A stretch of 63,832 bases of DNA, counting the filler, from Kipferlia bialata (Eukaryota), in the NCBI GenBank assembly GCA_003568945.1. It is 7 parts of 7 records of this genome, joined end to end, with 100 filler letters (N's around TTAATTAATTAA, not from the genome) between each part and the next. Parts side by side here need not be neighbours in the genome. Positions count along the whole stretch, not along the records: positions 11,131 to 22,152 come from BDIP01001310.1; 6 more parts are not named here. One strand, written 5' to 3'. Below the pieces are notes generated by a model. The model did not search any database and was not told the DNA's origin. It saw nothing but the letters and a program-made list of their open reading frames with translations. The position numbers and the translations under genes are program-made. Positions 1 through 63,832 of the stretch are shown in pieces. Each line of letters opens with the position of its first letter. Within the stretch, counting starts at the first letter, position 1.

Positions 1-65
1 TTTTTTTCTCACCCCCCCCCCCCCCCCCCCCCCCCCCCATGGAACACTCCGTGCCTTACCCCCAG

Positions 66-645
66 ATCATGTTCGACCACCAGATCGGCAACTCTCTCTT
101 CGACAAGAAGGGAGCCCTTATCGTGCCCGACCTCATCGCCAAGGCCAAGAAGAACGGCGTCAAGATCATCCTGCCCATCGACTTTGTGGCTGCCGATGAC
201 TTCTCCCAGGAGGCCAACACCAAGTGCGTATATATGTGTATATATACATTCATTATACTACACACTACACACACTCCCTCACTCTAGGCTGTGCACCGCT
301 GAGGAGGGTATCCCCGAGGGCTGGGAGGGTCTGGACTGCGGTCCCGCTTCCCGCGCTCTCTACAAGGAGGCCTGCGACAAGGCCGCCACCATTGTGTGGA
401 ACGGACCCCCAGGTGTGTTTGAGATCCCCCAGTTCGCCAACGGCACCAACGAGCTCATTGACGCCGTGTGCGCCGCCACCAAGAGGGGTGCCGTCACCGT
501 GATCGGAGGCGGAGACTCTGCCACCGCCATCATGAACGCCGGCAAGGGCGAGGGCGTGTCCCACATCTCCACCGGAGGCGGTGCCTCCATCGAGCTCCTC
601 CAGGGCAACGTCATGCCCGGAATCGAGGTCCTCTGCGACGCCTAA
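66..645 (+). CDS. PGK: Phosphoglycerate kinase, C-terminal part (5' end off scaffold); exons 66-223 and 288-645
   Basis: Spliced translation IGNSLFDKKG...LPIDFV...GLDCGP...IVWNGPPGVFE...GGGDSATA...SHISTGGGASIELLQG matches PGK motifs. GT-AG intron at 224-287. Confidence 0.96.
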
Positions 646-816
646 GTAACTGATCGGATCGAATAGATTTTGTGTATAAGAAGAGTGTTACGTACTGAAT
701 TGTGCTTGCATAGCTGGGACACTGCTAGGACGAGGAGATACTCTACAAACTCTATTCCACTGTACATCGTCCAATAGTGTTAAAGGGAAAGTGATGCCAA
801 AATGATAACACGGCAC

Positions 817-1677
817 TCACTTACTACTGGGAAGAAAGGCAAAGTTCATGGCGCCTCCTAGGACTGCAGCTGTGCTCTTGGGCTTGTTCCTCTCATAGAC
901 TGCGTCTCGCAGGGCCTGGTCCGCCCTCCTCTGCCTAATACTCGCCCCCTCAATGTCAGCGTAGATAGTCTCTAGGGTGTCAACCTTCTCCTCCCCGGCA
1001 TCCGCGGCCGCAGATATGCTCTCCATCAATGCTCTGCGCTGCTCCAGTGCTGATGCGGGGGTGGTGAGCGTCGGCTTGAAGGCATCCAAGGCGGCATACT
1101 CCTTCATGCCTGCTGCCACCTCCTGCGCAGACTCATTCAGCGCCTTTACTCCCAGTGCACCCACAATAATCCTCTCAGTCCTGGCCTGACAGAATCCCTC
1201 CTTGCACAGCCTGAAATCCTCTGCATTGCGCTGCCTCATCTCTAGCCGGTCCCGTTCCCGCTTCCTCTTCTTCTCTGCACTGGCCTCCTCCCTCAGCTTC
1301 CGCCGCTCCTCCCGCTCTGCACGCCGCTGTGCTCGAGCGTCTCGCCTCTCCTGCCTCGCCTGCATGTCTAACTTATGCAACCTGTGCATCTCCTGTGTCT
1401 TGCGGCGGGCCTGTCGGCTGAGTCTCCGCTCACGCTTGGCCTCGTCTACTGCCTCCCGCTTGGCACTGGGCTCAACCACATCTGTCTGCTTAGATGCAGG
1501 TGCACTGGACTCTGGTACGTCCTCCTTGGTCACTGGGGGGGTAACCTTGGGCTTGGGAGACTTGTGAGGGCGCTTACTGACGGGTGCCTTCACAGGGGTA
1601 GCTGGCTGGGGCACAGTGTCAGTCGCCAGCGCAATGCCAGCAATCTTCAGACCCCGCTTCCCCTTTCGCTTCCCCAT
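817..1677 (-). CDS. Intronless basic/charged coiled-coil hypothetical protein (286 aa), possibly nucleolar
   Basis: Long ORF with a K/R-rich N-terminus and an E/R-rich helical middle. No family recognised. Confidence 0.7.
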   Translation of the reverse strand: MGKRKGKRGLKIAGIALATDTVPQPATPVKAPVSKRPHKSPKPKVTPPVTKEDVPESSAPASKQTDVVEPSAKREAVDEAKRERRLSRQARRKTQEMHRLHKLDMQARQERRDARAQRRAEREERRKLREEASAEKKRKRERDRLEMRQRNAEDFRLCKEGFCQARTERIIVGALGVKALNESAQEVAAGMKEYAALDAFKPTLTTPASALEQRRALMESISAAADAGEEKVDTLETIYADIEGASIRQRRADQALRDAVYERNKPKSTAAVLGGAMNFAFLPSSK

Positions 1678-2017
1678 GAATGTATGTGTCTCTGAGTCCT
1701 ATTCTGGTACACACACTCTATATGGAAGAAGGACAGTGAAGTTTGGCTGAATCTTTTTGTTTCCTAAACCCTTATTCGCTTGCAACTCGATGTTCAACAA
1801 TGCCTTTACCTAGCCAATGTAGCCTATATGGGTTCATTCCCTTGGATATACGATATGCTAGAGTTCACAGATAGCGTGGCATAAACAATCATCAACTTAG
1901 AGAGGCGGAGGAAGACTGTCACCAGTCAAAACACACGATAGATATAACACAACAAAGAGACAGAGATCATCTGTATAACTCTATCTGACAACCACACTAC
2001 CACTAACACGAAAGACA

Positions 2018-3184
2018 TCAAACCTCTCCCTCGACAGAGAAGAGGAAGGGGACCCCTCCCACTGTCACCACGCACTGGGGGGGCATTGTGGCAGTCTGCA
2101 TGTGGCACAGCTCAGTGCCGCAGACAGCCACTGCCACAGGGGCACAGGGCACACCACCGGAGGTATCGGCAAGAGAGGTCGGCCCGGCAACAGTACTCGT
2201 ACACATGTCCTCTAGAGCTATGGGTAGCACTGTCGTCTTCTTAGGCCGACCGCTGTCCTTACCCACGTTGACCACCCTCCACACACTCACGTCCCCAGGG
2301 GTCTGCGAGCCAGGGGCAGGAGATGCCTTGACAGCTTTGGGCACCCGCTCTACCACAACCTGGATAGGAGAGAGAGCGAGACCCGGCAGGCAGAGGTCAC
2401 AATCACGTCCTGACCCTATCGTAACCTGTTCCTTGCGCACCACCAGAGACCGGTATGAACTCTGGAACCAGGCCAGAATGGGAAGCACAGTGGGCTCTGG
2501 GGTCTCAGGGGTAGCTGTCTGCTGGGGGGCAGACTCTAAAACCCTGGCCTGCTCCTGGCGGGCGAGGTCCCTCTCAATCGCTAGCATCTCATAGAGCTGT
2601 ACTGCATCCGTGGCAGGGTGAGTGGGTCTAGCCTCTGTCTGTGGTGCCCTACGGATCAGGGGAGTCACCTCAGGGACAAAGGAGCGGCTGGTTGCCCGTG
2701 CCCTGATGTCACCCCCCTTGATACCAGAGGCCAGGGCGGCTGTGTTGGCCACAGTCCTGTCGTAGTCTGCTCTGTCCCCAGCCACCAACACAACCTGCCG
2801 CATCGCATCAGCACCAGTGGTCCCTGGAGGGAAGAAACCAGCGAGTTGCTGCACAATCCCGGCGAAAGGGCGTTCCTTGTCCTCCAGGTGAGTGAAGTAG
2901 GCTGTGACAGCCAGCTCATTCTGGGGGGGGCTCCACTCTTGAGACACCTCCCGCGCCCTCTGTCCATCCACAAGCAAGTTCAATGCCCGACCAGCCGAAA
3001 ATCCAAATGCCCGGTCGTGAACAATAAAGTACCACTGTCGGACAACATCAGCATATGAATACTTTGGCAGGAGCTTGTGTGCCGCAGAAAGATCTCCCGA
3101 CACCTCTACCTCCTGAACTAACGTCCATAAGTCTTCGGCTTTCCATAACTCGGGTACCTGGAGGAACTCATCGAGTCCCGCCAT
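2018..3184 (-). CDS. Microspherule protein 1 (MCRS1)-like: N-terminal MCRS_N-like region plus C-terminal FHA-like domain
   Basis: N-terminal WKAEDLWTLVQ...GDL...YSYADVVRQWYFIVHD resembles MCRS1 WKPxDDLxLI...DL...FTxxExxxRWYxLLYD. C-terminal KEQVTIGSGRDCDLCL is FHA-like. Confidence 0.65.
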   Translation of the reverse strand: MAGLDEFLQVPELWKAEDLWTLVQEVEVSGDLSAAHKLLPKYSYADVVRQWYFIVHDRAFGFSAGRALNLLVDGQRAREVSQEWSPPQNELAVTAYFTHLEDKERPFAGIVQQLAGFFPPGTTGADAMRQVVLVAGDRADYDRTVANTAALASGIKGGDIRARATSRSFVPEVTPLIRRAPQTEARPTHPATDAVQLYEMLAIERDLARQEQARVLESAPQQTATPETPEPTVLPILAWFQSSYRSLVVRKEQVTIGSGRDCDLCLPGLALSPIQVVVERVPKAVKASPAPGSQTPGDVSVWRVVNVGKDSGRPKKTTVLPIALEDMCTSTVAGPTSLADTSGGVPCAPVAVAVCGTELCHMQTATMPPQCVVTVGGVPFLFSVEGEV

Positions 3185-3623
3185 TGTACGGTAGAGAGAG
3201 GACAGATGACTGGATTCAAAACTTCAAAACACTATTATAATGCCAACAACACGTCCCAAGAATCTATCATGGATTATCTATGTGTCCTGATGAGACCTCG
3301 AGCCAATGTAGACCTAACACCACAGTTGGCGATCCGATAACTCAATTACACAGACGGTTGGGTATAGAGTCATCTGTCAATACGGCGAAGGGAGTACCAA
3401 CAGATATATGCCCAGCCAACTAAAGAGAACTCATTGACACACTTACACGACCTATAGACACAATGCACACAACCACTAGAGTCAATACCATAACAAGAGA
3501 ATCACTCAAGGGCATATACTGAAAACTGTAACACACTCAGAGTAACCTATATGATCTTTTCTATTCAACTCTCAAGCAACCCCAACGAGAAAACAACTCG
3601 GAAAGGTAACCGAAGTATTGAAC

Positions 3624-4276
3624 TTAGAGACGGCGTCCACGGCGTCCACCCTTGTGGCGGGTACGGTCGGTGGGGATGGGGGTGCTGGGGTAAGACAAGT
3701 AACTAGAAAAGCAATCCGTCTACAAACACAAATGAACTCAAAACAAATCACGTACCAGTCCTCGATACGGCCCATCTTGATGCCGGAACGGGCAAGGGCA
3801 CGGAGAGCGGACATAGCGCCTGGTCCGAGGACGGCAGCGCCGGAGCCACCCCTACCGCGGATCTTGATGTGGAGAGCGGTGATTCCCTTGCAGCGAACCA
3901 TCTCAGCCACCTTGTTGGAGGCAAGCATGCCAGCGTATGGGGACTTCTGGTCACGGTCAGCCTTCACGACCTGTCCTCCGGTCACGCGAGCGATAGTCTC
4001 ACGTCCAGAGATATCGGTGATGTGAACGAAAGTGTCGTTGGAGGAAGCGTAGATGTGGCAAACGCCAAACACCTCCTTGCCCTCGACCTGACGCGGAAGA
4101 ATGTCAGCACTGTACTCAGCCTGGGGTAAGCAGGACGCCTAAAACAATACAAACCTCTAAACAACCCCAAAACATGGTCCAAACACCAGGAACGCCACGA
4201 AAACCCCCTCAGCTCCCAAGCCACTCAGAGCAACCTTCCCAACCACACCAATAACATAACAGACCCCACATACCAT
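3624..4276 (-). CDS. RPS14: 40S ribosomal protein S14 (uS11); exons 4276-4274 (ATG only), 4120-3756, 3684-3624
   Basis: [26 protein letters not shown]...[25 protein letters not shown]. Two GT-AG introns, the first directly after the start codon. Confidence 0.97.
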
Positions 4277-4588
4277 TGTCTCTGCGCAGAAAAGCTCGAG
4301 AATCCTCAATTAGTCGCCCTCTGGGTCTGGTGTTTTTGTTCAAGTTAGCGCAAATCTCCCGTTTTCGGACAGGAATCTCCGTTTCTCTGACAACTCAACC
4401 CCGTTTTGGTCTGCAAGATGCAAGTGAAGATTTGGTGCACCTTTAGCCTCATTCCGCGTTTAAAGTCCATCCCTCAATTTCGTTTTTGGCCCTAGTTGCC
4501 GAAATGTCTGAGCCTCATGACACCACTCTCCAAACCACAGTTCACATTGTAGTGGCAATTTGAGTGTTCCTGCGTCATCAAGCAGCTG

Positions 4589-5418
4589 ATGTTTAGCTGT
4601 TGTGGCAGCAAAAAGCAGCGGTTACGCATTCAGGCCCTGGAGGCAGAGAATGGTATGACCATATTATGATAGTGAAACAGTTGGCTGTAAGAAGTGAGTG
4701 ATAGGGTGTCAGTTCGTATCTACCATTCTGACTCTCCTCTTGGTATGTGTATATACACATGTAGTGTTGTCTCTCTACGAATCTCTGTGTGTGCTTCTGC
4801 TTACTCTCAGTGTTGCCGCTCTCCCAAGGAGAGTCATATTCGGTCTCGGTAGAACATGGCGTTCTCACTATCTCCGATGAGTTCCAGACCGTACTTGTAG
4901 AGTCACCGTTGCAGACGGACAGCTTCATTGGTGTGCAGCCTGAGGGATTCCTGTTGTCTCTTGAGCTATCTTCTGGTGCCAACCTCACTCTTGCCGCTCC
5001 AGATGCTGACTCCTATCAGGCATGGGTGGAGTCTCTCTCTCATCACTGTGCTGGGCAGCCAGTGATTTCCCAAGCCACTGCGGCGTACGGGCAGGCAATC
5101 TCTGGAGTTCTGAGTGCCCCGTTTATGTGGAGACGCAGGAAACTACAGATTACTGGGACAGAGGTAGTGGTGTACAAGGGGGGTGACCAGGTGGAGTACC
5201 GCCATCAGATAGGAGAGGTAAAGCAGGCTCTCTTCCCGTTGCCGTCTGGGGATGGAGGTCCTGACCTGTCTGTGCTTGTGTTGGCCAGTGGCCCCTACCA
5301 GAGTGTTTGTACGGGGACCACCCCCGCCCTCAGACAGTGGGAGGCCGCCCTAGAGGCTAACGGAGTTCCCAAGTCTGTACCACTCCAGCAGGCCTTCTCT
5401 GGTTTCATTCCAACTTGA
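4589..5418 (+). CDS. Tandem PH-like domain protein; exons 4589-4652, 4713-4742, 4811-5418 (alternative start 4504)
   Basis: Phase-consistent splicing gives MFSCCGSKKQRLR..., with two PH-type C-terminal helices (LAAPDADSYQAWVESL, PALRQWEAAL) and a WRRRKL strand motif. Confidence 0.6.
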
Positions 5419-5683
5419 GACCATGCTGTGTATGTATTCTATGTGTTGTTATTTGTTCCTGTTCTTTCTGTATGGGTCATCCCGCCTAGTTTTTCTCTTT
5501 GCCTTGTAAGTAGATTACAATGGGTTGATAAGTGTGGTTATGGTTGTCCGTGTACTGATGCGTAGTTACTTTAGTACAGAGCAATAGGCCTTGACGAAAG
5601 TCCTGGCACTGATCGGAGATTGCTGATCTCAGTTCAATCGATCGACTTCAAACCTCCGCTCTTCTTTGGGCTTCTTAGAATCA

Positions 5684-7180
5684 ATGTCTGAGGTGTCCAC
5701 CCTACGTACGTAAGTTGTGGACATAGTGGGGGTTCTAGAACACATTTGTGGGGTTTCTAGTGGGGAGATGTTGTGTATCCCAATATAGGATGATATCCTG
5801 CTTTTACACCCAGCTCGTGAAGAGAGGAAACCCCTCCTCAACCAGGGGTCGGAGGAGCCCATCCCTGAGTCTGAGGCAGCTGATGTCGTGCAGAAGAAGC
5901 CTTCCCTGATCTCCACTGGGAAGGAGGCCTTTGAGGACGGCTATGAGTCTGTCAAGAGCTACTGGCCCTTCTTCTTCGTTACCCTGCCCATGTTCTGTGG
6001 CTATGCCTCCCTGTTCTCGATGCAGGCACATCTGATGAAGCAGGGATTCGGTATCCCCGACCTCCCTGATGGTGTATCCACCGATGCCTACTCCAGCCTC
6101 AGGAGCATGTTCGGTGTCGGCACATCCTTCCTCTACTGGGGCAACCTCATCTTCCGCCCCATGCACAACATCGTGTTCTCATTCTGCGCCCCTTACTACC
6201 GTATGCTGATTGCCTTCGGCTCCATGATGTGCGCTGAGATCATCCTGGTCCTTGTCTTCATCTTCTCCCCCTTCAACGACGCCCCTGCCACCTCTGTGGA
6301 CCAGGTCGGCCCTGTCTGGCTTGTGTTCCTCATCTACGGCCTTGGCGGTGTGGGTATCGGCACCTTTGAGGCCAATGTGCTCAATGTGTCTGCCTACTCT
6401 GGCCAGTCTGCCAAGTACTGGTCTGTGCTCGGAATTCCGTTTGGTGTCAACACCATCACCATCGGAGGCTTTGCCCTGGAGGCCGCCCTCAACACCATTA
6501 TCGGTGAGGGCCACGCCACCATGATTGTGTACATCTTCTGCCTGGTTGTGCTTGCCGGTGGAGCCTGTGTTGTGTACTTCCTTGTGCCAGTCCCCGACGG
6601 CGCCTCTGATGCCAAGAACGTGGACAAGGACTACCTCTTCACCTGCCTCAAGGAGGAGAACCGGTCCCAGTGGATGATGCAGGTGCTGCCGGGTGCCATT
6701 GCCATGATGTTCAACATGTTCTGCGTGTCCCTGCTCTGCCCAGGTCTCTCCACATACATCTACAACGACGAGTACATCGACTTCTGGGGCATGCACCTCG
6801 AGAACGACGCCTACTTCTCCATCTTCAGCGTCTTCACCTTCATGGGAGACTTCTCCTCCAGACTCTTCATGGCCAAGAAGTTTGTGCCCAGGGTGTACCC
6901 CCCCCTGTTCCTCTGCATCCATGTTGTCGGTGTCATCCTACTACTCGCCTCTGTGGAGACCGCCCCCCTCGGTACCTTCTGCGTTATGTTCAGCAACGGC
7001 TCCATCTACTCCCAGATGTCCCGGTTCATCGACACCGGCATCCACCCCGACTGGAACCTCATCTCCTTCTCCTTCTGGCTGTTCGTCGGTGATGCCGGCA
7101 GTGTCATTGCCTCCCTCGTGACCCAGCCCATCAACGCCTACCTCCACCAGCGCAGGGGAGACGACACAGTCTTCTTCTAG
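5684..7180 (+). CDS. CLN3/battenin-like (MFS-fold) membrane transporter; exons 5684-5705 and 5814-7180
   Basis: About 11 hydrophobic segments, a GGVGIGTFEANVL motif, and an N-terminal acidic dileucine ERKPLL after splicing. Confidence 0.65.
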
Positions 7181-7665
7181 AGGGTCTGGATGGCCTAGGC
7201 ATAGGGCCTGGTACTATCCTTAGTACAAATACTGTTGGAACACAGCCACCCCATCTTGCCTTGTTCCAGTGTGTGTGTGTGTTATATTATGTACGTACGT
7301 GAGTACATGTATCGTCGTGTGGACGATAATAGAATTTATTTATCCTTTGATGTTGTGTGGGATATGCAGTGACACAGGGTGTTTACACTTAGTATGTGTC
7401 TTTCTGTCATGAATCACTTCACCCACACATATATACACTGAGTTACCAGTATCAAAAGGTACACCTAGAACACAGGTATGTCCACACACCATACGGACAT
7501 ATGAGCTGACGCGTGCACAGTCTATTGATTGGGGATCAAGATATATAGACAACAAACTGCCACCCTCACTCACCACTCCATACCATCCTCCTATCACAAT
7601 CTCACTTACTCACTCTCACTCTTACTCTCTGTGACCAACGAACTCTCTCTGTCGCAATACTCCAC

Positions 7666-7706
<41 letters not shown>

Positions 7707-8137
7707 AAACACCCACCAACATCTCTCCTCTCTCCTCCTCCTACCTGCCGCGAGGTGACGCAGTAGGGAAACGGTAGCCAATAAGTGGGGAATTTTGTAT
7801 TATATATATCCCACTCTGTCGGTATCAGCTCCCCTTACCCTACTGCAACCTCAGCAGCCACACCTGGGGGCATGACCCCCATACCCTACACGTGCCTATA
7901 AAGGGACGTGACGGCATAGGGGGTACACACCCTGGCAGTCACTCTGCCATCCTCCTCTCCCTCTCCCTCTCTCCGTCTAAGAGAGTCTCTCCCTCTCTCT
8001 CTCCCCCCGGACATCCAAGTGGTACATATCCGGGATCACACAAACGCACACTAATACACAACATGCGATGCAAGGCACAAGCCATGCATGGCTAACTAAG
8101 AGCTACAAATGGTCAATCGTCAGAGGCCATCACCCGG

Positions 8138-8184
<47 letters not shown>

Positions 8185-8188
<4 letters not shown>

Positions 8189-10605
8189 ATCATGGCCGCG
8201 GCAATGCCAGCCATATCGAATGTGAACTCGGATGCCTGGCTACAACTGCCACCCCGGCCACCCCTCTCTCTCCTCTCTCTCCCTCTCCCTCTCCTACCCC
8301 TCCTAGTAGGTTTGGGCCTGGGTACAGGGGACGTCCCCGGGGGCAGGGGGGGGATGGTGTCCCTCGGGAAGTTCTGGGGAGGCAGGGGGGTAGTGGGGCT
8401 GGCGCAGCGAACGTGCTCGCTCCTGGTGCTCCCTACACTCCTCACACTGCTGGTGCTGTCGGCACTCGCACTACCCCCTGCAGAGAGTACAGCACTGAAG
8501 GCACTGGTGGCGCTGGAGGAGGAGGATGAGCTGCACACACTGCTGGTGGGGGAGTGGGGTCTAGTCACACCGGGGGAGGGGACTATGCCTAGAGGGTGAG
8601 ACACAGTAGAGAGACAGTATATATATATATACGATATAGGCACTCTACCCACCTGGGAGTCTCTTGCTGGGCCTGACACACAGGACAGAGTGGTCAGTCA
8701 GGAGGGCCTGGTCCCTGCCATACTCAGGTCTGGGGGTGAGGACAAAGATAGATTGAATGATAGTGTTTGGGACAGTATATACAAGGCCCTCCAAACCTGA
8801 AGTCCTGCACCCACTGTGCGATGTCCCCCCAGGCAGCCCTGAGCAGCTTGCAGAATGCCATTGGCGCCTGCTTCTTCTTCCTCTGCTTCTTGGATGTGGA
8901 GACACCCCTCATCTGCCGGGTGATCTCGTCGATGGAGAACCACTGCACCTGGGGGGGTTAGATGGAGGCGCGGCACGTCGGTCACTAACATATAGTGTAG
9001 AGTAGCATGTACCTCATCTATCTCGTGCCGCACCGTGGGGCATGTCGGGGTGGATGTGGGCATGCCGGGTGCGATGAAGAGGGCTGTCCTCTCCCCTGCC
9101 ACCTCCACCACAAAGGGTGCGTCTAGCTCAGTGCGGTCAGAGGCAGGGGTCACCTTGGGGGGGAGGGCATAGCCCTAAGATCAGGGGGGAATGGGTAGGT
9201 GTATATATACTTAGATACCCCCACCTGCTGCCCCTTGGTCCCAGCCTTTGCCAGTGGCTGCCACCCATATGCCCTGTATATGGCCCTGTCCTGCAGAGGG
9301 TTCAGCAGGGACGGCAGCACATTCAGGCCAGTCTCCTCGGCTGCCTCCCTCACTGCTGCGTCCTGGGGTTACATGGGCTGGGGTATATGTAGTGTATAGG
9401 ATATATGTATATATATATATATATACCTGCAGGTCCTCTCCCTGCTCCACCTTGCCCTTGGGCACAGTCCACCCGCTGGCCTTCTTGTGCGATATGCCTG
9501 GCAATGAGAGAGAGAGAGAGAGAGAAAGATCTACCTATACATGTATAACACTAACCTCTGATCAGCAGGATGTGCCTCATCGATGGGTCCAGTATCAGTA
9601 TCTATCTATATATATATGTGTATATATATATATCTATACATATATATATATGCACACTATTGACCAATACCTCTGATCAGCAGTATGTGCCGCATCGATG
9701 GGTCCAGTATCAGTATCTATCTANNNNNNNNNNNNNNNNNNNNNNNNNNNNNNNNNNNNNNNNNNNNNNNNNNNNNNNNNNNNNNNNNNNNNNNNNNNNN
9801 NNNATGTATAATACTAACCTCTGATCAGCAGTATGTGCCGCATCGATGGGTCCAGTATGACCACCCCTGCCTTCTGGCCCCGGCTCTGCCTGTTCTTGAA
9901 GGTGCTCCACATCTTGACTGGGTTCTCACCCCTGGCTGGTCAGTATATATGTATATAATATATATAATATAACCATGACACAATGAAGTGTATTCAGTGT
10001 CGGAAGGAAACTGATGAGCTGAACTGTAGGAAACTGATATCACTGAACAGGCCTACCTAAAGAATGGTTTCATGGCCGGAAGGGATGTGAAGTGGGCCAT
10101 AAATGTGGCGGCCTGCTCCTTACTCCTGGCCAGACATGACGGGTCCTGGGTCAGAGACAGGGTATGGGGTATCTGCAATAATATACACGACCAATCAAGA
10201 CATGTCTCCATGAGGGGCAGTGTGAAGCCGCGAGAGACTAGACACAAACAAACAGATACAGTGTACACACTATCCATATACTGGTGGGTATATGTGCCCG
10301 AGAGATGGCCTCCCCACCTGTCCCTCCTCGTGATAGAAGTCAATGAAGGACCAGAACGCATTCTGGAGCTGGGTACACAGCTCAGACCGGTATGCGTCTC
10401 CCTCCAGATCCTCAAAGTCATAGCTCAGTATGTGTGTCCTGGGGGTGGGGGGTAGGGGGGGCAGGGCAACGTAGAAGGGGTCATCAGTTGTCAGGCCTAA
10501 AAATACGAACTCACTGAAATCGAACCCATCCCAAGCATACAACCACCCAATAACGTACACTGCCAAATGCCGTAATGTTTCCTCCGTGTCTTCTGTATAC
10601 TGCAT
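8185..10605 (-). CDS. DCP2: mRNA-decapping enzyme Dcp2-like Nudix hydrolase, about 10 exons
   Basis: Box A-like ELCTQLQNAFWSFIDFY, Nudix box WTVPKGKVEQGEDLQ|DAAVREAAEETGL, RHEIDE|VQWF, and a Ser/Pro-rich tail. Confidence 0.8.
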
Positions 10606-10976
10606 ATGATGCACAGAGTGCGACAATCAGTCATGAATTGAAGAGACTTGTGTTGAGGTCAGATGCTCATCATTGGATTAATCAAGTATTTGCCTGCACT
10701 TGAGACACCTCTGAGAGGTGACCTCTCTTCAGCCACACCGAACACACCCGCCCTTGGCCTGTGTTCCAGAAACAAGCCGTCATCTGCGTTCCAAGGCCAC
10801 TCTCTGGTTGTGCTAGTTACCCCCAAGTAGTGACAGTGGGAGCTCCCGACCAGAGGACTCAATGATTGAGTTCAAGCTTAACTTCAAGGTGGGTGTCTCT
10901 CTCTACCCTATCCTACCTTCCATATCCCTACCATTCACACAGAGAAGGGCAGTCTACATTCGCTACTATTAGTGGT

Positions 10977-11026
<50 letters not shown>

Positions 11027-11030
11027 CCTC

Positions 11031-11130
11031 NNNNNNNNNNNNNNNNNNNNNNNNNNNNNNNNNNNNNNNNNNNNTTAATTAATTAANNNNNNNNNNNNNN
11101 NNNNNNNNNNNNNNNNNNNNNNNNNNNNNN
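11031..11130. other. Artificial scaffold linker (N44-TTAATTAATTAA-N44); also at 22153-22252, 33273-33372, 44385-44484, 55495-55594, 60739-60838
   Basis: Identical 100-nt spacer with stops in all six frames. The flanking pieces are in descending length order. Confidence 0.98.
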
Positions 11131-11185
<55 letters not shown>

Positions 11186-11522
11186 ATGAATTTGTACACA
11201 TATGACTATAAGAAATAGTATCGCATAATTTATATAGATACTAGTAATGAACCTCGCTCCCCTAGATCTAGAGTAATGGAAGTATCCTAATACATTGACA
11301 TATGCATATGGAATTGAGACTGATAGGTTCTGTGGGGTAGAGAGGAGACACACACTATATGGGGGTATGTGTGACGATGAGGGGGCGGGATGTCTTAGTG
11401 GAATGAGTATATATGAATTCATACATTCAGTCAAACTGGGGTTGAGGAGAGTATAGTCAAGCACAAGAAGAAAAGAGTTGGGAAAGGGGGCATGGGAATC
11501 AGGAAGAGAGTGATATGCATAC

Positions 11523-13265
11523 CTGTCCCCTTGATGACTGCCCTGTATACAATGCGGGCATCGGCAGTCTGGGATGGGAGGGGGAGGTTATTGGTATATA
11601 CTACATATTCTACATATTGAGAGAAACAGAAGGTAAAGAGATATATTGTAGAGAGAAGTGGCAGAGAGGGAACTGACACCCTGAGATGAGAGAGGGGAAG
11701 GGAGAGGGGGAAGCATTGGTTTGTCCCTGCAGACCTATTATTACTATTATCACTTATAGAGACATAATCACTTATAAAGACATAATAGAGACAATATGTG
11801 AAGGACATCTGCACCCTGGGTGAAGGTTTAGAGTGAATGCTGGGGAGGGGGGATAGTATCAGCTTCTTGTGGGTGAAAGAGGGGGGAGAAGAGAGAATAC
11901 ATACCTGGGTTGAAGAAAAATTGACATTATATGGAAAGGGGGATGGGGGATGGGGGGGAGAGAGAGAGAGAGAGAGAGACAGAAACGAGTGAGTGATGAA
12001 GAGTAATTGAATCCCCAATATTGAGATATGAGTTACGAGATATATATGGAATACCTTGGAGTGAGTGAGGAAAGAACGACACAGACACATATGAAGGTGG
12101 AGGGGAGGGGATATATAACACTTGGCCTATACTGTGAGAAAGAGAGAGAGAACATGATAATTACTATGGGTGTCACTACTCTTCGGTTATATAGGGAAAT
12201 GAGTATAACAAGAGAGTGCGAAGAGAAGGAGGGGGCGAGAGAGAGAGAGTATGTGCACCTTGATCTGACTGTAGCTGGCGTTGATGACCTTCATGGCCTT
12301 GTCCCCAGCGGCCTTGCCTGGGGTGAGGGGGATGGATACACAGATATATAGGGGAGACACATACTCATACCTGGTCAATACATATTACAAGGCTTATAGA
12401 CAGATGTATATCGTCACCAGCGGCCTTGCTGGGGTGTGGGGTGATGTATATACACAAGTAGATATATATATTCAGAGTGGGTAGTCCTTAGGTGGCCGAT
12501 ACCATATACAATAAGGATACTACTAGGACATATACATATTGATACAGAGAGACAGCTGCAGCTATACCTCATCCTGTATTATACATGTGAAGATATGGAA
12601 GTGCAAGTCCACATATACAGGTCAGAAAGGAGATGAGGAATAACAAGTGGATAGGTTGGATTGAGTGAACCACCACATTGAAACCATACAATGTACACAC
12701 TATCCACCAGCCATTGTAACTCGCTGAAGGCGTCCATTAGAGAGAGATATGGTAGAAAGCTGCATCTTACACTGAGTATAGACACTGTATATCGATATAT
12801 GCATGTATACAGATGCGGGTAGGGGTGCCCTCTCCCAATATACATTCTTTCTCTATATATACTGTAGCCCCTACCCTCCGGTGTCCTCTGCTTGTCGGGG
12901 TGGTACTCCCTGGACATGTTCCTGTACTGGTGGGGTGAGGATGTAGGGGATTCACTAAGGCAGATGATCAAGGACTCATGACTCTTATGACAGAGCCTAT
13001 ATATACCACACACACACACACAGTGCATGCTGTGTCCCTACCTTCTTCTTGATGAGTGTGTCATCCTCGCAGTCTGTGGGTACACCCAGGACCTAGTGGG
13101 TTAGCACCTGGTACAGTACGGGATATTCAATGCATGAGGGTCAAATAGATCAACTATCTATATATGTATAGGCTTATATATATATCTGTCCCATACCTCA
13201 AAGGCAGTCTTGTTGGTCAGGTCCACCTCTGTGATGTCCCTCTCTTCACTGTCCTTCTCAGGCAT
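11523..13265 (-). CDS. DnaJ (J-domain) protein, 3' incomplete; exons 13265-13197, 13092-13042, 12926-12875, 12317-12259, 11568-11523
   Basis: Spliced translation TAFEVLGVPTDCEDDTLIKKKYRNMSREYHPDKQRTPEGKAAGDKAMKVINASYSQIKTADARIVY contains the HPD motif. Confidence 0.9.
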
Positions 13266-13529
13266 TGTGCACGGATTACACACTCTGTGCTATAGAGAGA
13301 ACTGGACGCAGAGGTTGTGATAGTCGCGTACCGTGGGTCGACGTTTCCATCCATATGTTTGTGTCTTGACTAAACCCTTTGTGGAGAGCAGAACCATCCT
13401 CCATAGCCTTGAATCTAATACTACAGCTGCATATAGACAATACAACTCTATCTATTACAGTTACACGGTGGGTTGTTGTGTCAGAGTGATACTAAGTCCA
13501 CTGACCAACCCCTCTCTCTCTCTCTCCCT

Positions 13530-16500
13530 CTACAGCTGCTGGGATGACCCCATCTCCACCCTCTTCTCCTTCTCCCTCCTCTCCCTCATCATCAATAGGG
13601 CAATGTCCTTGAAGCGCTGCACATACACGGCACGCATCTCCTCCTGGGGGTCAGTATATATATATATATATATATCCATATCTATCTAGCATCTCCTCCT
13701 GGGGGTCAGTGTATCCATATCATTCTACCATTTTCATATATTTATATATATATATATATACATATATGAACATCACTGTTAATAACCATATATCAAGGTA
13801 TGTACAATCATGGGACGCATCTCCTCCTGGGGGGTCAGGGCATGTACATACACATAGAGTAATTACTCCACTCTAAATATGTATCCATAAATGTATCTAT
13901 ACTCAAATCCTACACACCTGGCTCTGCTTGAGTGCCTGTATGGACTGCTGTACTAGGATTCTTGTATATACTATGCATATACTGTACCTGCTCTCTCTGT
14001 ATCAATCCATGTATGTATCTATATCCCATGTACCTGGCTCTGCTTAAGTGCCTGTATGGATTGCTCCTCTATCAATCTCTCTTTCTCTCTATACATACAT
14101 ATATACATATATGTGTACGTGTGTCTATATCATCTATACCTGGCTCTGCTTGAGTGCCTGTATGGACTGCTGTATATAGTTGTATATAGGCACTCTCTCT
14201 ATCCATATCTATCTATCCATATGTATACACACCAGTACCTGGCTCTGCTTGAGTGCCTGTATGGACTGCTGTGTCTTGACAGACAGGGCAGACAGGGACT
14301 GGGTCGAAGAGGCAATGTGGGCTGGGGGTTAGGATACATATAGGGAAGAGAGTCAGAGAGAGAGTGTGTGTGAGAGAGATTATGTGGTCTGGGATAGTGT
14401 GTAGCAATAATAGAGAGCGATGAGAGGGGAGAAAGTACCCCTACCTGCCAGGGCACCGCTGAGTGCCTGAGTCTTCCTCAAGATTTCTCTCTATTCACCA
14501 ACATATATACATAGAGTATATACCTACATACACATCTACATATACCTGAGAGTGCATCGCTGAGTGCCTGTGTCCTCTGCAGGATATATATATAATACTT
14601 TGCTCTCTCTCTCTCTATATATATATATATAGTATGTAACTATATACATATACACATCTATATACCTGTCAGTGCATCGCTGAGTGCCTGTGTCCTCTGC
14701 AGGGTGCCTGTCTGCTGTCTGTCTCTCTCCCCCTCCACAGACTCAGTCAGCGTGGCAGTCAGGGACTGCACCTCGGACAGGGCCCTGCGGTCAACGATTA
14801 GTATACGAGAATAGTAATGTATACTATATGTTACTGATAATCTTCATATATATAGAAGAGGGATGGTAAGAGACTGTACCTCGGACAGGGCCCTGCGGGT
14901 GAGGGGGGCAATGTTAGTACGACTACACACAACAATACACATATACACCACTACATACCTAGCCACTTCTCCCCTGAGTCTCTCTGTCTCCTGGGTCATA
15001 TACTATACACTACACACATACACTCTCTAGACACAACCACACACATATATATATATATACATATATATATACCACTCTTCTTTGTTTCATACCTAGCCAC
15101 TTCTCCCCTGAGTCTCTCTGTCTCCTGTGCCATTGTCTGTGTGGCAGACTCAACCTCGGCAGACACACGGGTGGAGTGGTCGGACAGGGCCTGGGTTGGA
15201 TATATATTAATCATATATATAGACACATACATATATACATATTAATACATCCATCACGGGTGGANNNNNNNNNNNNNNNNNNNACATATATACATATTAA
15301 TACATCCATCACGGGTGGAGTGGTCGGACAGGGCCTGGTGTTATATGCATAGATATAGATAGAGAGAGTATATATATATACACACATATATATACATGCA
15401 TATATATATATCCATCGCGGGTGGAGTGGTCGGAGAGGGCGTGGTGTTATATGCATAGATATAGATAGAGAGCGCACATATATATATATATACATATGTC
15501 TATCATGTATGGGGTGGTCGGACAGGGCATGGGGGTAGAGATATATAGATAGAGAGAGTATATATATAATTATATACATATTAATACATCTATCACGGGT
15601 GGAGTGGTCGGACAGGGCCTGGGTTAGATATATACATAGATAGAGAGAGTATATATATATTAATATACATATTGACACATCTATCATGGATGAATTGGTC
15701 GGACAGGGTATGGGGGTCAATGATCTAAACATGTCTAGTGATTATACACCCAGGTGAAGCGGTCACTCCTACCTTGACCGTGTCGTTGACAGTGCATATA
15801 CATAAACACACACATATATCTATATGCTCTCTCTGTCTCTCTCTGTCTCTCTATATATATATCTATCTATACATACATCTCATACCTTGACTGTGTCGTT
15901 GACTGTGTCTGTGCATGTCTGGGTGAGGGTAATGCACTCCTGCACCTGGGGGGTCAAAACAATATATATACCATATATACATAACAATTAAATTTATACA
16001 TATATGAATATACCAACATATATACATATATACACATATATTCAATGGGTCAGGGTGATGCACTCCTGCACCTGGGGGTGGAGGGAGTATAGGTATATGG
16101 AGACAACTGTATTCAGACACCCATATTACATATGTGGGTCAGTTGAACACAGTGTATCATTAGATGCATGAATAACACCACCCACCCTAGCACTAGATGC
16201 ATCAGTTGATGCAGTGGATGTCTCTCTCTCCATCCTGGCCTCTCTCTCTCTCTCCCTCTCAGCAAGGGCAGCTACATGGGCATCAAAGGTGGCCTGGGGT
16301 GAGATGGAGAAAACTACACAAAAAATAAAGATATATGCAAGATATATAGTAAATATACACACACCTTGACCCCATCCACTCTGACACTGACACTGTCCAC
16401 CCTTTCCATGATGGATGTATACATATCCATATGTATATATACCATATACAGTGTATATACACTATCCATACCTTCACCCCGTCTACTCTGACACTCACAC

Positions 16501-17521
16501 TGTCTACCCTCTCCATGATGGACGAGACGAGGAGCATGCGCTTGGAGTCCTGGGCTGGAGGTGATAGAGGTACATATAGTTATATGTATAGATACAAGTA
16601 TACTGGAATGTACGAATACACTAGGAGTATACGCTTGGAGTCCTGGGCTGGGGGTGAGAGAGGTACACATACACACATGTATGTATATAATAACACTACA
16701 ACCACCCACATGCGCCGCACTCTCTGACCCCTTCTAGCAGCTGCTATATTACATATATATGTGTGTGATGTATATATATACATCTATATATCTTATACCT
16801 GCGCCGCACTCCCTGACCCCCTCTAGCAGCTGCTGCTGCACGTCTCCCAGTGTGTCAGAGACAGATGTGATCAGGGTGTGGACCCCAGCCACCTCGGCAG
16901 CCACTCTCTCTCTCTCTGCAGCAAGGAGAGATGCACAGTGTGCCCTGGTCTCTGCGTCCATCCTCTCTCTCTCTCTCTCCCCCTCTGTCTCTGCCACCTC
17001 CACCCTGTCACTAATGGATGATACACTGGCCAGACAGGCTGAGACAGAGGTGGAGAGGTCATGCACGGTGGTGGTGGTCTGAGGGTGAGAACAGACATGC
17101 AATTATCAGTGCATGTACATATATAAACCACAGATAGAAAAGAGAGTGGACATGTCATGGAGGGTGGTCTGGGGTGGACACCATATCAGGATAGAGAATA
17201 GTCACATCCATCGTACCTCGTCCTGCACCCCCCTCAGTAGGGTGTGTCCCTGCTTGACCCCCTCTATGTCAGATGCCATGTCCTTGATGGACAGTGATAG
17301 AGAGGCATGGGTCTCTGTCACACGGGTGTCAACGGTAGCGATGGAGGCAGAGGTCTGGGGTCAGGGTATGGATACATGTATAGAGAGAGAGACACAGAGG
17401 GAGATAGGCATAGGAATGTATGGGTGGCACATGCAGTGATGGAGGTCTGAAGTAAGGTATGTATATATACATATATGTATACATTACCTTCTGCTCCACC
17501 CCCTGCACCGCCTGGGCCACC

Positions 17522-17552
<31 letters not shown>

Positions 17553-20500
17553 CATATATACGTATATATATATATACATCTCACCTTCTGCTCCACCCCT
17601 TCCACAGCCCGTGCCACCCTCTCAGCCATCTGTGTCTCCAGAGTGGATAGGGCACTGGCATTGCCTGCCACGCCCTTCCTCACCCCCTCCACCCCCTTCT
17701 CAACCTCTACCATCACACTCTGCTGCACCCTCTCCATGGCACTGGTGGTACTGGTCCTGTCGGCCTCTCTCTCTCTCTCCCTGGTCTGGCCCTCGGCAGC
17801 AACCTGGTATGAGGTATATATACAAATGCATTAGTACACATATGCTGAGTATTTGTATCTCGCTCACCTTGTCGTTGAGTGCCTTGACCTCTGTGTCCAC
17901 CTTGTCTGACAGGGTAGACACAGAGGCAGAGAGAGAGGAAGTGGCAGCGGCAAGGGCTGTCTCAGAGTCACGCCTGGGGTGGGGGGAGAGGCAGAGAGAC
18001 AGAGAGAGCCGTGGAAGGTGTCCGTGCATCTCTATATATGTCAATGCTAATACATCTACATATACATCTTTCTGTGAATAAACACACTCTACTACACTAC
18101 CTACATATCCCTACCTGACCCCCTTGACCCCCTCCTCCACCATGAGGCACTAACACATATATATAGATATACTCTCTAGCACACTACCTATCTATGCATC
18201 TATCTAGTAATCTATGTCTATATACATGTACATACCTCACCCCCTTGACCCCCTCCTCCACCATCAGGCACAGTCTGGTGTCAAGGGCACCGGCCCTCTC
18301 GTTGATGACCTAGGGGTTAGACACTCATTCAAAAGGATACAATAACATACACTACAATATTAACCTTCGTGACTGCCCCCGCTAGATATAGTACACAAGG
18401 TATACCATCTTTTCCAGACACAGAATAGGTACCCACCATACCACTACCACCCATACCTTAGTGAGTGCCCCCTCCACCCCCTCGATGCCCCTCTGTGTCT
18501 CCTCCCTGGCTGTGCTGAGTACAGCAGCTGTGCATGCATCACAGTGGGCAGTGGCATCAACAAGGATGGAGTCAAGAACAGTTCTAAGAGTGAGGTTATA
18601 TATGTATATATAGTACAATGACTAGTGGCATCTGTCAGGAAGGAGTCAAGGGCAGTCCTGATATGAGGATATATATGTCGTTGCAATGTGCTCCCACCTA
18701 GGCACCATCTTTGCCCTCTCCCTCACTCCGTATGCCTCTAGTCTCGCTATGTTGGCTGTGTTACGGGCAGAGGACTCACGGGCAGTGTCCCTGGAGGTGA
18801 GAAGGACACTAGTTACCAAATAATAACCATTGACTATATACATATATATGTATACAAATACACACATACCTATCCTTGGCCATCATGTCGTTGAGTGATG
18901 CCATGCTCTCGGCCCATATATATATATGTACATGTGTGTGTCTCTCTCTCTCTATATATATATATCTGTATATCCATCTATATCTCCACACCTATCCTTG
19001 GCCATCATGTCGTTGAGTGATGCCATGCTCTCAGCCCATATCTCCTGTCCCTCTCTGTGGTTGTCCCCAATCACAGCTACAGACTCAGCCATAGTGGCAA
19101 TCTGGCCCTGGAGATTAGTGTGTATTACACTAGTATATTGGTATCAGTATGAATAGTATATAGTATACAATCATCCATATATTACAGCCACAGACTCAGC
19201 CATGGAGGCAAGCTGGCCCTGGGGGTTAGTATTATATATATAGAACACTGAAACTAGTATAATAGGTAAGGTAAGCTAATATATATACAAACAGTACAAT
19301 ACTACACACACACACATATAACTATTCATATATAGCCACACATACATATCATAGACTCAGCCATGGAGGCTAGCTGGCCCTGGGGGTAAGGGACACTCAT
19401 AGCTTTTAATAACATGAATGTCTCCAAGTATATCCCTATACCTTCATCTTCTGGTAGTGCTTGTCGTGTATCCTCTGGGACTCCCTGGCTATGCCCTCAA
19501 TGTGGGCAGACAGCTCCTCTGGGGTGAGGAAGGGGAAGTGATATATAGCAATAGCAGATACATCAGTATTGTACATATATACATATACATATATGTAAAT
19601 CGATGTAAATGGAAACGCCCTCAATGTGGGCAGACAGCTCCTCTGGGGGTGAGAAGTAATTGCCTCTTACAAATATCTATATATATGTACTCACCCTCCC
19701 TGTCGCACCAGTCCTGGGCCATCTCCCTAGTATATATAGTATTCTCTCTCTCCCTCTCTCTCTATATATATACAAACTATCTATCAATATGTACTCACCC
19801 TCCCTGTCGAACCAGTCCTGGGCCATCTCCCTAGTATATATAGTATTCTCTCTCTCTCTCTCTCTATATACATATACAAATATACCCAATATACATACCC
19901 TCTCTGTCGCACCAGTCCTGTGCCATCTCCCTTGTACACATATACACATATACTATACAGTACGATATATATACATGTATATCAATATCCATTGTATACA
20001 TACTATACAGTATACCCAATATACATACCCTCTCTGTCGCACCAGTCCTGTGCCATCTCCCTCGTTGCCTGCTGCCACTCCTCAATGTCCACCAGACGCC
20101 GGGCCTCGTCAGCGGCACGCCTCTCCTGTGCCTCCTGGGCCTCTGTCTGCCTAGTCTTGTCCAGGGCAGAGAACTGGGGGGATGAGAGGGAATTATATAC
20201 CTGTACATACATATATAGAACATATACATAAGGTATATGGTATATACTAATATACACACTGTTACATCTGTCTAGCAGTGTCCAGGGCAGAGAACTGGGG
20301 GGGTTAGTATGGGTATGAATGTATAGACACAAATATAAGTACAAGGGACAAGGCACTCACCCTGTCCTCCATGCCAGACACTATACTATATATTTACACA
20401 CTACTATATATACCACTACATATATCACAATATATATTACTATATACATCCACTCACCCTGTCCTCCATTCCAGACACTATGGCGTCTGTCCTCTCCCTC

Positions 20501-22100
20501 TCTGCCTCTATGGCACTGTCTGCTGTCTGTCTCTCAGTCACTAGCAGGGCATGTACCTCGTCCCTCTCTCTCTCGCGGCACTGGACCTACAGTCAGGTAC
20601 GAGTGTATAGGGAATATAAATATGGATAATGCCATTACGTATTAGTCTCTCTCCCTCTCGCAGGGGTTTGCGGTGTGGTATGGATACATACTTCGTGTCC
20701 CTATCTGATATCTATCAGACACATCTATATACCTCCGCTGTCAACTGCCTGCTGTACATCTGCCAGTGTTGTATGAGATATATACATATATACAAATATA
20801 CATGCATCAATATACTCCGCTGTGACTGCCTGCTGTGTCTGGGTCAGGGTCTATCCACATATACTACATGTCCGTATATGAATATGCTATGTACATGACT
20901 ATATACACACCTCCGCTGTCACTGCCTGCAGTATCTGGGTCAGGGTCTGGTCCAGGGCAGAGTGGGCATCGGTGCTGTCGGCCTGGGGGGTTAGTATATG
21001 TATGAACATCTTCATATGTACAAGTACAAATCAGTTCATTCATACAAAGCAACAAATACATATATGTACATCTATATACCTTCATGACAGCCAGTGTGCT
21101 AGCCAGTGCCTGTGAGTCTGCCTCATCCAGATGTATATATATATACTTACACACACATATATATATATACATACTATTACACATATATGTATAGTACCTT
21201 CATCACACTGAGTGTACTAGCCAGTGCCTGTGCATCTGCCTCATCCAAACATCTATGCATATATATATATATATTCACATGCATATATAATATATATCAA
21301 TTTAGTATATAGAGTGTAATATAGTAGTACCTTCATCACACTGAGTGTGCTTGCCAGTGCCTGTGCGTCTGCCTCATGTCTCTGGGACAGGGAGTGCTCC
21401 AGGGCAGACAGGGCAGTGGCTGAGGTGAGAGGGTATATACACCTATAGAGGGAGAGAGAGAGGGAGTGCTCGAGGGCAGACAGAGCAGTGGCTACAGGGT
21501 GAGGAGAGTGGCATATACTATGTATAGAATTGAGGGAGTACATACACATACACCCACCTGCCCCCTCCTTGACCCCCTCCACCCTACTGTCCATCTCTGT
21601 GAGTCTGGTCTGCAGGGTGTGGTTAGACACCTCGGCCTGCCTCTCTCTCTCGGCACGCCTCTCACCCGCTGCATGCTCAAGCCTAGTGGGTTAGTATACA
21701 CACACACAAAAGCATAGATATCCACATATATGACAGAGTGTCACTGTCTCTCCCCTTCAGCATACACTCTCTCTCCCTACCTCCCTGCCACCTCTGAGCA
21801 GCATGTCTCCCACTGTGCCTTGCTCTCCCTGCCGAGTCTCTCTCTCTCTCTCTCTCCCTCCTGCCTCACTCCCTCAATAGCTGTGTCCAGCCTCTCTCTC
21901 TCCTTCTCAGCATAGGCCAGGCTCTGCCTCTCCCTCTCCTCGCCCCTCTCCTGCTCCCTGGGGGTGAGACTATATATATCTATCTACATACATACACACA
22001 TGAATCTCTAGCGATGTCCCAAAACCTATCAATGTCCCTCTATCTATACGCTACCCCACACCTAGCCAGAGTGCCTTTGAGTGCGTTGTGCTTGTCATAT
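13530..22100 (-). CDS. Long multi-exon coiled-coil protein (5' incomplete), stop TAG at 13530-13532
   Basis: More than 25 short exons with consensus splice sites encode heptad-rich A/E/S/R helices (for example SIMERVDSVSVRVDGVK and ASALSTLETQMAERVAR). No family recognised. Confidence 0.75.
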
Positions 22101-22312
22101 TACTCTCTCTCTATCTCCCCCCCCCCCCCCCCCACCCATTTATTTTTATCATNNNNNNNNNNNNNNNNNNNNNNNNNNNNNNNNNNNNNNNNNNNNTTAA
22201 TTAATTAANNNNNNNNNNNNNNNNNNNNNNNNNNNNNNNNNNNNNNNNNNNNCATCAGCTGTGGCATCTGTCTTGTAACTCTTCAGCCCCCCCCCCCCCC
22301 TCTCACCCCCAG

Positions 22313-23960
22313 CCATCTCCATCTGCCTCATCATCATCTGCCTGGGCATGTGTGATCTGTGGGAGGAGGAGCACTCAGAGAGCGGGGAGTACAACGGGTG
22401 GTACTACACATGTACGGTACACTATGCATGCTACACACACATATATACTCTCTCTCTGTCTCTCTTGACCCCCCCCCCCTCACCCCAGGCCTGGTCTTCT
22501 GCTACGTGGGCGTTGTCTCCCACACCGCCCTCTCCTTCATGATCATCATGGAGTGGCTGTCCCCCAATGTGCTCGGGGCACAGTTCGTGAACCCAACCAA
22601 CCTGGTAAGGATATATATCAGTCTACCAAGCCTCTCTGTCTCTCTCTCTCCCCCTCACCCTTCAGATCCCCCCCGTGGCCAACATCATCATGGGTCTGTC
22701 TCTGGCCAAGACAGAGCAGACAGAGCTCGGGTGGTTCTTCTGGGCATCAGGTATATATACCCAATATCCATAGTAATACATTCTCAATGATTTCCCAACC
22801 CCTCACCCCAGGCGTCATCATGTACCTAGGCATCTTCGCCATGTCCCTCACCCTGATGGTCACCGGCAAGTCCATGCCCCCCAAGCTCAGGACAACCATA
22901 TTCATCTGGGTGGGTGATTGTATGTGGATACCACTTCCTACTCTCTCTCTCTCTCATTGTCTTCTTCAATCACACCTCTCCCTCACCCCAGGCTGCCCCC
23001 GGGGCCCTTGCCTTCATCGCATACTCCGCCCTCACAGGGGGGACATGGGACGTCATGGCTAGGTATGCATATATACACATGTATGTGTGTTCATACAATG
23101 AATGTCCCCCCTCTATCTCCCCCCCGCCCCCTCTCACCCCCAGGCTGTTCTGCTACTCCGGCCTCTACTTCTGGTTCTTTGCCATGGTATTCTTCTTCGT
23201 CAGGATCGCACCCTGGATGCTGTACGTGCTGGTGTCTCTCTCTCTTACACACACACCCACACACACCCACTCTCTCTCTCTCTCTCTTTCTCTCTCTCCT
23301 TTAGTAGTGTTCACCCCCACTCCCCCTCATGTCCAGTAAGAAGTTCGAGGTGACCTGGTGGGCCATCACATTCCCCTCTGCCTCCACCGCCGTGTCTACA
23401 TTCGACCTGGCCAAGAAGATGGAGGTATGAATGTGTAGATATATTCATACTGTATACAACTCTAAGGAGATGGGGAGGTGGGGACACAGTGGGGTATGTA
23501 CACTCACTACCAAGCGGCCATATGTGTAGTATATCTCATTGACCCCCTCCCCCTCTCACCCCCCAGAAGGAGTACGGCGCTGGCAACAACACCATATTCA
23601 AGTGGATATCTTGGTTCGTGGCCGCCACTGACTTTGTGTTTGTGGCCCTATGCCTAGTGGCATCTGTCGTCCAGGTATAGTTGTATTAGTATTCTCACTT
23701 TCAGTCTCGTGTACAGTGGTCTGAGTCTCACCCCCTAGGGCTTCCGTGGCAACCTCTTTGTGGCCGAGGGAGAGGGCCCCAAGCCAAAGCAGATGCTCAA
23801 GGTAGGGTGGCAAGGGTGTCATAGGGTATTGGAGAGAGTGTTGTCACATAGTCTATGTGAAGTGAATAGATACTACCCCCCCCCCCCCTATCCCCTCCTC
23901 ACCCAGGCTGTCTCTGAGGTACCCCCCTCTGAGGAGGGTGCAGCTGAGGCCAAGGTGTAA
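22313..23960 (+). CDS. TehA/SLAC1 (TDT family) anion channel / dicarboxylate transporter, 5' incomplete
   Basis: Spliced motifs VNPTNL|IPPVANII, MPPKLRTTIFIW|AAPGALAFIAY and KKFEVTWWAITFP, plus multiple TM helices. Confidence 0.85.
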
Positions 23961-24154
23961 GGAGAGAGAGAGAGAGAGAGAGAGAGAGGCCGTAGCCTCA
24001 TTCTTTATAACGCGTATTAGTAGTGTGTGTTAGTTTTCGGTCGTTTGTTAACGGCCAGTGTATTATTTCGTTTGTTGATGTAATGTCGCATCATCAGTGT
24101 TGAAGTGAATAGATTGACAGACCCAAGTATTAATATCATGACTGACTAATGCTT

Positions 24155-25273
24155 TTAGTCATAGTACACATCTGACTCCTCCAATACCCCTCCTGTCTCA
24201 GCCGGCACTATCCCTTCATCGACATCCTCTGTACATGCGTCAGGGTTTATAATGGCAGGTGGGTACATCAGGGTGGCTATGCATGCCCTCCTCCTCTCTG
24301 AGTGGTTGTAGCAGACAGCCGCTGTACACTCATCCAGGGCCACCAGCTTGGGATAGGGGTACCCCCCAACACTACATGCACCCATATCCACCCACTCCTG
24401 ACTCACGGTGTCATATGCATACAGGCACTTGGCCCTGGGTGAGAGGGCTAGGATATACCTACCCAGTCGTAGAGTGGCTGCCCCCTTTGCTATGAAGGGG
24501 AGGGCAGACACACTCCTAGACCCCTCCTGGGTAGTGATCATGTGCCTCCCATGCGTCACCCTCACACACCCCTCCTCCCTATCACTCCCTGTGGCATAGG
24601 AGGTACCTGCATATACACCTGCAGTAGAGGCACTCCACCTACTCCATAGCCTGGTCTCGGTGTCAAAGGCGTAGTTACCTGTCACACCATGTTCAGAATC
24701 CGGGTAGAGCTCTGAGTCGACAGAGCAGCTACCCCCAATGATCACCAGTCTATGCCCCACACCCACTGCGAGGTGGTTAATCCTGCTACACGGCCACACC
24801 TCCTGAGGGGGTACGGATGCACTCCCTCCTAACCGTGTCCTCACTCTACGCTTGAACCGGTGCCAGCTGCTCTCCGAAGGGTTGCGCAGTGTCTCCCACT
24901 GGTAGGTGTCCAGGGATAGGATGTGGAGGTCACTGGTATACTCAGAGTTGCCACGCACCCCTCCAAACGCATACACACACCCTCCCACCCTAGTCAGTGA
25001 GTAGCCAGTGGGGTTACCAGGAGGGAGAGAGATGCCGCAGTCTCTGACGAGAGAGAGAGGGTCGGAACTGGAGGCACGGGTGAGGAGAGCACACTCACGG
25101 GTGGTTCTCTTGTATATGTCTCTCTCCTTTGGATCTGTCACAGATAGGGAGCAGAGGATGGTATTCTCTGTTATAGACACACATGCCTGTATGCCTAGGG
25201 TGGGCTGGAGCACAAGGGCTGAATAGTCCCACTCCGGTGTCATGCTACTAGGACGCTGTGGCTTGACTGACAT
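24155..25273 (-). CDS. Kelch-repeat beta-propeller protein
   Basis: GYSLTRVGGCVYAFGG...SDLHILSLDTYQW, PCSRINHLAVGVGHRLVIIGG and YAYDTVSQEW. The start is placed at the Met after the poly-G tract. Confidence 0.85.
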   Translation of the reverse strand: MSVKPQRPSSMTPEWDYSALVLQPTLGIQACVSITENTILCSLSVTDPKERDIYKRTTRECALLTRASSSDPLSLVRDCGISLPPGNPTGYSLTRVGGCVYAFGGVRGNSEYTSDLHILSLDTYQWETLRNPSESSWHRFKRRVRTRLGGSASVPPQEVWPCSRINHLAVGVGHRLVIIGGSCSVDSELYPDSEHGVTGNYAFDTETRLWSRWSASTAGVYAGTSYATGSDREEGCVRVTHGRHMITTQEGSRSVSALPFIAKGAATLRLGRYILALSPRAKCLYAYDTVSQEWVDMGACSVGGYPYPKLVALDECTAAVCYNHSERRRACIATLMYPPAIINPDACTEDVDEGIVPAETGGVLEESDVYYD

Positions 25274-25375
25274 GGATAGAGGGCAGACACTGGGTGTGGG
25301 TCTAAGTACGAAATGGACATCTAATAATCTCTGGATTGGGGGGGGGGGGGGGGGGGGGGGGGGTTCCCCAAAAAA

Positions 25376-25406
<31 letters not shown>

Positions 25407-26123
25407 GAGAGAGAGAGAGAGGGAGACGGGGAGAGAGAGAGAGAGAGAGAATATGTCCGATCAAGCCCGAGAGAAGTGGGCTGAAGAAGAGACTGATCCA
25501 GTGAAGACACTCCTCATGGCATGTATCGCCATTCATAATAACACATATACAGTAACACACCTATTGTTACCACATGCCACCATTGAGTAGCACCCCACCT
25601 CACGAGGGGGGAGGGGTACCTGGGGTGGGAGTATATACTGTATATACGCACAGTATGTATTGACCCTTGGATAATGGAGAACGGAGACACATGACATGTA
25701 TACAAGGCAAAGAATCGACCACGCAACCACAATCCCTGTCTCACCTTGGTGAACTCTAGGGACTCGGCCATCACAAGAGGGTAGGGTGGCCCTCCGGTAT
25801 GGTAGAGAGAGACAGTAACTGGTCACCAGTTCCACACCGAAATGAACTTAAGGTCGTCAGTCAGGCTGTTTTAGGCTAAAACTCAGACTTAGTTCTTCTA
25901 GCCTGCACATGGTGGACAAGTCCAATACTCTCCTCAGTCTGCGAGTGACAGGTCTGTTCTGTTCCAGATACTGGTTGCCCAGGTAACTGAGTGAATACAA
26001 TTCACTGAGAGAGATACCAGTGAGAAGTGTTGGTAGCAGAAATATGTCACTCATCATACACATACCAAACACTCTTCCATTTGTCATACTGACCCACAGA
26101 TGGCAGGTTATCAGCGCCCCTCC

Positions 26124-29100
26124 ATGGGGTATAACCTGCTGCTTGCTCTACTCTTCCTGCTCTCCCTGTCCAGTGGGGTGGCCTCCCTCTCTCTGTTTGG
26201 GCCTGATGACGACTCTGGCCCACACGACTCATACGGCAATGGTGAGTGCCCCTCCCCCTTTCCTATAGTGCCCAGATAGTTATGAATGGGTGGTTGTGAT
26301 GTCAGTTACATGTCTATTGTCATTTAGCTGACATATGGCGGGATACTATACCAGATATAGAGATCGTGTATTGCCCCATTCACTTCCACACCGCCATATG
26401 CTCAGTCAAGTTGATACCTGACTCTTTGCTATGTTTTAACCGCAGGCTCCTCCCCTGGGGTGTTTACCACTGGCATACTGGTAACAGAGGCCCAGGTCCG
26501 TTGTGGTCTACACGCATTCACCATCACTCTCCACACCGATTTCACCCCATATTGGCCCAACTCCCCACAAGCACTGGCATACTGGTAACTGAGGTCCAGG
26601 TGAGATGCCGTTGTGGTCTACACGCATTGTGACTATCCTTTCCACACCGATTTCACCCCATATTGGCCCAACTCTACACTAACACTCCATTGGCATATAT
26701 CCAAGAGCATGCCTGCTATTCTCTGACCCCCAGGCTAGTGATGGATACCCTGACTCCATGGTGGTGGATGGACCCATCGCACTGGCAGGTGGGAATATGA
26801 GTATATATATATACAGAGAGAGGGGGGGGGGGATGGAGTGACTAGCCGATTTATGATCACTTATAGGAATACATTCGTAAGTGGAAGATGAGACAGGTGA
26901 AATATTACTTTCCCCCAATGTCAGGTGTTCCCCCTCCCTCTAACCCCTAGGCAACTGGGCGGTGGTATCGGCACAAGGTAGGGTTATCACTGTGCAGTAT
27001 GTCCGCCTCCTTTGCAACTCGGCCCGTTCCTTGTTTTGTTCTGTTCTGTCTCATCCTGTGCTACTCATTCCTCCCCTGTATATAGATGTATGATTCATGT
27101 ACATATTTACAAACATATTACTATATATACATGTACTCCCCCCAGTCAACTCTGGCGACGCCCACTGTTCACAAACTAGCGTATACACACTACACTACTA
27201 ATGTACTTATAGTATAGGCTCTACACGTTCTATAATTATGTCTTTCCTTAGCCTATCCCTTCTGTACGAGACCCTCTGTCATATGGACAGTATACACGCT
27301 ATACTTCTAATATACATACACACTTCTCAACACCCACCCCAGCCCTCCTAGACGACACCCTCTGTGATGCAGTCATTGTATACCACTACGTTGAGGAGAG
27401 AGACGAGTACTACCGTTACTACAACAAGTGGGAGGCGGCAGCAAACCTTGCTGGTACCCTTCCTGCTCTGTCTGCTGAGAGACTGGTATTGAGGTGAGAG
27501 GCACTCTCACAGCTATGTCCGCCAGTTTGAAGTTATAGAACTTGACGGCACTACGAACTATGATTTCACTGTCAATCGTTTTCTATCGCGTATACTCCCC
27601 TCACCCCAGGTCCAGCCTTGGCACTCTGTCCACGTATGACCTCAGTGGAGACAGCCCTGTCCTAGAGGCATCAACAGAGGTACTCCATTGTGATAGAGAG
27701 ACAGCACTCTTCTGAAACTACAGTGAATACATATCTTAGGTGTCGATTAGGCGGCCTAATTTAGGCCTATACAAATATAGAATACAACATCGACACTGTC
27801 GATGTAGCGTACCTTAGTATAATACTCTTGTCAAATACTCACTTCAGGTCTCTCTGGCCTCTGACTCCTCCACCGTCACTGCCCTCTCTCTCTCTGGGGA
27901 CACACTAGTGGTGGGCACCAGTGACTCTAGGGTGTTTGTGTACACACTCTCTCAGTCCCCCGACTGGCTGTGGAGCCTCACAGCTGAGCTCCTGCCTATT
28001 GTACCTGTACTAGGTGTCGGCTCAGGCTTTGGCCTAGCTCTAGACCTCCTCATCCCCTCACTGGTCTCCACAACGATGGAGAGTGACTATTACGCTAGAG
28101 TGGCCGTTAGTACCCCGACATACGCAAGCGTGGAGGGGACTGAGGTTGTTGACGGTGACAGCTACCCCTGTGTGTACATCTTTGAGACTGGCTCAGAGGG
28201 TGCAGACTGGACACAGACTGGGGTGGTGAGGGTGACTGAGGACGTCTCGCCTGACACTGACTCCCTCTCCTTAGGCCGCACTGTATCCCTGTCTGAAGGC
28301 GCAGTGGCATTCAACTATTGGCACCCTAACCTGAAGACCGCCCCTGACTATCCTGTAGTCCAGACATACTCACCGTGTGTAAGCGGCCATACTGTGTCGA
28401 GTGGAGTTGTGAGTGAATGGTGCTTGGTGGAATCCACCCCAGGCCAACACACTTCTTACGCCGTGCACAACTACTTCGGCATGTCATCTGGTGGCCTAAG
28501 TGCCTCTCTGGCGGTCTCTAGCCAGGTTGCTATACCCAGTTATGTCCCGAACTACGACTACTACCAAAACAGCTACCACCCGTCAGTCAGAATCCTCAAC
28601 AGTAGTGATTGGGAAGCGTCCACCAACGCCTCCTTTAGGGAGTTTGAAGTGCTAGTCGGAGTGACAAGTGTCGCCAATGAGTGTCGGCCAGCGTATGAGA
28701 AGTACCCACAAGGACAGGGAGAGAGGCTGATACTTCAGGTCTTACTATCTTGTATGCAACTCCCACTCTCCCTACCGCGAGATACTATGCCTCTTACCTC
28801 AGTGTGGTACGTCTGTCCTCATATACTCCAGCGAGAACGAGTACTCCTTGGCGCAAGTACACTATGGGCAGAACGTGGTCACGTACTCATACACATCAGC
28901 CAGTGACACATCATATGAGTGCCCGTCTCTTGACGTCTGTGTGGTGAACGAGGATTACTACTACTCTGTGCAGCCCTATGACGATATTGCACCCAACGAG
29001 TTTTGGTCATATGATGGGACCCACGCGTATGCGTCTCTGTATGTGGTACCAGGCTTTACATACATGATCCCTGGCGCTGGGGGCATGTCAATGCTCATCC

Positions 29101-31202
29101 CTGCTGGCACATACACCACTCCCCTGTGGTCACCCATGCTGGTGACAGTGGGGTGTCTTGGGTTGGGAGTGGTGGTGTCACTCTGCCTCGGCAAGAGACT
29201 GAGACGTACTCGGACAGAGACGCTGCACGACACACACACTTGGGATTCTGAGTTACACGCTACGTCGAGTGCCAGTGAGGTTCCAAAGTGGCTGCAGCAC
29301 CTGTATGTGTTCCTCTCCACCCTTTTGCTCTCGGCAGCCAAAGTGGTACTAGTTATAGCAGATGTGTTCTCAGTGTCGATGCTAGTGTCCTACCTATGCT
29401 GGCCGGGACAAACAGATCCTAAAGAATCATGCGTCTTTGTACAAGCTGTGTGGGAGTGGGTACAAAGGGGGCTTGAGAGGCAGGTGTGGCCATACTACGT
29501 ATCCTTTCACGCCATCAACCGCCCCACGCTGCTAGATATCTACCTGTTCCCTGCTGTGGCCATTGTGGTGACAGTCACTCTCCTGTCTTTCCTCCGGAAG
29601 GCCATTGTGCATGTCCACCCTACCCTTCGTGTCCTCCTCAGTGGAGTGTACATGCTGGTAGATGCAGTGAGTAGGATTGTCTTTGTCATACTCCTCAGTC
29701 CCATCTGGGACCTGGTCTCTGTCAGCCATGTGGACGGGAGGGGCCTTGCCGTCATCGCAGGATGCTTATGTATCATGGTGGTATGCATAGTCTATGATGG
29801 ACCCTCGTGGTACCTATACCTATGTACGAGCCTGAAGACATGTCTTAGCCCTGTTGTCTCTGCTATGGGGAGGACACTATCCAGATGGTTCAGGTCTCTG
29901 TGTGGACTGTTTGGCCTGAAGGACCCCGTCCCCTCCATGGCTAAGTGTGTATGGGTGGGTCTCCTCATCGTCCTGTTAGACCTCTTCACAGTCTACAGCG
30001 TCATCTACACTGGGCCACACCACTATATACGCGGCAACACCACATTTATCATTGTGGCACTGGTGCTGAGGTTTGTGGGACCTGTTGTGTATGGAGTTAC
30101 ACATGGCGGGATGGGCACCGTGCTGATGCTGGAGCTCACTGACCTGTGGGTCGTACTCTATCTCGCCTACATGGCAGTTAGTATTGCGGCTGGATGCGTT
30201 GTCTTTGTCACTCTGCTTATCAACTCGATTGTCACGCCTGTCCTTCTGGCAGTTCCAGGTCTGCTAGCCAGTGTGGTTGGTGTCTACCCAGCGGACACTG
30301 TCTGCACTGATACATCAATGGATGTGCACTACAGTGACAGGAGTGGTGTCAAGAGTGCTCTAAAGATGAGTGCCTGGCTCTGCATAGTATGGCAGCTAGT
30401 GAGCATTCCCTTTATGTACCACAGTCGGTGTCTGTTCACCCTCTTCTGGCTGACCATGAGTATGCTACTGGTCAAGAAGATTGACAGCAACATGCTGGAG
30501 CCATATCACACTCTGAAGAGACTGGATAGGAAGGGTGTGACAAGGGGCAGATCCCATTCTGACGTGTGTGAGAAGGGAGACATGTACGAGACAGGGGGCT
30601 ACAACTCAGACCCTGCAGTTACAGAGGGTGATGACAGTTCCCTCCACACTCTGGAGATGGCTGGTGTGCCTCTCTCTTTGCAGGCTGACCTTGCCGTATC
30701 CCACATGTCCCTGGCCCTCTACGCTATACCCTATGTCGGCCCGACATGCCGCATGATCTCATGCCGCCTCACCTCTCCCTCTCTCAGCGGCAGTGTCAAG
30801 AATGGAAGTGGGAACAGACTGCCTTGGGTGCTGAACGTAGTCGGTGCGCTGTGCCTGCTCTATGGTGGATTGGCCATGTGGGCAGGGGGCTCAATGCTAT
30901 CAAGCTTGACTCTAGTGACATACGTCTTTGTCCTCCAGCAGGTCCTTGATGCATTCTGGATGGGCAGGAGACTCTTGGGTGTAACCAAGGCGACAGGGAA
31001 GAAGGTTGGTGATAGGGATCTCGCAGGTGACAAGGAGAAACAGATGTTGATGGAGGAGGAGGAGCTTCTGGGGGATGGTCAGATGCCAACGCCTAACCCC
31101 AACGAGGAGCACGTGCCTCTGCTAGGGGCAGACTACCAACCTGTCAATGGGCATCAGAGTGTACAGGTTGTGGGGGACTGGATGGAGAGCTACAACCAGT
31201 AG
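26124..31202 (+). CDS. Large membrane protein: signal peptide, propeller-like ectodomain and more than 10 TM segments. The two long ORFs are joined by a 46-nt intron at 28693-28738
   Basis: MGYNLLLALLFLLSLSSGVA signal peptide and FG-GAP-like strands (GDTLVVG, GFGLALDL, VYIFE...WTQ, LGRTVSLS). Removing the GT..AG intron restores frame into the 784-aa hydrophobic ORF. Confidence 0.7.
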
Positions 31203-31599
31203 AGTAGATTGTGTTGTTATGTGGATAGTAATAGAGTGTCTATGTGTGATCGAACCCCTTGCAATGAGTGACAGATCAACATGTTTAATTAACACTATTT
31301 CGAAGCCTTGCGGGGAAGTGCAACTTCATTGGACACACCAGATGTAGAACAGTTCTACAGTAGAACTTACCTCAGCCTGTCTTATGCTAAAGTCCAGACT
31401 TAATAGGTTTTACTTGCGGCCAAGCCTGACTGTAGACCCACCTACCCGATAATGTTGGCCTGAGTCTCCTCTATACCCACAGTATATCTCTGCTGACAGC
31501 ACACGTGCCATTATACTTGATAAAGATGGCTGGTGACCAGAGGCACTACGTGGACTTCCTATTTGTACTGCCAGCTAAGAGGTGATGGAGTAGTCACAT

Positions 31600-33122
31600 G
31601 CATGACGAGTGTGTACACCGTGTATTCTCATGCCAGCGCTGTCACTGTCTACTTCTCTGACGGGAACTGGAAGAAGGGCCACTTTGCACACAGGCTGCTC
31701 CGGTATGCCATGTTTAGAGATGTGCTCTGTATACTCGCATGTTGTAATGTTATGTGTTATGTGCATGTGTGGCATGGTCAAGTACTCGAGGACGATGCCC
31801 CGTGCACTGCTCAGGTATAACACCTCAGTGTTATTACACTATCTCCCTCGAATTGCGTTATCCTCACATAGGCACAAGGATCTAGATGTCGTTCACCTGC
31901 GCAAGTCCGTGAACACCAACCAGAGCCTATTCTTCAAGGTACTATATGTATATCCCTGTCTCTCCAGTATTGTCAATGGTACCTACAAGAATACTGTCCT
32001 GGAGAACATCCTTCTGAAGGATGATCCTTCACCACCAGTGCATGACAAAGAAGGGAGGGGACAAGACATACAAGTGGGAAGGCACCCAGTACCACCCCTT
32101 CATGACAAAGAACTCTACCTCCCACTCCAACAGGTCAGTGATATACATTTCGATAAGACCAATTGTGTGTCAGTCTCTCCCTGGACGCTCTTAGTGCAGG
32201 TTCCTCCATGCCTCCTCTGGCGATGAGATATACCTGGGGTCCGTCAACCACCGAGCCTGGATCAAGCCTGGCCAGGGTGTCACTATGTCTAGCCAGCGTT
32301 TAGCACTGCTTGTGGCGACAGCTCTTAGGTGGGCGTTGTGTTGCTTCTATGCTCCCGAGACATTTGCGATTTCTCTTTCACACAGGTGGTTCTCAGACAG
32401 AAAGGGACTGGCATGCTGCATCAGAGTGCTCACCATGCACACAAAGGTCTTTACCGTCCCAGACTCAGGGCCGGACCTCCCATACACAGCAACTTCATGC
32501 CCGTCGTGTATCACAGACGCTCATGACAACATCACCGACGCCATAATGGTCTCTCGCACTCTGCAGGGCCTTCCAGGGAGAGTCTGCTCGGCTGGTTTGT
32601 ACCAGGCATACGGGAGAGGGTCCCAGGTTAGTTGACTGTCAATACATCGGCCATCGGTACTGTAGAATCCGCCAGATTACTATCCAACTCACTCTAGGCA
32701 AAGGCCTTCGCTGGTGGTTCCAACACCCAGGTGGGTAAACATGACACGCACTGCTGTCATATAGGACACTCGTGTCGCGTTCAATACTCAATATTTCTCT
32801 AGTGATGGCGTATGTACAATATTAATAATGTCCTACTATATATTGCGATTCTATATACAGTGTATATAATAATTATACTATGTAGTGTATTATTCGTGAC
32901 TTACATTAGGGAGTACCCAAGAATGCGGCCCATGGTATTGCAAGGGACATACTTGAATGCCAAGAGAGACTGAGTGTGTACAAGGATGCTCTGACGGGTG
33001 ACATCGACGATCTCTCCAGAAAGGAAGCTCTGGTCGGGTGCATGGAGATGATGCAGCGCATACTAGACTACGAGACGCTGCTGGAGGAGGAGAGGGTCAC
33101 TGTGCAGGCAACTTGCCTGTAG
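31600..33122 (+). CDS. Possible multi-exon hypothetical gene or remnant
   Basis: Several GT/AG-bounded coding-like blocks ending ...LLEEERVTVQATCL*. The model is not fully resolved. Confidence 0.3.
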
Positions 33123-33272
33123 GGCTTCTTAAAAGTTGGCCTTGACCACTTTTTGTAGGGTGGCCGATATTTTCGAGTTGGCCGGGCCGGTCAGGCAATA
33201 ATAGTTTGCCGTGGCTGAAATAGTTGGCCGGAGCCTCTAGAGGCCTGTTTGAGGGCCCTGGGGCCTCAAAAA
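33120..33272. mobile_element. Possible DNA-transposon/MITE end at the scaffold break
   Basis: Abrupt switch to TAGGG-starting sequence with repeated TTGGCC/GGCC motifs, running into the scaffold end. The other terminus is not visible. Confidence 0.25.
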
Positions 33273-33372
33273 NNNNNNNNNNNNNNNNNNNNNNNNNNNN
33301 NNNNNNNNNNNNNNNNTTAATTAATTAANNNNNNNNNNNNNNNNNNNNNNNNNNNNNNNNNNNNNNNNNNNN

Positions 33373-33422
<50 letters not shown>

Positions 33423-33538
33423 GACATCAGAGAGAGAGAGAGAGAGACAGGGCAATGCTATGGTGTATCTGTGTACCTCAGCTGCGAGTAGCACCACCAT
33501 GTGAGAGAGAGATAGGGCAATGGTATTCACACATACAT

Positions 33539-33572
<34 letters not shown>

Positions 33573-33582
33573 GTCATTGTAC

Positions 33583-34291
33583 CTCAGCTGCGAGTAGCAC
33601 CACCGTGGTGAATGCAGTGTAGGACAGGGCAGTGACTGGGGGTCAGATACTCAGAAAGAGAGAATAAGAAGAGAGAGAGAGAGAGAGAGTACCTGGGTGG
33701 GTGAGACACTGCTTGTGTATCATCTTCGACACATCCTTGGGGAGGGCCTTGCGAAGGTCCTTAGGGAGGCCCTGGGTGAGGGGAGAGAGAGAGAGAGGAA
33801 GGGGTTGTGAACTGTGAGAGGGTGTGTGTCGGGGGGGGGGGAGTGTGCGTATGTATAGAACATACCAGGGGCATACAGGGCAGGCCAATGCACACATTGC
33901 CAGTGTATGTCACACCCTCAGTCTCAGCCTCGGAGGTGAAGCCAATGAGTGTCCTTGGGTGAGGGAAATATGTGGAAAGGAAGAGAGTTCTAGTGGTGTA
34001 TGGATGTATGTATGTACCTACTCGATACAGATAGAGAGAGTACCTATGAAATGTGAGCATCAGCTGCAGGGCCTTGTCCACATCACCCTTGGGTCCAAAG
34101 GCATCAAACAGAGGCAGGGAGGGGAGCTCACTCTGCTGTTAGGGGGTATTGAGACTATTTGACAAGTGATCAGAGTATACCAACTTCTCTGTATCAGTAC
34201 CGTGTGTGCTACACTCCAGAGTACCAACCTGGATATGGGCACTCACTGCACCGAAGGCAGGTTGGAAGGGGGTGACGTACTGAAGGGGCAT
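33583..34291 (-). CDS. Hypothetical multi-exon protein, 3' incomplete
   Basis: MPLQYVTPFQPAFGAVSAHIQ... with five phase-consistent exons and consensus splice sites. Confidence 0.6.
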
Positions 34292-35047
34292 CGAAAGAGA
34301 GGCGTATCTTATAATCCAAGTGAAGATATAGTTACACGAGTTCATCCGGTTTCACACGGCATCAGACGACGGATAAACGGAGGAAAGTCTCAGATTGTCT
34401 CAGACTGAGACTCTCAGACAACTTTCACATTCACAACACAGTGAATTTATCAATCGACACCATCAATTCTGGAGGGATAAGGCTCATCTACCACCAATAT
34501 CTGTGCTGCCATGATAGTGACTGGCATATGGGGAAGAGTATGGGACAGGTCAAAACACCATACTCCCGGCACTGTGATAGATCTAGAATAGAACTAGATC
34601 TGCAGCAGCGCCATAATACTATCCTTATACGGATATACATAAATAGCAACCCAGTCCCGTGACGTACAACGACACCAGCAGGGAAGGGTGTATGAGCTCC
34701 CCCACGAGGGATACCCTGTATACCACACAAATGGTGACACCTCCGCACTTGGGATAGGAGGGGGAACACTGATACAGCAACACTGGCGTACACACGGGTG
34801 CGTCCTAAGTGCTGACTCTACACGCAATTATTACAGAAGGCCCTTCGGATAGGCATGTTCCTGTGCATAGACGCATGGGGAAGGGTCCCTGTACTCAGCG
34901 CACTCAGATATGACGATGGGACCATCCAACAAGGGGTACGTACCAGGCAGAGAGTCTGGATATAACCCTACGCAGTAGCCGATGGGACAGTGTGTTCATC
35001 AACCCAGTGGCTCCAGTGACTGATGGATGTACCCTGACATGGGTCAT

Positions 35048-37573
35048 CTAGACTCCATGCATAAGGTTAGGCCTAGGGGTCACTGAGCACTTCGGCTCCT
35101 ACCAGTCAGTGTGTCATGGAAGTGAGGTCATCTCAAAGATACATATACTGCACATATACACACCCATCCCCACCTGACCACCATGGCACTCAGTGCCTCG
35201 TACCACTCCTGCTGTAGTCTGACAGTCTCAGCCCCATCAGACCCATCCACCACCAGCCACCACGTCCTGGGGGTGGGGGTCTATATGAGTGGTATGTCTC
35301 TCTTTCCACATCTCTCTGTATACACATCTCCCCACCTGTCTGGCTGGACCAGTCTGATCATGGGTCGGTCCCAGCTGGAGGGGGACGGCTGGGGTCAGAA
35401 TATACACATACTTGGATACACGTGGAAACCTATAATATGGCAATGTCTACTATATCACGCATACCCCACGTATGCATATTCTGGACACCAACCTCTGCCA
35501 CTGCGATGTCTGCCAGGTGACACTACCTATACATACATACACACATATCTATCTATCTATCTATCTATCTATATATATGTATATACCTCTGCCACTGCTA
35601 TGTCTGCCAGGTGTGACACCAGGATGGCCCCCTTGGGAGAGGGGTCAGTCGGGGAGGCATAGTACCTGGGGGGTAGGGGAAGGTATATTCCACTAAATAT
35701 AAATATACATACACTAGACACCCCATACTACCCCCTGTACCTGATGAGTGGGTCCTCCACACTGACTGTGAACCACCTTCTCTTCCAGCTCTTCCTCACT
35801 GCACCCCTCTTGTACAGCCACCCAGACAGGTGGCCTGGGGTAAGAGAGGCTATATTCATAGTGGCACAATGCATGCACTGTGTGTCTGTCCACCCTCTCC
35901 CAACCTGTAAACGATGTGTGTCTGTCTGGGGCCAGGGGCACCTTGGGCTGGAAGACCAGGGACTGGGGGGTCAGGGGGGTATACACATATATATACACTT
36001 GATACCACGGCATCAACATATATGTACATATGCATCCTCCCACCTTGATGTCGATGGATGCAGATGGGGGAGCAGCAGTCCCCTCTTCCTCTCCCTCCCC
36101 CTCTCCCTCCTCCTCCTCCTCCTCCTCCTCTGCCCTCTCCAGTCTGTCTGACACCACAGACACCAGATCCCTATACACCTCCAGGGTCTGACAGTTAGAG
36201 TGGAGTCTATCAACATAAGAAATATACCTTAAGTATACCTGAGTAGTACTCACATGTGCCTAAGCTCGTGTCCCAGCCACATCCCTGTCAGCATGTACCA
36301 TGTGTCACAATATATATATGCAATGTATAACTATATAGTATATGAATAATGATATATCAATTGCCACTGAATGCCCCCACCTCACCGTGCCCCCCATCCA
36401 TCCCAGCCATGTGTGAGATGAGACCCCTCACGGCACCCAGGTCAGGTGCATCAGATATACACTCAGCAGCGTCAGTGGCAGTGGCACGTGTCTCCCTCTT
36501 CCTCTTTGATCTCCTCCCCCTCCCCACCCCCTCCACCACCTGCATGAGTGTATCCCTCATGTCACACACATCCAGAGAGACCACTGACTCAGGGGTGGGG
36601 ACAGAGGGTGTGGGTGTGGTACCAGTGTGGCAGTTGTTACCCCCTGCCTCTCCAGCCTCATTAGTCTCGGACTCACCGGTCTCTGTCTCTGCCTCTGCCT
36701 CTGCCTCTGCCCCCACCCACCCTGTCACACTAGTGTCTGATAGTTGGGTGTATAGCTTGGTGAACCTCCCATCTGCATCACCCACTGTCATGCACCGCTG
36801 CACAACACACTCCCAGGCTGGGGGTGAGGTACTCAACATATCCTAAGGAGTATATACACTATTACATAGTCCCAGGCATGGGTGAGAGGATGGGGAGTAT
36901 TACATATAGATCTAATTCATACTCAACTTATGCTACGTGTACGAAACTCCAATGAGAGAAAGGAAGAGGTAGAGTCACACACCTGCCCCACCCATTGGTG
37001 CGTATGTAGAGACGTATGCAGCTATGGCTGACACTGTCTGTAGTAACAGTGTGAGAGAGGTGGCCTGGGCAGCAGAGGACCCGTCCATCCTGAGGGGTCG
37101 GGGTATTATATATGTACATGTATATATAGTGTGTATGGACTGAGGGTGTCTTTGATTGGAGAGGGAGAGAAGCATACCCCACACATCCTTGTCTCCACCG
37201 TCATCCGACTAGATCTACCATATCATTAGAGTAGAACTAACTGACTCCATCAACATGCGGATTGCATATATACCTCCTTGTCTCCACCCTCCTGAGTCCA
37301 CTCTCCAGTGTGGCCACTGTCTCACACAGGGTGCGGCACTTGTGACTCAGGGGGTGGGGGGAGGTGGGGGAGTGCTTGTCCTGGGGTTGGTAAGAATAAA
37401 TGGGAAGAGAGACAAGGATTTGGAAGAACATTGGTGTGATAGCATGTATCTGAGACTATGTGAGAACGCATATGTGTTATACACTAGTATACTCTGCGTG
37501 TACCTGCAATTCTGCCAGCTGTGCCATGTGTGTCATGATACTACCAATCCCTCTCTCTCTCTCAGTATATATT

Positions 37574-37618
<45 letters not shown>

Positions 37619-37694
37619 CCTGTAACTGTGCCAGCTGTGCCATGTGTGTCATGATGCTGCCCAGGGTGGCCACGGGGTCACACCCATCACTCAT
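35048..37694 (-). CDS. C-terminal PH-domain protein
   Basis: Spliced GHLSGWLYKRGAVRKSWKRRWFTV...RYYASPTDPSPKGAILV...QQEWYEALSAM is a canonical PH domain. Confidence 0.85.
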
Positions 37695-37765
37695 CTATGG
37701 ACACACACAGATACAGGGGTGGTAGGTGTGTAGAACAGTAAGAGAGAGAGGTGAATTGAATCCCA

Positions 37766-40700
37766 ATGGAGTGGTCTGGGTGTGCTTCCGTTGATAGAGA
37801 GAGTCTCTATCTGCTCATTGTGACGAGCACCTAGCTGACCCTTTGTCTACCAAAAACAGCGAGGGCCAGGCAGCCTGGCTCCCCCTCTCTCCAATGGGGC
37901 AGGGACAGTCCCTGATCGATGCTCTGGATGACTCCTTCCAGGACACCCCCCCAGAGGCATTCATAGGGCTCAGGAACTCGGGGAGGCAGGTGGGTGGGGG
38001 GTGTGCAGTGTATCATACATAGTATATAGTATATATGAGACTGTATATAGGGGTAGGAGTTCTTTGGGAGTGGTCCCAACGATATAGTGCTCTATATCTG
38101 TGTATGCATGTGTACGTAGTGGTGGGTGTGTCAGAGGCTGTCTCTCTCCCGCCATATCTGGACCATAACCATGTCACCTAATGCTACACTATTCATCCCC
38201 CACTTCAAAACAGTGGTATCCTTAGCTTAAGAGAGGGAGACTATACTCAATGTAGTGTCTCCATTGGTGTATGACCCACCATGCCCTGTGTTGTGTAAAC
38301 CAGACTACTACTTCTTTCACTTGTTTCTTGCACACCTCTGATGGTCTGTCTGTCTCTCCCTCTTCATCTCCCACCACCTCTCTCGATTCAGCCCTCTCCC
38401 TGACCCCAGCTGTGCTATCAGAATGCCGCCCTGCAGATGCTGTACTGGTCTCCATTCAGACAGGTATATAGACATTTACATATATGTCATATGTATCCCT
38501 ACACTCTATGTGTATACGTCAATAATATGTCTTTGTATATAGAGCATAGAGCGCTGCAGATGCTGTACTGGTCTCCATTCAGACAGGTATTTATAGATAA
38601 TGAATACCCTTACGTGTACATGTCACCCTCCACCTTACATACCTTCCTTACCCCAGGCCCTGTTACTGTCCTGCCAACCCATGCTGCAAGTGCCAGGTAT
38701 ATATCAATATATGTGTTTAGCACACGTAGTGTCATACTAGGCCTAGTACTGTATGTACCCCTCTGACCCCCCAGCCAAGGCCCAGGAGAGACTGGCCCTG
38801 TGGATGGGGGTCAGGCAGAGCAGGTGGGTGTGAGTGTATACTGTATATTATGTCTGGCTATCCTTACTCTTCAATGTATATACGTGCACACCACTCCACT
38901 TGTCTATGCCCATGCCTCCCCTCTGACAACCCAGACTCCAGGCAGGCCTACCTGTCAGACTGGCGGAGGAGAGGTGTGAGCAATTGGATAGACACACACA
39001 CACATATATATATATATACATATGTCTATAGCAGACATGCAGATGAGAGGTGCGAGAATGTGGACACCCCACTCGTATGCCATGCAGTGTAGTCACGTCT
39101 GTCTCTCTCTTCTTCACTATCTACAAATGTTCACAATTATTCACCCCCAGGGCCATGCAGTGTAGACCATCGATCCAGTCAGCGGTGTTCCCAAAGGTAT
39201 GTGGATGCATTATCGTTCCCATGATGTGATCTTACATGTAGGAGCCCGTGACCTCCCGCCGCTCCCTGACCCTTGCCCTATGCGGCATGTTCCAGAGGTA
39301 TAGAATCTTATATACATACATATATATATATATATATATACATTCATACGTACGTGCATACATCCATATATATACATATTCTGTCGTTGTCTGACCATAG
39401 CCCTATGCGGCATGTTGCAGAGGTGGGTGTATGTATGTATATGTATATGTGTATATGCATGTCCTGTCTGCCATACGATACCTCTCCAATCCAATCCCTC
39501 ACCCAGGATGTACAAGTCCAATGCCCTGACTGGAACTGTGGGGGGTGGACTCAGCAAGGCCAACAGGGCATCGGGGGGAATGTTCCCACTGATGAGGTGA
39601 GATCGAATACACGTGTTTACGGACCTTTATACTAACCGTAAGTTACGGTTAGTATTCAGCCACCATAATTACGGATCTAAGTCTTACTCCCAGGCAGTGT
39701 GACTCCCAAGAGTTTGTCGCGTTCCTACTGGCACAGCTCAGGGATGAGGTACATGAGTATATACTTGAATAGTAGTCTATGTCGTAGTCTCCCGGAATTG
39801 TTGCTCCAGATGTAGATACGTAGCATGCACCCACATCACCACACCATGACTCCCAGGTCCTTGTGTCCCGGGGTGACACAGATGGGTACAGTCTGGGGGG
39901 TGAGGCAGTGGCTCTGTTCTTGGGTACGGGTCAAGCTATTCCAATGTTGAATAAGGCAGATACCCCTCTATATATCTAATACTCTCCTACACGTGTATAC
40001 CTTACCCCCCCTCTCACCCATGTACCGTGACGAGGTGTGTGTCTTGTGTGTGCTGTGGGTCCACCCAGCTCAGACCAGACCCTTTCCTGTCACTCTCAGT
40101 CCCAGTGGTGCGTGGTGTATATGTACTATATGTAGATACCGTGTATGATACATACCGATCGCCTCCTGTCCTTTTGAGTCACATTTACGAGGTGCCTGTC
40201 TCTATCACTTTTGTATTCAGTCTCTCTCTATACATTTGTGTTTCCACATACTCTGACTCACAGGTCCCTGGGTCTCTGTCTGACTGTCTGCGTGCCTACA
40301 CCCACCCTGTCTATCTGAGTGGCAGTGACACAAGGGTGTGTGACACGTGCGGCATAAAGCAGGTGGGGTGGGCACATATACTGATATATGAATACACACA
40401 TGCATATATTCATGGATCACGTGGGACGTCTATGAATATATACATAGTATTCCTGACCCCCCAGGATGCCACCATGTGTGCGCATGTCACATCCCTGCCC
40501 CCCTTACTATTGGTGCATCTGATGAGGTTCAAGCACACGGCATATGGGACAGAGAAGGTCAACACCAGGTACTCAACTTGTGGTGTCTGTCTGCGAAGTA
40601 GAGGAGTACTGTTGTGTATGTGGTATGAAGGTCAGGAGTGTCTCTCATATGATATACATTGCGTCCTCTATTACTTTGCGTTACCCTCTCACCCACTCAG

Positions 40701-41148
40701 GGTCCGCCTTGATCGCACCCTCAGTATCAGTGACCTAGAGGGTGTAGTGCCAGCTGGTACAGACATGGGGGGGAGGCACTACACGCTCATAGGTACGAAG
40801 GATACATCTCTGTCTCATTGCATACACACTGAATTTGTATACATCTGACCCACAGGCGTTGTGGCCCATATTGGCGATGGCTCGCACTCCGGCCACTACA
40901 TATCGTATGTGAGGGTGGAGGGCACTGCACTATCCAACGGGACAGAGGCAGGGGTAGAGGGGGAGGGAGTGATGGAGGGTGGGACCCCTGACCCCGACCC
41001 CGACCCTGCCTATGTGTGGATAGAGTGTGACGACTCCAGCATGACTGTCATCCCCCCTGCTGCCATGGACAGTCTAGAAGGAGGGGGGGAGGGCAGGGCA
41101 AGGGGGTTCGAGAGGATATCAGCATACATGTGCCTCTACGCAATGTGA
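37766..41148 (+). CDS. Ubiquitin-specific protease (peptidase C19)
   Basis: Cys box GLRNSGRQ|LCYQNAALQ, QCDSQEF, CVCCG...DPFLSLSVP, LPPLLLVHLMRF, His box VVAHIGDGSHSGHYISYV and WIECDD. Confidence 0.92.
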
Positions 41149-41390
41149 CATAAATACCTGTGCAATCAATTAATATGTGTAATACTCTGCGTGCCTTCGT
41201 CGTTATACTGTTTATGTCTGTGACTAGTAGCTGTACATGCCTTTTGACATGCTGTAGACACTCTTGTGACAACTGTAAATGAACACGATATTGACCGGAT
41301 ATTTGTCAGATTGTCCTGTTTGTCGTTTCGCTTCGTCATTGTCTCAGCATTGACAAACCAAAGCAAACTGTTCTTCTCGAGACCAAGCAA

Positions 41391-43444
41391 ATGAAGTTCC
41401 TTGTGGTTGCCCTTCTGATTGCCCTTGTGGCCTGTGGTGAGGTCAAGGTGCTCACCAGCGCCACCTTCATGGACGAGAGGGCCGTGCAGCCCATGATGGT
41501 CAAGGTACAGCCGGGTCGTCCTTCTTTGTCAATGACGACATCCCATACCACCCTGTTATACCCCCTCCCCCCACTCACCCCAGTTCTACGCCCCCTGGTG
41601 CGGACACTGTAAGACCCTGGCCCCTCTCTACGAGGAGCTTGTGGACGTGATGGCTGGTGCGTGCATGTATGTATACAGCTATATGTCAGTGTGGGAGTGG
41701 TATGTGTATGTCTCTCTGACCCCCAGACAAGGACGTCCTCATCGCTGAGGTCGACTGCACTGAGGACAACGAGCTCTGCGGAGCCTTTGGCGTCCAGGTA
41801 TGTGTGGTGTTGGGCAGGAGTGTGTGTATGTATTTATTGATGTTCAGTGTGAACTCTACCCTCATATTCCAGGGCTTCCCCACCCTCATGTACTTCGAGG
41901 GCACCGCCAACATCAAGTACGAGTCCCAGCGTTCCGTTGAGGCCATGTCCGCATGGTACGACATTATTACAATCTTATATTCTCTCTCTCTTTCTCTCTC
42001 TCTCTATATATATATATATCTATCTTCCGTTGAGGCCATGTCCGCATGGTACGACACTACCTCTCCCCCTCTCTGTGTATACCCTCACCTACCCTCTAGA
42101 CTCTGAGTCGATGTCAAGATGGGCCCTGCCACCAGTCTCTCTCTCTCTCTCTGTATATACTCCTAGTATATANNNGGGCCCTGCCACCAGTCTCTCTCTC
42201 TCTCTCTGTATATACTCCTAGTATATATATATGTACCCCCTCACCCCCAGGCTCGATGTCATGATGGGCCCTGCCACCGCCGAGTCCCTCCTGTCCGATG
42301 TCCAGTCCCTGCCCAACCCCATCAACTTTGTGCTGGTCAACCCCGACGAGCACTCCAGGACCACCTTCGAGAAGGCAGCCACCAACTTCAAGGGTATGTC
42401 TGTTGGTATATATACACACACACTAGCGTGGTACTCCCCCCCCCCCATCCCCCCTTGACCCCCAGGCCAGTTCCCCATGCACGTGGTCGAGGACTCCCGT
42501 GCCGCTGCCCACTTCGGTGTTGAGGTGGGGAGTGTCTCTGTATACATGCCATTGAGCATGGTTGAATATGGGTATACATCCCCCCTCTCTACAAATACCA
42601 TTCTCGTATCACATATTCCATATATCTCACCCCCAGGCCACCACCCCCACCCTGATTGCCATCCACGAGGGAGAGCAGGACACCGTCGAGTGCGAGAACT
42701 CCCAGGAGGTACAGCCACACACACACACGCCCTCTCTATACTCTCATGTATAGATATAGTAAAAACCCTGACCCCCAGGTTGCCACCTTCATGAGGGCCA
42801 ACTCCCGCATCGTGCTGCCCCAGCTGACCCCCCAGAACTTCAGGTATCACTGGTGTATGTATATAGTGTGTACACTCATGTATGTGCCCCTCTGACCCCT
42901 AGGGAGCTGGCCACCGAGCCCGGCAAGACCCTGGCCATCTTCTTCGTCGACACCCTTGAGTCTGAGGAGGACATCCTGAGGTACATCTACACACGTATAA
43001 TATTGTTCCATACAGATCCAGTATATGTGTATATACTGTCTGACCCGCAGGTGCAGGACCCTTGCCAAGGAGGACGAGACCGAGAAGTTCAACTTCTGCT
43101 TCATGCCCGCTGACAAGTGGGGACACTTCGGTACGGGTGCCTCGACACTTTAGTGTCTTTGTATGCATACTATGGAGTCCCCCCACCCCCCCCACCCCTC
43201 CTCACCCCCAGCTGCCCAGTACGGTGCTGAGGAGTACCCCTCCATGGTTGTGCTTGACGTCATGAAGGTATCAGTATCTCTCTCACTCTCAATATATGCA
43301 TTCACACTACTTCTATACATACTGTGCGTACCCTCACCCCAGGAGCAGTTCTGGACCTGCCTTCTGGAGGATGTCCCAGCCACCGTGGCCGGCATCGCCT
43401 CTGGGGAGATCGAGGGAACAGACATCCCCAAGCGCGAGGAGTAA
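41391..43444 (+). CDS. Protein disulfide isomerase family (a-b-b' architecture, single CGHC), about 13 exons
   Basis: Signal peptide [32 protein letters not shown] and GFPTL. The protein ends KREE*. Confidence 0.92.
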
Positions 43445-43655
43445 GACAACTCCAGCTGTGTCTCCATACAATAGAGAATAGTAGTTTGTGTTATTGTTTG
43501 TGGCCCCGTGGTCCTATTGACTCTATGGTATAGTGAGAGTACCTGTTGACTAGTGACAGTCGCAGTATGAGACAAAAGGGTGCAGATAATTTATTGCAAA
43601 AATGTCAATTTGAGGTCTGCCAAACTGCTGGACCATCCTTTCAGCGATTGTGAGA

Positions 43656-44283
43656 ATGGAGCAGCCTAGAACCCTCGCTAGGGGAGTGTCCGCCACTCTT
43701 ACCGCCCTTGTGCCCGCTGGTAACCTGCTGAATGCCATTCTGCACGGAATCTGCCTAATGGCATCCGTCATGGCCCTTGGTGCGTTATCTTCCTTGTTTC
43801 CTCAGAATATGTTGTATTTACACTGTTTTTTCCCTTAATAGTGTGGGTGTAACCTCCATTTCTGGTGATAGGGTGTAATTATGCCTTCTGGATACTGTGT
43901 ATGTCATGTACTTATAAAGCAAGACCGGTTACCGTTCGCTAACCATCAGTCCTTCCCGTGGCCCCTGAGAACGTCAGGGAGACCTCCCACACCTTCGTCA
44001 TCGCCATGGTGTGCACTGTGTTCGGTGCTGTGTCCATCCCCAACATGAGGTGTGGTTGGATGTGGGCCAATGATATGATCATCCACTCGTCAACCATCTG
44101 TATCTGCCAACCACCCCCCCACCCACCCCAGGATCAACCCCAAGACCCCCGTGGCCGCTGCCATTGCCGCAGCCGGTGCTGTGACCATGACCCTGGCCAC
44201 CTCCGACATCGACACCTCCTTCGAGGCATTCATCCTGGGCAGGGCCCTCTCTGCCTTCGGATGCGGAGCAGTGCTCGTCAAGG
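43656..44283 (+). CDS. MFS-type transporter, N-terminal part (3' incomplete)
   Basis: Hydrophobic exons with FILGRALSAFGCG, resembling the MFS GRxxxGxGxG motif. Confidence 0.6.
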
Positions 44284-44339
44284 GTGGGTGCATGGATATA
44301 TGAATAATAATGTGGGTGTATATGTTTTGTCCCTCTCTA

Positions 44340-44384
<45 letters not shown>

Positions 44385-44751
44385 NNNNNNNNNNNNNNNN
44401 NNNNNNNNNNNNNNNNNNNNNNNNNNNNTTAATTAATTAANNNNNNNNNNNNNNNNNNNNNNNNNNNNNNNNNNNNNNNNNNNNTGGTGAAGGGAGGTGT
44501 TACTGATGGATGACATCCCCCCCCCCCCCCTCCTCCTCCTGCCCCCTCCTCTCTCTCTCATCCTTATCCCTCTCTCTCACTCTCTTCTGGTCCACTTACA
44601 GACTGGATTGTTGCTCATTCTATACACCCTTATCCAAGAGCCAGGTATCAGTTGCCTCGCAGGCTTTCTCTCTCTCTCTCCCTCTCCCTCTGTCTCTCCC
44701 TACAGACACACCCACATTCTCTCTCAGTTCACTCCACCTTTCTCACTCTAG

Positions 44752-47700
44752 GCCAAGAGACCTGCCGGTATGGACACTGCATCCATAGAGCAGTATGTAG
44801 CTAGGTATGCAGTTCTAGTATATATATGTGTATCACTTGCTCTCTTTCTGTACATGGTGTGGTAGGTATCTAATGGATATAGTATATAGCACCCCCTCCC
44901 CTCCCTCCCCTCCCCGACATAGCTTATACCAAGTATCTGTACTGAGAAGGCTGCCCTACAGGCTGCCAAGGCCTCTCTGACACGGATACTGGGCACCATC
45001 AGTGGACACATGGAGGATATACTAGCAACGGAAGGCAAGTGTATATGTTCATATATTCATATACGTCATACATGTATATACTATACCCGACGCGTGTACT
45101 AGGCACCATCAATGGACACATGGAGGATATACTGGCTATGGAAGGTAAGTATATATATATATATATATATTTATATATAAATATATACTATATGGAGACT
45201 CTTACACGGATACTGGGCACCATCAATGGACACATGGAGGATATACTAGCAACGGAAGGTTGGTGTATATGGACACACATATCTTCTTGGACTCATTGTC
45301 TATTGTATAAATGTATATGACAGAGAGAGAGAGAGAGAGAGAGAGTCTCACCCCAGGCTATGGTGTGCAGCTCATTACTGCCAATGAGGAAGATGAGTCC
45401 ACATTCGAGGTATGTATGCATATATATATATATATATGTATATATACGACAGATAGAATATTCCGAATACTCAGTATTCGGTATTCGGTATAGAGTACAT
45501 TGAGGAAGATGAGTCCACATTCGAGGTTGGTCTATATAGATATAGATATAGATATATTAACATGAATATGCAGATATACATATGGAGTATTGGTATAGAC
45601 TGTTGAGTGCCAATGAGGAAGATGAGTCCACATTCGAGGTTCCTATGCACATGCATATATATCTATAGTAACAGATTTAGTATATGTTATTCCAGTAGTT
45701 GGGGATATAGCCCAATGAGGTAGATGAGTCCACATTCGAGGTTCATATATATTTATACACCTATGGTAGTGTTCCTTATTTCAATATAACATCAATTCTA
45801 GGTATTACTTCAATGAGTTACCATTATTCATTTCAATTCTTATTAACCTCTAGGTCCAGAAAGTGGCCACATGGGGCACCTTCATCGTGGGTATGGATCA
45901 ATCTGCAAATCAATCTACGAATCAATCTAGAAATCAATCCGCAAATCAATCCGCAAATCAATCTACAGATTAATCTCTATACCTAGTCTCTTACAGATAT
46001 TGGGCCGCGTTCGTGGGTATGATGTATCATGTATGTAGGTATTGTATTAAATATATATGTACATTGAGATTGATGGAGAGTCACCATTGATGGCTGATTC
46101 AGTTCCTCATCAGTCGCCACTCACTTCCAGGTCCCAATAAGTCAAAGTTTGACATATCTGTGTCACACGCTAACGATGACGGCCTAGGGTATCTAAACGT
46201 TGAGATTGAGGGCGCTGGTACGTCCCTCTATCCGCATCTCTGCTGCATAGTACGCTCTCTCTTCAAAATATGTGGCTTCATATGCTCAATCTATATTCAT
46301 ACTATATGCCCTCATGGGGGTAGATACTACATCCCACTTCCTAACAGTTGCACGCATGTGTGCTAAGCATACTCTTATCATTACTCATGGAGGTCAACGA
46401 TGCTGCATCTCTGGTCATGTCCCTGTATATCCTAGTATATCCTTATTAATTAATTATTATTAATCCAAATCCTAGTATAAATCCTAAGCTTTGTAGATCC
46501 CAATTAATTCATTATTATTAATCCAAATATATCCTTATCCTTGTGTCATGTGTATACAATCATAGTGGTCTAATACTATATACACTCTCTAACTATAAGA
46601 TATCTTCATGGAGCTTGAGGAGGACAATGACTTCACACCCCTCGGGTACAGCAACAGTGACATTGTACAGTTCCTGATAAAGGCAGGTGTGTACTTGACT
46701 GGGTAAACCGGTATATATAGTGCTAGTATTGATATATACAATTTTCTTGCATACATATATATATTCCTGGCGTATATACTATGCGTACAGGAGTAGTGAC
46801 ATAGTACAGTTCCTGAGGAAGGCAGGTATATCTATATATACATGTAGATGTATATATATATATCTATATTTGTATATCTGTATGTATGGATACTATACAC
46901 ATACGCACTTATATGACATCGTTCAGTTCCTGGGGACGGCATGTAAGATAGGTAGTTGATATATATGTGAAGAACGCAGGCGTGTACCTCTGGGAATACA
47001 AGTGTTCATGGGTAGGGGAATACCTATATATCATACTAACCCCATGTCTCTCCCACCTCCCCCCCAACCCTACAACGAATATATATTTATATATTTATTA
47101 CATACATATACATTTGTGTGACACCAGGACTGTCCCACCTGACCCCCAACCCTGACAAGTGTGTGAATATATANNNNNNNNNNNNNNNNNNNNNNNNNNN
47201 NNNNNNNNNNNNNNNNNNNNNNNNNNNNNNNNNNNNNTATGTATATGTACATACATATACACATGTATGACACCAGGACTGTCCCACCTGACATATGTAT
47301 ACATAATTATATATATTTATATGTTGAAGGCAGGTGTGTGCATGAGAGGGATATATTTGGGGGTAAGATATATCATACTAACCCCAGGACTGTCCCACCT
47401 CCCCCCCAACACTGCCAAGTGTAAAGACAAGGATGTGCTGGCACTGGTGGAGCAGAAGGTATTTGGGGGGATACACTATGTATATTCATATATGTATACG
47501 TATTTGTGTGTGTATTATTACACTAGTATGTATATTGGTAATATTCCAAGGGTAGAGACAAGGATGTGCTGGCTCTGGTGGAGCAGAAGGTATATTGAGT
47601 ATCAATTATGTCTCAATATATTTGTGTACTAGTATTTATATCGGCAAATATTCAGAGTGCAAAGATAAGAATGTGTCGACTGGTGGAGCATAGTCTATAA

Positions 47701-48398
47701 AGAGCAAATATTGTGTCTATACATTATATACTCTTATAGTGTACAAGTATGTATATCGGTATACATTCAATGTGTAGTGGCAAATGTGGTACGACACTGG
47801 CGGCGCAAAATGTATATAGAATATTGTTATGTAGTAAACCTGTGTATATATGTATATATGAATATATATTGTTTATATACGTATGTATGTCTGACTCCTA
47901 GGCAGAGCTGGCCAAGAAGGGCGAGACCGAGGATATATAAATATATATAGTATATATAATAGCAGAGTGATAATACACGATTATACTTAATAGTAAACGG
48001 AGAATGGTATTCGTGTCTCACTCCTAGGTAGAGCTGGCCAAGAAGGGCGAGACTGAGGATATGTCCTCATTCTCCCCAGAGAGGCTGGAGATAGAGTACC
48101 GGTACCACAGATATGTCATGGCAGATGTGTTGGCAGAAGTCTTGGATAAGTTGGACACATGGTATGGATCTATTTATGTATGGAGAGTATATGTAAATTA
48201 TTCCTATACTACTACGAATTTATAATGAGTAAGAATATGGTATTTATAACTATACCGATATCGGTCCACTATATATGTTTTTCATCACATCAATCACGTG
48301 TATATCCTTACCCTAGGTCTGCACGGAATGGTGTCCACTCAGACGTGTCCACCTGGTTCAACTCAGGCAGCATACACAAGTACCTAGAACTGCAGTAG
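44752..48398 (+). CDS. Hypothetical multi-exon protein (5' incomplete), ends ...WFNSGSIHKYLELQ*
   Basis: Chain of short phase-consistent exons. One donor is GC (45035). Two internal blocks near 46130-46390 may or may not belong to this gene. Confidence 0.6.
45896..45980. repeat. 12-bp minisatellite (AATCAATCYRCA-like, about 7 units) inside an intron
   Basis: atcaatctgca aatcaatctacg aatcaatctaga aatcaatccgca aatcaatccgca aatcaatctaca. Confidence 0.85.
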
Positions 48399-48933
48399 GG
48401 ACTTGTACTACTAGACTAGTCTAGATTGGGGTCCCAAGACACTTCAAGTCAGACGTGACCCTCTGGTTCAACTTAAGGCCTCAACACAAGTTCCTGGAGC
48501 TGGAATAGACTAGATACAAGTGGTAGAGAGACAGAGAGAGAGAGAGAGATTACAAGCACCTGGAGCTGGATGGACAGATCCTAGACAAACCCCTGTACCA
48601 ATAGTTGGCGAGTATATACAGTGTATACCAGACTATAATTTCAAAATACTGGAATCGACTAGTACGAATGTATTCAGTAGCAGTGACGTTGTAACAGTCA
48701 AGATAGTCGGGAAGAGAGAATACTTGTTGCGCCCGATTCCGTACTCTTCTTTGGTTGACCTCAAGAACTAGTTAGGCTGCTAGTCCGAAGACATACATCT
48801 GAGATGTATCATCTCTATTACCGTACTTATAGCAATTATAGCAAATAATACCATAATAATAGTAATTGGGGAATACAACAGCTATCTGAATGACAATATC
48901 TGCTATATTGGTGCGTACTATACGAAGTACAGC

Positions 48934-50222
48934 TTATCTGCACACTTGTAAATAGTAGCAGTCGTAGCCATCGTCACAGTATCTCCGAGACTCTCGCTCC
49001 TCCCACGCAGTCTGCTGCTCTCTCTGCACTGTGTCTGTGTCAGTGGGAAGAGCCCACTCACAGGAGTCATCTGGGTATGCCAGAGATGGTGATAGAGTCA
49101 CCCTACATAGACGAGCAGTTCTGTCGGCATCCTCGTTCTCGGGGTCAAAGGGAGGCTCACCGTAGCACACACACTCAATGGGGCCGACCTGCGTAGCAAG
49201 TGCCACATCGTCACTATACCCGTTGTAGTTATCAAGAGAATCCAGAGAGAGTGAGCCGAGGTACCTCTCTTCCCAAGAGACCGTATCCAGTGACCACACA
49301 ATTCTGTCAGACCTCAACACTATGCACCTCCCTGCCACCTGTTAGTCAGGGATATAGGCACGAAGGCATTGAGAGAGAGACCCTATACATGTGAAAAGGC
49401 ACCATGAAAGAACCCAACTGCGATACTGAAGCTAGAGAATCTTGTGTATTGAGAACGAGAGCGGAGAGCTACATACCAGCAAGACCTCTGCCTCATTGTG
49501 CATCCGGTCCATCCAGGTAGTGTGACACTGACAGCCCCGCTTACCACTGAACGACCTCACCTCTCTGCCCCAACCGTACATATACGCAGTGTCTCCAGCC
49601 ACAGCTACCCAATCAGGATAGTAGTCGTTATTCCCCGAAGGGCTTCTGTCAGAAGCCTTCTGACGTAGTGTCGCTGGAAGCTATGGGGAACAGCAGGGTC
49701 AAACGTCAATATGATCCCATCCATCAAGACTAGTTGGTTGTCCAGGCAACACATCTTGGGATGAGTGGCGCAAGAGTAAGAGTACTCTAACTGATCTCTC
49801 TCTTCCGGCGAGAGAGGGGTATCGACCACGTTACATCCCGGAAATGGTCTGAAGGAGCTGTAGCAGTACTCATGCGACTGCCAATGGAGTGTAGCGAGGT
49901 CCAGGGTGTGAATGGTGCCAATGCATCCGTCCTCATTCCTGACCACACAACACACATAGCCACCCACCCTCACATACACGGCTCCGTATCCGTCCCTGCC
50001 AACCCTATAGGGGCTACACTCTCTCCCGTCTACCTTACAGAAGTCAGAGTCGGCGCGAGCACGTACCAGTGTGTCGTAGCATATGCACTCGTCATTGCAT
50101 GCGAACCCAAGGAGTGTGTTGCAGTCTACAGCCGTCAGGAATTCATATACTTCAGGTACTACCCTATGGGTATGTACTTCCAGCGATCCACTCTCCCATG
50201 TGATCCCCTCGTTCTCGGCCAT
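48934..50222 (-). pseudogene. Kelch-like propeller gene frameshifted by a 14-bp footprint at 49642-49663
   Basis: Removing 14 nt joins the 205-aa ORF to an open frame (VAVAGDTAYMYG), which splices at 49476..49339 into the 134-aa ORF. Confidence 0.75.
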
Positions 50223-50745
50223 ATACAGATAATCCAGTTATTGTTGGGGTAAAACAATATGTACTTTTATAAGAGAGGGAGTCTCACACAGTAGGATTAG
50301 GTTGATGGCTCTCTGCAGATGGTCTCATCTTGGCAAGATGATCTTGCGGCTTCCAATGACTTTTACAGTTTAAGGTACAAAGTTTACACATGATGGGTGG
50401 GTCAATGAGCCACAATATGAGACGTGTTGAAATATAGCTCCCATGTACTTTCAGTCAACATGAAAATTGGAGGTCAGTGGCACGCCATGGTGAGTTAGGT
50501 GTAGCCGTAATAGTCATACAACAATGGCCACGTGACACTGTAATACATGCGATTTATGACTAACCAAAGACTTCCTTTTCAGTCTGACTAGTAGGCACTG
50601 TGTATGAGAGAGACTCCTTGGGGACTCAGAGGTCAGGGTATGTGCACCATCACATGGGCTCCTCGATGCTGACACACACTCTCTCTCATCAATATATACT
50701 CTACTATACTACATTCCCATTGGGACATAGCCTACAGTGTAGGCC

Positions 50746-51838
50746 CTACACTAGAGGCTCCTCGATGCTGACGCTGTACAGGGTGGATGGCTCCTTGTTA
50801 CCTGAGAGGTTAGAAGCATGCAGTATCGGAAGAGAATAGTACTGAGTGCGGTGTAGAGCGAGAGTATATGTAGATATATATGATTGATTATGTACAGAGG
50901 AACTCACCCCGGTCCACGAATGCACACATACTGTATACATACATAGTATAGAGTAAATGTATATACACAGCAGAGTATAGAGTACATGTATATATACACA
51001 TGTGATCTCACCCCCGTGCACGTATGCCATCCCCAGCCCGTCCTCCCCCACCATCATGTTCAGACTCTCCCCATAGCAGGGCACCATACCAGGCCACTTA
51101 GCCCACTTCCCTACCAGGGTGTCATACACAGTGTAGGGCAGCACGTCACGGCGGATAACCTTGTGCTTGGGGGACAGGACGAGGTACCTGCCCACTTGGG
51201 TCCAAGGGGTATCAAAGAGTGCGGTGTACAAACTGGTGTCATCGTAATCGACACTCCACCCCTTCTCCTGAGTGTATGTGTGCCGGAGATGGGAATCGTA
51301 TATCACTGCCGAGTCTCCTAGCATAACTACACGGCCATCTCCGTCGTTGTGCCCGTTCATCCTTGGGTTGTTGACATGGGGGAGGCGGATTCCAGTCTCT
51401 CTGGTCCAGGAGTCCGTCTCAGCATCATACACCGACATGGATACTCCCCTGTCAGTGTCGTAGTCCAGTAGATAGAGGCGGTCATCGATGGTGAAGTGCG
51501 CACAGAGATAGAAGGGGTCTCTCCACCCGGCTCCGAGCTTCTTGTAGCGCCACTCATGGGTGTCTAGCCGGAATGTGATGTAATAGGTAGTAGAGCGTAT
51601 GTCGGAGGAGGCGTAAGCCTTGCTAACGAAGACTACAACTCCACACAACAGTACCCCGGGGTAACACCTATTCAGAAGTTCGTAACTGAGGGAGGATGGC
51701 CACAAATGGTCCTGGAAACCCTCAGTGACAGGGATTGTCTTCACCTCGACCGAACAGGACTGGTTAGTGAACCTAAGGTGAACACGGATACCCAGAAGTA
51801 TATATATATGTGAATGTGACTCTAACTGAGAGTGCCAT
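50746..51838 (-). CDS. Kelch-like beta-propeller protein (paralog family)
   Basis: FRLDTHEW, FTIDDRLYL, VYDAETDSW, VGRYLVL and VYDTLVGKW. Short introns near both ends. Confidence 0.7.
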
Positions 51839-52147
51839 AGGATATAGGCACAACAACAAAGAGAAGTGTAGAATACCGTTGCTGCGGTTACCGCGCACAA
51901 GTACAAGTATATAATGTTGCGTATATAGCGTATGGTGGGGCCGATAGCACACAGATAAAACTGAAAATCCACAGATCATTACTGAAAACCCAGAGTCTTC
52001 TAAGTATACTGATACTATTGCCTTCTTTGTCAGAATTAGCAACTGTCAAATAGTAATTGTCAATCAGAATTAGAAATTAGTTACCTGGACAATGCGCTTG
52101 AGTGGACCGAAAGGGCCTCTGTTCCCTTATCGGTTGACATCTTCTCA

Positions 52148-53456
52148 TCAGAAGCCCAGAGTATCCTGTCCTCTCCTAGCTGTGAGAAAAGGGTGTAGAG
52201 AATGTGTGAGAGAGTACTTGCCTAGCCATGAGAGAAAGGGTGTAGAGGGAGAGAAGGACTACTTGCCTAGCTACAACTAATTAGGTGGAAAGAGAGAGAG
52301 AGAGTACTTGCCGAGGTATGAGAGAAACAGTAAAGAGTGAGAGACATAGCACTTGAATAGCCATGCAAATGGGCTGTAGAGTGTGTGAGTGAGTACTAGA
52401 AGAGAGAGAGAGAGAGAGCACTTGCCTAGCCATGCCACTGGGCTGTACCCACTCAAGGGGTGGCCGGTCTGGGGGATGGAGACGGGAGAGAGAGTGACAG
52501 GGACCTGGGTTAACAGGTAGAGAGAGAGAGAGAGTGATAGGGATCTCAGAGCCAAGAGAAGGCTGGGGGGGGCATTCAACTTGATATCAAACCTATGGTG
52601 TCTCCCATTTACACCACAACAGTTGAACGAACAATAGAGCAGTAAAGAATAGCGAGTGTCATAGTAGTCAAGAATAGTCAAGAATAGTGGATTCTTATTT
52701 AGAAGAGTCAAGCAATAGAGAGTACCCACCTCACTTCCACACCAGTCGGCATGGTTCTGGAGAACACCATCCACAACCTGATATATCAGATATATATATG
52801 GGAGAGAGAGAGAGAGAGAGAGAGAGAGCACCATCCACAACCTAACATGAGAGAGAGAGGGTGGGAGCGTGGAGCGACCATCCACCTGATATCAGATATA
52901 TAAAAATGGGAGAGAGAGGGAGAGAGAGAGAGAGAGAGAGCACCATCCACAACCTAACATGAGAGAGAGAGAGGTGGGAGGGACATCCACCTGATATGTA
53001 TATATATAGAGAGAGAAAGGGAGAGAAAGAGACAGGGGGTGATGTACACACACATATATATATACATTCACCTGCTTTGAGACCTTGTATATACTAACCC
53101 CTATCATTGCATACCATATTCATCTATCTATCTATGTATATATATAAATATCATAAATACTTACNNNNNNNNNNNNNNNNNNNNNNNNNNNNNNNNNNNN
53201 NNNNNNNNTAAATACTTACACACCTTCTGCTTTGAGACCTTGTATATACTAACCCCTATCATTGCATACCATATTTATCTATCTATCTATCTATCTAGAT
53301 ACATTATAGAATATATATACACCTTCTGCTTGGAGACCTTGTATGTCCCATTCTTGGAGCATGTGACAGCATAGACACACTGCCTACAGAAGGCACACTC
53401 GAGGCACTTGGCCTTCTCTACTGTAAGGTATACATCAATGGTGTAATACTGATTTC

Positions 53457-53498
<42 letters not shown>

Positions 53499-53937
53499 CC
53501 TCCAGAAGGCACACTCGAGGCACCTGGCACTATCTGCTGTTAGATATCAATGATATACTACCAGTATCATAGAGAGAGAGAGAGAGAGAGAGAGACTGCC
53601 TACAGAAGGCACACTCGAGGCACTTGGCCCTCTCTACTGTTAGATACACCTCAATGGTGTATATTTGAAATCAGAGAGAGAGAGTACAGAACGTACACTC
53701 AAGGTACCCTACATACCTCTCTTGACCCACTCTCTGTCCGACCCCTCATTCACAGCGGCCAACAACTCATCCCAGGACCCAAAGGCCTTCTTGATTAGTC
53801 TAGGTAGGTCTTGATAAGTCTATATATGTCTAGATAAGTTTCAATAGTAATGAGTCTGGACAAGCCTTGATAACCTTCTTGATAAGCCGGATAGGCATCC
53901 CAGTGGGGCTATCCGGTGCCTTCACAGCACGAGCCAT
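52148..53937 (-). CDS. Small protein with a WRKY/GCM1/MULE-type zinc-finger-like DNA-binding domain (3' end uncertain)
   Basis: Spliced KAFGSWDELLAAVNE...KCLECAFCRQCVYAVTC...YKV...NHADWC follows the F.S..E...A / C..C / H...C layout of MuDR/FAR1 DNA-binding domains. Confidence 0.5.
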
Positions 53938-54104
53938 CACGTGGTCGCCTCAAGATAGCTGTGAAGCGTAGTAGAGTAGCATATAGACTGGTGATACGTT
54001 TTTTGGCAGATCAACCCCTTTCATAGGGGAAAAACAGCATCGAGATAAGGGGCCAGTCTCTGACCTAGCATAATGTGAGTCACTATCTGTTCTCTCGTAT
54101 CACT

Positions 54105-54317
54105 ATGATAGACATCACAGTCGAGCTGCTGTACGTGGTATTGTGCAGTAGTGTTAGTGGAAGATAATATATGTGGGAGTGTTTCGGCAGGGTGGAGTGA
54201 GTAGTCCCCTGTACTACTCATTCCACACACACACTCTCTCTCTCCTTGATTCTCACCTCAGGGGAGGCTTTGAGTCCTATGCCTCTGATGCTGTGCTCAG
54301 TCTGAATGTGGACCCAG
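54105..54317 (+). CDS. URM1/MoaD-like ubiquitin-fold protein, N-terminal two exons (54105-54130, 54262-54317)
   Basis: MIDITVELLGGFESYASDAVLSLNVDP resembles the Urm1 N-terminus (IxVEFxGG). The remainder is missing. Confidence 0.5.
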
Positions 54318-54452
54318 GTATAATAATGCTCTCTCTATCTCTCTCTCTCTGTCTCTGAAGGCTCTGTCTCTCCCTCCGCATCTGTCTTTCTCTGGCTGAA
54401 TGTGGATCCAGGTATATATGCCCCCCCCCCCCCCCCCCCCCCCTCACACTAG

Positions 54453-55436
54453 TACAGCCCTCATCGCTGCTGCCAACCCTGCCTGGGGCCGGTACAACCC
54501 CCAGAGGACAGCGGCAGAGAACATCAACCTGCCACCTGCCCTGCTGTCTAGGTATGGGTGTATACTATACATATTATGTATACATATATATACTATATGT
54601 ATATACTATTATATGTACTCTATAGGTTAGTAGTATCAACCTGCCACCTGCCCTGCTGTCTAGGTATGGTTGAATACTATACATATACTCTATGCATGTA
54701 CTATTATATATGTGCATATATATACTCTACAGGATAGTAGTATCAACCTGCCACCTGCCCTGCTGTCTAGGTATGGGAGTATACTATACATATACTATAT
54801 ACTGTATGAATATAATATTATATATGTGCAGATATATTCTCTATAGGTTAGTATCCTCAACCATGCCCTGCTGTCTAGGTAAGCATATGGGAGGCTGTCT
54901 TGTTAGGGTGATGTATTTCTAGACACAGACACACTCTCTCTATCTCTCTGTCTACCTGTATATATCTATGCATATCCCCCTCACCCCTAGGTTTGACCTC
55001 CTGTTTGTCATCAGACTCTCCCTCTCTCTCCCTCACCCTAGGTTTGACCTCCTCTTTGTCATCAGGGACATTGTGCAGTCGGCCAACGATGAGAGGTAAG
55101 TAATACATGTAATATGAATTGTGTATATATATGGGTACTATTACACATGTATACTCTATATATTATATACTGTATAGTATATATTCATTGTGCAGTCAGC
55201 CAACGATGAGAGGTACAGGTACACGATGTGCAAATACTATACTTCTATACCTTATTGTATTTCTTATATTATTAATACACTCTCATATATTAACCTAACC
55301 CCATGCTAGTCAGACACGTTGCCCATCTGCACATGCATCCCATATATATAGCACATACATACATATACATACATGGTTATGAATATATATATACCCACCC
55401 CAGGCTTGCTAGACACGTTTCCCATGTGCACATGCA

Positions 55437-55440
<4 letters not shown>
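54453..55440 (+). CDS. MCM7: MCM7 internal fragment; exons 54453-54551, 55042-55095, 55404 onward
   Basis: [42 protein letters not shown]...NDERLARHV covers sensor 1 and the SRFD arginine finger in the MCM7 pattern. Confidence 0.85.
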
Positions 55441-55481
<41 letters not shown>

Positions 55482-55669
55482 GTATATATATATANNNNNN
55501 NNNNNNNNNNNNNNNNNNNNNNNNNNNNNNNNNNNNNNTTAATTAATTAANNNNNNNNNNNNNNNNNNNNNNNNNNNNNNNNNNNNNNNNNNNNCACCCT
55601 CCTTTCACTCTTTCCCCCCCCCCCCCCCCCCATCCCCCTATCTATCTCTGCCCCCTCCCCTCACCCCAG

Positions 55670-56947
55670 CCTCACCGACATCTCCCGCACAATAGGGGGA
55701 CAGGAGGCAGGGGCACGGGCAGCAATCACGGCCAGGTACATACACGTGTATGTAGATATGTTTGTACTGATCCCTCAGATGACGGCCTACTGGTGTCCAC
55801 ACTGCACTGGTTTATTATCCCTGTCACTACCACAATCCCATACACCTAAATGACCATGTCCCCTCTAATGCCCAGGGAGAGAGAGGCTGAGAAGGAGGAG
55901 GAGAGAGAGAGCACAGGGCCGAGTGCTGAGGAGGAGTTGGCCAAGCACGTAGAGAGGGAAGAGGAGAGAGAGAAGGAGAGAGACAGAGAGAGAGAGGAGG
56001 AGAGCACTCGGGAGAAGTCTCTGCTCGAGCGGATTCAGTCGCTTGAGAGAGAGAGAGACACTCTAGTGAGTGAGAAGGAGTCTCTAGTGAGTGAGCGGGA
56101 CTCTCTTGTCGAAGACCTTGAGAGGGAGAGAGAGACAGCCAGTGCTAGGGAGGGAGAGAGAGAGAGAGAGTCCCAGGAGAAGGAGAGAGAGAGGCAGGCC
56201 ATCGAGTTGGAGTGTCAACAGCTGAGAGAGAGGGCCCTTACACCACCAGGTGGGTGCACTATATACGTTACTGTCCCTGGTCTGGTACACGGACATTCCC
56301 ACTTCTGCACCCTGTATAGAATGATATTGATGCTATTCAGTATATATGTATAGCGGTGATATACATAATGTTGTGTATGACCTGACAAGCAGATGTGTGT
56401 GGGCGCTGTTCCGGAGAGATAGCTACTCGTACCTTGACGAGCCGGGACTTGACCAGTCGGGACTTGGACACTGGAAGACTCGACGGTATGTGTCACAGTA
56501 CAGAGTGTGGGTTGTATGAGGGCGTATATAGATTCATATAGACTCATTGCCACATACTGGTAGATATTAAGATGCAGTGTTTCAGATACTATCGTATATG
56601 CATCCTTACCCGTTAGGCATCCACTCTCTGAAGGAGAGAGAGAGAGAGGACCCCTTCAATGAGTCAGGTGGGTGGTGTCTATGTATAATAGTATTGTACG
56701 TGTATACCCTGTCTTACCCTGGTGTCATGATCCAGTGCGACTACATACGACATACCGTGCAACATTTAATAGTGAGATCCGAGCCACTATGTATCGTCTC
56801 TGACCCCTTATAACCCTAGGCGTCATGATCCAGAGTGACAGTGAGGAGGAGGAGGAGAGAGACAGGGACAGCGTCCTCAATGCAGAGCCCTCTGGTCTCT
56901 CCTCTCTCTCTGCCTCTGGGCCTCTACCGATGGCACCCTTCTACCAG
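55670..56947 (+). CDS. Glu/Arg-rich coiled-coil protein fragment
   Basis: GA-rich exons encoding ER repeats and LVSEKES/LVSERDS heptads, with consensus splice sites. Confidence 0.55.
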
Positions 56948-57067
56948 GTATGCACACATGTATATATATACATATGTATAGATATATGTATAGATATATA
57001 AGGTATCATTCCACCAAGTACATATGCTTCATCTTCTCCATCTCTGTATTGTATTGTATTGTATGCA

Positions 57068-57098
<31 letters not shown>

Positions 57099-57106
57099 GG
57101 GGTTGT

Positions 57107-57156
<50 letters not shown>

Positions 57157-57824
57157 TGACTTGGTTGACTGCTAGTGTATAACAAGGACAATATACCCAT
57201 AAGACAGGATGCCCCGCTCTGCTATTCCCGCTGAATGAGCCTCTCCCCCCTTAGGTACAACATCAACTGATGACACATCTATACATCAGGTATATATATA
57301 TATATATATGCATTCAGACCACCCACCTGTCCACATGGCCCATCAGGCCAATGTTGACATTCAGCATGGGAGTAAGGACTCCTCCCCTTAGACGTTGGAG
57401 TTGGGGTGGATGAGAACAGTCGCAAGATGTCAGGCTCTAGGGATTTTGGCCCCTTTGTTTTTGGTGAGTATCTACGCGATTACGATATAGAATGACCAGC
57501 TGCGACAGCTCCATAATAGTCTCCCTTCTACTGCAACCCATCAATTCATCAAGTAAATGGGGTCAGGTGGTGTTGCTCATATATTTGAGCAGTGCTCATT
57601 GAGGACAGGCTATCCCGTATTCAGACCCCTCCCCATCGTGCACAGCTATCACTCATCGCCACTCTATTATCCCTCTCTCCGTCTACCTATCTCTCCCTCT
57701 CTGCCTCAATAGAGATACTACTCCCCACAATGGCGTGCACCTCTCTCATTCATTGTATCTCTACTATCCCTCTCGCATATCCCTTGTTGCATCACTGTAG
57801 ACACAAGACTTCATTCTCCGTAGT

Positions 57825-58918
57825 GCACCAGCATAGCACAGCTGTCCCCCATGTTGGCACTGGGCAGAGTGAGGGTGGAGGACGCCAGGTCAACCTGGGA
57901 ATGAGGGGGCACCTATACGTATATGGTAACCACCTTCATATATATATAAGAGGCTAGGTCAACCTGGGGGTGAGACGGAACAGGTATAGAGTCCCTACTG
58001 TACTTGTACTATATAACCCACCTCCACCACTGTCTCTGCCCCAATACACTGGGTACATGGGTGTATTAAATGCACATATACATATATTCAGTACTTGTCT
58101 ATACAACATGTCCTGTACATATATACATATATACCTCCACCACGGTGTGTGCCCCATACACTGGGTACATGGGTGTGTTTGATGCCGCTATGGACAGGTG
58201 GAGGGTGGTATCTGGCTGAAGAGACCAAGAGACAGTCCACAGGTCAAACTGGGTTAGGAAGGATATGGGTGGTTGTCATAATCTATAACCTTTCCACCCA
58301 CCTCGACCTGTATCCACTCCCCTGCCTCCACAGGTATGGCATCACCAGAGGCATGGGATACACGCTGCACACCCCTGGGAGTGAGATATATACAGTGATA
58401 TGTATATATGGGTATATGATGCACACCCCTGATGGGTGAGTGAATGTTTCAGGAGTATATGTAACGTGGATAGTCACACCCACCTTGCTATGAGTACACT
58501 CCCCCCCTCTGCGTCCACCTCACTCAGTGCCAGGTGGAGGTCAATGTCAGTGGGGGTGGAGAGACGGACCTGGGGTATAAGTCTCTTGGATCCATTGAAA
58601 GGCCAAATCCAAAGTAACACCCACACAATTCGATACCGTCATCTGTCCACTGGTGTATATGCCATACAGAAGAGCATTTAGTACAGAAGTAAAGAGTACC
58701 ATACAGATTACTCCATACCCTGACGGATGCTGTCATGTGTCCAAACAGAGTGGTCAGACCAGAAGGGGCTATGTACACATCGACCTGGGGGTTAGGACGG
58801 TAAAGGGTATAGGTGGACGTATGCATAGAGAGGGTGTCCATGTGAACACAGTGGGGTGTGACGGGTAGTTGTATAGTGTCTGTGTCTATGGTTTCCCACC
58901 TGATTGGGCAGGCCTGTC

Positions 58919-58949
<31 letters not shown>

Positions 58950-60634
58950 TACATATAGTATATAGAGTATGGCACCTATATCCTCCCACCTGATTGGCCA
59001 TGCCTGTCTCTACGTCTGTCTCAGTCTCAGTCTCAGTCTCAGTATCTCATATCCTATATGATACTGGTACTAATATAATCTCATACCTGATTGGGCACCC
59101 CTGTCTCTGTGTCTGTCACTGCTGGTGGTTGGGTCCAGGCACCACACGTCTCATAGCTAGGGGTGAGATAGAGAATATGATCCTACAATGTGTGTCGTGG
59201 TATAATTGAGTATACCACTTTGTGCACCTGAACGTGTTCCCCCCCACCGTGACCCTTGGCTGACTTGGGTTGTGACTGAAGGAGGCACGGGTCACACCGG
59301 CATGGATGGACAGGGGGAGGCGGACTGGGGTGAGAGATATGCGAACACCTCAAAACAAGAAGACATGAGTGTATCTTGAGCGAACAACAACACCGACGTC
59401 TTTGCAGAGATACTGCTCAAGGGGTACAAGATGGATGGGGCCTGTATCCCAATCGGTATATGTCTTGTAGTAACCCCCATTTGGAGTGTATGGTCTTGGA
59501 GTACCTGCCACATTGGTAGATGGTACCACTGTATATACATATATGGAGGTGCAGATATGGCTTGCCACCTGCTGTGTATGCGACGGGCCAGTCACACGTG
59601 TACCACTCCCTACCCACCCCATTGCCCAGGGAGTGCATCCAGATCTAGGGGGTAAGGGTACGTGTAGAAAGCTCTTGTGTTTCTAGGATAAGGGCTTTCG
59701 CCTCATGATAGGATTTTCTTACCTGCGCCTGTCTAATTGCTGGTGGGAATGACCCATTACTGAACTCAGCACTGAGATAGACAGCGCCAGCTGCCTGGGA
59801 GTGAGTAGATCACTACGACACCAAGATTGATAACTTAGAGTACAACGTCTATGTACCTGCACACACATGTCCAGTGTGATTAGGTCTATCAGCCCCCACT
59901 CAGTAACATCTCTGGACAGGGCAACCTGGGCAATGCAGCATAGGAGTGAGAGACGTGTAGCAAAACAGTATAGGTAGGGGAAGAGAGGGAGAAACAAATG
60001 ATGTTGGGCTATGGAGCATGGGAGTTAGGGGATATATGTGATGGAGAGTGTTGTATTGAAGAGGACTCTGATTAGGAGATGTCAGACTACACATGGATAC
60101 ACTAGAGAATGAGATGGCACGTACTTACCTAGGATCATATATATATATATATATATAGCATGTACCTAGGATCACATTGCCCAGGTAGAAGCCGAGAGCG
60201 GCACTGCCTGGGGTTGGGTGGGAGAGGCTAACACATAACTCTCCTATGACTCAGTGCTTGATTGATACCACCCACCCTCCGTCTGCTCCCCCTCCTCGTC
60301 GTGCACGCAGTGGCCCTGGGGTCAGACACCATAATAGATAGATATAGCAGATGGTTACGGAGGATTGGGTAATTCGCATACACCCATGTATATATACCCC
60401 CCCTCGTCGTGCATGCAGTGGCCCTGGGGAGTGAGAGGTATACCACACCTTAGAGGACATACTCTACACTGTGTAGACTGGGGTGCCCAGCTGGGCCAGC
60501 ACACACACATACACATATATATACATATATGTGTATACATATATATGTGCATAGCATACCCATACCCCGTAGTCCATGACCAGCCACGTGGCATCAGATA
60601 TCATGCGACTGGTGTTGTCTGGAATGAGACGCAT
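57825..60634 (-). CDS. Hypothetical multi-exon protein (model partly resolved)
   Basis: Series of GT/AG-bounded coding exons, for example GSAALGFYLGNVIL, AAGAVYLSAEFSNG and IWMHSLGNG. Confidence 0.45.
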
Positions 60635-61033
60635 AGGGAGTGTCATACAGTATGATAAACGCACACATACAGTATACATACAGTATATGTAGCATAGTCT
60701 TACCTCTATAGCACTCGAATGCCCCTATGGATGCATACNNNNNNNNNNNNNNNNNNNNNNNNNNNNNNNNNNNNNNNNNNNNTTAATTAATTAANNNNNN
60801 NNNNNNNNNNNNNNNNNNNNNNNNNNNNNNNNNNNNNNAACCGGTCCGTTGTGGAAATGCTCTTTGTAATACCCCTCAAACCCCCCCCCCCCCACACACA
60901 CACACCTATTATACCTAACCCCAGGCCACTCTGTGTCTGATGCCGTTGTGACTGTGCCATACACTATATATAATAATGACTGATATATATATATATATAT
61001 ATATAGTACGCTACATAGTATACCTAACCTTAG

Positions 61034-63810
<2,777 letters not shown>

Positions 63811-63832
63811 ACATATATATATATATATATAT

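Follow-up and report, generated by a model that had tools for sequence, protein, structure and literature searches.

Truncated exon-end copies in introns of Kipferlia bialata: occurrence, synonymous bias and possible origin

Introns in a 63,832-nt stretch of Kipferlia bialata DNA carry truncated copies of the ends of the adjacent exons, which we call echoes. The echoes are real units of regular size and consistent polarity; they are removed from the main transcript, they differ from their exons with a bias to synonymous sites, and their intron flanks align poorly. The reading that we favour, at about an even chance (roughly 0.5), is that they are boundary-spanning duplications whose differences from the exon would have come from a diverged allele through recombination, and not from decay alone. 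Most likely, the units are neutral scars rather than a functional system.

Occurrence, physical reality and splicing of the echoes

Kipferlia bialata is a free-living protist. All echo statistics refer to the window, i.e. the whole 63,832-nt stretch analysed, in which 125 exons in 17 gene pieces were curated by hand; several uncurated genes were excluded, and one transporter exon was dropped as its end was uncertain. Outside the coiled-coil gene at 13530-21957 (the host gene), reading frames were taken from our own gene models; Pfam supported five of these genes and gave no support for three others. Exon ends were searched in a junction-anchored scan against the adjacent introns, in the opposite polarity, and against the introns of other genes. 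The scan recovered 82 echoes, comprising 48 donor-side copies downstream of their exons and 34 acceptor-side copies upstream, and none of opposite polarity in 23,311 and 25,692 bp. Thus, the polarity reported in the initial annotation was borne out, but it does not call for a special system, because any head-to-tail duplication across one splice site yields it.

Echoes were present on all seven scaffolds (just one on the third), at 56 exon ends in 64 kb on both donor and acceptor sides, and in 41 of the 108 introns of the curated genes. The initial annotation had assigned one to six copies to most exons of the host gene and to many exons of other genes; a majority is borne out for the host gene (16 of 22 exons, 37 copies in total) but not for the window, where 44 of 125 exons bear echoes and a single exon end has five at most. 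The median unit spacing was 108 bp, of which the exon part made up about 29 bp (median 29, range 10–60 nt) with one splice site each. Median intron length was 90, 201, 321, and 545 nt for introns with 0, 1, 2, and 3 or more echoes, and 41% of the intron sequence of the curated genes (8,451 of 20,536 bases) consisted of echo units. The splice-site dinucleotides were kept as GT in 46/48 donor echoes and as AG in 26/34 acceptor echoes, and only two single-base gaps were found across all 82. Dinucleotide-repeat DNA was enriched at echo ends, as the initial annotation had noticed (index 0.50 vs 0.37 background, p=5e-7). Short direct repeats clustered at exon ends: 97 matches fell on echoes, and 7 fell in the 28,156 bp of unmasked sequence beyond the curated genes; 10 of 94 direct self-matches in the window were more than 5 kb apart.

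Two other sources of intron sequence were rejected. An origin from introners or transposons would leave a dispersed family, and there was none, with 0 copies in 246,335 bp of other genes' introns in the window. The echoes run on into intron-type sequence and not into the next exon, and templating by spliced mRNA was therefore rejected.

Echo-bearing features of the window
Coordinates	Strand	Feature
9556..9710	-	NUDIX-domain gene; two donor echoes: an identical copy and a copy changed at two synonymous sites
13530..21957	-	Host gene of 22 exons, coding for a long coiled-coil protein (model of 876 aa, free of internal stops)
21458..21491	-	Exon 21419-21331: acceptor echo of 34 nt, all changes synonymous
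21080..21244	-	Exon 21419-21331: donor echoes 21198-21244 and 21080-21126
20733..20852	-	Exon 20982-20911: two donor echoes
20267..20384	-	One intron holding donor echo 20361-20384 and acceptor echo 20267-20294; spliced contig skips both
19617..19935	-	Exon 20173-20029: three donor echoes; exon 19518-19442: one acceptor echo
19181..19379	-	Exon 19107-18992: two acceptor echoes
19156..19265	.	Unit of 110 bp lying entirely within an intron; contigs join end to start
18115..18919	-	Echoes 18870-18919 (donor), 18624-18657 (acceptor), 18365-18380 (donor), 18115-18150 (donor)
16046..17526	-	Echoes 17488-17526, 16710-16745, 16620-16647, 16365-16415, 16046-16071
15310..15794	-	Exon 15190-15093: five acceptor echoes, beside N gap; also donor echo 15773-15794
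14445..14999	-	Echoes 14959-14999, 14866-14892, 14546-14583, 14445-14476; introns removed at GT-AG joints of 308 and 344 nt
13689..14173	-	Exon 14321-14239: three donor echoes; last exon: two acceptor echoes
26446..26690	+	Donor echo with intron part still alignable; clearest plain tandem duplicate of the window
44975..48062	+	Echo arrays in unnamed gene
54523..55337	+	MCM gene; one exon end copied three times on the donor side, flanks conserved; more donor and acceptor copies
60925..63308	+	Hsp70 gene; six echoes

The host-gene model is contained exactly in P0001, the pieces of the spliced contig agree with it, and the transcript contig extends 5' past the scaffold end. Its protein gave only weak coiled-coil matches in Pfam, all below the cut-off. 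At 19181-19379, the branch and acceptor motifs of the echoes are nearer to the gene's commonest acceptor form than those actually used. The three donor echoes of exon 14321-14239 are, respectively, identical, changed at two synonymous sites, and identical. The copy number at 15310-15440 is uncertain because bins 15250-15429 had no contig cover.

The physical reality of the units was examined in DNA run X1, a separate assembly of reads, possibly from the same sample as the window and present as contigs only. It contained 0.96 of the sampled window words. Single contigs crossed exon plus echoes with 0–1 differences at 17584-18834 (none), 20033-21120, and 15882-16664 (one), and further contigs tiled 13776-14580; these contigs do not fix how identical copies that exceed the word length are ordered. 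Depth over the echo-spanning contigs was 386–472, comparable to an echo-free flank (444), and no second haplotype was listed at exons among the DNA contigs. Most contig joints were chance matches between GA repeats and were disregarded. Stitching of two haplotypes at microsatellites by the assembler, which the initial annotation had itself raised as an objection, would be in keeping with a spacing near short-read length, with the N gaps inside echo arrays (9724, 15265, 42173, 47174, and 53165), and with a contig comparison whose reads may share the window's sample. It would, however, have to account for spacer-to-mid-exon joints that no normal allele contains and that single contigs nevertheless cross at flat depth, and for a separate assembly that agrees with the window and lacks a second haplotype at the exons. 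We regard it as extremely improbable. Short-read assemblies are broken or collapsed by echoes.

Splicing was assessed with X2, a guessed RNA run that we treated as spliced because its contig skips GT-AG introns; it provides contig evidence, from which rare isoforms are dropped, and bins without X2 cover over echo arrays (13707-14074 and 19595-19962) were excluded. The spliced contig matched the gene model in pieces and gap lengths over 1967/1967 nt, its joints of 344, 308, and 240 nt carried GT-AG ends, and it bypassed every echo in the host-gene exons covered. Thus, echoes are spliced out with the intron in the main transcript of the host gene. The spliceosome passes over the decoy sites in this transcript, as the initial annotation had supposed, although such neglect of decoy donors is already known from the human F7 gene; its suggestion that echoes are used in splicing does not agree with the contig. 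Coding selection on echoes through minor splice forms, as alternative sites or mini-exons, would explain the retained GT and AG and the lack of stops in changed codons, and an ab initio gene model did accept the echo 21109-21080 as a mini-exon. Each echo, however, has a single splice site, the 163-nt gap at issue is filled by two real exons within the fully matched total, which excludes that mini-exon, and no joint to an echo splice site was listed among X2 contigs in 13540-16235. We therefore consider this explanation quite improbable. The 21109-21080 model is also an instance of how gene finders are misled by echoes.

Codon-position bias and intron flanks

The codon pairs that had been cited as third-position differences were all recovered: CAG/CAA and CTC/CTT in echo 14034-14065, ACA/ACG and ACA/ACT in 15773-15794, ATT/ATC and CTC/CTG in 16046-16071, GAG/GAA and AGG/AGA in 16710-16745, CTG/CTC and GTG/GTC in 18115-18150, and GAC/GAT, GCA/GCT, and AGC/AGT in 21198-21244. 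Over all echoes, mismatches at codon positions 1/2/3 numbered 43/41/111 (195 in total, 2508 sites), confirming the third-position excess, and 46/239 four-fold sites were changed vs 41/914 zero-fold sites. Echo–exon synonymous divergence was about 0.17. The nearest-echo pN/pS was 0.25 (0.26 by maximum likelihood; p=3e-4 vs 0.5; family bootstrap 0.17–0.40), and the overall ratio lay at 0.25–0.29 across analyses. Context-dependent mutation (repeat creation or loss, CpG, homopolymers) was rejected as the cause, the ratio still being 0.25 with slippage, CpG, and homopolymer covariates. The initial annotation had set the expectation for a dead copy at 1; the correct null is about 0.5, because the live exon also changes, and does so synonymously only. 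Dead echoes simulated through our detection rule gave 0.46–0.47, with lower 95% bounds of 0.33–0.36.

The signal below 0.5 depends mainly on one gene. The host-gene ratio was 0.13–0.14 (p about 1e-5 or lower) vs 0.41–0.47 in the remaining genes (Fisher p=0.004 for 0.14 vs 0.41), and with the host gene removed the ratio was 0.41 (p=0.48 vs 0.5); a conserved-gene set gave 0.25 (p=0.09). A source under coding selection, as proposed at the outset, is thus supported in so far as the overall ratio lies under the null, with a diverged allele as the best candidate, but the excess comes mainly from the host gene. Synonymous-only echoes were also found in the Hsp70, NUDIX, MCM, and USP genes, and within the 34 nt of the Hsp70 acceptor copy at 62769, four changes are synonymous and one is non-synonymous.

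Where the exon agreed with an outer copy, changes private to the inner copy affected 13/139 synonymous vs 10/489 non-synonymous sites (p 4e-4 to 3e-3). Serial duplication would make such changes neutral; the test loses force if conversion from the exon refreshed the outer copies. Changes unique to the exon, on which all echoes agree, showed no synonymous bias (4/101 vs 10/379, ratio 0.67). Of 18 multi-copy arrays, 8 were not in divergence order; at 44975-48062, the inner copy ending at 45144 differs at 8/56 positions and the outer copy ending at 45258 at 2/60. No stop codon occurred in 63 changed codons (2.4 expected), and there was no A/T drift (63 S>W vs 59 W>S). Amino-acid changes had a mean BLOSUM62 score of −0.17 vs −0.48 expected (p=0.085), so that the conservative changes reported earlier amount to a non-significant trend. 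Dispersion was 0.9 for synonymous and 1.7 for non-synonymous counts, which overlaps the nulls and leans to a fixed, allele-like distance; per-echo synonymous and non-synonymous rates were not correlated (rho 0.13, p=0.26).

Divergence of the intron flanks was far above the level that plain duplication would give. Of the 53 nearest echoes, 5 scored at least 12 across the first 20 bases of intron, against expectations of 84% for 10% substitution and 50% under heavy slippage; likeness along the whole unit, a minisatellite trait, is thereby absent. Several echoes with no mismatch are followed by a different intron immediately past the splice site. The mean donor-side flank score was 3.7 vs 0.2 for unrelated introns, and flanks were kept in two families, at 26446 and in MCM at 54551. 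Fast slippage in low-complexity introns could wipe out flank similarity.

Candidate origins of the units

The simplest alternative is that each unit of about 110 bp arose by plain self-templated tandem duplication, through microhomology-mediated end joining or replication slippage, and was dead from birth, the bias reflecting purifying selection on the exon, chance, and differences between genes, and the flanks being erased by microsatellite turnover. This accounts fully for polarity and survival. At 19156-19265, which is not anchored on an exon, a DNA-contig joint goes back 110 bp with a depth of 942 vs about 450 and a short shared motif of three letters, from which we infer that the window collapses a second, identical copy in tandem. 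Together with the retained flanks at 26446-26690 and in MCM, this self-duplicate makes it clear that self-duplication happens; the flank scores above those of unrelated introns and the near-null ratio outside the host gene agree with it. Set against this, the overall ratio lies under the simulated null even when the exon is fully frozen, the host-gene ratio is far lower still, inner-copy changes are biased to synonymous sites, comparable repeats are scarce away from exon ends, and the flanks would need to diverge several times faster than the adjoining dead piece of exon. As a full account, plain duplication appears to us rather unlikely. Variants taken by ectopic conversion from paralogs or from the protein's own internal repeats, and not from alleles, might be suspected because the bias is strongest in a repetitive coiled-coil gene whose internal segments are similar (79% between 20922-20968 and 21369-21415). 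Yet echoes match the adjacent exon only, are absent from other genes' introns, and are synonymous-only in the Hsp70, NUDIX, MCM, and USP genes as well; neither a longer form nor a longer relative of P0001 was found, which is weak evidence. This origin is improbable.

Under the favoured reading of exchange with a diverged allele, a break near an exon edge would be repaired from one end only. The broken end would pair with the conserved exon of the homologous chromosome and copy about 30 nt of exon plus about 75 nt of that allele's different intron; re-annealing would fail because the introns no longer match, and microhomology in TA/GA-rich DNA would serve to rejoin the copied end. The exon end of one allele would then be the working one and that of the other would be pushed into the intron. 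Self-duplication followed by exon-end exchange with another allele would be an equivalent route, inseparable from this one. Units would survive only if they left the exon intact and contained a single splice site, because the spliceosome presumably uses the first donor and the last acceptor. Identical self-copies and unequal exchange may then extend the arrays. The scheme assumes end-joining and flap-cutting enzymes in K. bialata. The analysis met with neither another allele nor a second strain nor a heterozygous site, and the allelic source is therefore something we infer: an intronless membrane protein had 0 relatives in 77 stretches of metagenome contigs, and a ribosomal protein matched 80 loci at 59–73% identity, none of them conspecific. 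No demonstration of sex in K. bialata was found in the open-licence literature.

In one-sided invasion, or synthesis-dependent strand annealing completed by end joining, a homologous template is copied from one side of the break while the opposite side is ligated without homology, and the resulting duplication carries donor variants. To our knowledge, it has been described for induced breaks and gene targeting, and not as a genome-wide source of intron DNA. One-sided invasion may act in Kipferlia; at the joints, dinucleotide repeats were enriched at echo ends and one joint had three shared letters. Rad51A and NHEJ are missing from Fornicata, which carry two paralogs of Dmc1 (PMC8516963), and Dmc1 stabilises mismatched joints (PMC6719624). 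A more far-reaching proposal, which we put forward tentatively and at somewhat less than even odds, is that most growth of Kipferlia introns, in a lineage that has neither Rad51A nor NHEJ, comes from a scar that recurs at a stereotyped size and is left by one-ended recombination between diverged homologs, each event swapping in another allele's exon end and parking the old one in the intron.

Known systems and implications

The closest known case is the 37-bp VNTR in intron 7 of human F7, which contains 5' pseudo-sites (Borensztajn et al. 2006, PMC1557585). In both, units are in tandem and the first element spans the exon–intron boundary, and downstream donor copies are silent while the most upstream one is used, for echoes in the main transcript contig of the host gene. 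F7, however, is one locus with identical sites on the donor side only, whereas in Kipferlia echoes occur at 56 exon ends in 64 kb, donor and acceptor sides alike; the unit is stereotyped at about 108 bp, its intron parts are poorly conserved, and its differences from the exon lean to synonymous sites.

Tandem exon duplication with mutually exclusive splicing involves whole exons with both splice sites, both copies being used. Echoes are likewise neighbouring exon-like copies with mainly synonymous differences, but they are 10–60 nt ends with one site that the main contig skips. Intron gain by tandem genomic duplication was reportedly described by Hellsten et al. in 2011. In that process (PMC3443670), an exonic AGGT segment is doubled and a new intron made; a short intragenic tandem duplication is tolerated and splicing removes the extra copy, as with echoes. 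Unlike intron gain, echoes duplicate an existing splice site plus intron flank, and an existing intron lengthens. No earlier description of echoes in Kipferlia was found in the open-licence PMC and bioRxiv literature, and the sections covered of the species' genome paper (PMC5874029) do not mention them.

The same sections report 124,912 introns and K. bialata as the only intron-rich fornicate described there, and the reduced spliceosome retains 87/174 proteins (PMC6679479). If the 41% share holds over these introns, one mutational process would shape much of the non-coding genome and amount to thousands of natural experiments in which splice sites compete for a reduced spliceosome. Among them would be a less familiar situation, in which upstream acceptors are skipped although they look at least equal to the one used. 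If the differences do come from alleles, echo–exon pairs would measure past allelic diversity and recombination and show Dmc1-only repair in vivo. If, further, the units are inter-homolog scars, about 40% of the intron DNA in the examined genes would be a fossil record of alleles, and outcrossing with very high diversity (about 0.17 synonymous) could be read from one genome without a second haplotype.

Arrangement of the echoes

Each exon junction of 125 curated exons (17 gene pieces of the 64-kb window, from which all counts are drawn) was scanned against both adjoining introns. Pfam matches backed the NUDIX, thioredoxin/PDI, MCM, Hsp70 and UCH genes; three others had no Pfam hit. The window itself comprises seven scaffolds separated by N spacers. 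The scan revealed echoes, i.e. truncated exon-end copies with their splice site, in 56 families (a family being all echoes of one exon end): 48 donor-side copies lay downstream and 34 acceptor-side copies upstream, with none of opposite polarity in the 23,311 and 25,692 bp searched and none in the introns of other genes (246,335 bp). The polarised copies described in the initial annotation were thus recovered, as were all six of its codon examples. Its statement that most exons carry copies held for the host gene, a minus-strand coiled-coil gene (16 of 22 exons), but not for all curated exons (44 of 125). Echoes occurred in 41 of the 108 introns of the curated genes and their units made up 41% of the intron bases. 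Load differed strongly from gene to gene, and in the PDI gene the echoes were confined to one intron.

The units were stereotyped in size, with a median spacing of 108 nt (quartiles 97–120), an exon part of median 29 and maximum 60 nt, and a spacer of median 77 nt. Each echo added approximately one unit to its intron, the median lengths being 90, 201, 321 and 545 nt with 0, 1, 2 and 3 or more echoes. A short direct-repeat scan of the whole window gave 97 hits on echoes and 23 elsewhere, most of which, judged by eye, were uncurated exon ends or echo flanks; seven of the 23 lay beyond the curated genes, where 28,156 bp were left unmasked.

A head-to-tail duplication over a donor would leave a surplus exon end downstream, and one over an acceptor a surplus exon start upstream. 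Since the reverse arrangement would land the copy inside the exon, echo polarity is duplication geometry plus survival, and no separate system is needed. The echoes behave like boundary-spanning tandem repeats with silent pseudo-sites; minisatellite, mutually exclusive exon, new intron and dispersed element were all rejected as their class. The literature consulted, mostly without subscription papers, held no account of echoes in Kipferlia, nor of such a pervasive, size-stereotyped form.

Coordinates of the host gene and of individual observations along the whole stretch
Feature	Position	Strand	Observation
Host gene	21957 to ~13530	minus	22 exons, 876 residues, no stop
Probable window assembly error	16565		T in window, G in full-depth DNA contigs; G restores CTCAC branch motif before exon at 16554
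Acceptors (examples)	19107, 19218, 20982		Branch motif (mostly CTNAC) 1–8 bases ahead of C-rich YAG
Segment read as collapsed identical 110-bp intronic copy	19156-19265		One contig links 19265 back to 19156 at ~twofold depth
Transporter-like membrane gene	22313-23961	+	Ten exons; no echo in nine scanned
Candidate GC-AG donor	45034-45041	+	GC after exon end, yet GT in both echoes
Purely intronic short tandem repeats	45897-45975, 46435-46530		Periods 12-bp and 58-bp; unrelated to exon ends
Echo of coding end rather than splice site	48339-48398, 48449-48508	+	Final 60 coding bases, of which the stop is part, repeated 110 bp downstream; no indel, stop in register; the 16 mismatches split 6/5/5 over codon positions 1/2/3 and so lack third-position bias
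Candidate GC donor	52415-52424	-	Several copies near 52220-52420
Internal N gaps	9724-9803, 15265-15283, 42173-42175, 47174-47237, 53165-53208		All five within echo arrays
Poly-C run	54421-54443		Divides non-MCM-like exon from MCM exons; possible misjoin

Assembly and splicing

The echoes are real and pervasive within the window. In X1, a DNA sequencing run re-assembled into contigs (possibly the window's own sample, and with rare variants lost), 0.96 of the sampled window words were present. Individual contigs traversed exon and echoes with 0–1 differences, at a flat depth of 386–472 versus 444 in an echo-free flank, and no second haplotype was listed among the X1 contigs over exons and echoes. 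The initial annotation had named stitching of haplotypes by the assembler as a refutation; as a normal allele cannot yield the spacer-to-mid-exon joints that single contigs spanned, such stitching is unlikely. Copy order is uncertain for identical copies exceeding the word length, and 15250-15429 was without contig cover. The N gaps in arrays suggest young, near-identical units beyond short-read resolution, where copy numbers may in reality be higher.

The 876-residue host-gene model was an exact substring of the K. bialata database protein P0001, a long coiled coil with no Pfam hits above cut-off. One exon of the gene matched P0001 at 100%; K. bialata is a free-living protist of the fornicates. 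A J-domain-like gene, so called from its HPD motif, lies downstream as a distinct gene. A 5007-nt contig of X2, a run that we guess to be RNA and whose contig is in any case spliced, aligned exclusively to host-gene exons, with GT-AG joints of 344, 308 and 240 nt, and its length from 21957 to 16799 agreed with the exon model (1967/1967). Therefore, the echoes of the covered introns are missing from the main transcript of the host gene, to which these assembled contigs, blind to rare isoforms, refer; this speaks against the earlier suggestion that echoes are used in splicing.

Of the sites on offer, splicing took whichever donor came first and whichever acceptor came last. Use of the first donor agrees with the scanning reported for the F7 VNTR (PMC1557585), and skipping of upstream acceptors would require exon definition or a similar rule. 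Among the 48 donor copies 46 kept GT, and among the 34 acceptor copies 26 kept AG, a possible hint from sequence that decoy acceptors are costlier. Introns of the window generally ended with branch motif and acceptor close together, much as diplomonads and parabasalids have the two fused in their introns.

Divergence and possible origin of the echoes

Mismatches between echo and exon numbered 43/41/111 at codon positions 1/2/3 (195 in 2508 sites). For a dead copy a dN/dS near 1 had been expected; the correct null is approximately 0.5 where the exon is fully constrained, because it keeps accumulating synonymous changes after duplication, and its simulation through the detection rule gave 0.46–0.47 (lower 95% bounds 0.33–0.36). 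The observed ratio was 0.30 for all echoes and 0.25 for those nearest their exon (72/411 synonymous, 59/1323 non-synonymous), with a maximum-likelihood value of 0.26 (P = 3e-4 versus 0.5, bootstrap 0.17–0.40), and it was still 0.25 once context covariates were added. The synonymous bias beyond this null came mainly from the host gene (0.14; 36 synonymous, 16 non-synonymous), the other genes pooled giving 0.41 (24 and 34; P = 0.48 versus 0.5), and the two differed significantly (P = 0.004); the conserved-gene set gave 0.25, but with P = 0.09. Changes in an inner copy, nearer the exon, should be neutral where exon and outer copy agree, these being changes in dead DNA; they numbered 13/139 synonymous and 10/489 non-synonymous (P 4e-4 to 3e-3), in a test that is weaker if the exon converts outer copies. 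Exon-unique changes lacked the bias (4/101 versus 10/379), and 8 of 18 arrays were not in order of divergence. The echoes showed no A/T drift, two single-base gaps, and no stop among 63 changed codons (2.4 expected).

We give a probability of about 0.5 to the reading that echo differences come from diverged alleles via recombination. Plain duplication, with which the ratio outside the host gene is compatible, appears less likely: the nearest-echo ratio lies under the simulated bounds, and, as a separate signal, the intron-derived part, approximately 70% of each unit, was less recognisable than the exon part, whereas plain duplication predicts no such difference. A score of at least 12 over the first 20 intron bases was reached by 5 of 53 nearest echoes, whereas 84% would be expected at 10% substitution and 50% under heavy slippage; the median score corresponded to 30–40% substitution. 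Some echoes, exon-identical over 24–40 nt, diverged to another intron within a few bases past the splice site. Echo flanks averaged above unrelated introns, and two families retained theirs well. Silent differences at conserved exon ends together with hardly alignable introns have the look of two diverged alleles.

Under recombination between alleles, a break close to an exon edge would start one-ended repair on the homolog, the broken end pairing in the conserved exon and copying approximately 30 nt of exonic sequence and then approximately 75 nt of intron from the other allele. Re-annealing would fail across unlike introns and give way to microhomology joining in TA/GA-rich DNA; the repeat index at echo ends was 0.50 versus 0.37. 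Tracts fully exonic, or extending to the next exon, would re-anneal without a scar, which would account for units with little exon in them and for spacers about as long as a basic intron. The same unit sizes could also be set by selection if long exon-like decoys are harmful, and a self-duplication whose exon end was later exchanged with another allele would give a product identical to that of one-ended repair. No allele was observed, and searches for relatives found no second K. bialata isolate. Fornicata are reported without Rad51A and NHEJ and with two Dmc1 paralogs (PMC8516963), and Dmc1 stabilises mismatch-containing joints (PMC6719624). This repair background fits the proposed one-ended repair.

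What the first reader, a model, noticed from the sequence alone, without database searches (positions are those of the whole stretch)
16365..16522. Cleanest echo: 17 codons, six differences, all synonymous
The live exon end at 16522-16472 and the intronic copy at 16415-16365 both encode SIMERVDSVSVRVDGVK followed by GT. They differ at GAG/GAA, GTA/GTG, GTG/GTC, GTA/GTG, GAC/GAT and GTG/GTC. The copy has no recognisable acceptor. Six of six silent changes is hard to explain by neutral decay.
Basis: seen in the sequence. Interest (0 to 1): 0.85.

Follow-up and report, generated by a model that had tools for sequence, protein, structure and literature searches.

The report
Introns storing old exon-end versions
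Many introns of the free-living protist Kipferlia bialata carry a spliced-out copy of the neighbouring exon's end about 110 bases away, and these copies differ from the working exon mostly at silent positions, likely because recombination copied them in from working versions of the gene in other individuals.

Summary
The window is joined Kipferlia bialata scaffolds; the gene is KIPB_005552. One DNA contig at normal depth spans both copies, so they are not misassembled alleles. The one RNA contig splices from the upstream copy and removes the echo.

The echo is one of 67 found in 36 of 58 modelled introns, spaced about 111 nt apart, on donor and acceptor sides, and twice after stop codons. None lie in plain intergenic DNA. 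Overall 61 of 100 distinct differences are silent (55 of 94 without this case), above the 34-44% that duplication plus drift allows. The excess comes mainly from this gene and a few conserved enzymes. Similarity ends abruptly at the GT.

The structure is a known kind: lancelet 'mirages' and the human F7 intron-7 repeat. The density, the narrow unit size and the silent bias were not found in print. Best reading (0.55): the copies came from diverged working alleles by unequal or one-sided recombination. Main rival (0.25): self-duplication with drift. No second strain was available to test this.

The parts
16472..16554 (-). Live exon of KIPB_005552 (residues 671-698); its last 51 nt (16522-16472) are the copied part
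   Evidence: Protein match and GT/AG boundaries; covered by the RNA contig
16416..16471 (-). 56-nt AT-rich spacer that begins with the GT donor in use; has no acceptor
   Evidence: RNA joint 16292-16471, skip 178; AG scores
16365..16415 (-). The echo: 51-nt copy of the exon end, six silent differences, spliced out
16294..16364 (-). 71-nt complete-looking intron (own GT donor, acceptor in use) that follows the echo; not alignable to the spacer
   Evidence: Alignment score 7.8; 38 of 55 unrelated intron starts score as well or better
16186..16293 (-). Next exon, joined to the live donor
16623..16647 (-). Acceptor-side echo of the same exon's start (25 nt, preceded by its own AG; one silent and one replacement difference); skipped in RNA
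16711..16745 (-). Donor-side echo of the previous exon (35 nt, two silent differences)
13530..21957 (-). Host gene KIPB_005552, 22 modelled exons, no Pfam family above cut-off; holds 31 of the 67 echo copies; the 5' part lies beyond the scaffold end
   Evidence: RNA contig of 5007 nt has about 2.8 kb upstream of 20584
62771..62802 (+). Acceptor-side echo in an Hsp70 gene, four of four scored differences silent (live copy 62878-62909)
54635..54878 (+). Three donor-side echoes in an MCM gene: exon part identical to the live end, spacers alignable but 14-17% mismatched plus gaps
48446..48508 (+). Echo of a gene's last 21 codons downstream of its stop, offset 110, ungapped, 45 of 63 identical, stop kept in place; differences not biased by codon position (7/5/6)
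50650..50673 (-). Echo of another gene's C-terminus downstream of its stop, offset 99, ending in its own stop codon

Best explanation
The echo is a spliced-out copy of the exon end plus a second splice donor, one of dozens in this genome, and it likely came from a different, once-working allele of the same gene, brought next to the present exon end by unequal or one-sided recombination. Shown: the copy is in the DNA in tandem, the cell splices from the outer site, such copies hug coding/non-coding borders at about 110-nt steps, and their differences are mostly silent. Inferred: alleles in the wild population differ by roughly 10% or more at silent sites and have introns too diverged to pair, so pairing starts in the exon and fails at the splice site. 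A break about 15-60 nt inside the exon would be extended on the other allele through its exon end and about 80 nt of its intron, then joined back to the unpaired end. That leaves the imported exon end live and the old exon end, with its own donor and intron, stranded downstream; the mirror event gives acceptor-side echoes. Only events that end inside the intron survive selection. Once a first echo exists, mispairing of echo and live end between alleles would add further copies and refill them with working sequence. The echo then needs no function: both versions were under protein selection until they were placed side by side.
For: Silent share 61 of 100 distinct differences, 55 of 94 without the focal copy; ceiling for duplication plus drift 0.34-0.44, p at most 5e-4 and 4e-3; bootstrap over 38 families 0.50-0.72, P(share at most 0.44) 0.0007, and 0.0023 without the focal family. 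10 of 27 copies with two or more differences are all-silent against 2-3 expected. Per-site divergence 12.2% silent against 2.8% replacement; silent changes run both ways, 21 GC-to-AT and 20 AT-to-GC. Identity is 93% in the last 14 exon bases, GT is kept in 39 of 41, then identity falls to 48% at +3 to +8 against 40% for unrelated donors: the pattern of two working versions. MCM array: 0 differences in the exon copies while spacers differ by 13 of 77 and 11 of 78 aligned bases. 1 repeat in 7225 nt of hand-chosen intergenic DNA, and it is a stop-codon echo; 0 in 8760 nt of intronless coding DNA; 2 of 12 correctly placed stop codons have echoes, so the trigger is a coding border, not splicing as such. 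No paralog or second allele of this exon in the strain, so a donor must be a past allele. 16 of 26 copy pairs within a family share the inner junction within 2 nt, as array expansion predicts. Context: metamonads lack Ku and DNA-PKcs, and all fornicates examined lack Rad51A and have two Dmc1 paralogs (PMC8516963, section read); Dmc1 stabilises mismatched joints (PMC6719624, abstract only).
Against: No second strain was found, so allelic diversity is assumed, not measured. The excess rests mostly on one gene (38 of 52); the other genes together give 23 of 48, not significant against duplication plus drift (p 0.04-0.4), and the 12 of 15 for conserved enzymes is a subset chosen afterwards that leaves out one MCM pair whose live copy is uncertain. 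Under an extreme mutation model (transitions x4, GC-to-AT x5, no replacements tolerated) p is 0.035, and 0.10 without the focal copy, although the data do not show such a spectrum (19 of 44 fourfold-site differences are transitions). The frame-free test is weak without the focal copy (47 of 116 pairs). Replacement differences are only marginally conservative (p 0.054). The identity cliff could come from fast slippage in TA-rich intron DNA. Six differences at about 13 silent sites is very high for alleles. Some arrays are plain young duplications with the intron part conserved (19674-19880, 26468-26674). PMC8516963 states that sex has not been directly observed in metamonads.
Confidence: 0.55

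Rival explanations
1. Ordinary tandem duplication from the same chromosome, started at fragile TA-rich intron DNA. The live copy then gathers silent changes, the echo gathers random ones, the TA-rich flanks scramble fast, and six of six is the lucky tail of many cases.
For: 21 of 67 copies are identical to the live end. Some units keep their intron part. A DNA contig joint that goes back 110 nt at 19265-19156, depth 942, hints at a very young perfect extra copy. Genes other than KIPB_005552 fit this null (23 of 48). Farther copies are more diverged in 13 pairs, less in 6, tied in 7. It is the usual account of mirages (PMC3087553, passages).
Against: Cannot exceed a silent share of about 0.44-0.50 with plausible parameters; observed 0.61 overall and 0.70 in the host gene without the focal copy. 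Does not explain echoes after stop codons or the sharp end of similarity at the GT without an extra assumption. No excess of hairpins in introns (33 against 27.5 +/- 6.9 in shuffles).
Confidence: 0.25
2. The echo is, or recently was, used: as a rare alternative exon end, or as a silent cassette swapped into the live position by deletion or conversion between the repeats often enough for selection to keep it coding.
For: The silent bias itself; 0 of 67 echoes hold an in-frame stop (about 4% of replacement changes would make one, so this is weak); echo splice sites still score well. In human F7 the silent donors work once the first is lost (PMC1557585, passages).
Against: The RNA contig uses only the outer sites; no acceptor before any of 42 donor echoes; spacings are not frame-preserving; no DNA joint skipping the 107-nt unit; frequent swapping would also erase the silent differences.
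Confidence: 0.12
3. Assembly artefact: two alleles or paralogs were stitched in tandem.
For: The assembly is short-read, the spacing is near a read length, and 5 of 5 internal N gaps lie within 65 nt of an echo. X1 may be the source sample.
Against: One contig from a separate assembly of run X1 spans both copies without gaps at the depth of its neighbours; the copies share at most 11 identical bases in a row, too few to be merged; no alternative contig at 80% likeness.
Confidence: 0.03

Closest known systems
Lancelet 'mirages' (globins BflGb6 and BflGb9, Adh3, troponin C, PGBD5; PMC3087553 and PMC3902484, passages read)
   Same: Tandem copies of an exon-intron boundary with its splice signal, on either the donor or the acceptor side; units of similar size (150-160, 108, 60 bp); normal splicing; turnover ascribed to unequal crossing-over.
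   Different: Reported for a handful of genes; here 36 of 58 modelled introns. BflGb6 units are 81-100% alike over their length; here the intron part is usually not alignable. The passages read mention no silent-site bias and no echoes after stop codons.
Human boundary-spanning minisatellites (F7 intron 7 37-bp VNTR; also CBS, LMNB2, PDGF, 6-16; PMC1557585, abstract and passages read)
   Same: The authentic donor is repeated in the intron and only the most upstream site is normally used.
   Different: F7 units hold only 4 exon bases with identical splice sites, in 5-9 copies; here 15-60 exon bases, mostly 1-2 copies, donors unrelated beyond GT, and acceptor-side cases where the farthest AG is used.
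Intron gain by tandem genomic duplication or double-strand-break repair (PMC3443670, PMC4202315, PMC11782384; passages read)
   Same: Local duplication at splice sites; break repair as the likely source.
   Different: Those create new introns or leave short repeats (4-30 bp, mean 11, in PMC11782384); here existing introns grow by about 105 nt per echo and no new intron is made.
One-sided invasion / synthesis followed by end joining (recalled; not found in the papers listed); silent gene-conversion cassettes such as Neisseria pilS and Borrelia vls (recalled)
   Same: The first gives a tandem duplication whose upstream copy comes from the template; the second are partial dead copies that stay coding.
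   Different: Neither was tested here; cassettes serve antigenic variation at a few loci, whereas echoes sit in housekeeping genes such as Hsp70 and MCM.

Membership tests
Mirage / boundary-spanning minisatellite | Tandem unit spans an exon-intron boundary and repeats the splice signal | tested here: met
   62 of 67 copies reach within 3 nt of the splice site; GT kept in 39 of 41, AG in 21 of 25
Mirage / boundary-spanning minisatellite | Either boundary can be duplicated | tested here: met
   29 donor-side and 19 acceptor-side families
Mirage / boundary-spanning minisatellite | Normal splicing; extra sites stay silent | tested here: met
   RNA contig skips the donor echo at 16415 and the acceptor echo at 16647; contigs only, rare isoforms not visible
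Mirage / boundary-spanning minisatellite | Units alike over their whole length, intron part included | tested here: not met
   Focal spacer no closer to the echo's intron than unrelated introns; only 5 of 41 donor and 5 of 25 acceptor flanks score z above 2; met in a few young arrays
Mirage / boundary-spanning minisatellite | Copy number varies between haplotypes or cells | tested here: inconclusive
   One sample only; a joint going back 110 nt at 19265-19156 hints at an extra copy
Mutually exclusive tandem exons | Each copy has its own acceptor and donor and appears in mRNA | tested here: not met
   No acceptor before 42 of 42 donor echoes at score 7; echo absent from the RNA contig
Intron gain by tandem duplication | A new intron is spliced between the duplicated AG/GT sites | tested here: not met
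   The intron removed runs from the live donor to the old acceptor and contains the copy
Introner or transposon insertion with target-site duplication | Spacer belongs to a repeated element family flanked by short duplications | not testable with these tools
   No whole genome is held; only the focal spacer was compared, with 55 intron starts
Silent gene-conversion cassette | Copy is transferred into the expressed site at a measurable rate | not testable with these tools
   Contigs drop rare variants; no such joint seen

The most novel reading that the evidence does not exclude
A large share of K. bialata introns are an archive of displaced working alleles: recombination between strongly diverged haplotypes, run by Dmc1 without Rad51A or Ku, fails at every coding border and leaves the old exon end in the intron. 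One genome would then record population diversity and outcrossing in a group where sex has not been seen, and this would be a main driver of its intron length.
Probability: 0.4. Interest if true: 0.8.

Novelty: new variant of a known kind. Interest (0 to 1): 0.58.

Why it matters
Exon-boundary duplications were known as oddities in a few lancelet and human genes, with the mechanism called unclear (PMC3087553). Here they are common, regular in size and numerous enough for statistics: intron length in the modelled genes is about 118 + 105 nt per echo (r 0.89). If the copies are old alleles, they give evidence for recombination between diverged individuals in a fornicate from one genome, and link a visible scar to an unusual repair toolkit. 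They also give thousands of natural tests of how a reduced spliceosome (87 of 174 proteins, PMC6679479, passages) picks the outer of several good splice sites on both sides. In practice they explain gaps in the assembly and can mislead gene prediction.

Tried and rejected
Whole-genome scan: no genome is held, so all counts are for this window. Other strains: the exon search found only KIPB_005552 itself (1 hit among 1419 candidates); the metagenome scan gave 144 pattern matches, none confirmed; the run search listed two runs of one sample, neither on record as RNA (X2 is a guess, but its contig shows GT-AG joints). Snap-back hairpin signature of polymerase-theta repair: the focal spacer holds palindromes, but 53 introns show no excess over shuffles. 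Fixed-length unit: echo and spacer lengths are only weakly anti-correlated (r -0.27, p 0.03); echo length does not follow exon length. Recursive or in-frame use of the echo: rejected on acceptor scores and spacing. Whole-exon duplication followed by trimming: disfavoured because 66 of 67 copies match the exon end next to their intron. Age gradient along arrays: 13 against 6, mixed. Two of 14 stop positions were misplaced and are not counted; the translation of the stop-codon echo was out of frame and was redone. Left out of the 67 because frame or live copy was uncertain or the score was under threshold: 21 of the 107 pairs (listed; all at exon ends or in echo arrays by eye), among them cases with replacement differences (26468, 60289) and silent ones (54302). 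Earlier-findings look-ups by place and by first words gave nothing.

Full report
Source. The window is seven scaffold pieces joined by N-padded spacers. A window protein is 100% identical to KIPB_005549 and an exon next to the finding to KIPB_005552, both named Kipferlia bialata by the source, with contig lengths (11030, 11022) equal to the first two pieces. No whole genome is held.

The observation. It is exact: 51 nt, offset 107, six differences, all third-position and silent, GT after both copies. KIPB_005552 maps to 22 exons with 21 GT-AG introns. The intron 16471-16294 reads: live GT, 56-nt AT-rich spacer, echo, second GT, then a 71-nt complete-looking intron. A DNA contig of run X1 spans 15882-16664 without gaps at depth 444.6, like its neighbours, with one other letter at 16565. 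At 80% likeness the only other contigs lie on the low-complexity spacer. So the copies are in tandem and the strain holds no second version of this exon. The one contig of run X2 on this stretch joins 16292 to 16471 and matches the live exon without other letters; it also skips an acceptor-side echo at 16647. Contigs hide rare forms, and X1 may be the source sample.

It is one of many. A codon-blind repeat scan found 107 local pairs. I built 14 partial gene models around them, with frames fixed by open reading across junctions, by the annotated protein, or by family (Hsp70 and MCM above Pfam cut-off, PH and NUDIX below it; the PDI and USP labels are recalled from motifs). In their 58 introns an ungapped aligner found 67 copies in 48 families, 29 donor-side and 19 acceptor-side, 15-60 nt long, 62 within 3 nt of the splice site. 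36 of 58 introns hold one; these genes were chosen for having repeats, so that share is too high for the genome. With the published 2.45 introns per kb (PMC5874029) the window should hold about 155 introns, which suggests roughly a quarter (inference). Successive copies are 111 nt apart at the median, 61 of 67 within 85-150, and intron length is 118 + 105.5 per echo. All 5 internal N gaps lie within 65 nt of an echo. In 7225 nt of hand-chosen intergenic DNA there is one repeat, and it is an echo of a gene's last codons 110 nt past its stop; a second stop-codon echo lies at 50.7 kb; 8760 nt of intronless coding DNA has none.

Is the silent bias real? 61 of 100 distinct differences are silent; 65 are at third positions. 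A decaying echo alone gives 0.23-0.28. Duplication followed by drift in both copies gives at most 0.34-0.44; p is 5e-4 or less, and 4e-3 or less without the focal copy. A bootstrap over families gives 0.50-0.72. Against: the host gene supplies 38 of 52; other genes give 23 of 48, which fits the drift null; an extreme AT-biased mutation model lifts the ceiling to 0.50-0.52 and p to 0.015-0.035 (0.05-0.10 without the focal copy), though the observed changes are symmetrical; the frame-free spacing test is 62 of 131, and 47 of 116 without the focal copy. Conserved enzymes give 12 of 15, a subset picked afterwards. I judge the excess real but not proven genome-wide. The focal case alone has p 0.001-0.005, or 0.01-0.02 as best of three.

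A second pattern. Identity between echo and live end is 93% over the last 14 exon bases and the GT is kept in 39 of 41, but it is 56% at +3 (50% for unrelated donors) and 48% over +3 to +8 (40%). Even the 13 donor copies identical in the exon keep only 59% there. The focal spacer aligns to the echo's own intron no better than unrelated introns do. In the MCM array the spacers do align but differ by 14-17% plus gaps while the exon copies are identical. Two working versions of a gene look like this. Fast slippage in TA-rich DNA could also produce it, so it is supporting, not decisive.

Mechanism. The echo is not translated: no acceptor, no frame preference in spacing, absent from the RNA contig. 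The simplest way for a dead copy to differ mostly at silent sites is for it to have been live in another lineage until recently. I therefore favour import from a diverged allele: pairing starts in the conserved exon and fails at the border; synthesis runs about 80 nt into the other allele's intron and is joined back, or, once a repeat exists, echo and live end mispair and exchange. Selection keeps only products that end inside the intron, which accounts for spacers nearly as long as whole introns (mean 79 nt). Shared inner junctions within families (16 of 26 pairs) fit expansion by unequal exchange. The lineage's repair set fits too: no Ku or DNA-PKcs in metamonads, no Rad51A and two Dmc1 in fornicates (PMC8516963). 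All of this mechanism is inferred; allelic diversity could not be measured because no second strain was found.

Comparison with what is known. An earlier-findings look-up pointed to lancelet mirages and the human F7 repeat, and I read the relevant passages. The echoes work like mirages: boundary copies on either side, outer site used. They fail one mirage feature, likeness over the whole unit, so I file them as a variant. I found no description of them in K. bialata: the genome paper has no occurrence of 'duplicat' or 'heterozyg' in its main text, and searches listed nothing on it; the library lacks most subscription papers, including the original Adh3 mirage paper. Papers seen: PMC5874029 first sixth of the text and 12 of 16 passages; PMC8516963 passages and one whole section; PMC6679479, PMC11782384, PMC4202315, PMC3443670, PMC3087553, PMC1557585, PMC3902484 passages; PMC6719624 abstract and outline; the lists as listings only. 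No supplements were read; Supplementary Data 2 of PMC8516963 bears on which repair genes K. bialata itself has.

Verdict. Real feature; new variant of a known kind; interest 0.58. Allele import 0.55, self-duplication with drift 0.25, present or recent use 0.12, artefact 0.03, other 0.05.

Noticed in passing
window 19156-19265: A DNA contig of X1 (depth 942, about twice the local depth) goes back 110 nt here, hinting at an extra perfect copy of an acceptor-echo unit that the assembly collapsed.
   Followed up: no
window 58023-58048 and 58135-58160, minus strand: A whole 26-nt micro-exon with acceptor and donor is duplicated at the usual spacing (112 nt); possible mutually exclusive pair; frame unknown.
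   Followed up: partly
window 45034-45036, plus strand: The modelled live donor is GC while both of its echoes carry GT; not checked with RNA.
   Followed up: no
window 26446-26674, plus strand: A 104-111-nt unit in which the intron part is conserved and the upstream donor is atypical; which donor is live is unclear.
   Followed up: partly
window 16565: The X1 contig shows G where the window has T at full depth, just upstream of the live acceptor; probably an assembly error.
   Followed up: no
window 48551-48583, plus strand: A possible third, weaker copy of the same gene's C-terminal codons about 100 nt past the stop-codon echo.
   Followed up: partly
window 13080-12270, minus strand: Exons downstream of the annotated end of KIPB_005552 read by eye like a DnaJ domain (HPD motif, recalled); the annotated last exon may be internal or this is a separate gene.
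   Followed up: no
window 22253-23960, plus strand: An intron-rich membrane-protein-like gene with about ten introns shows no echo in the repeat scan, so echo density varies between genes.
   Followed up: no
window 45900-45980: Short tandem repeat of about 12 nt in an intron, unrelated to exon sequence.
   Followed up: no
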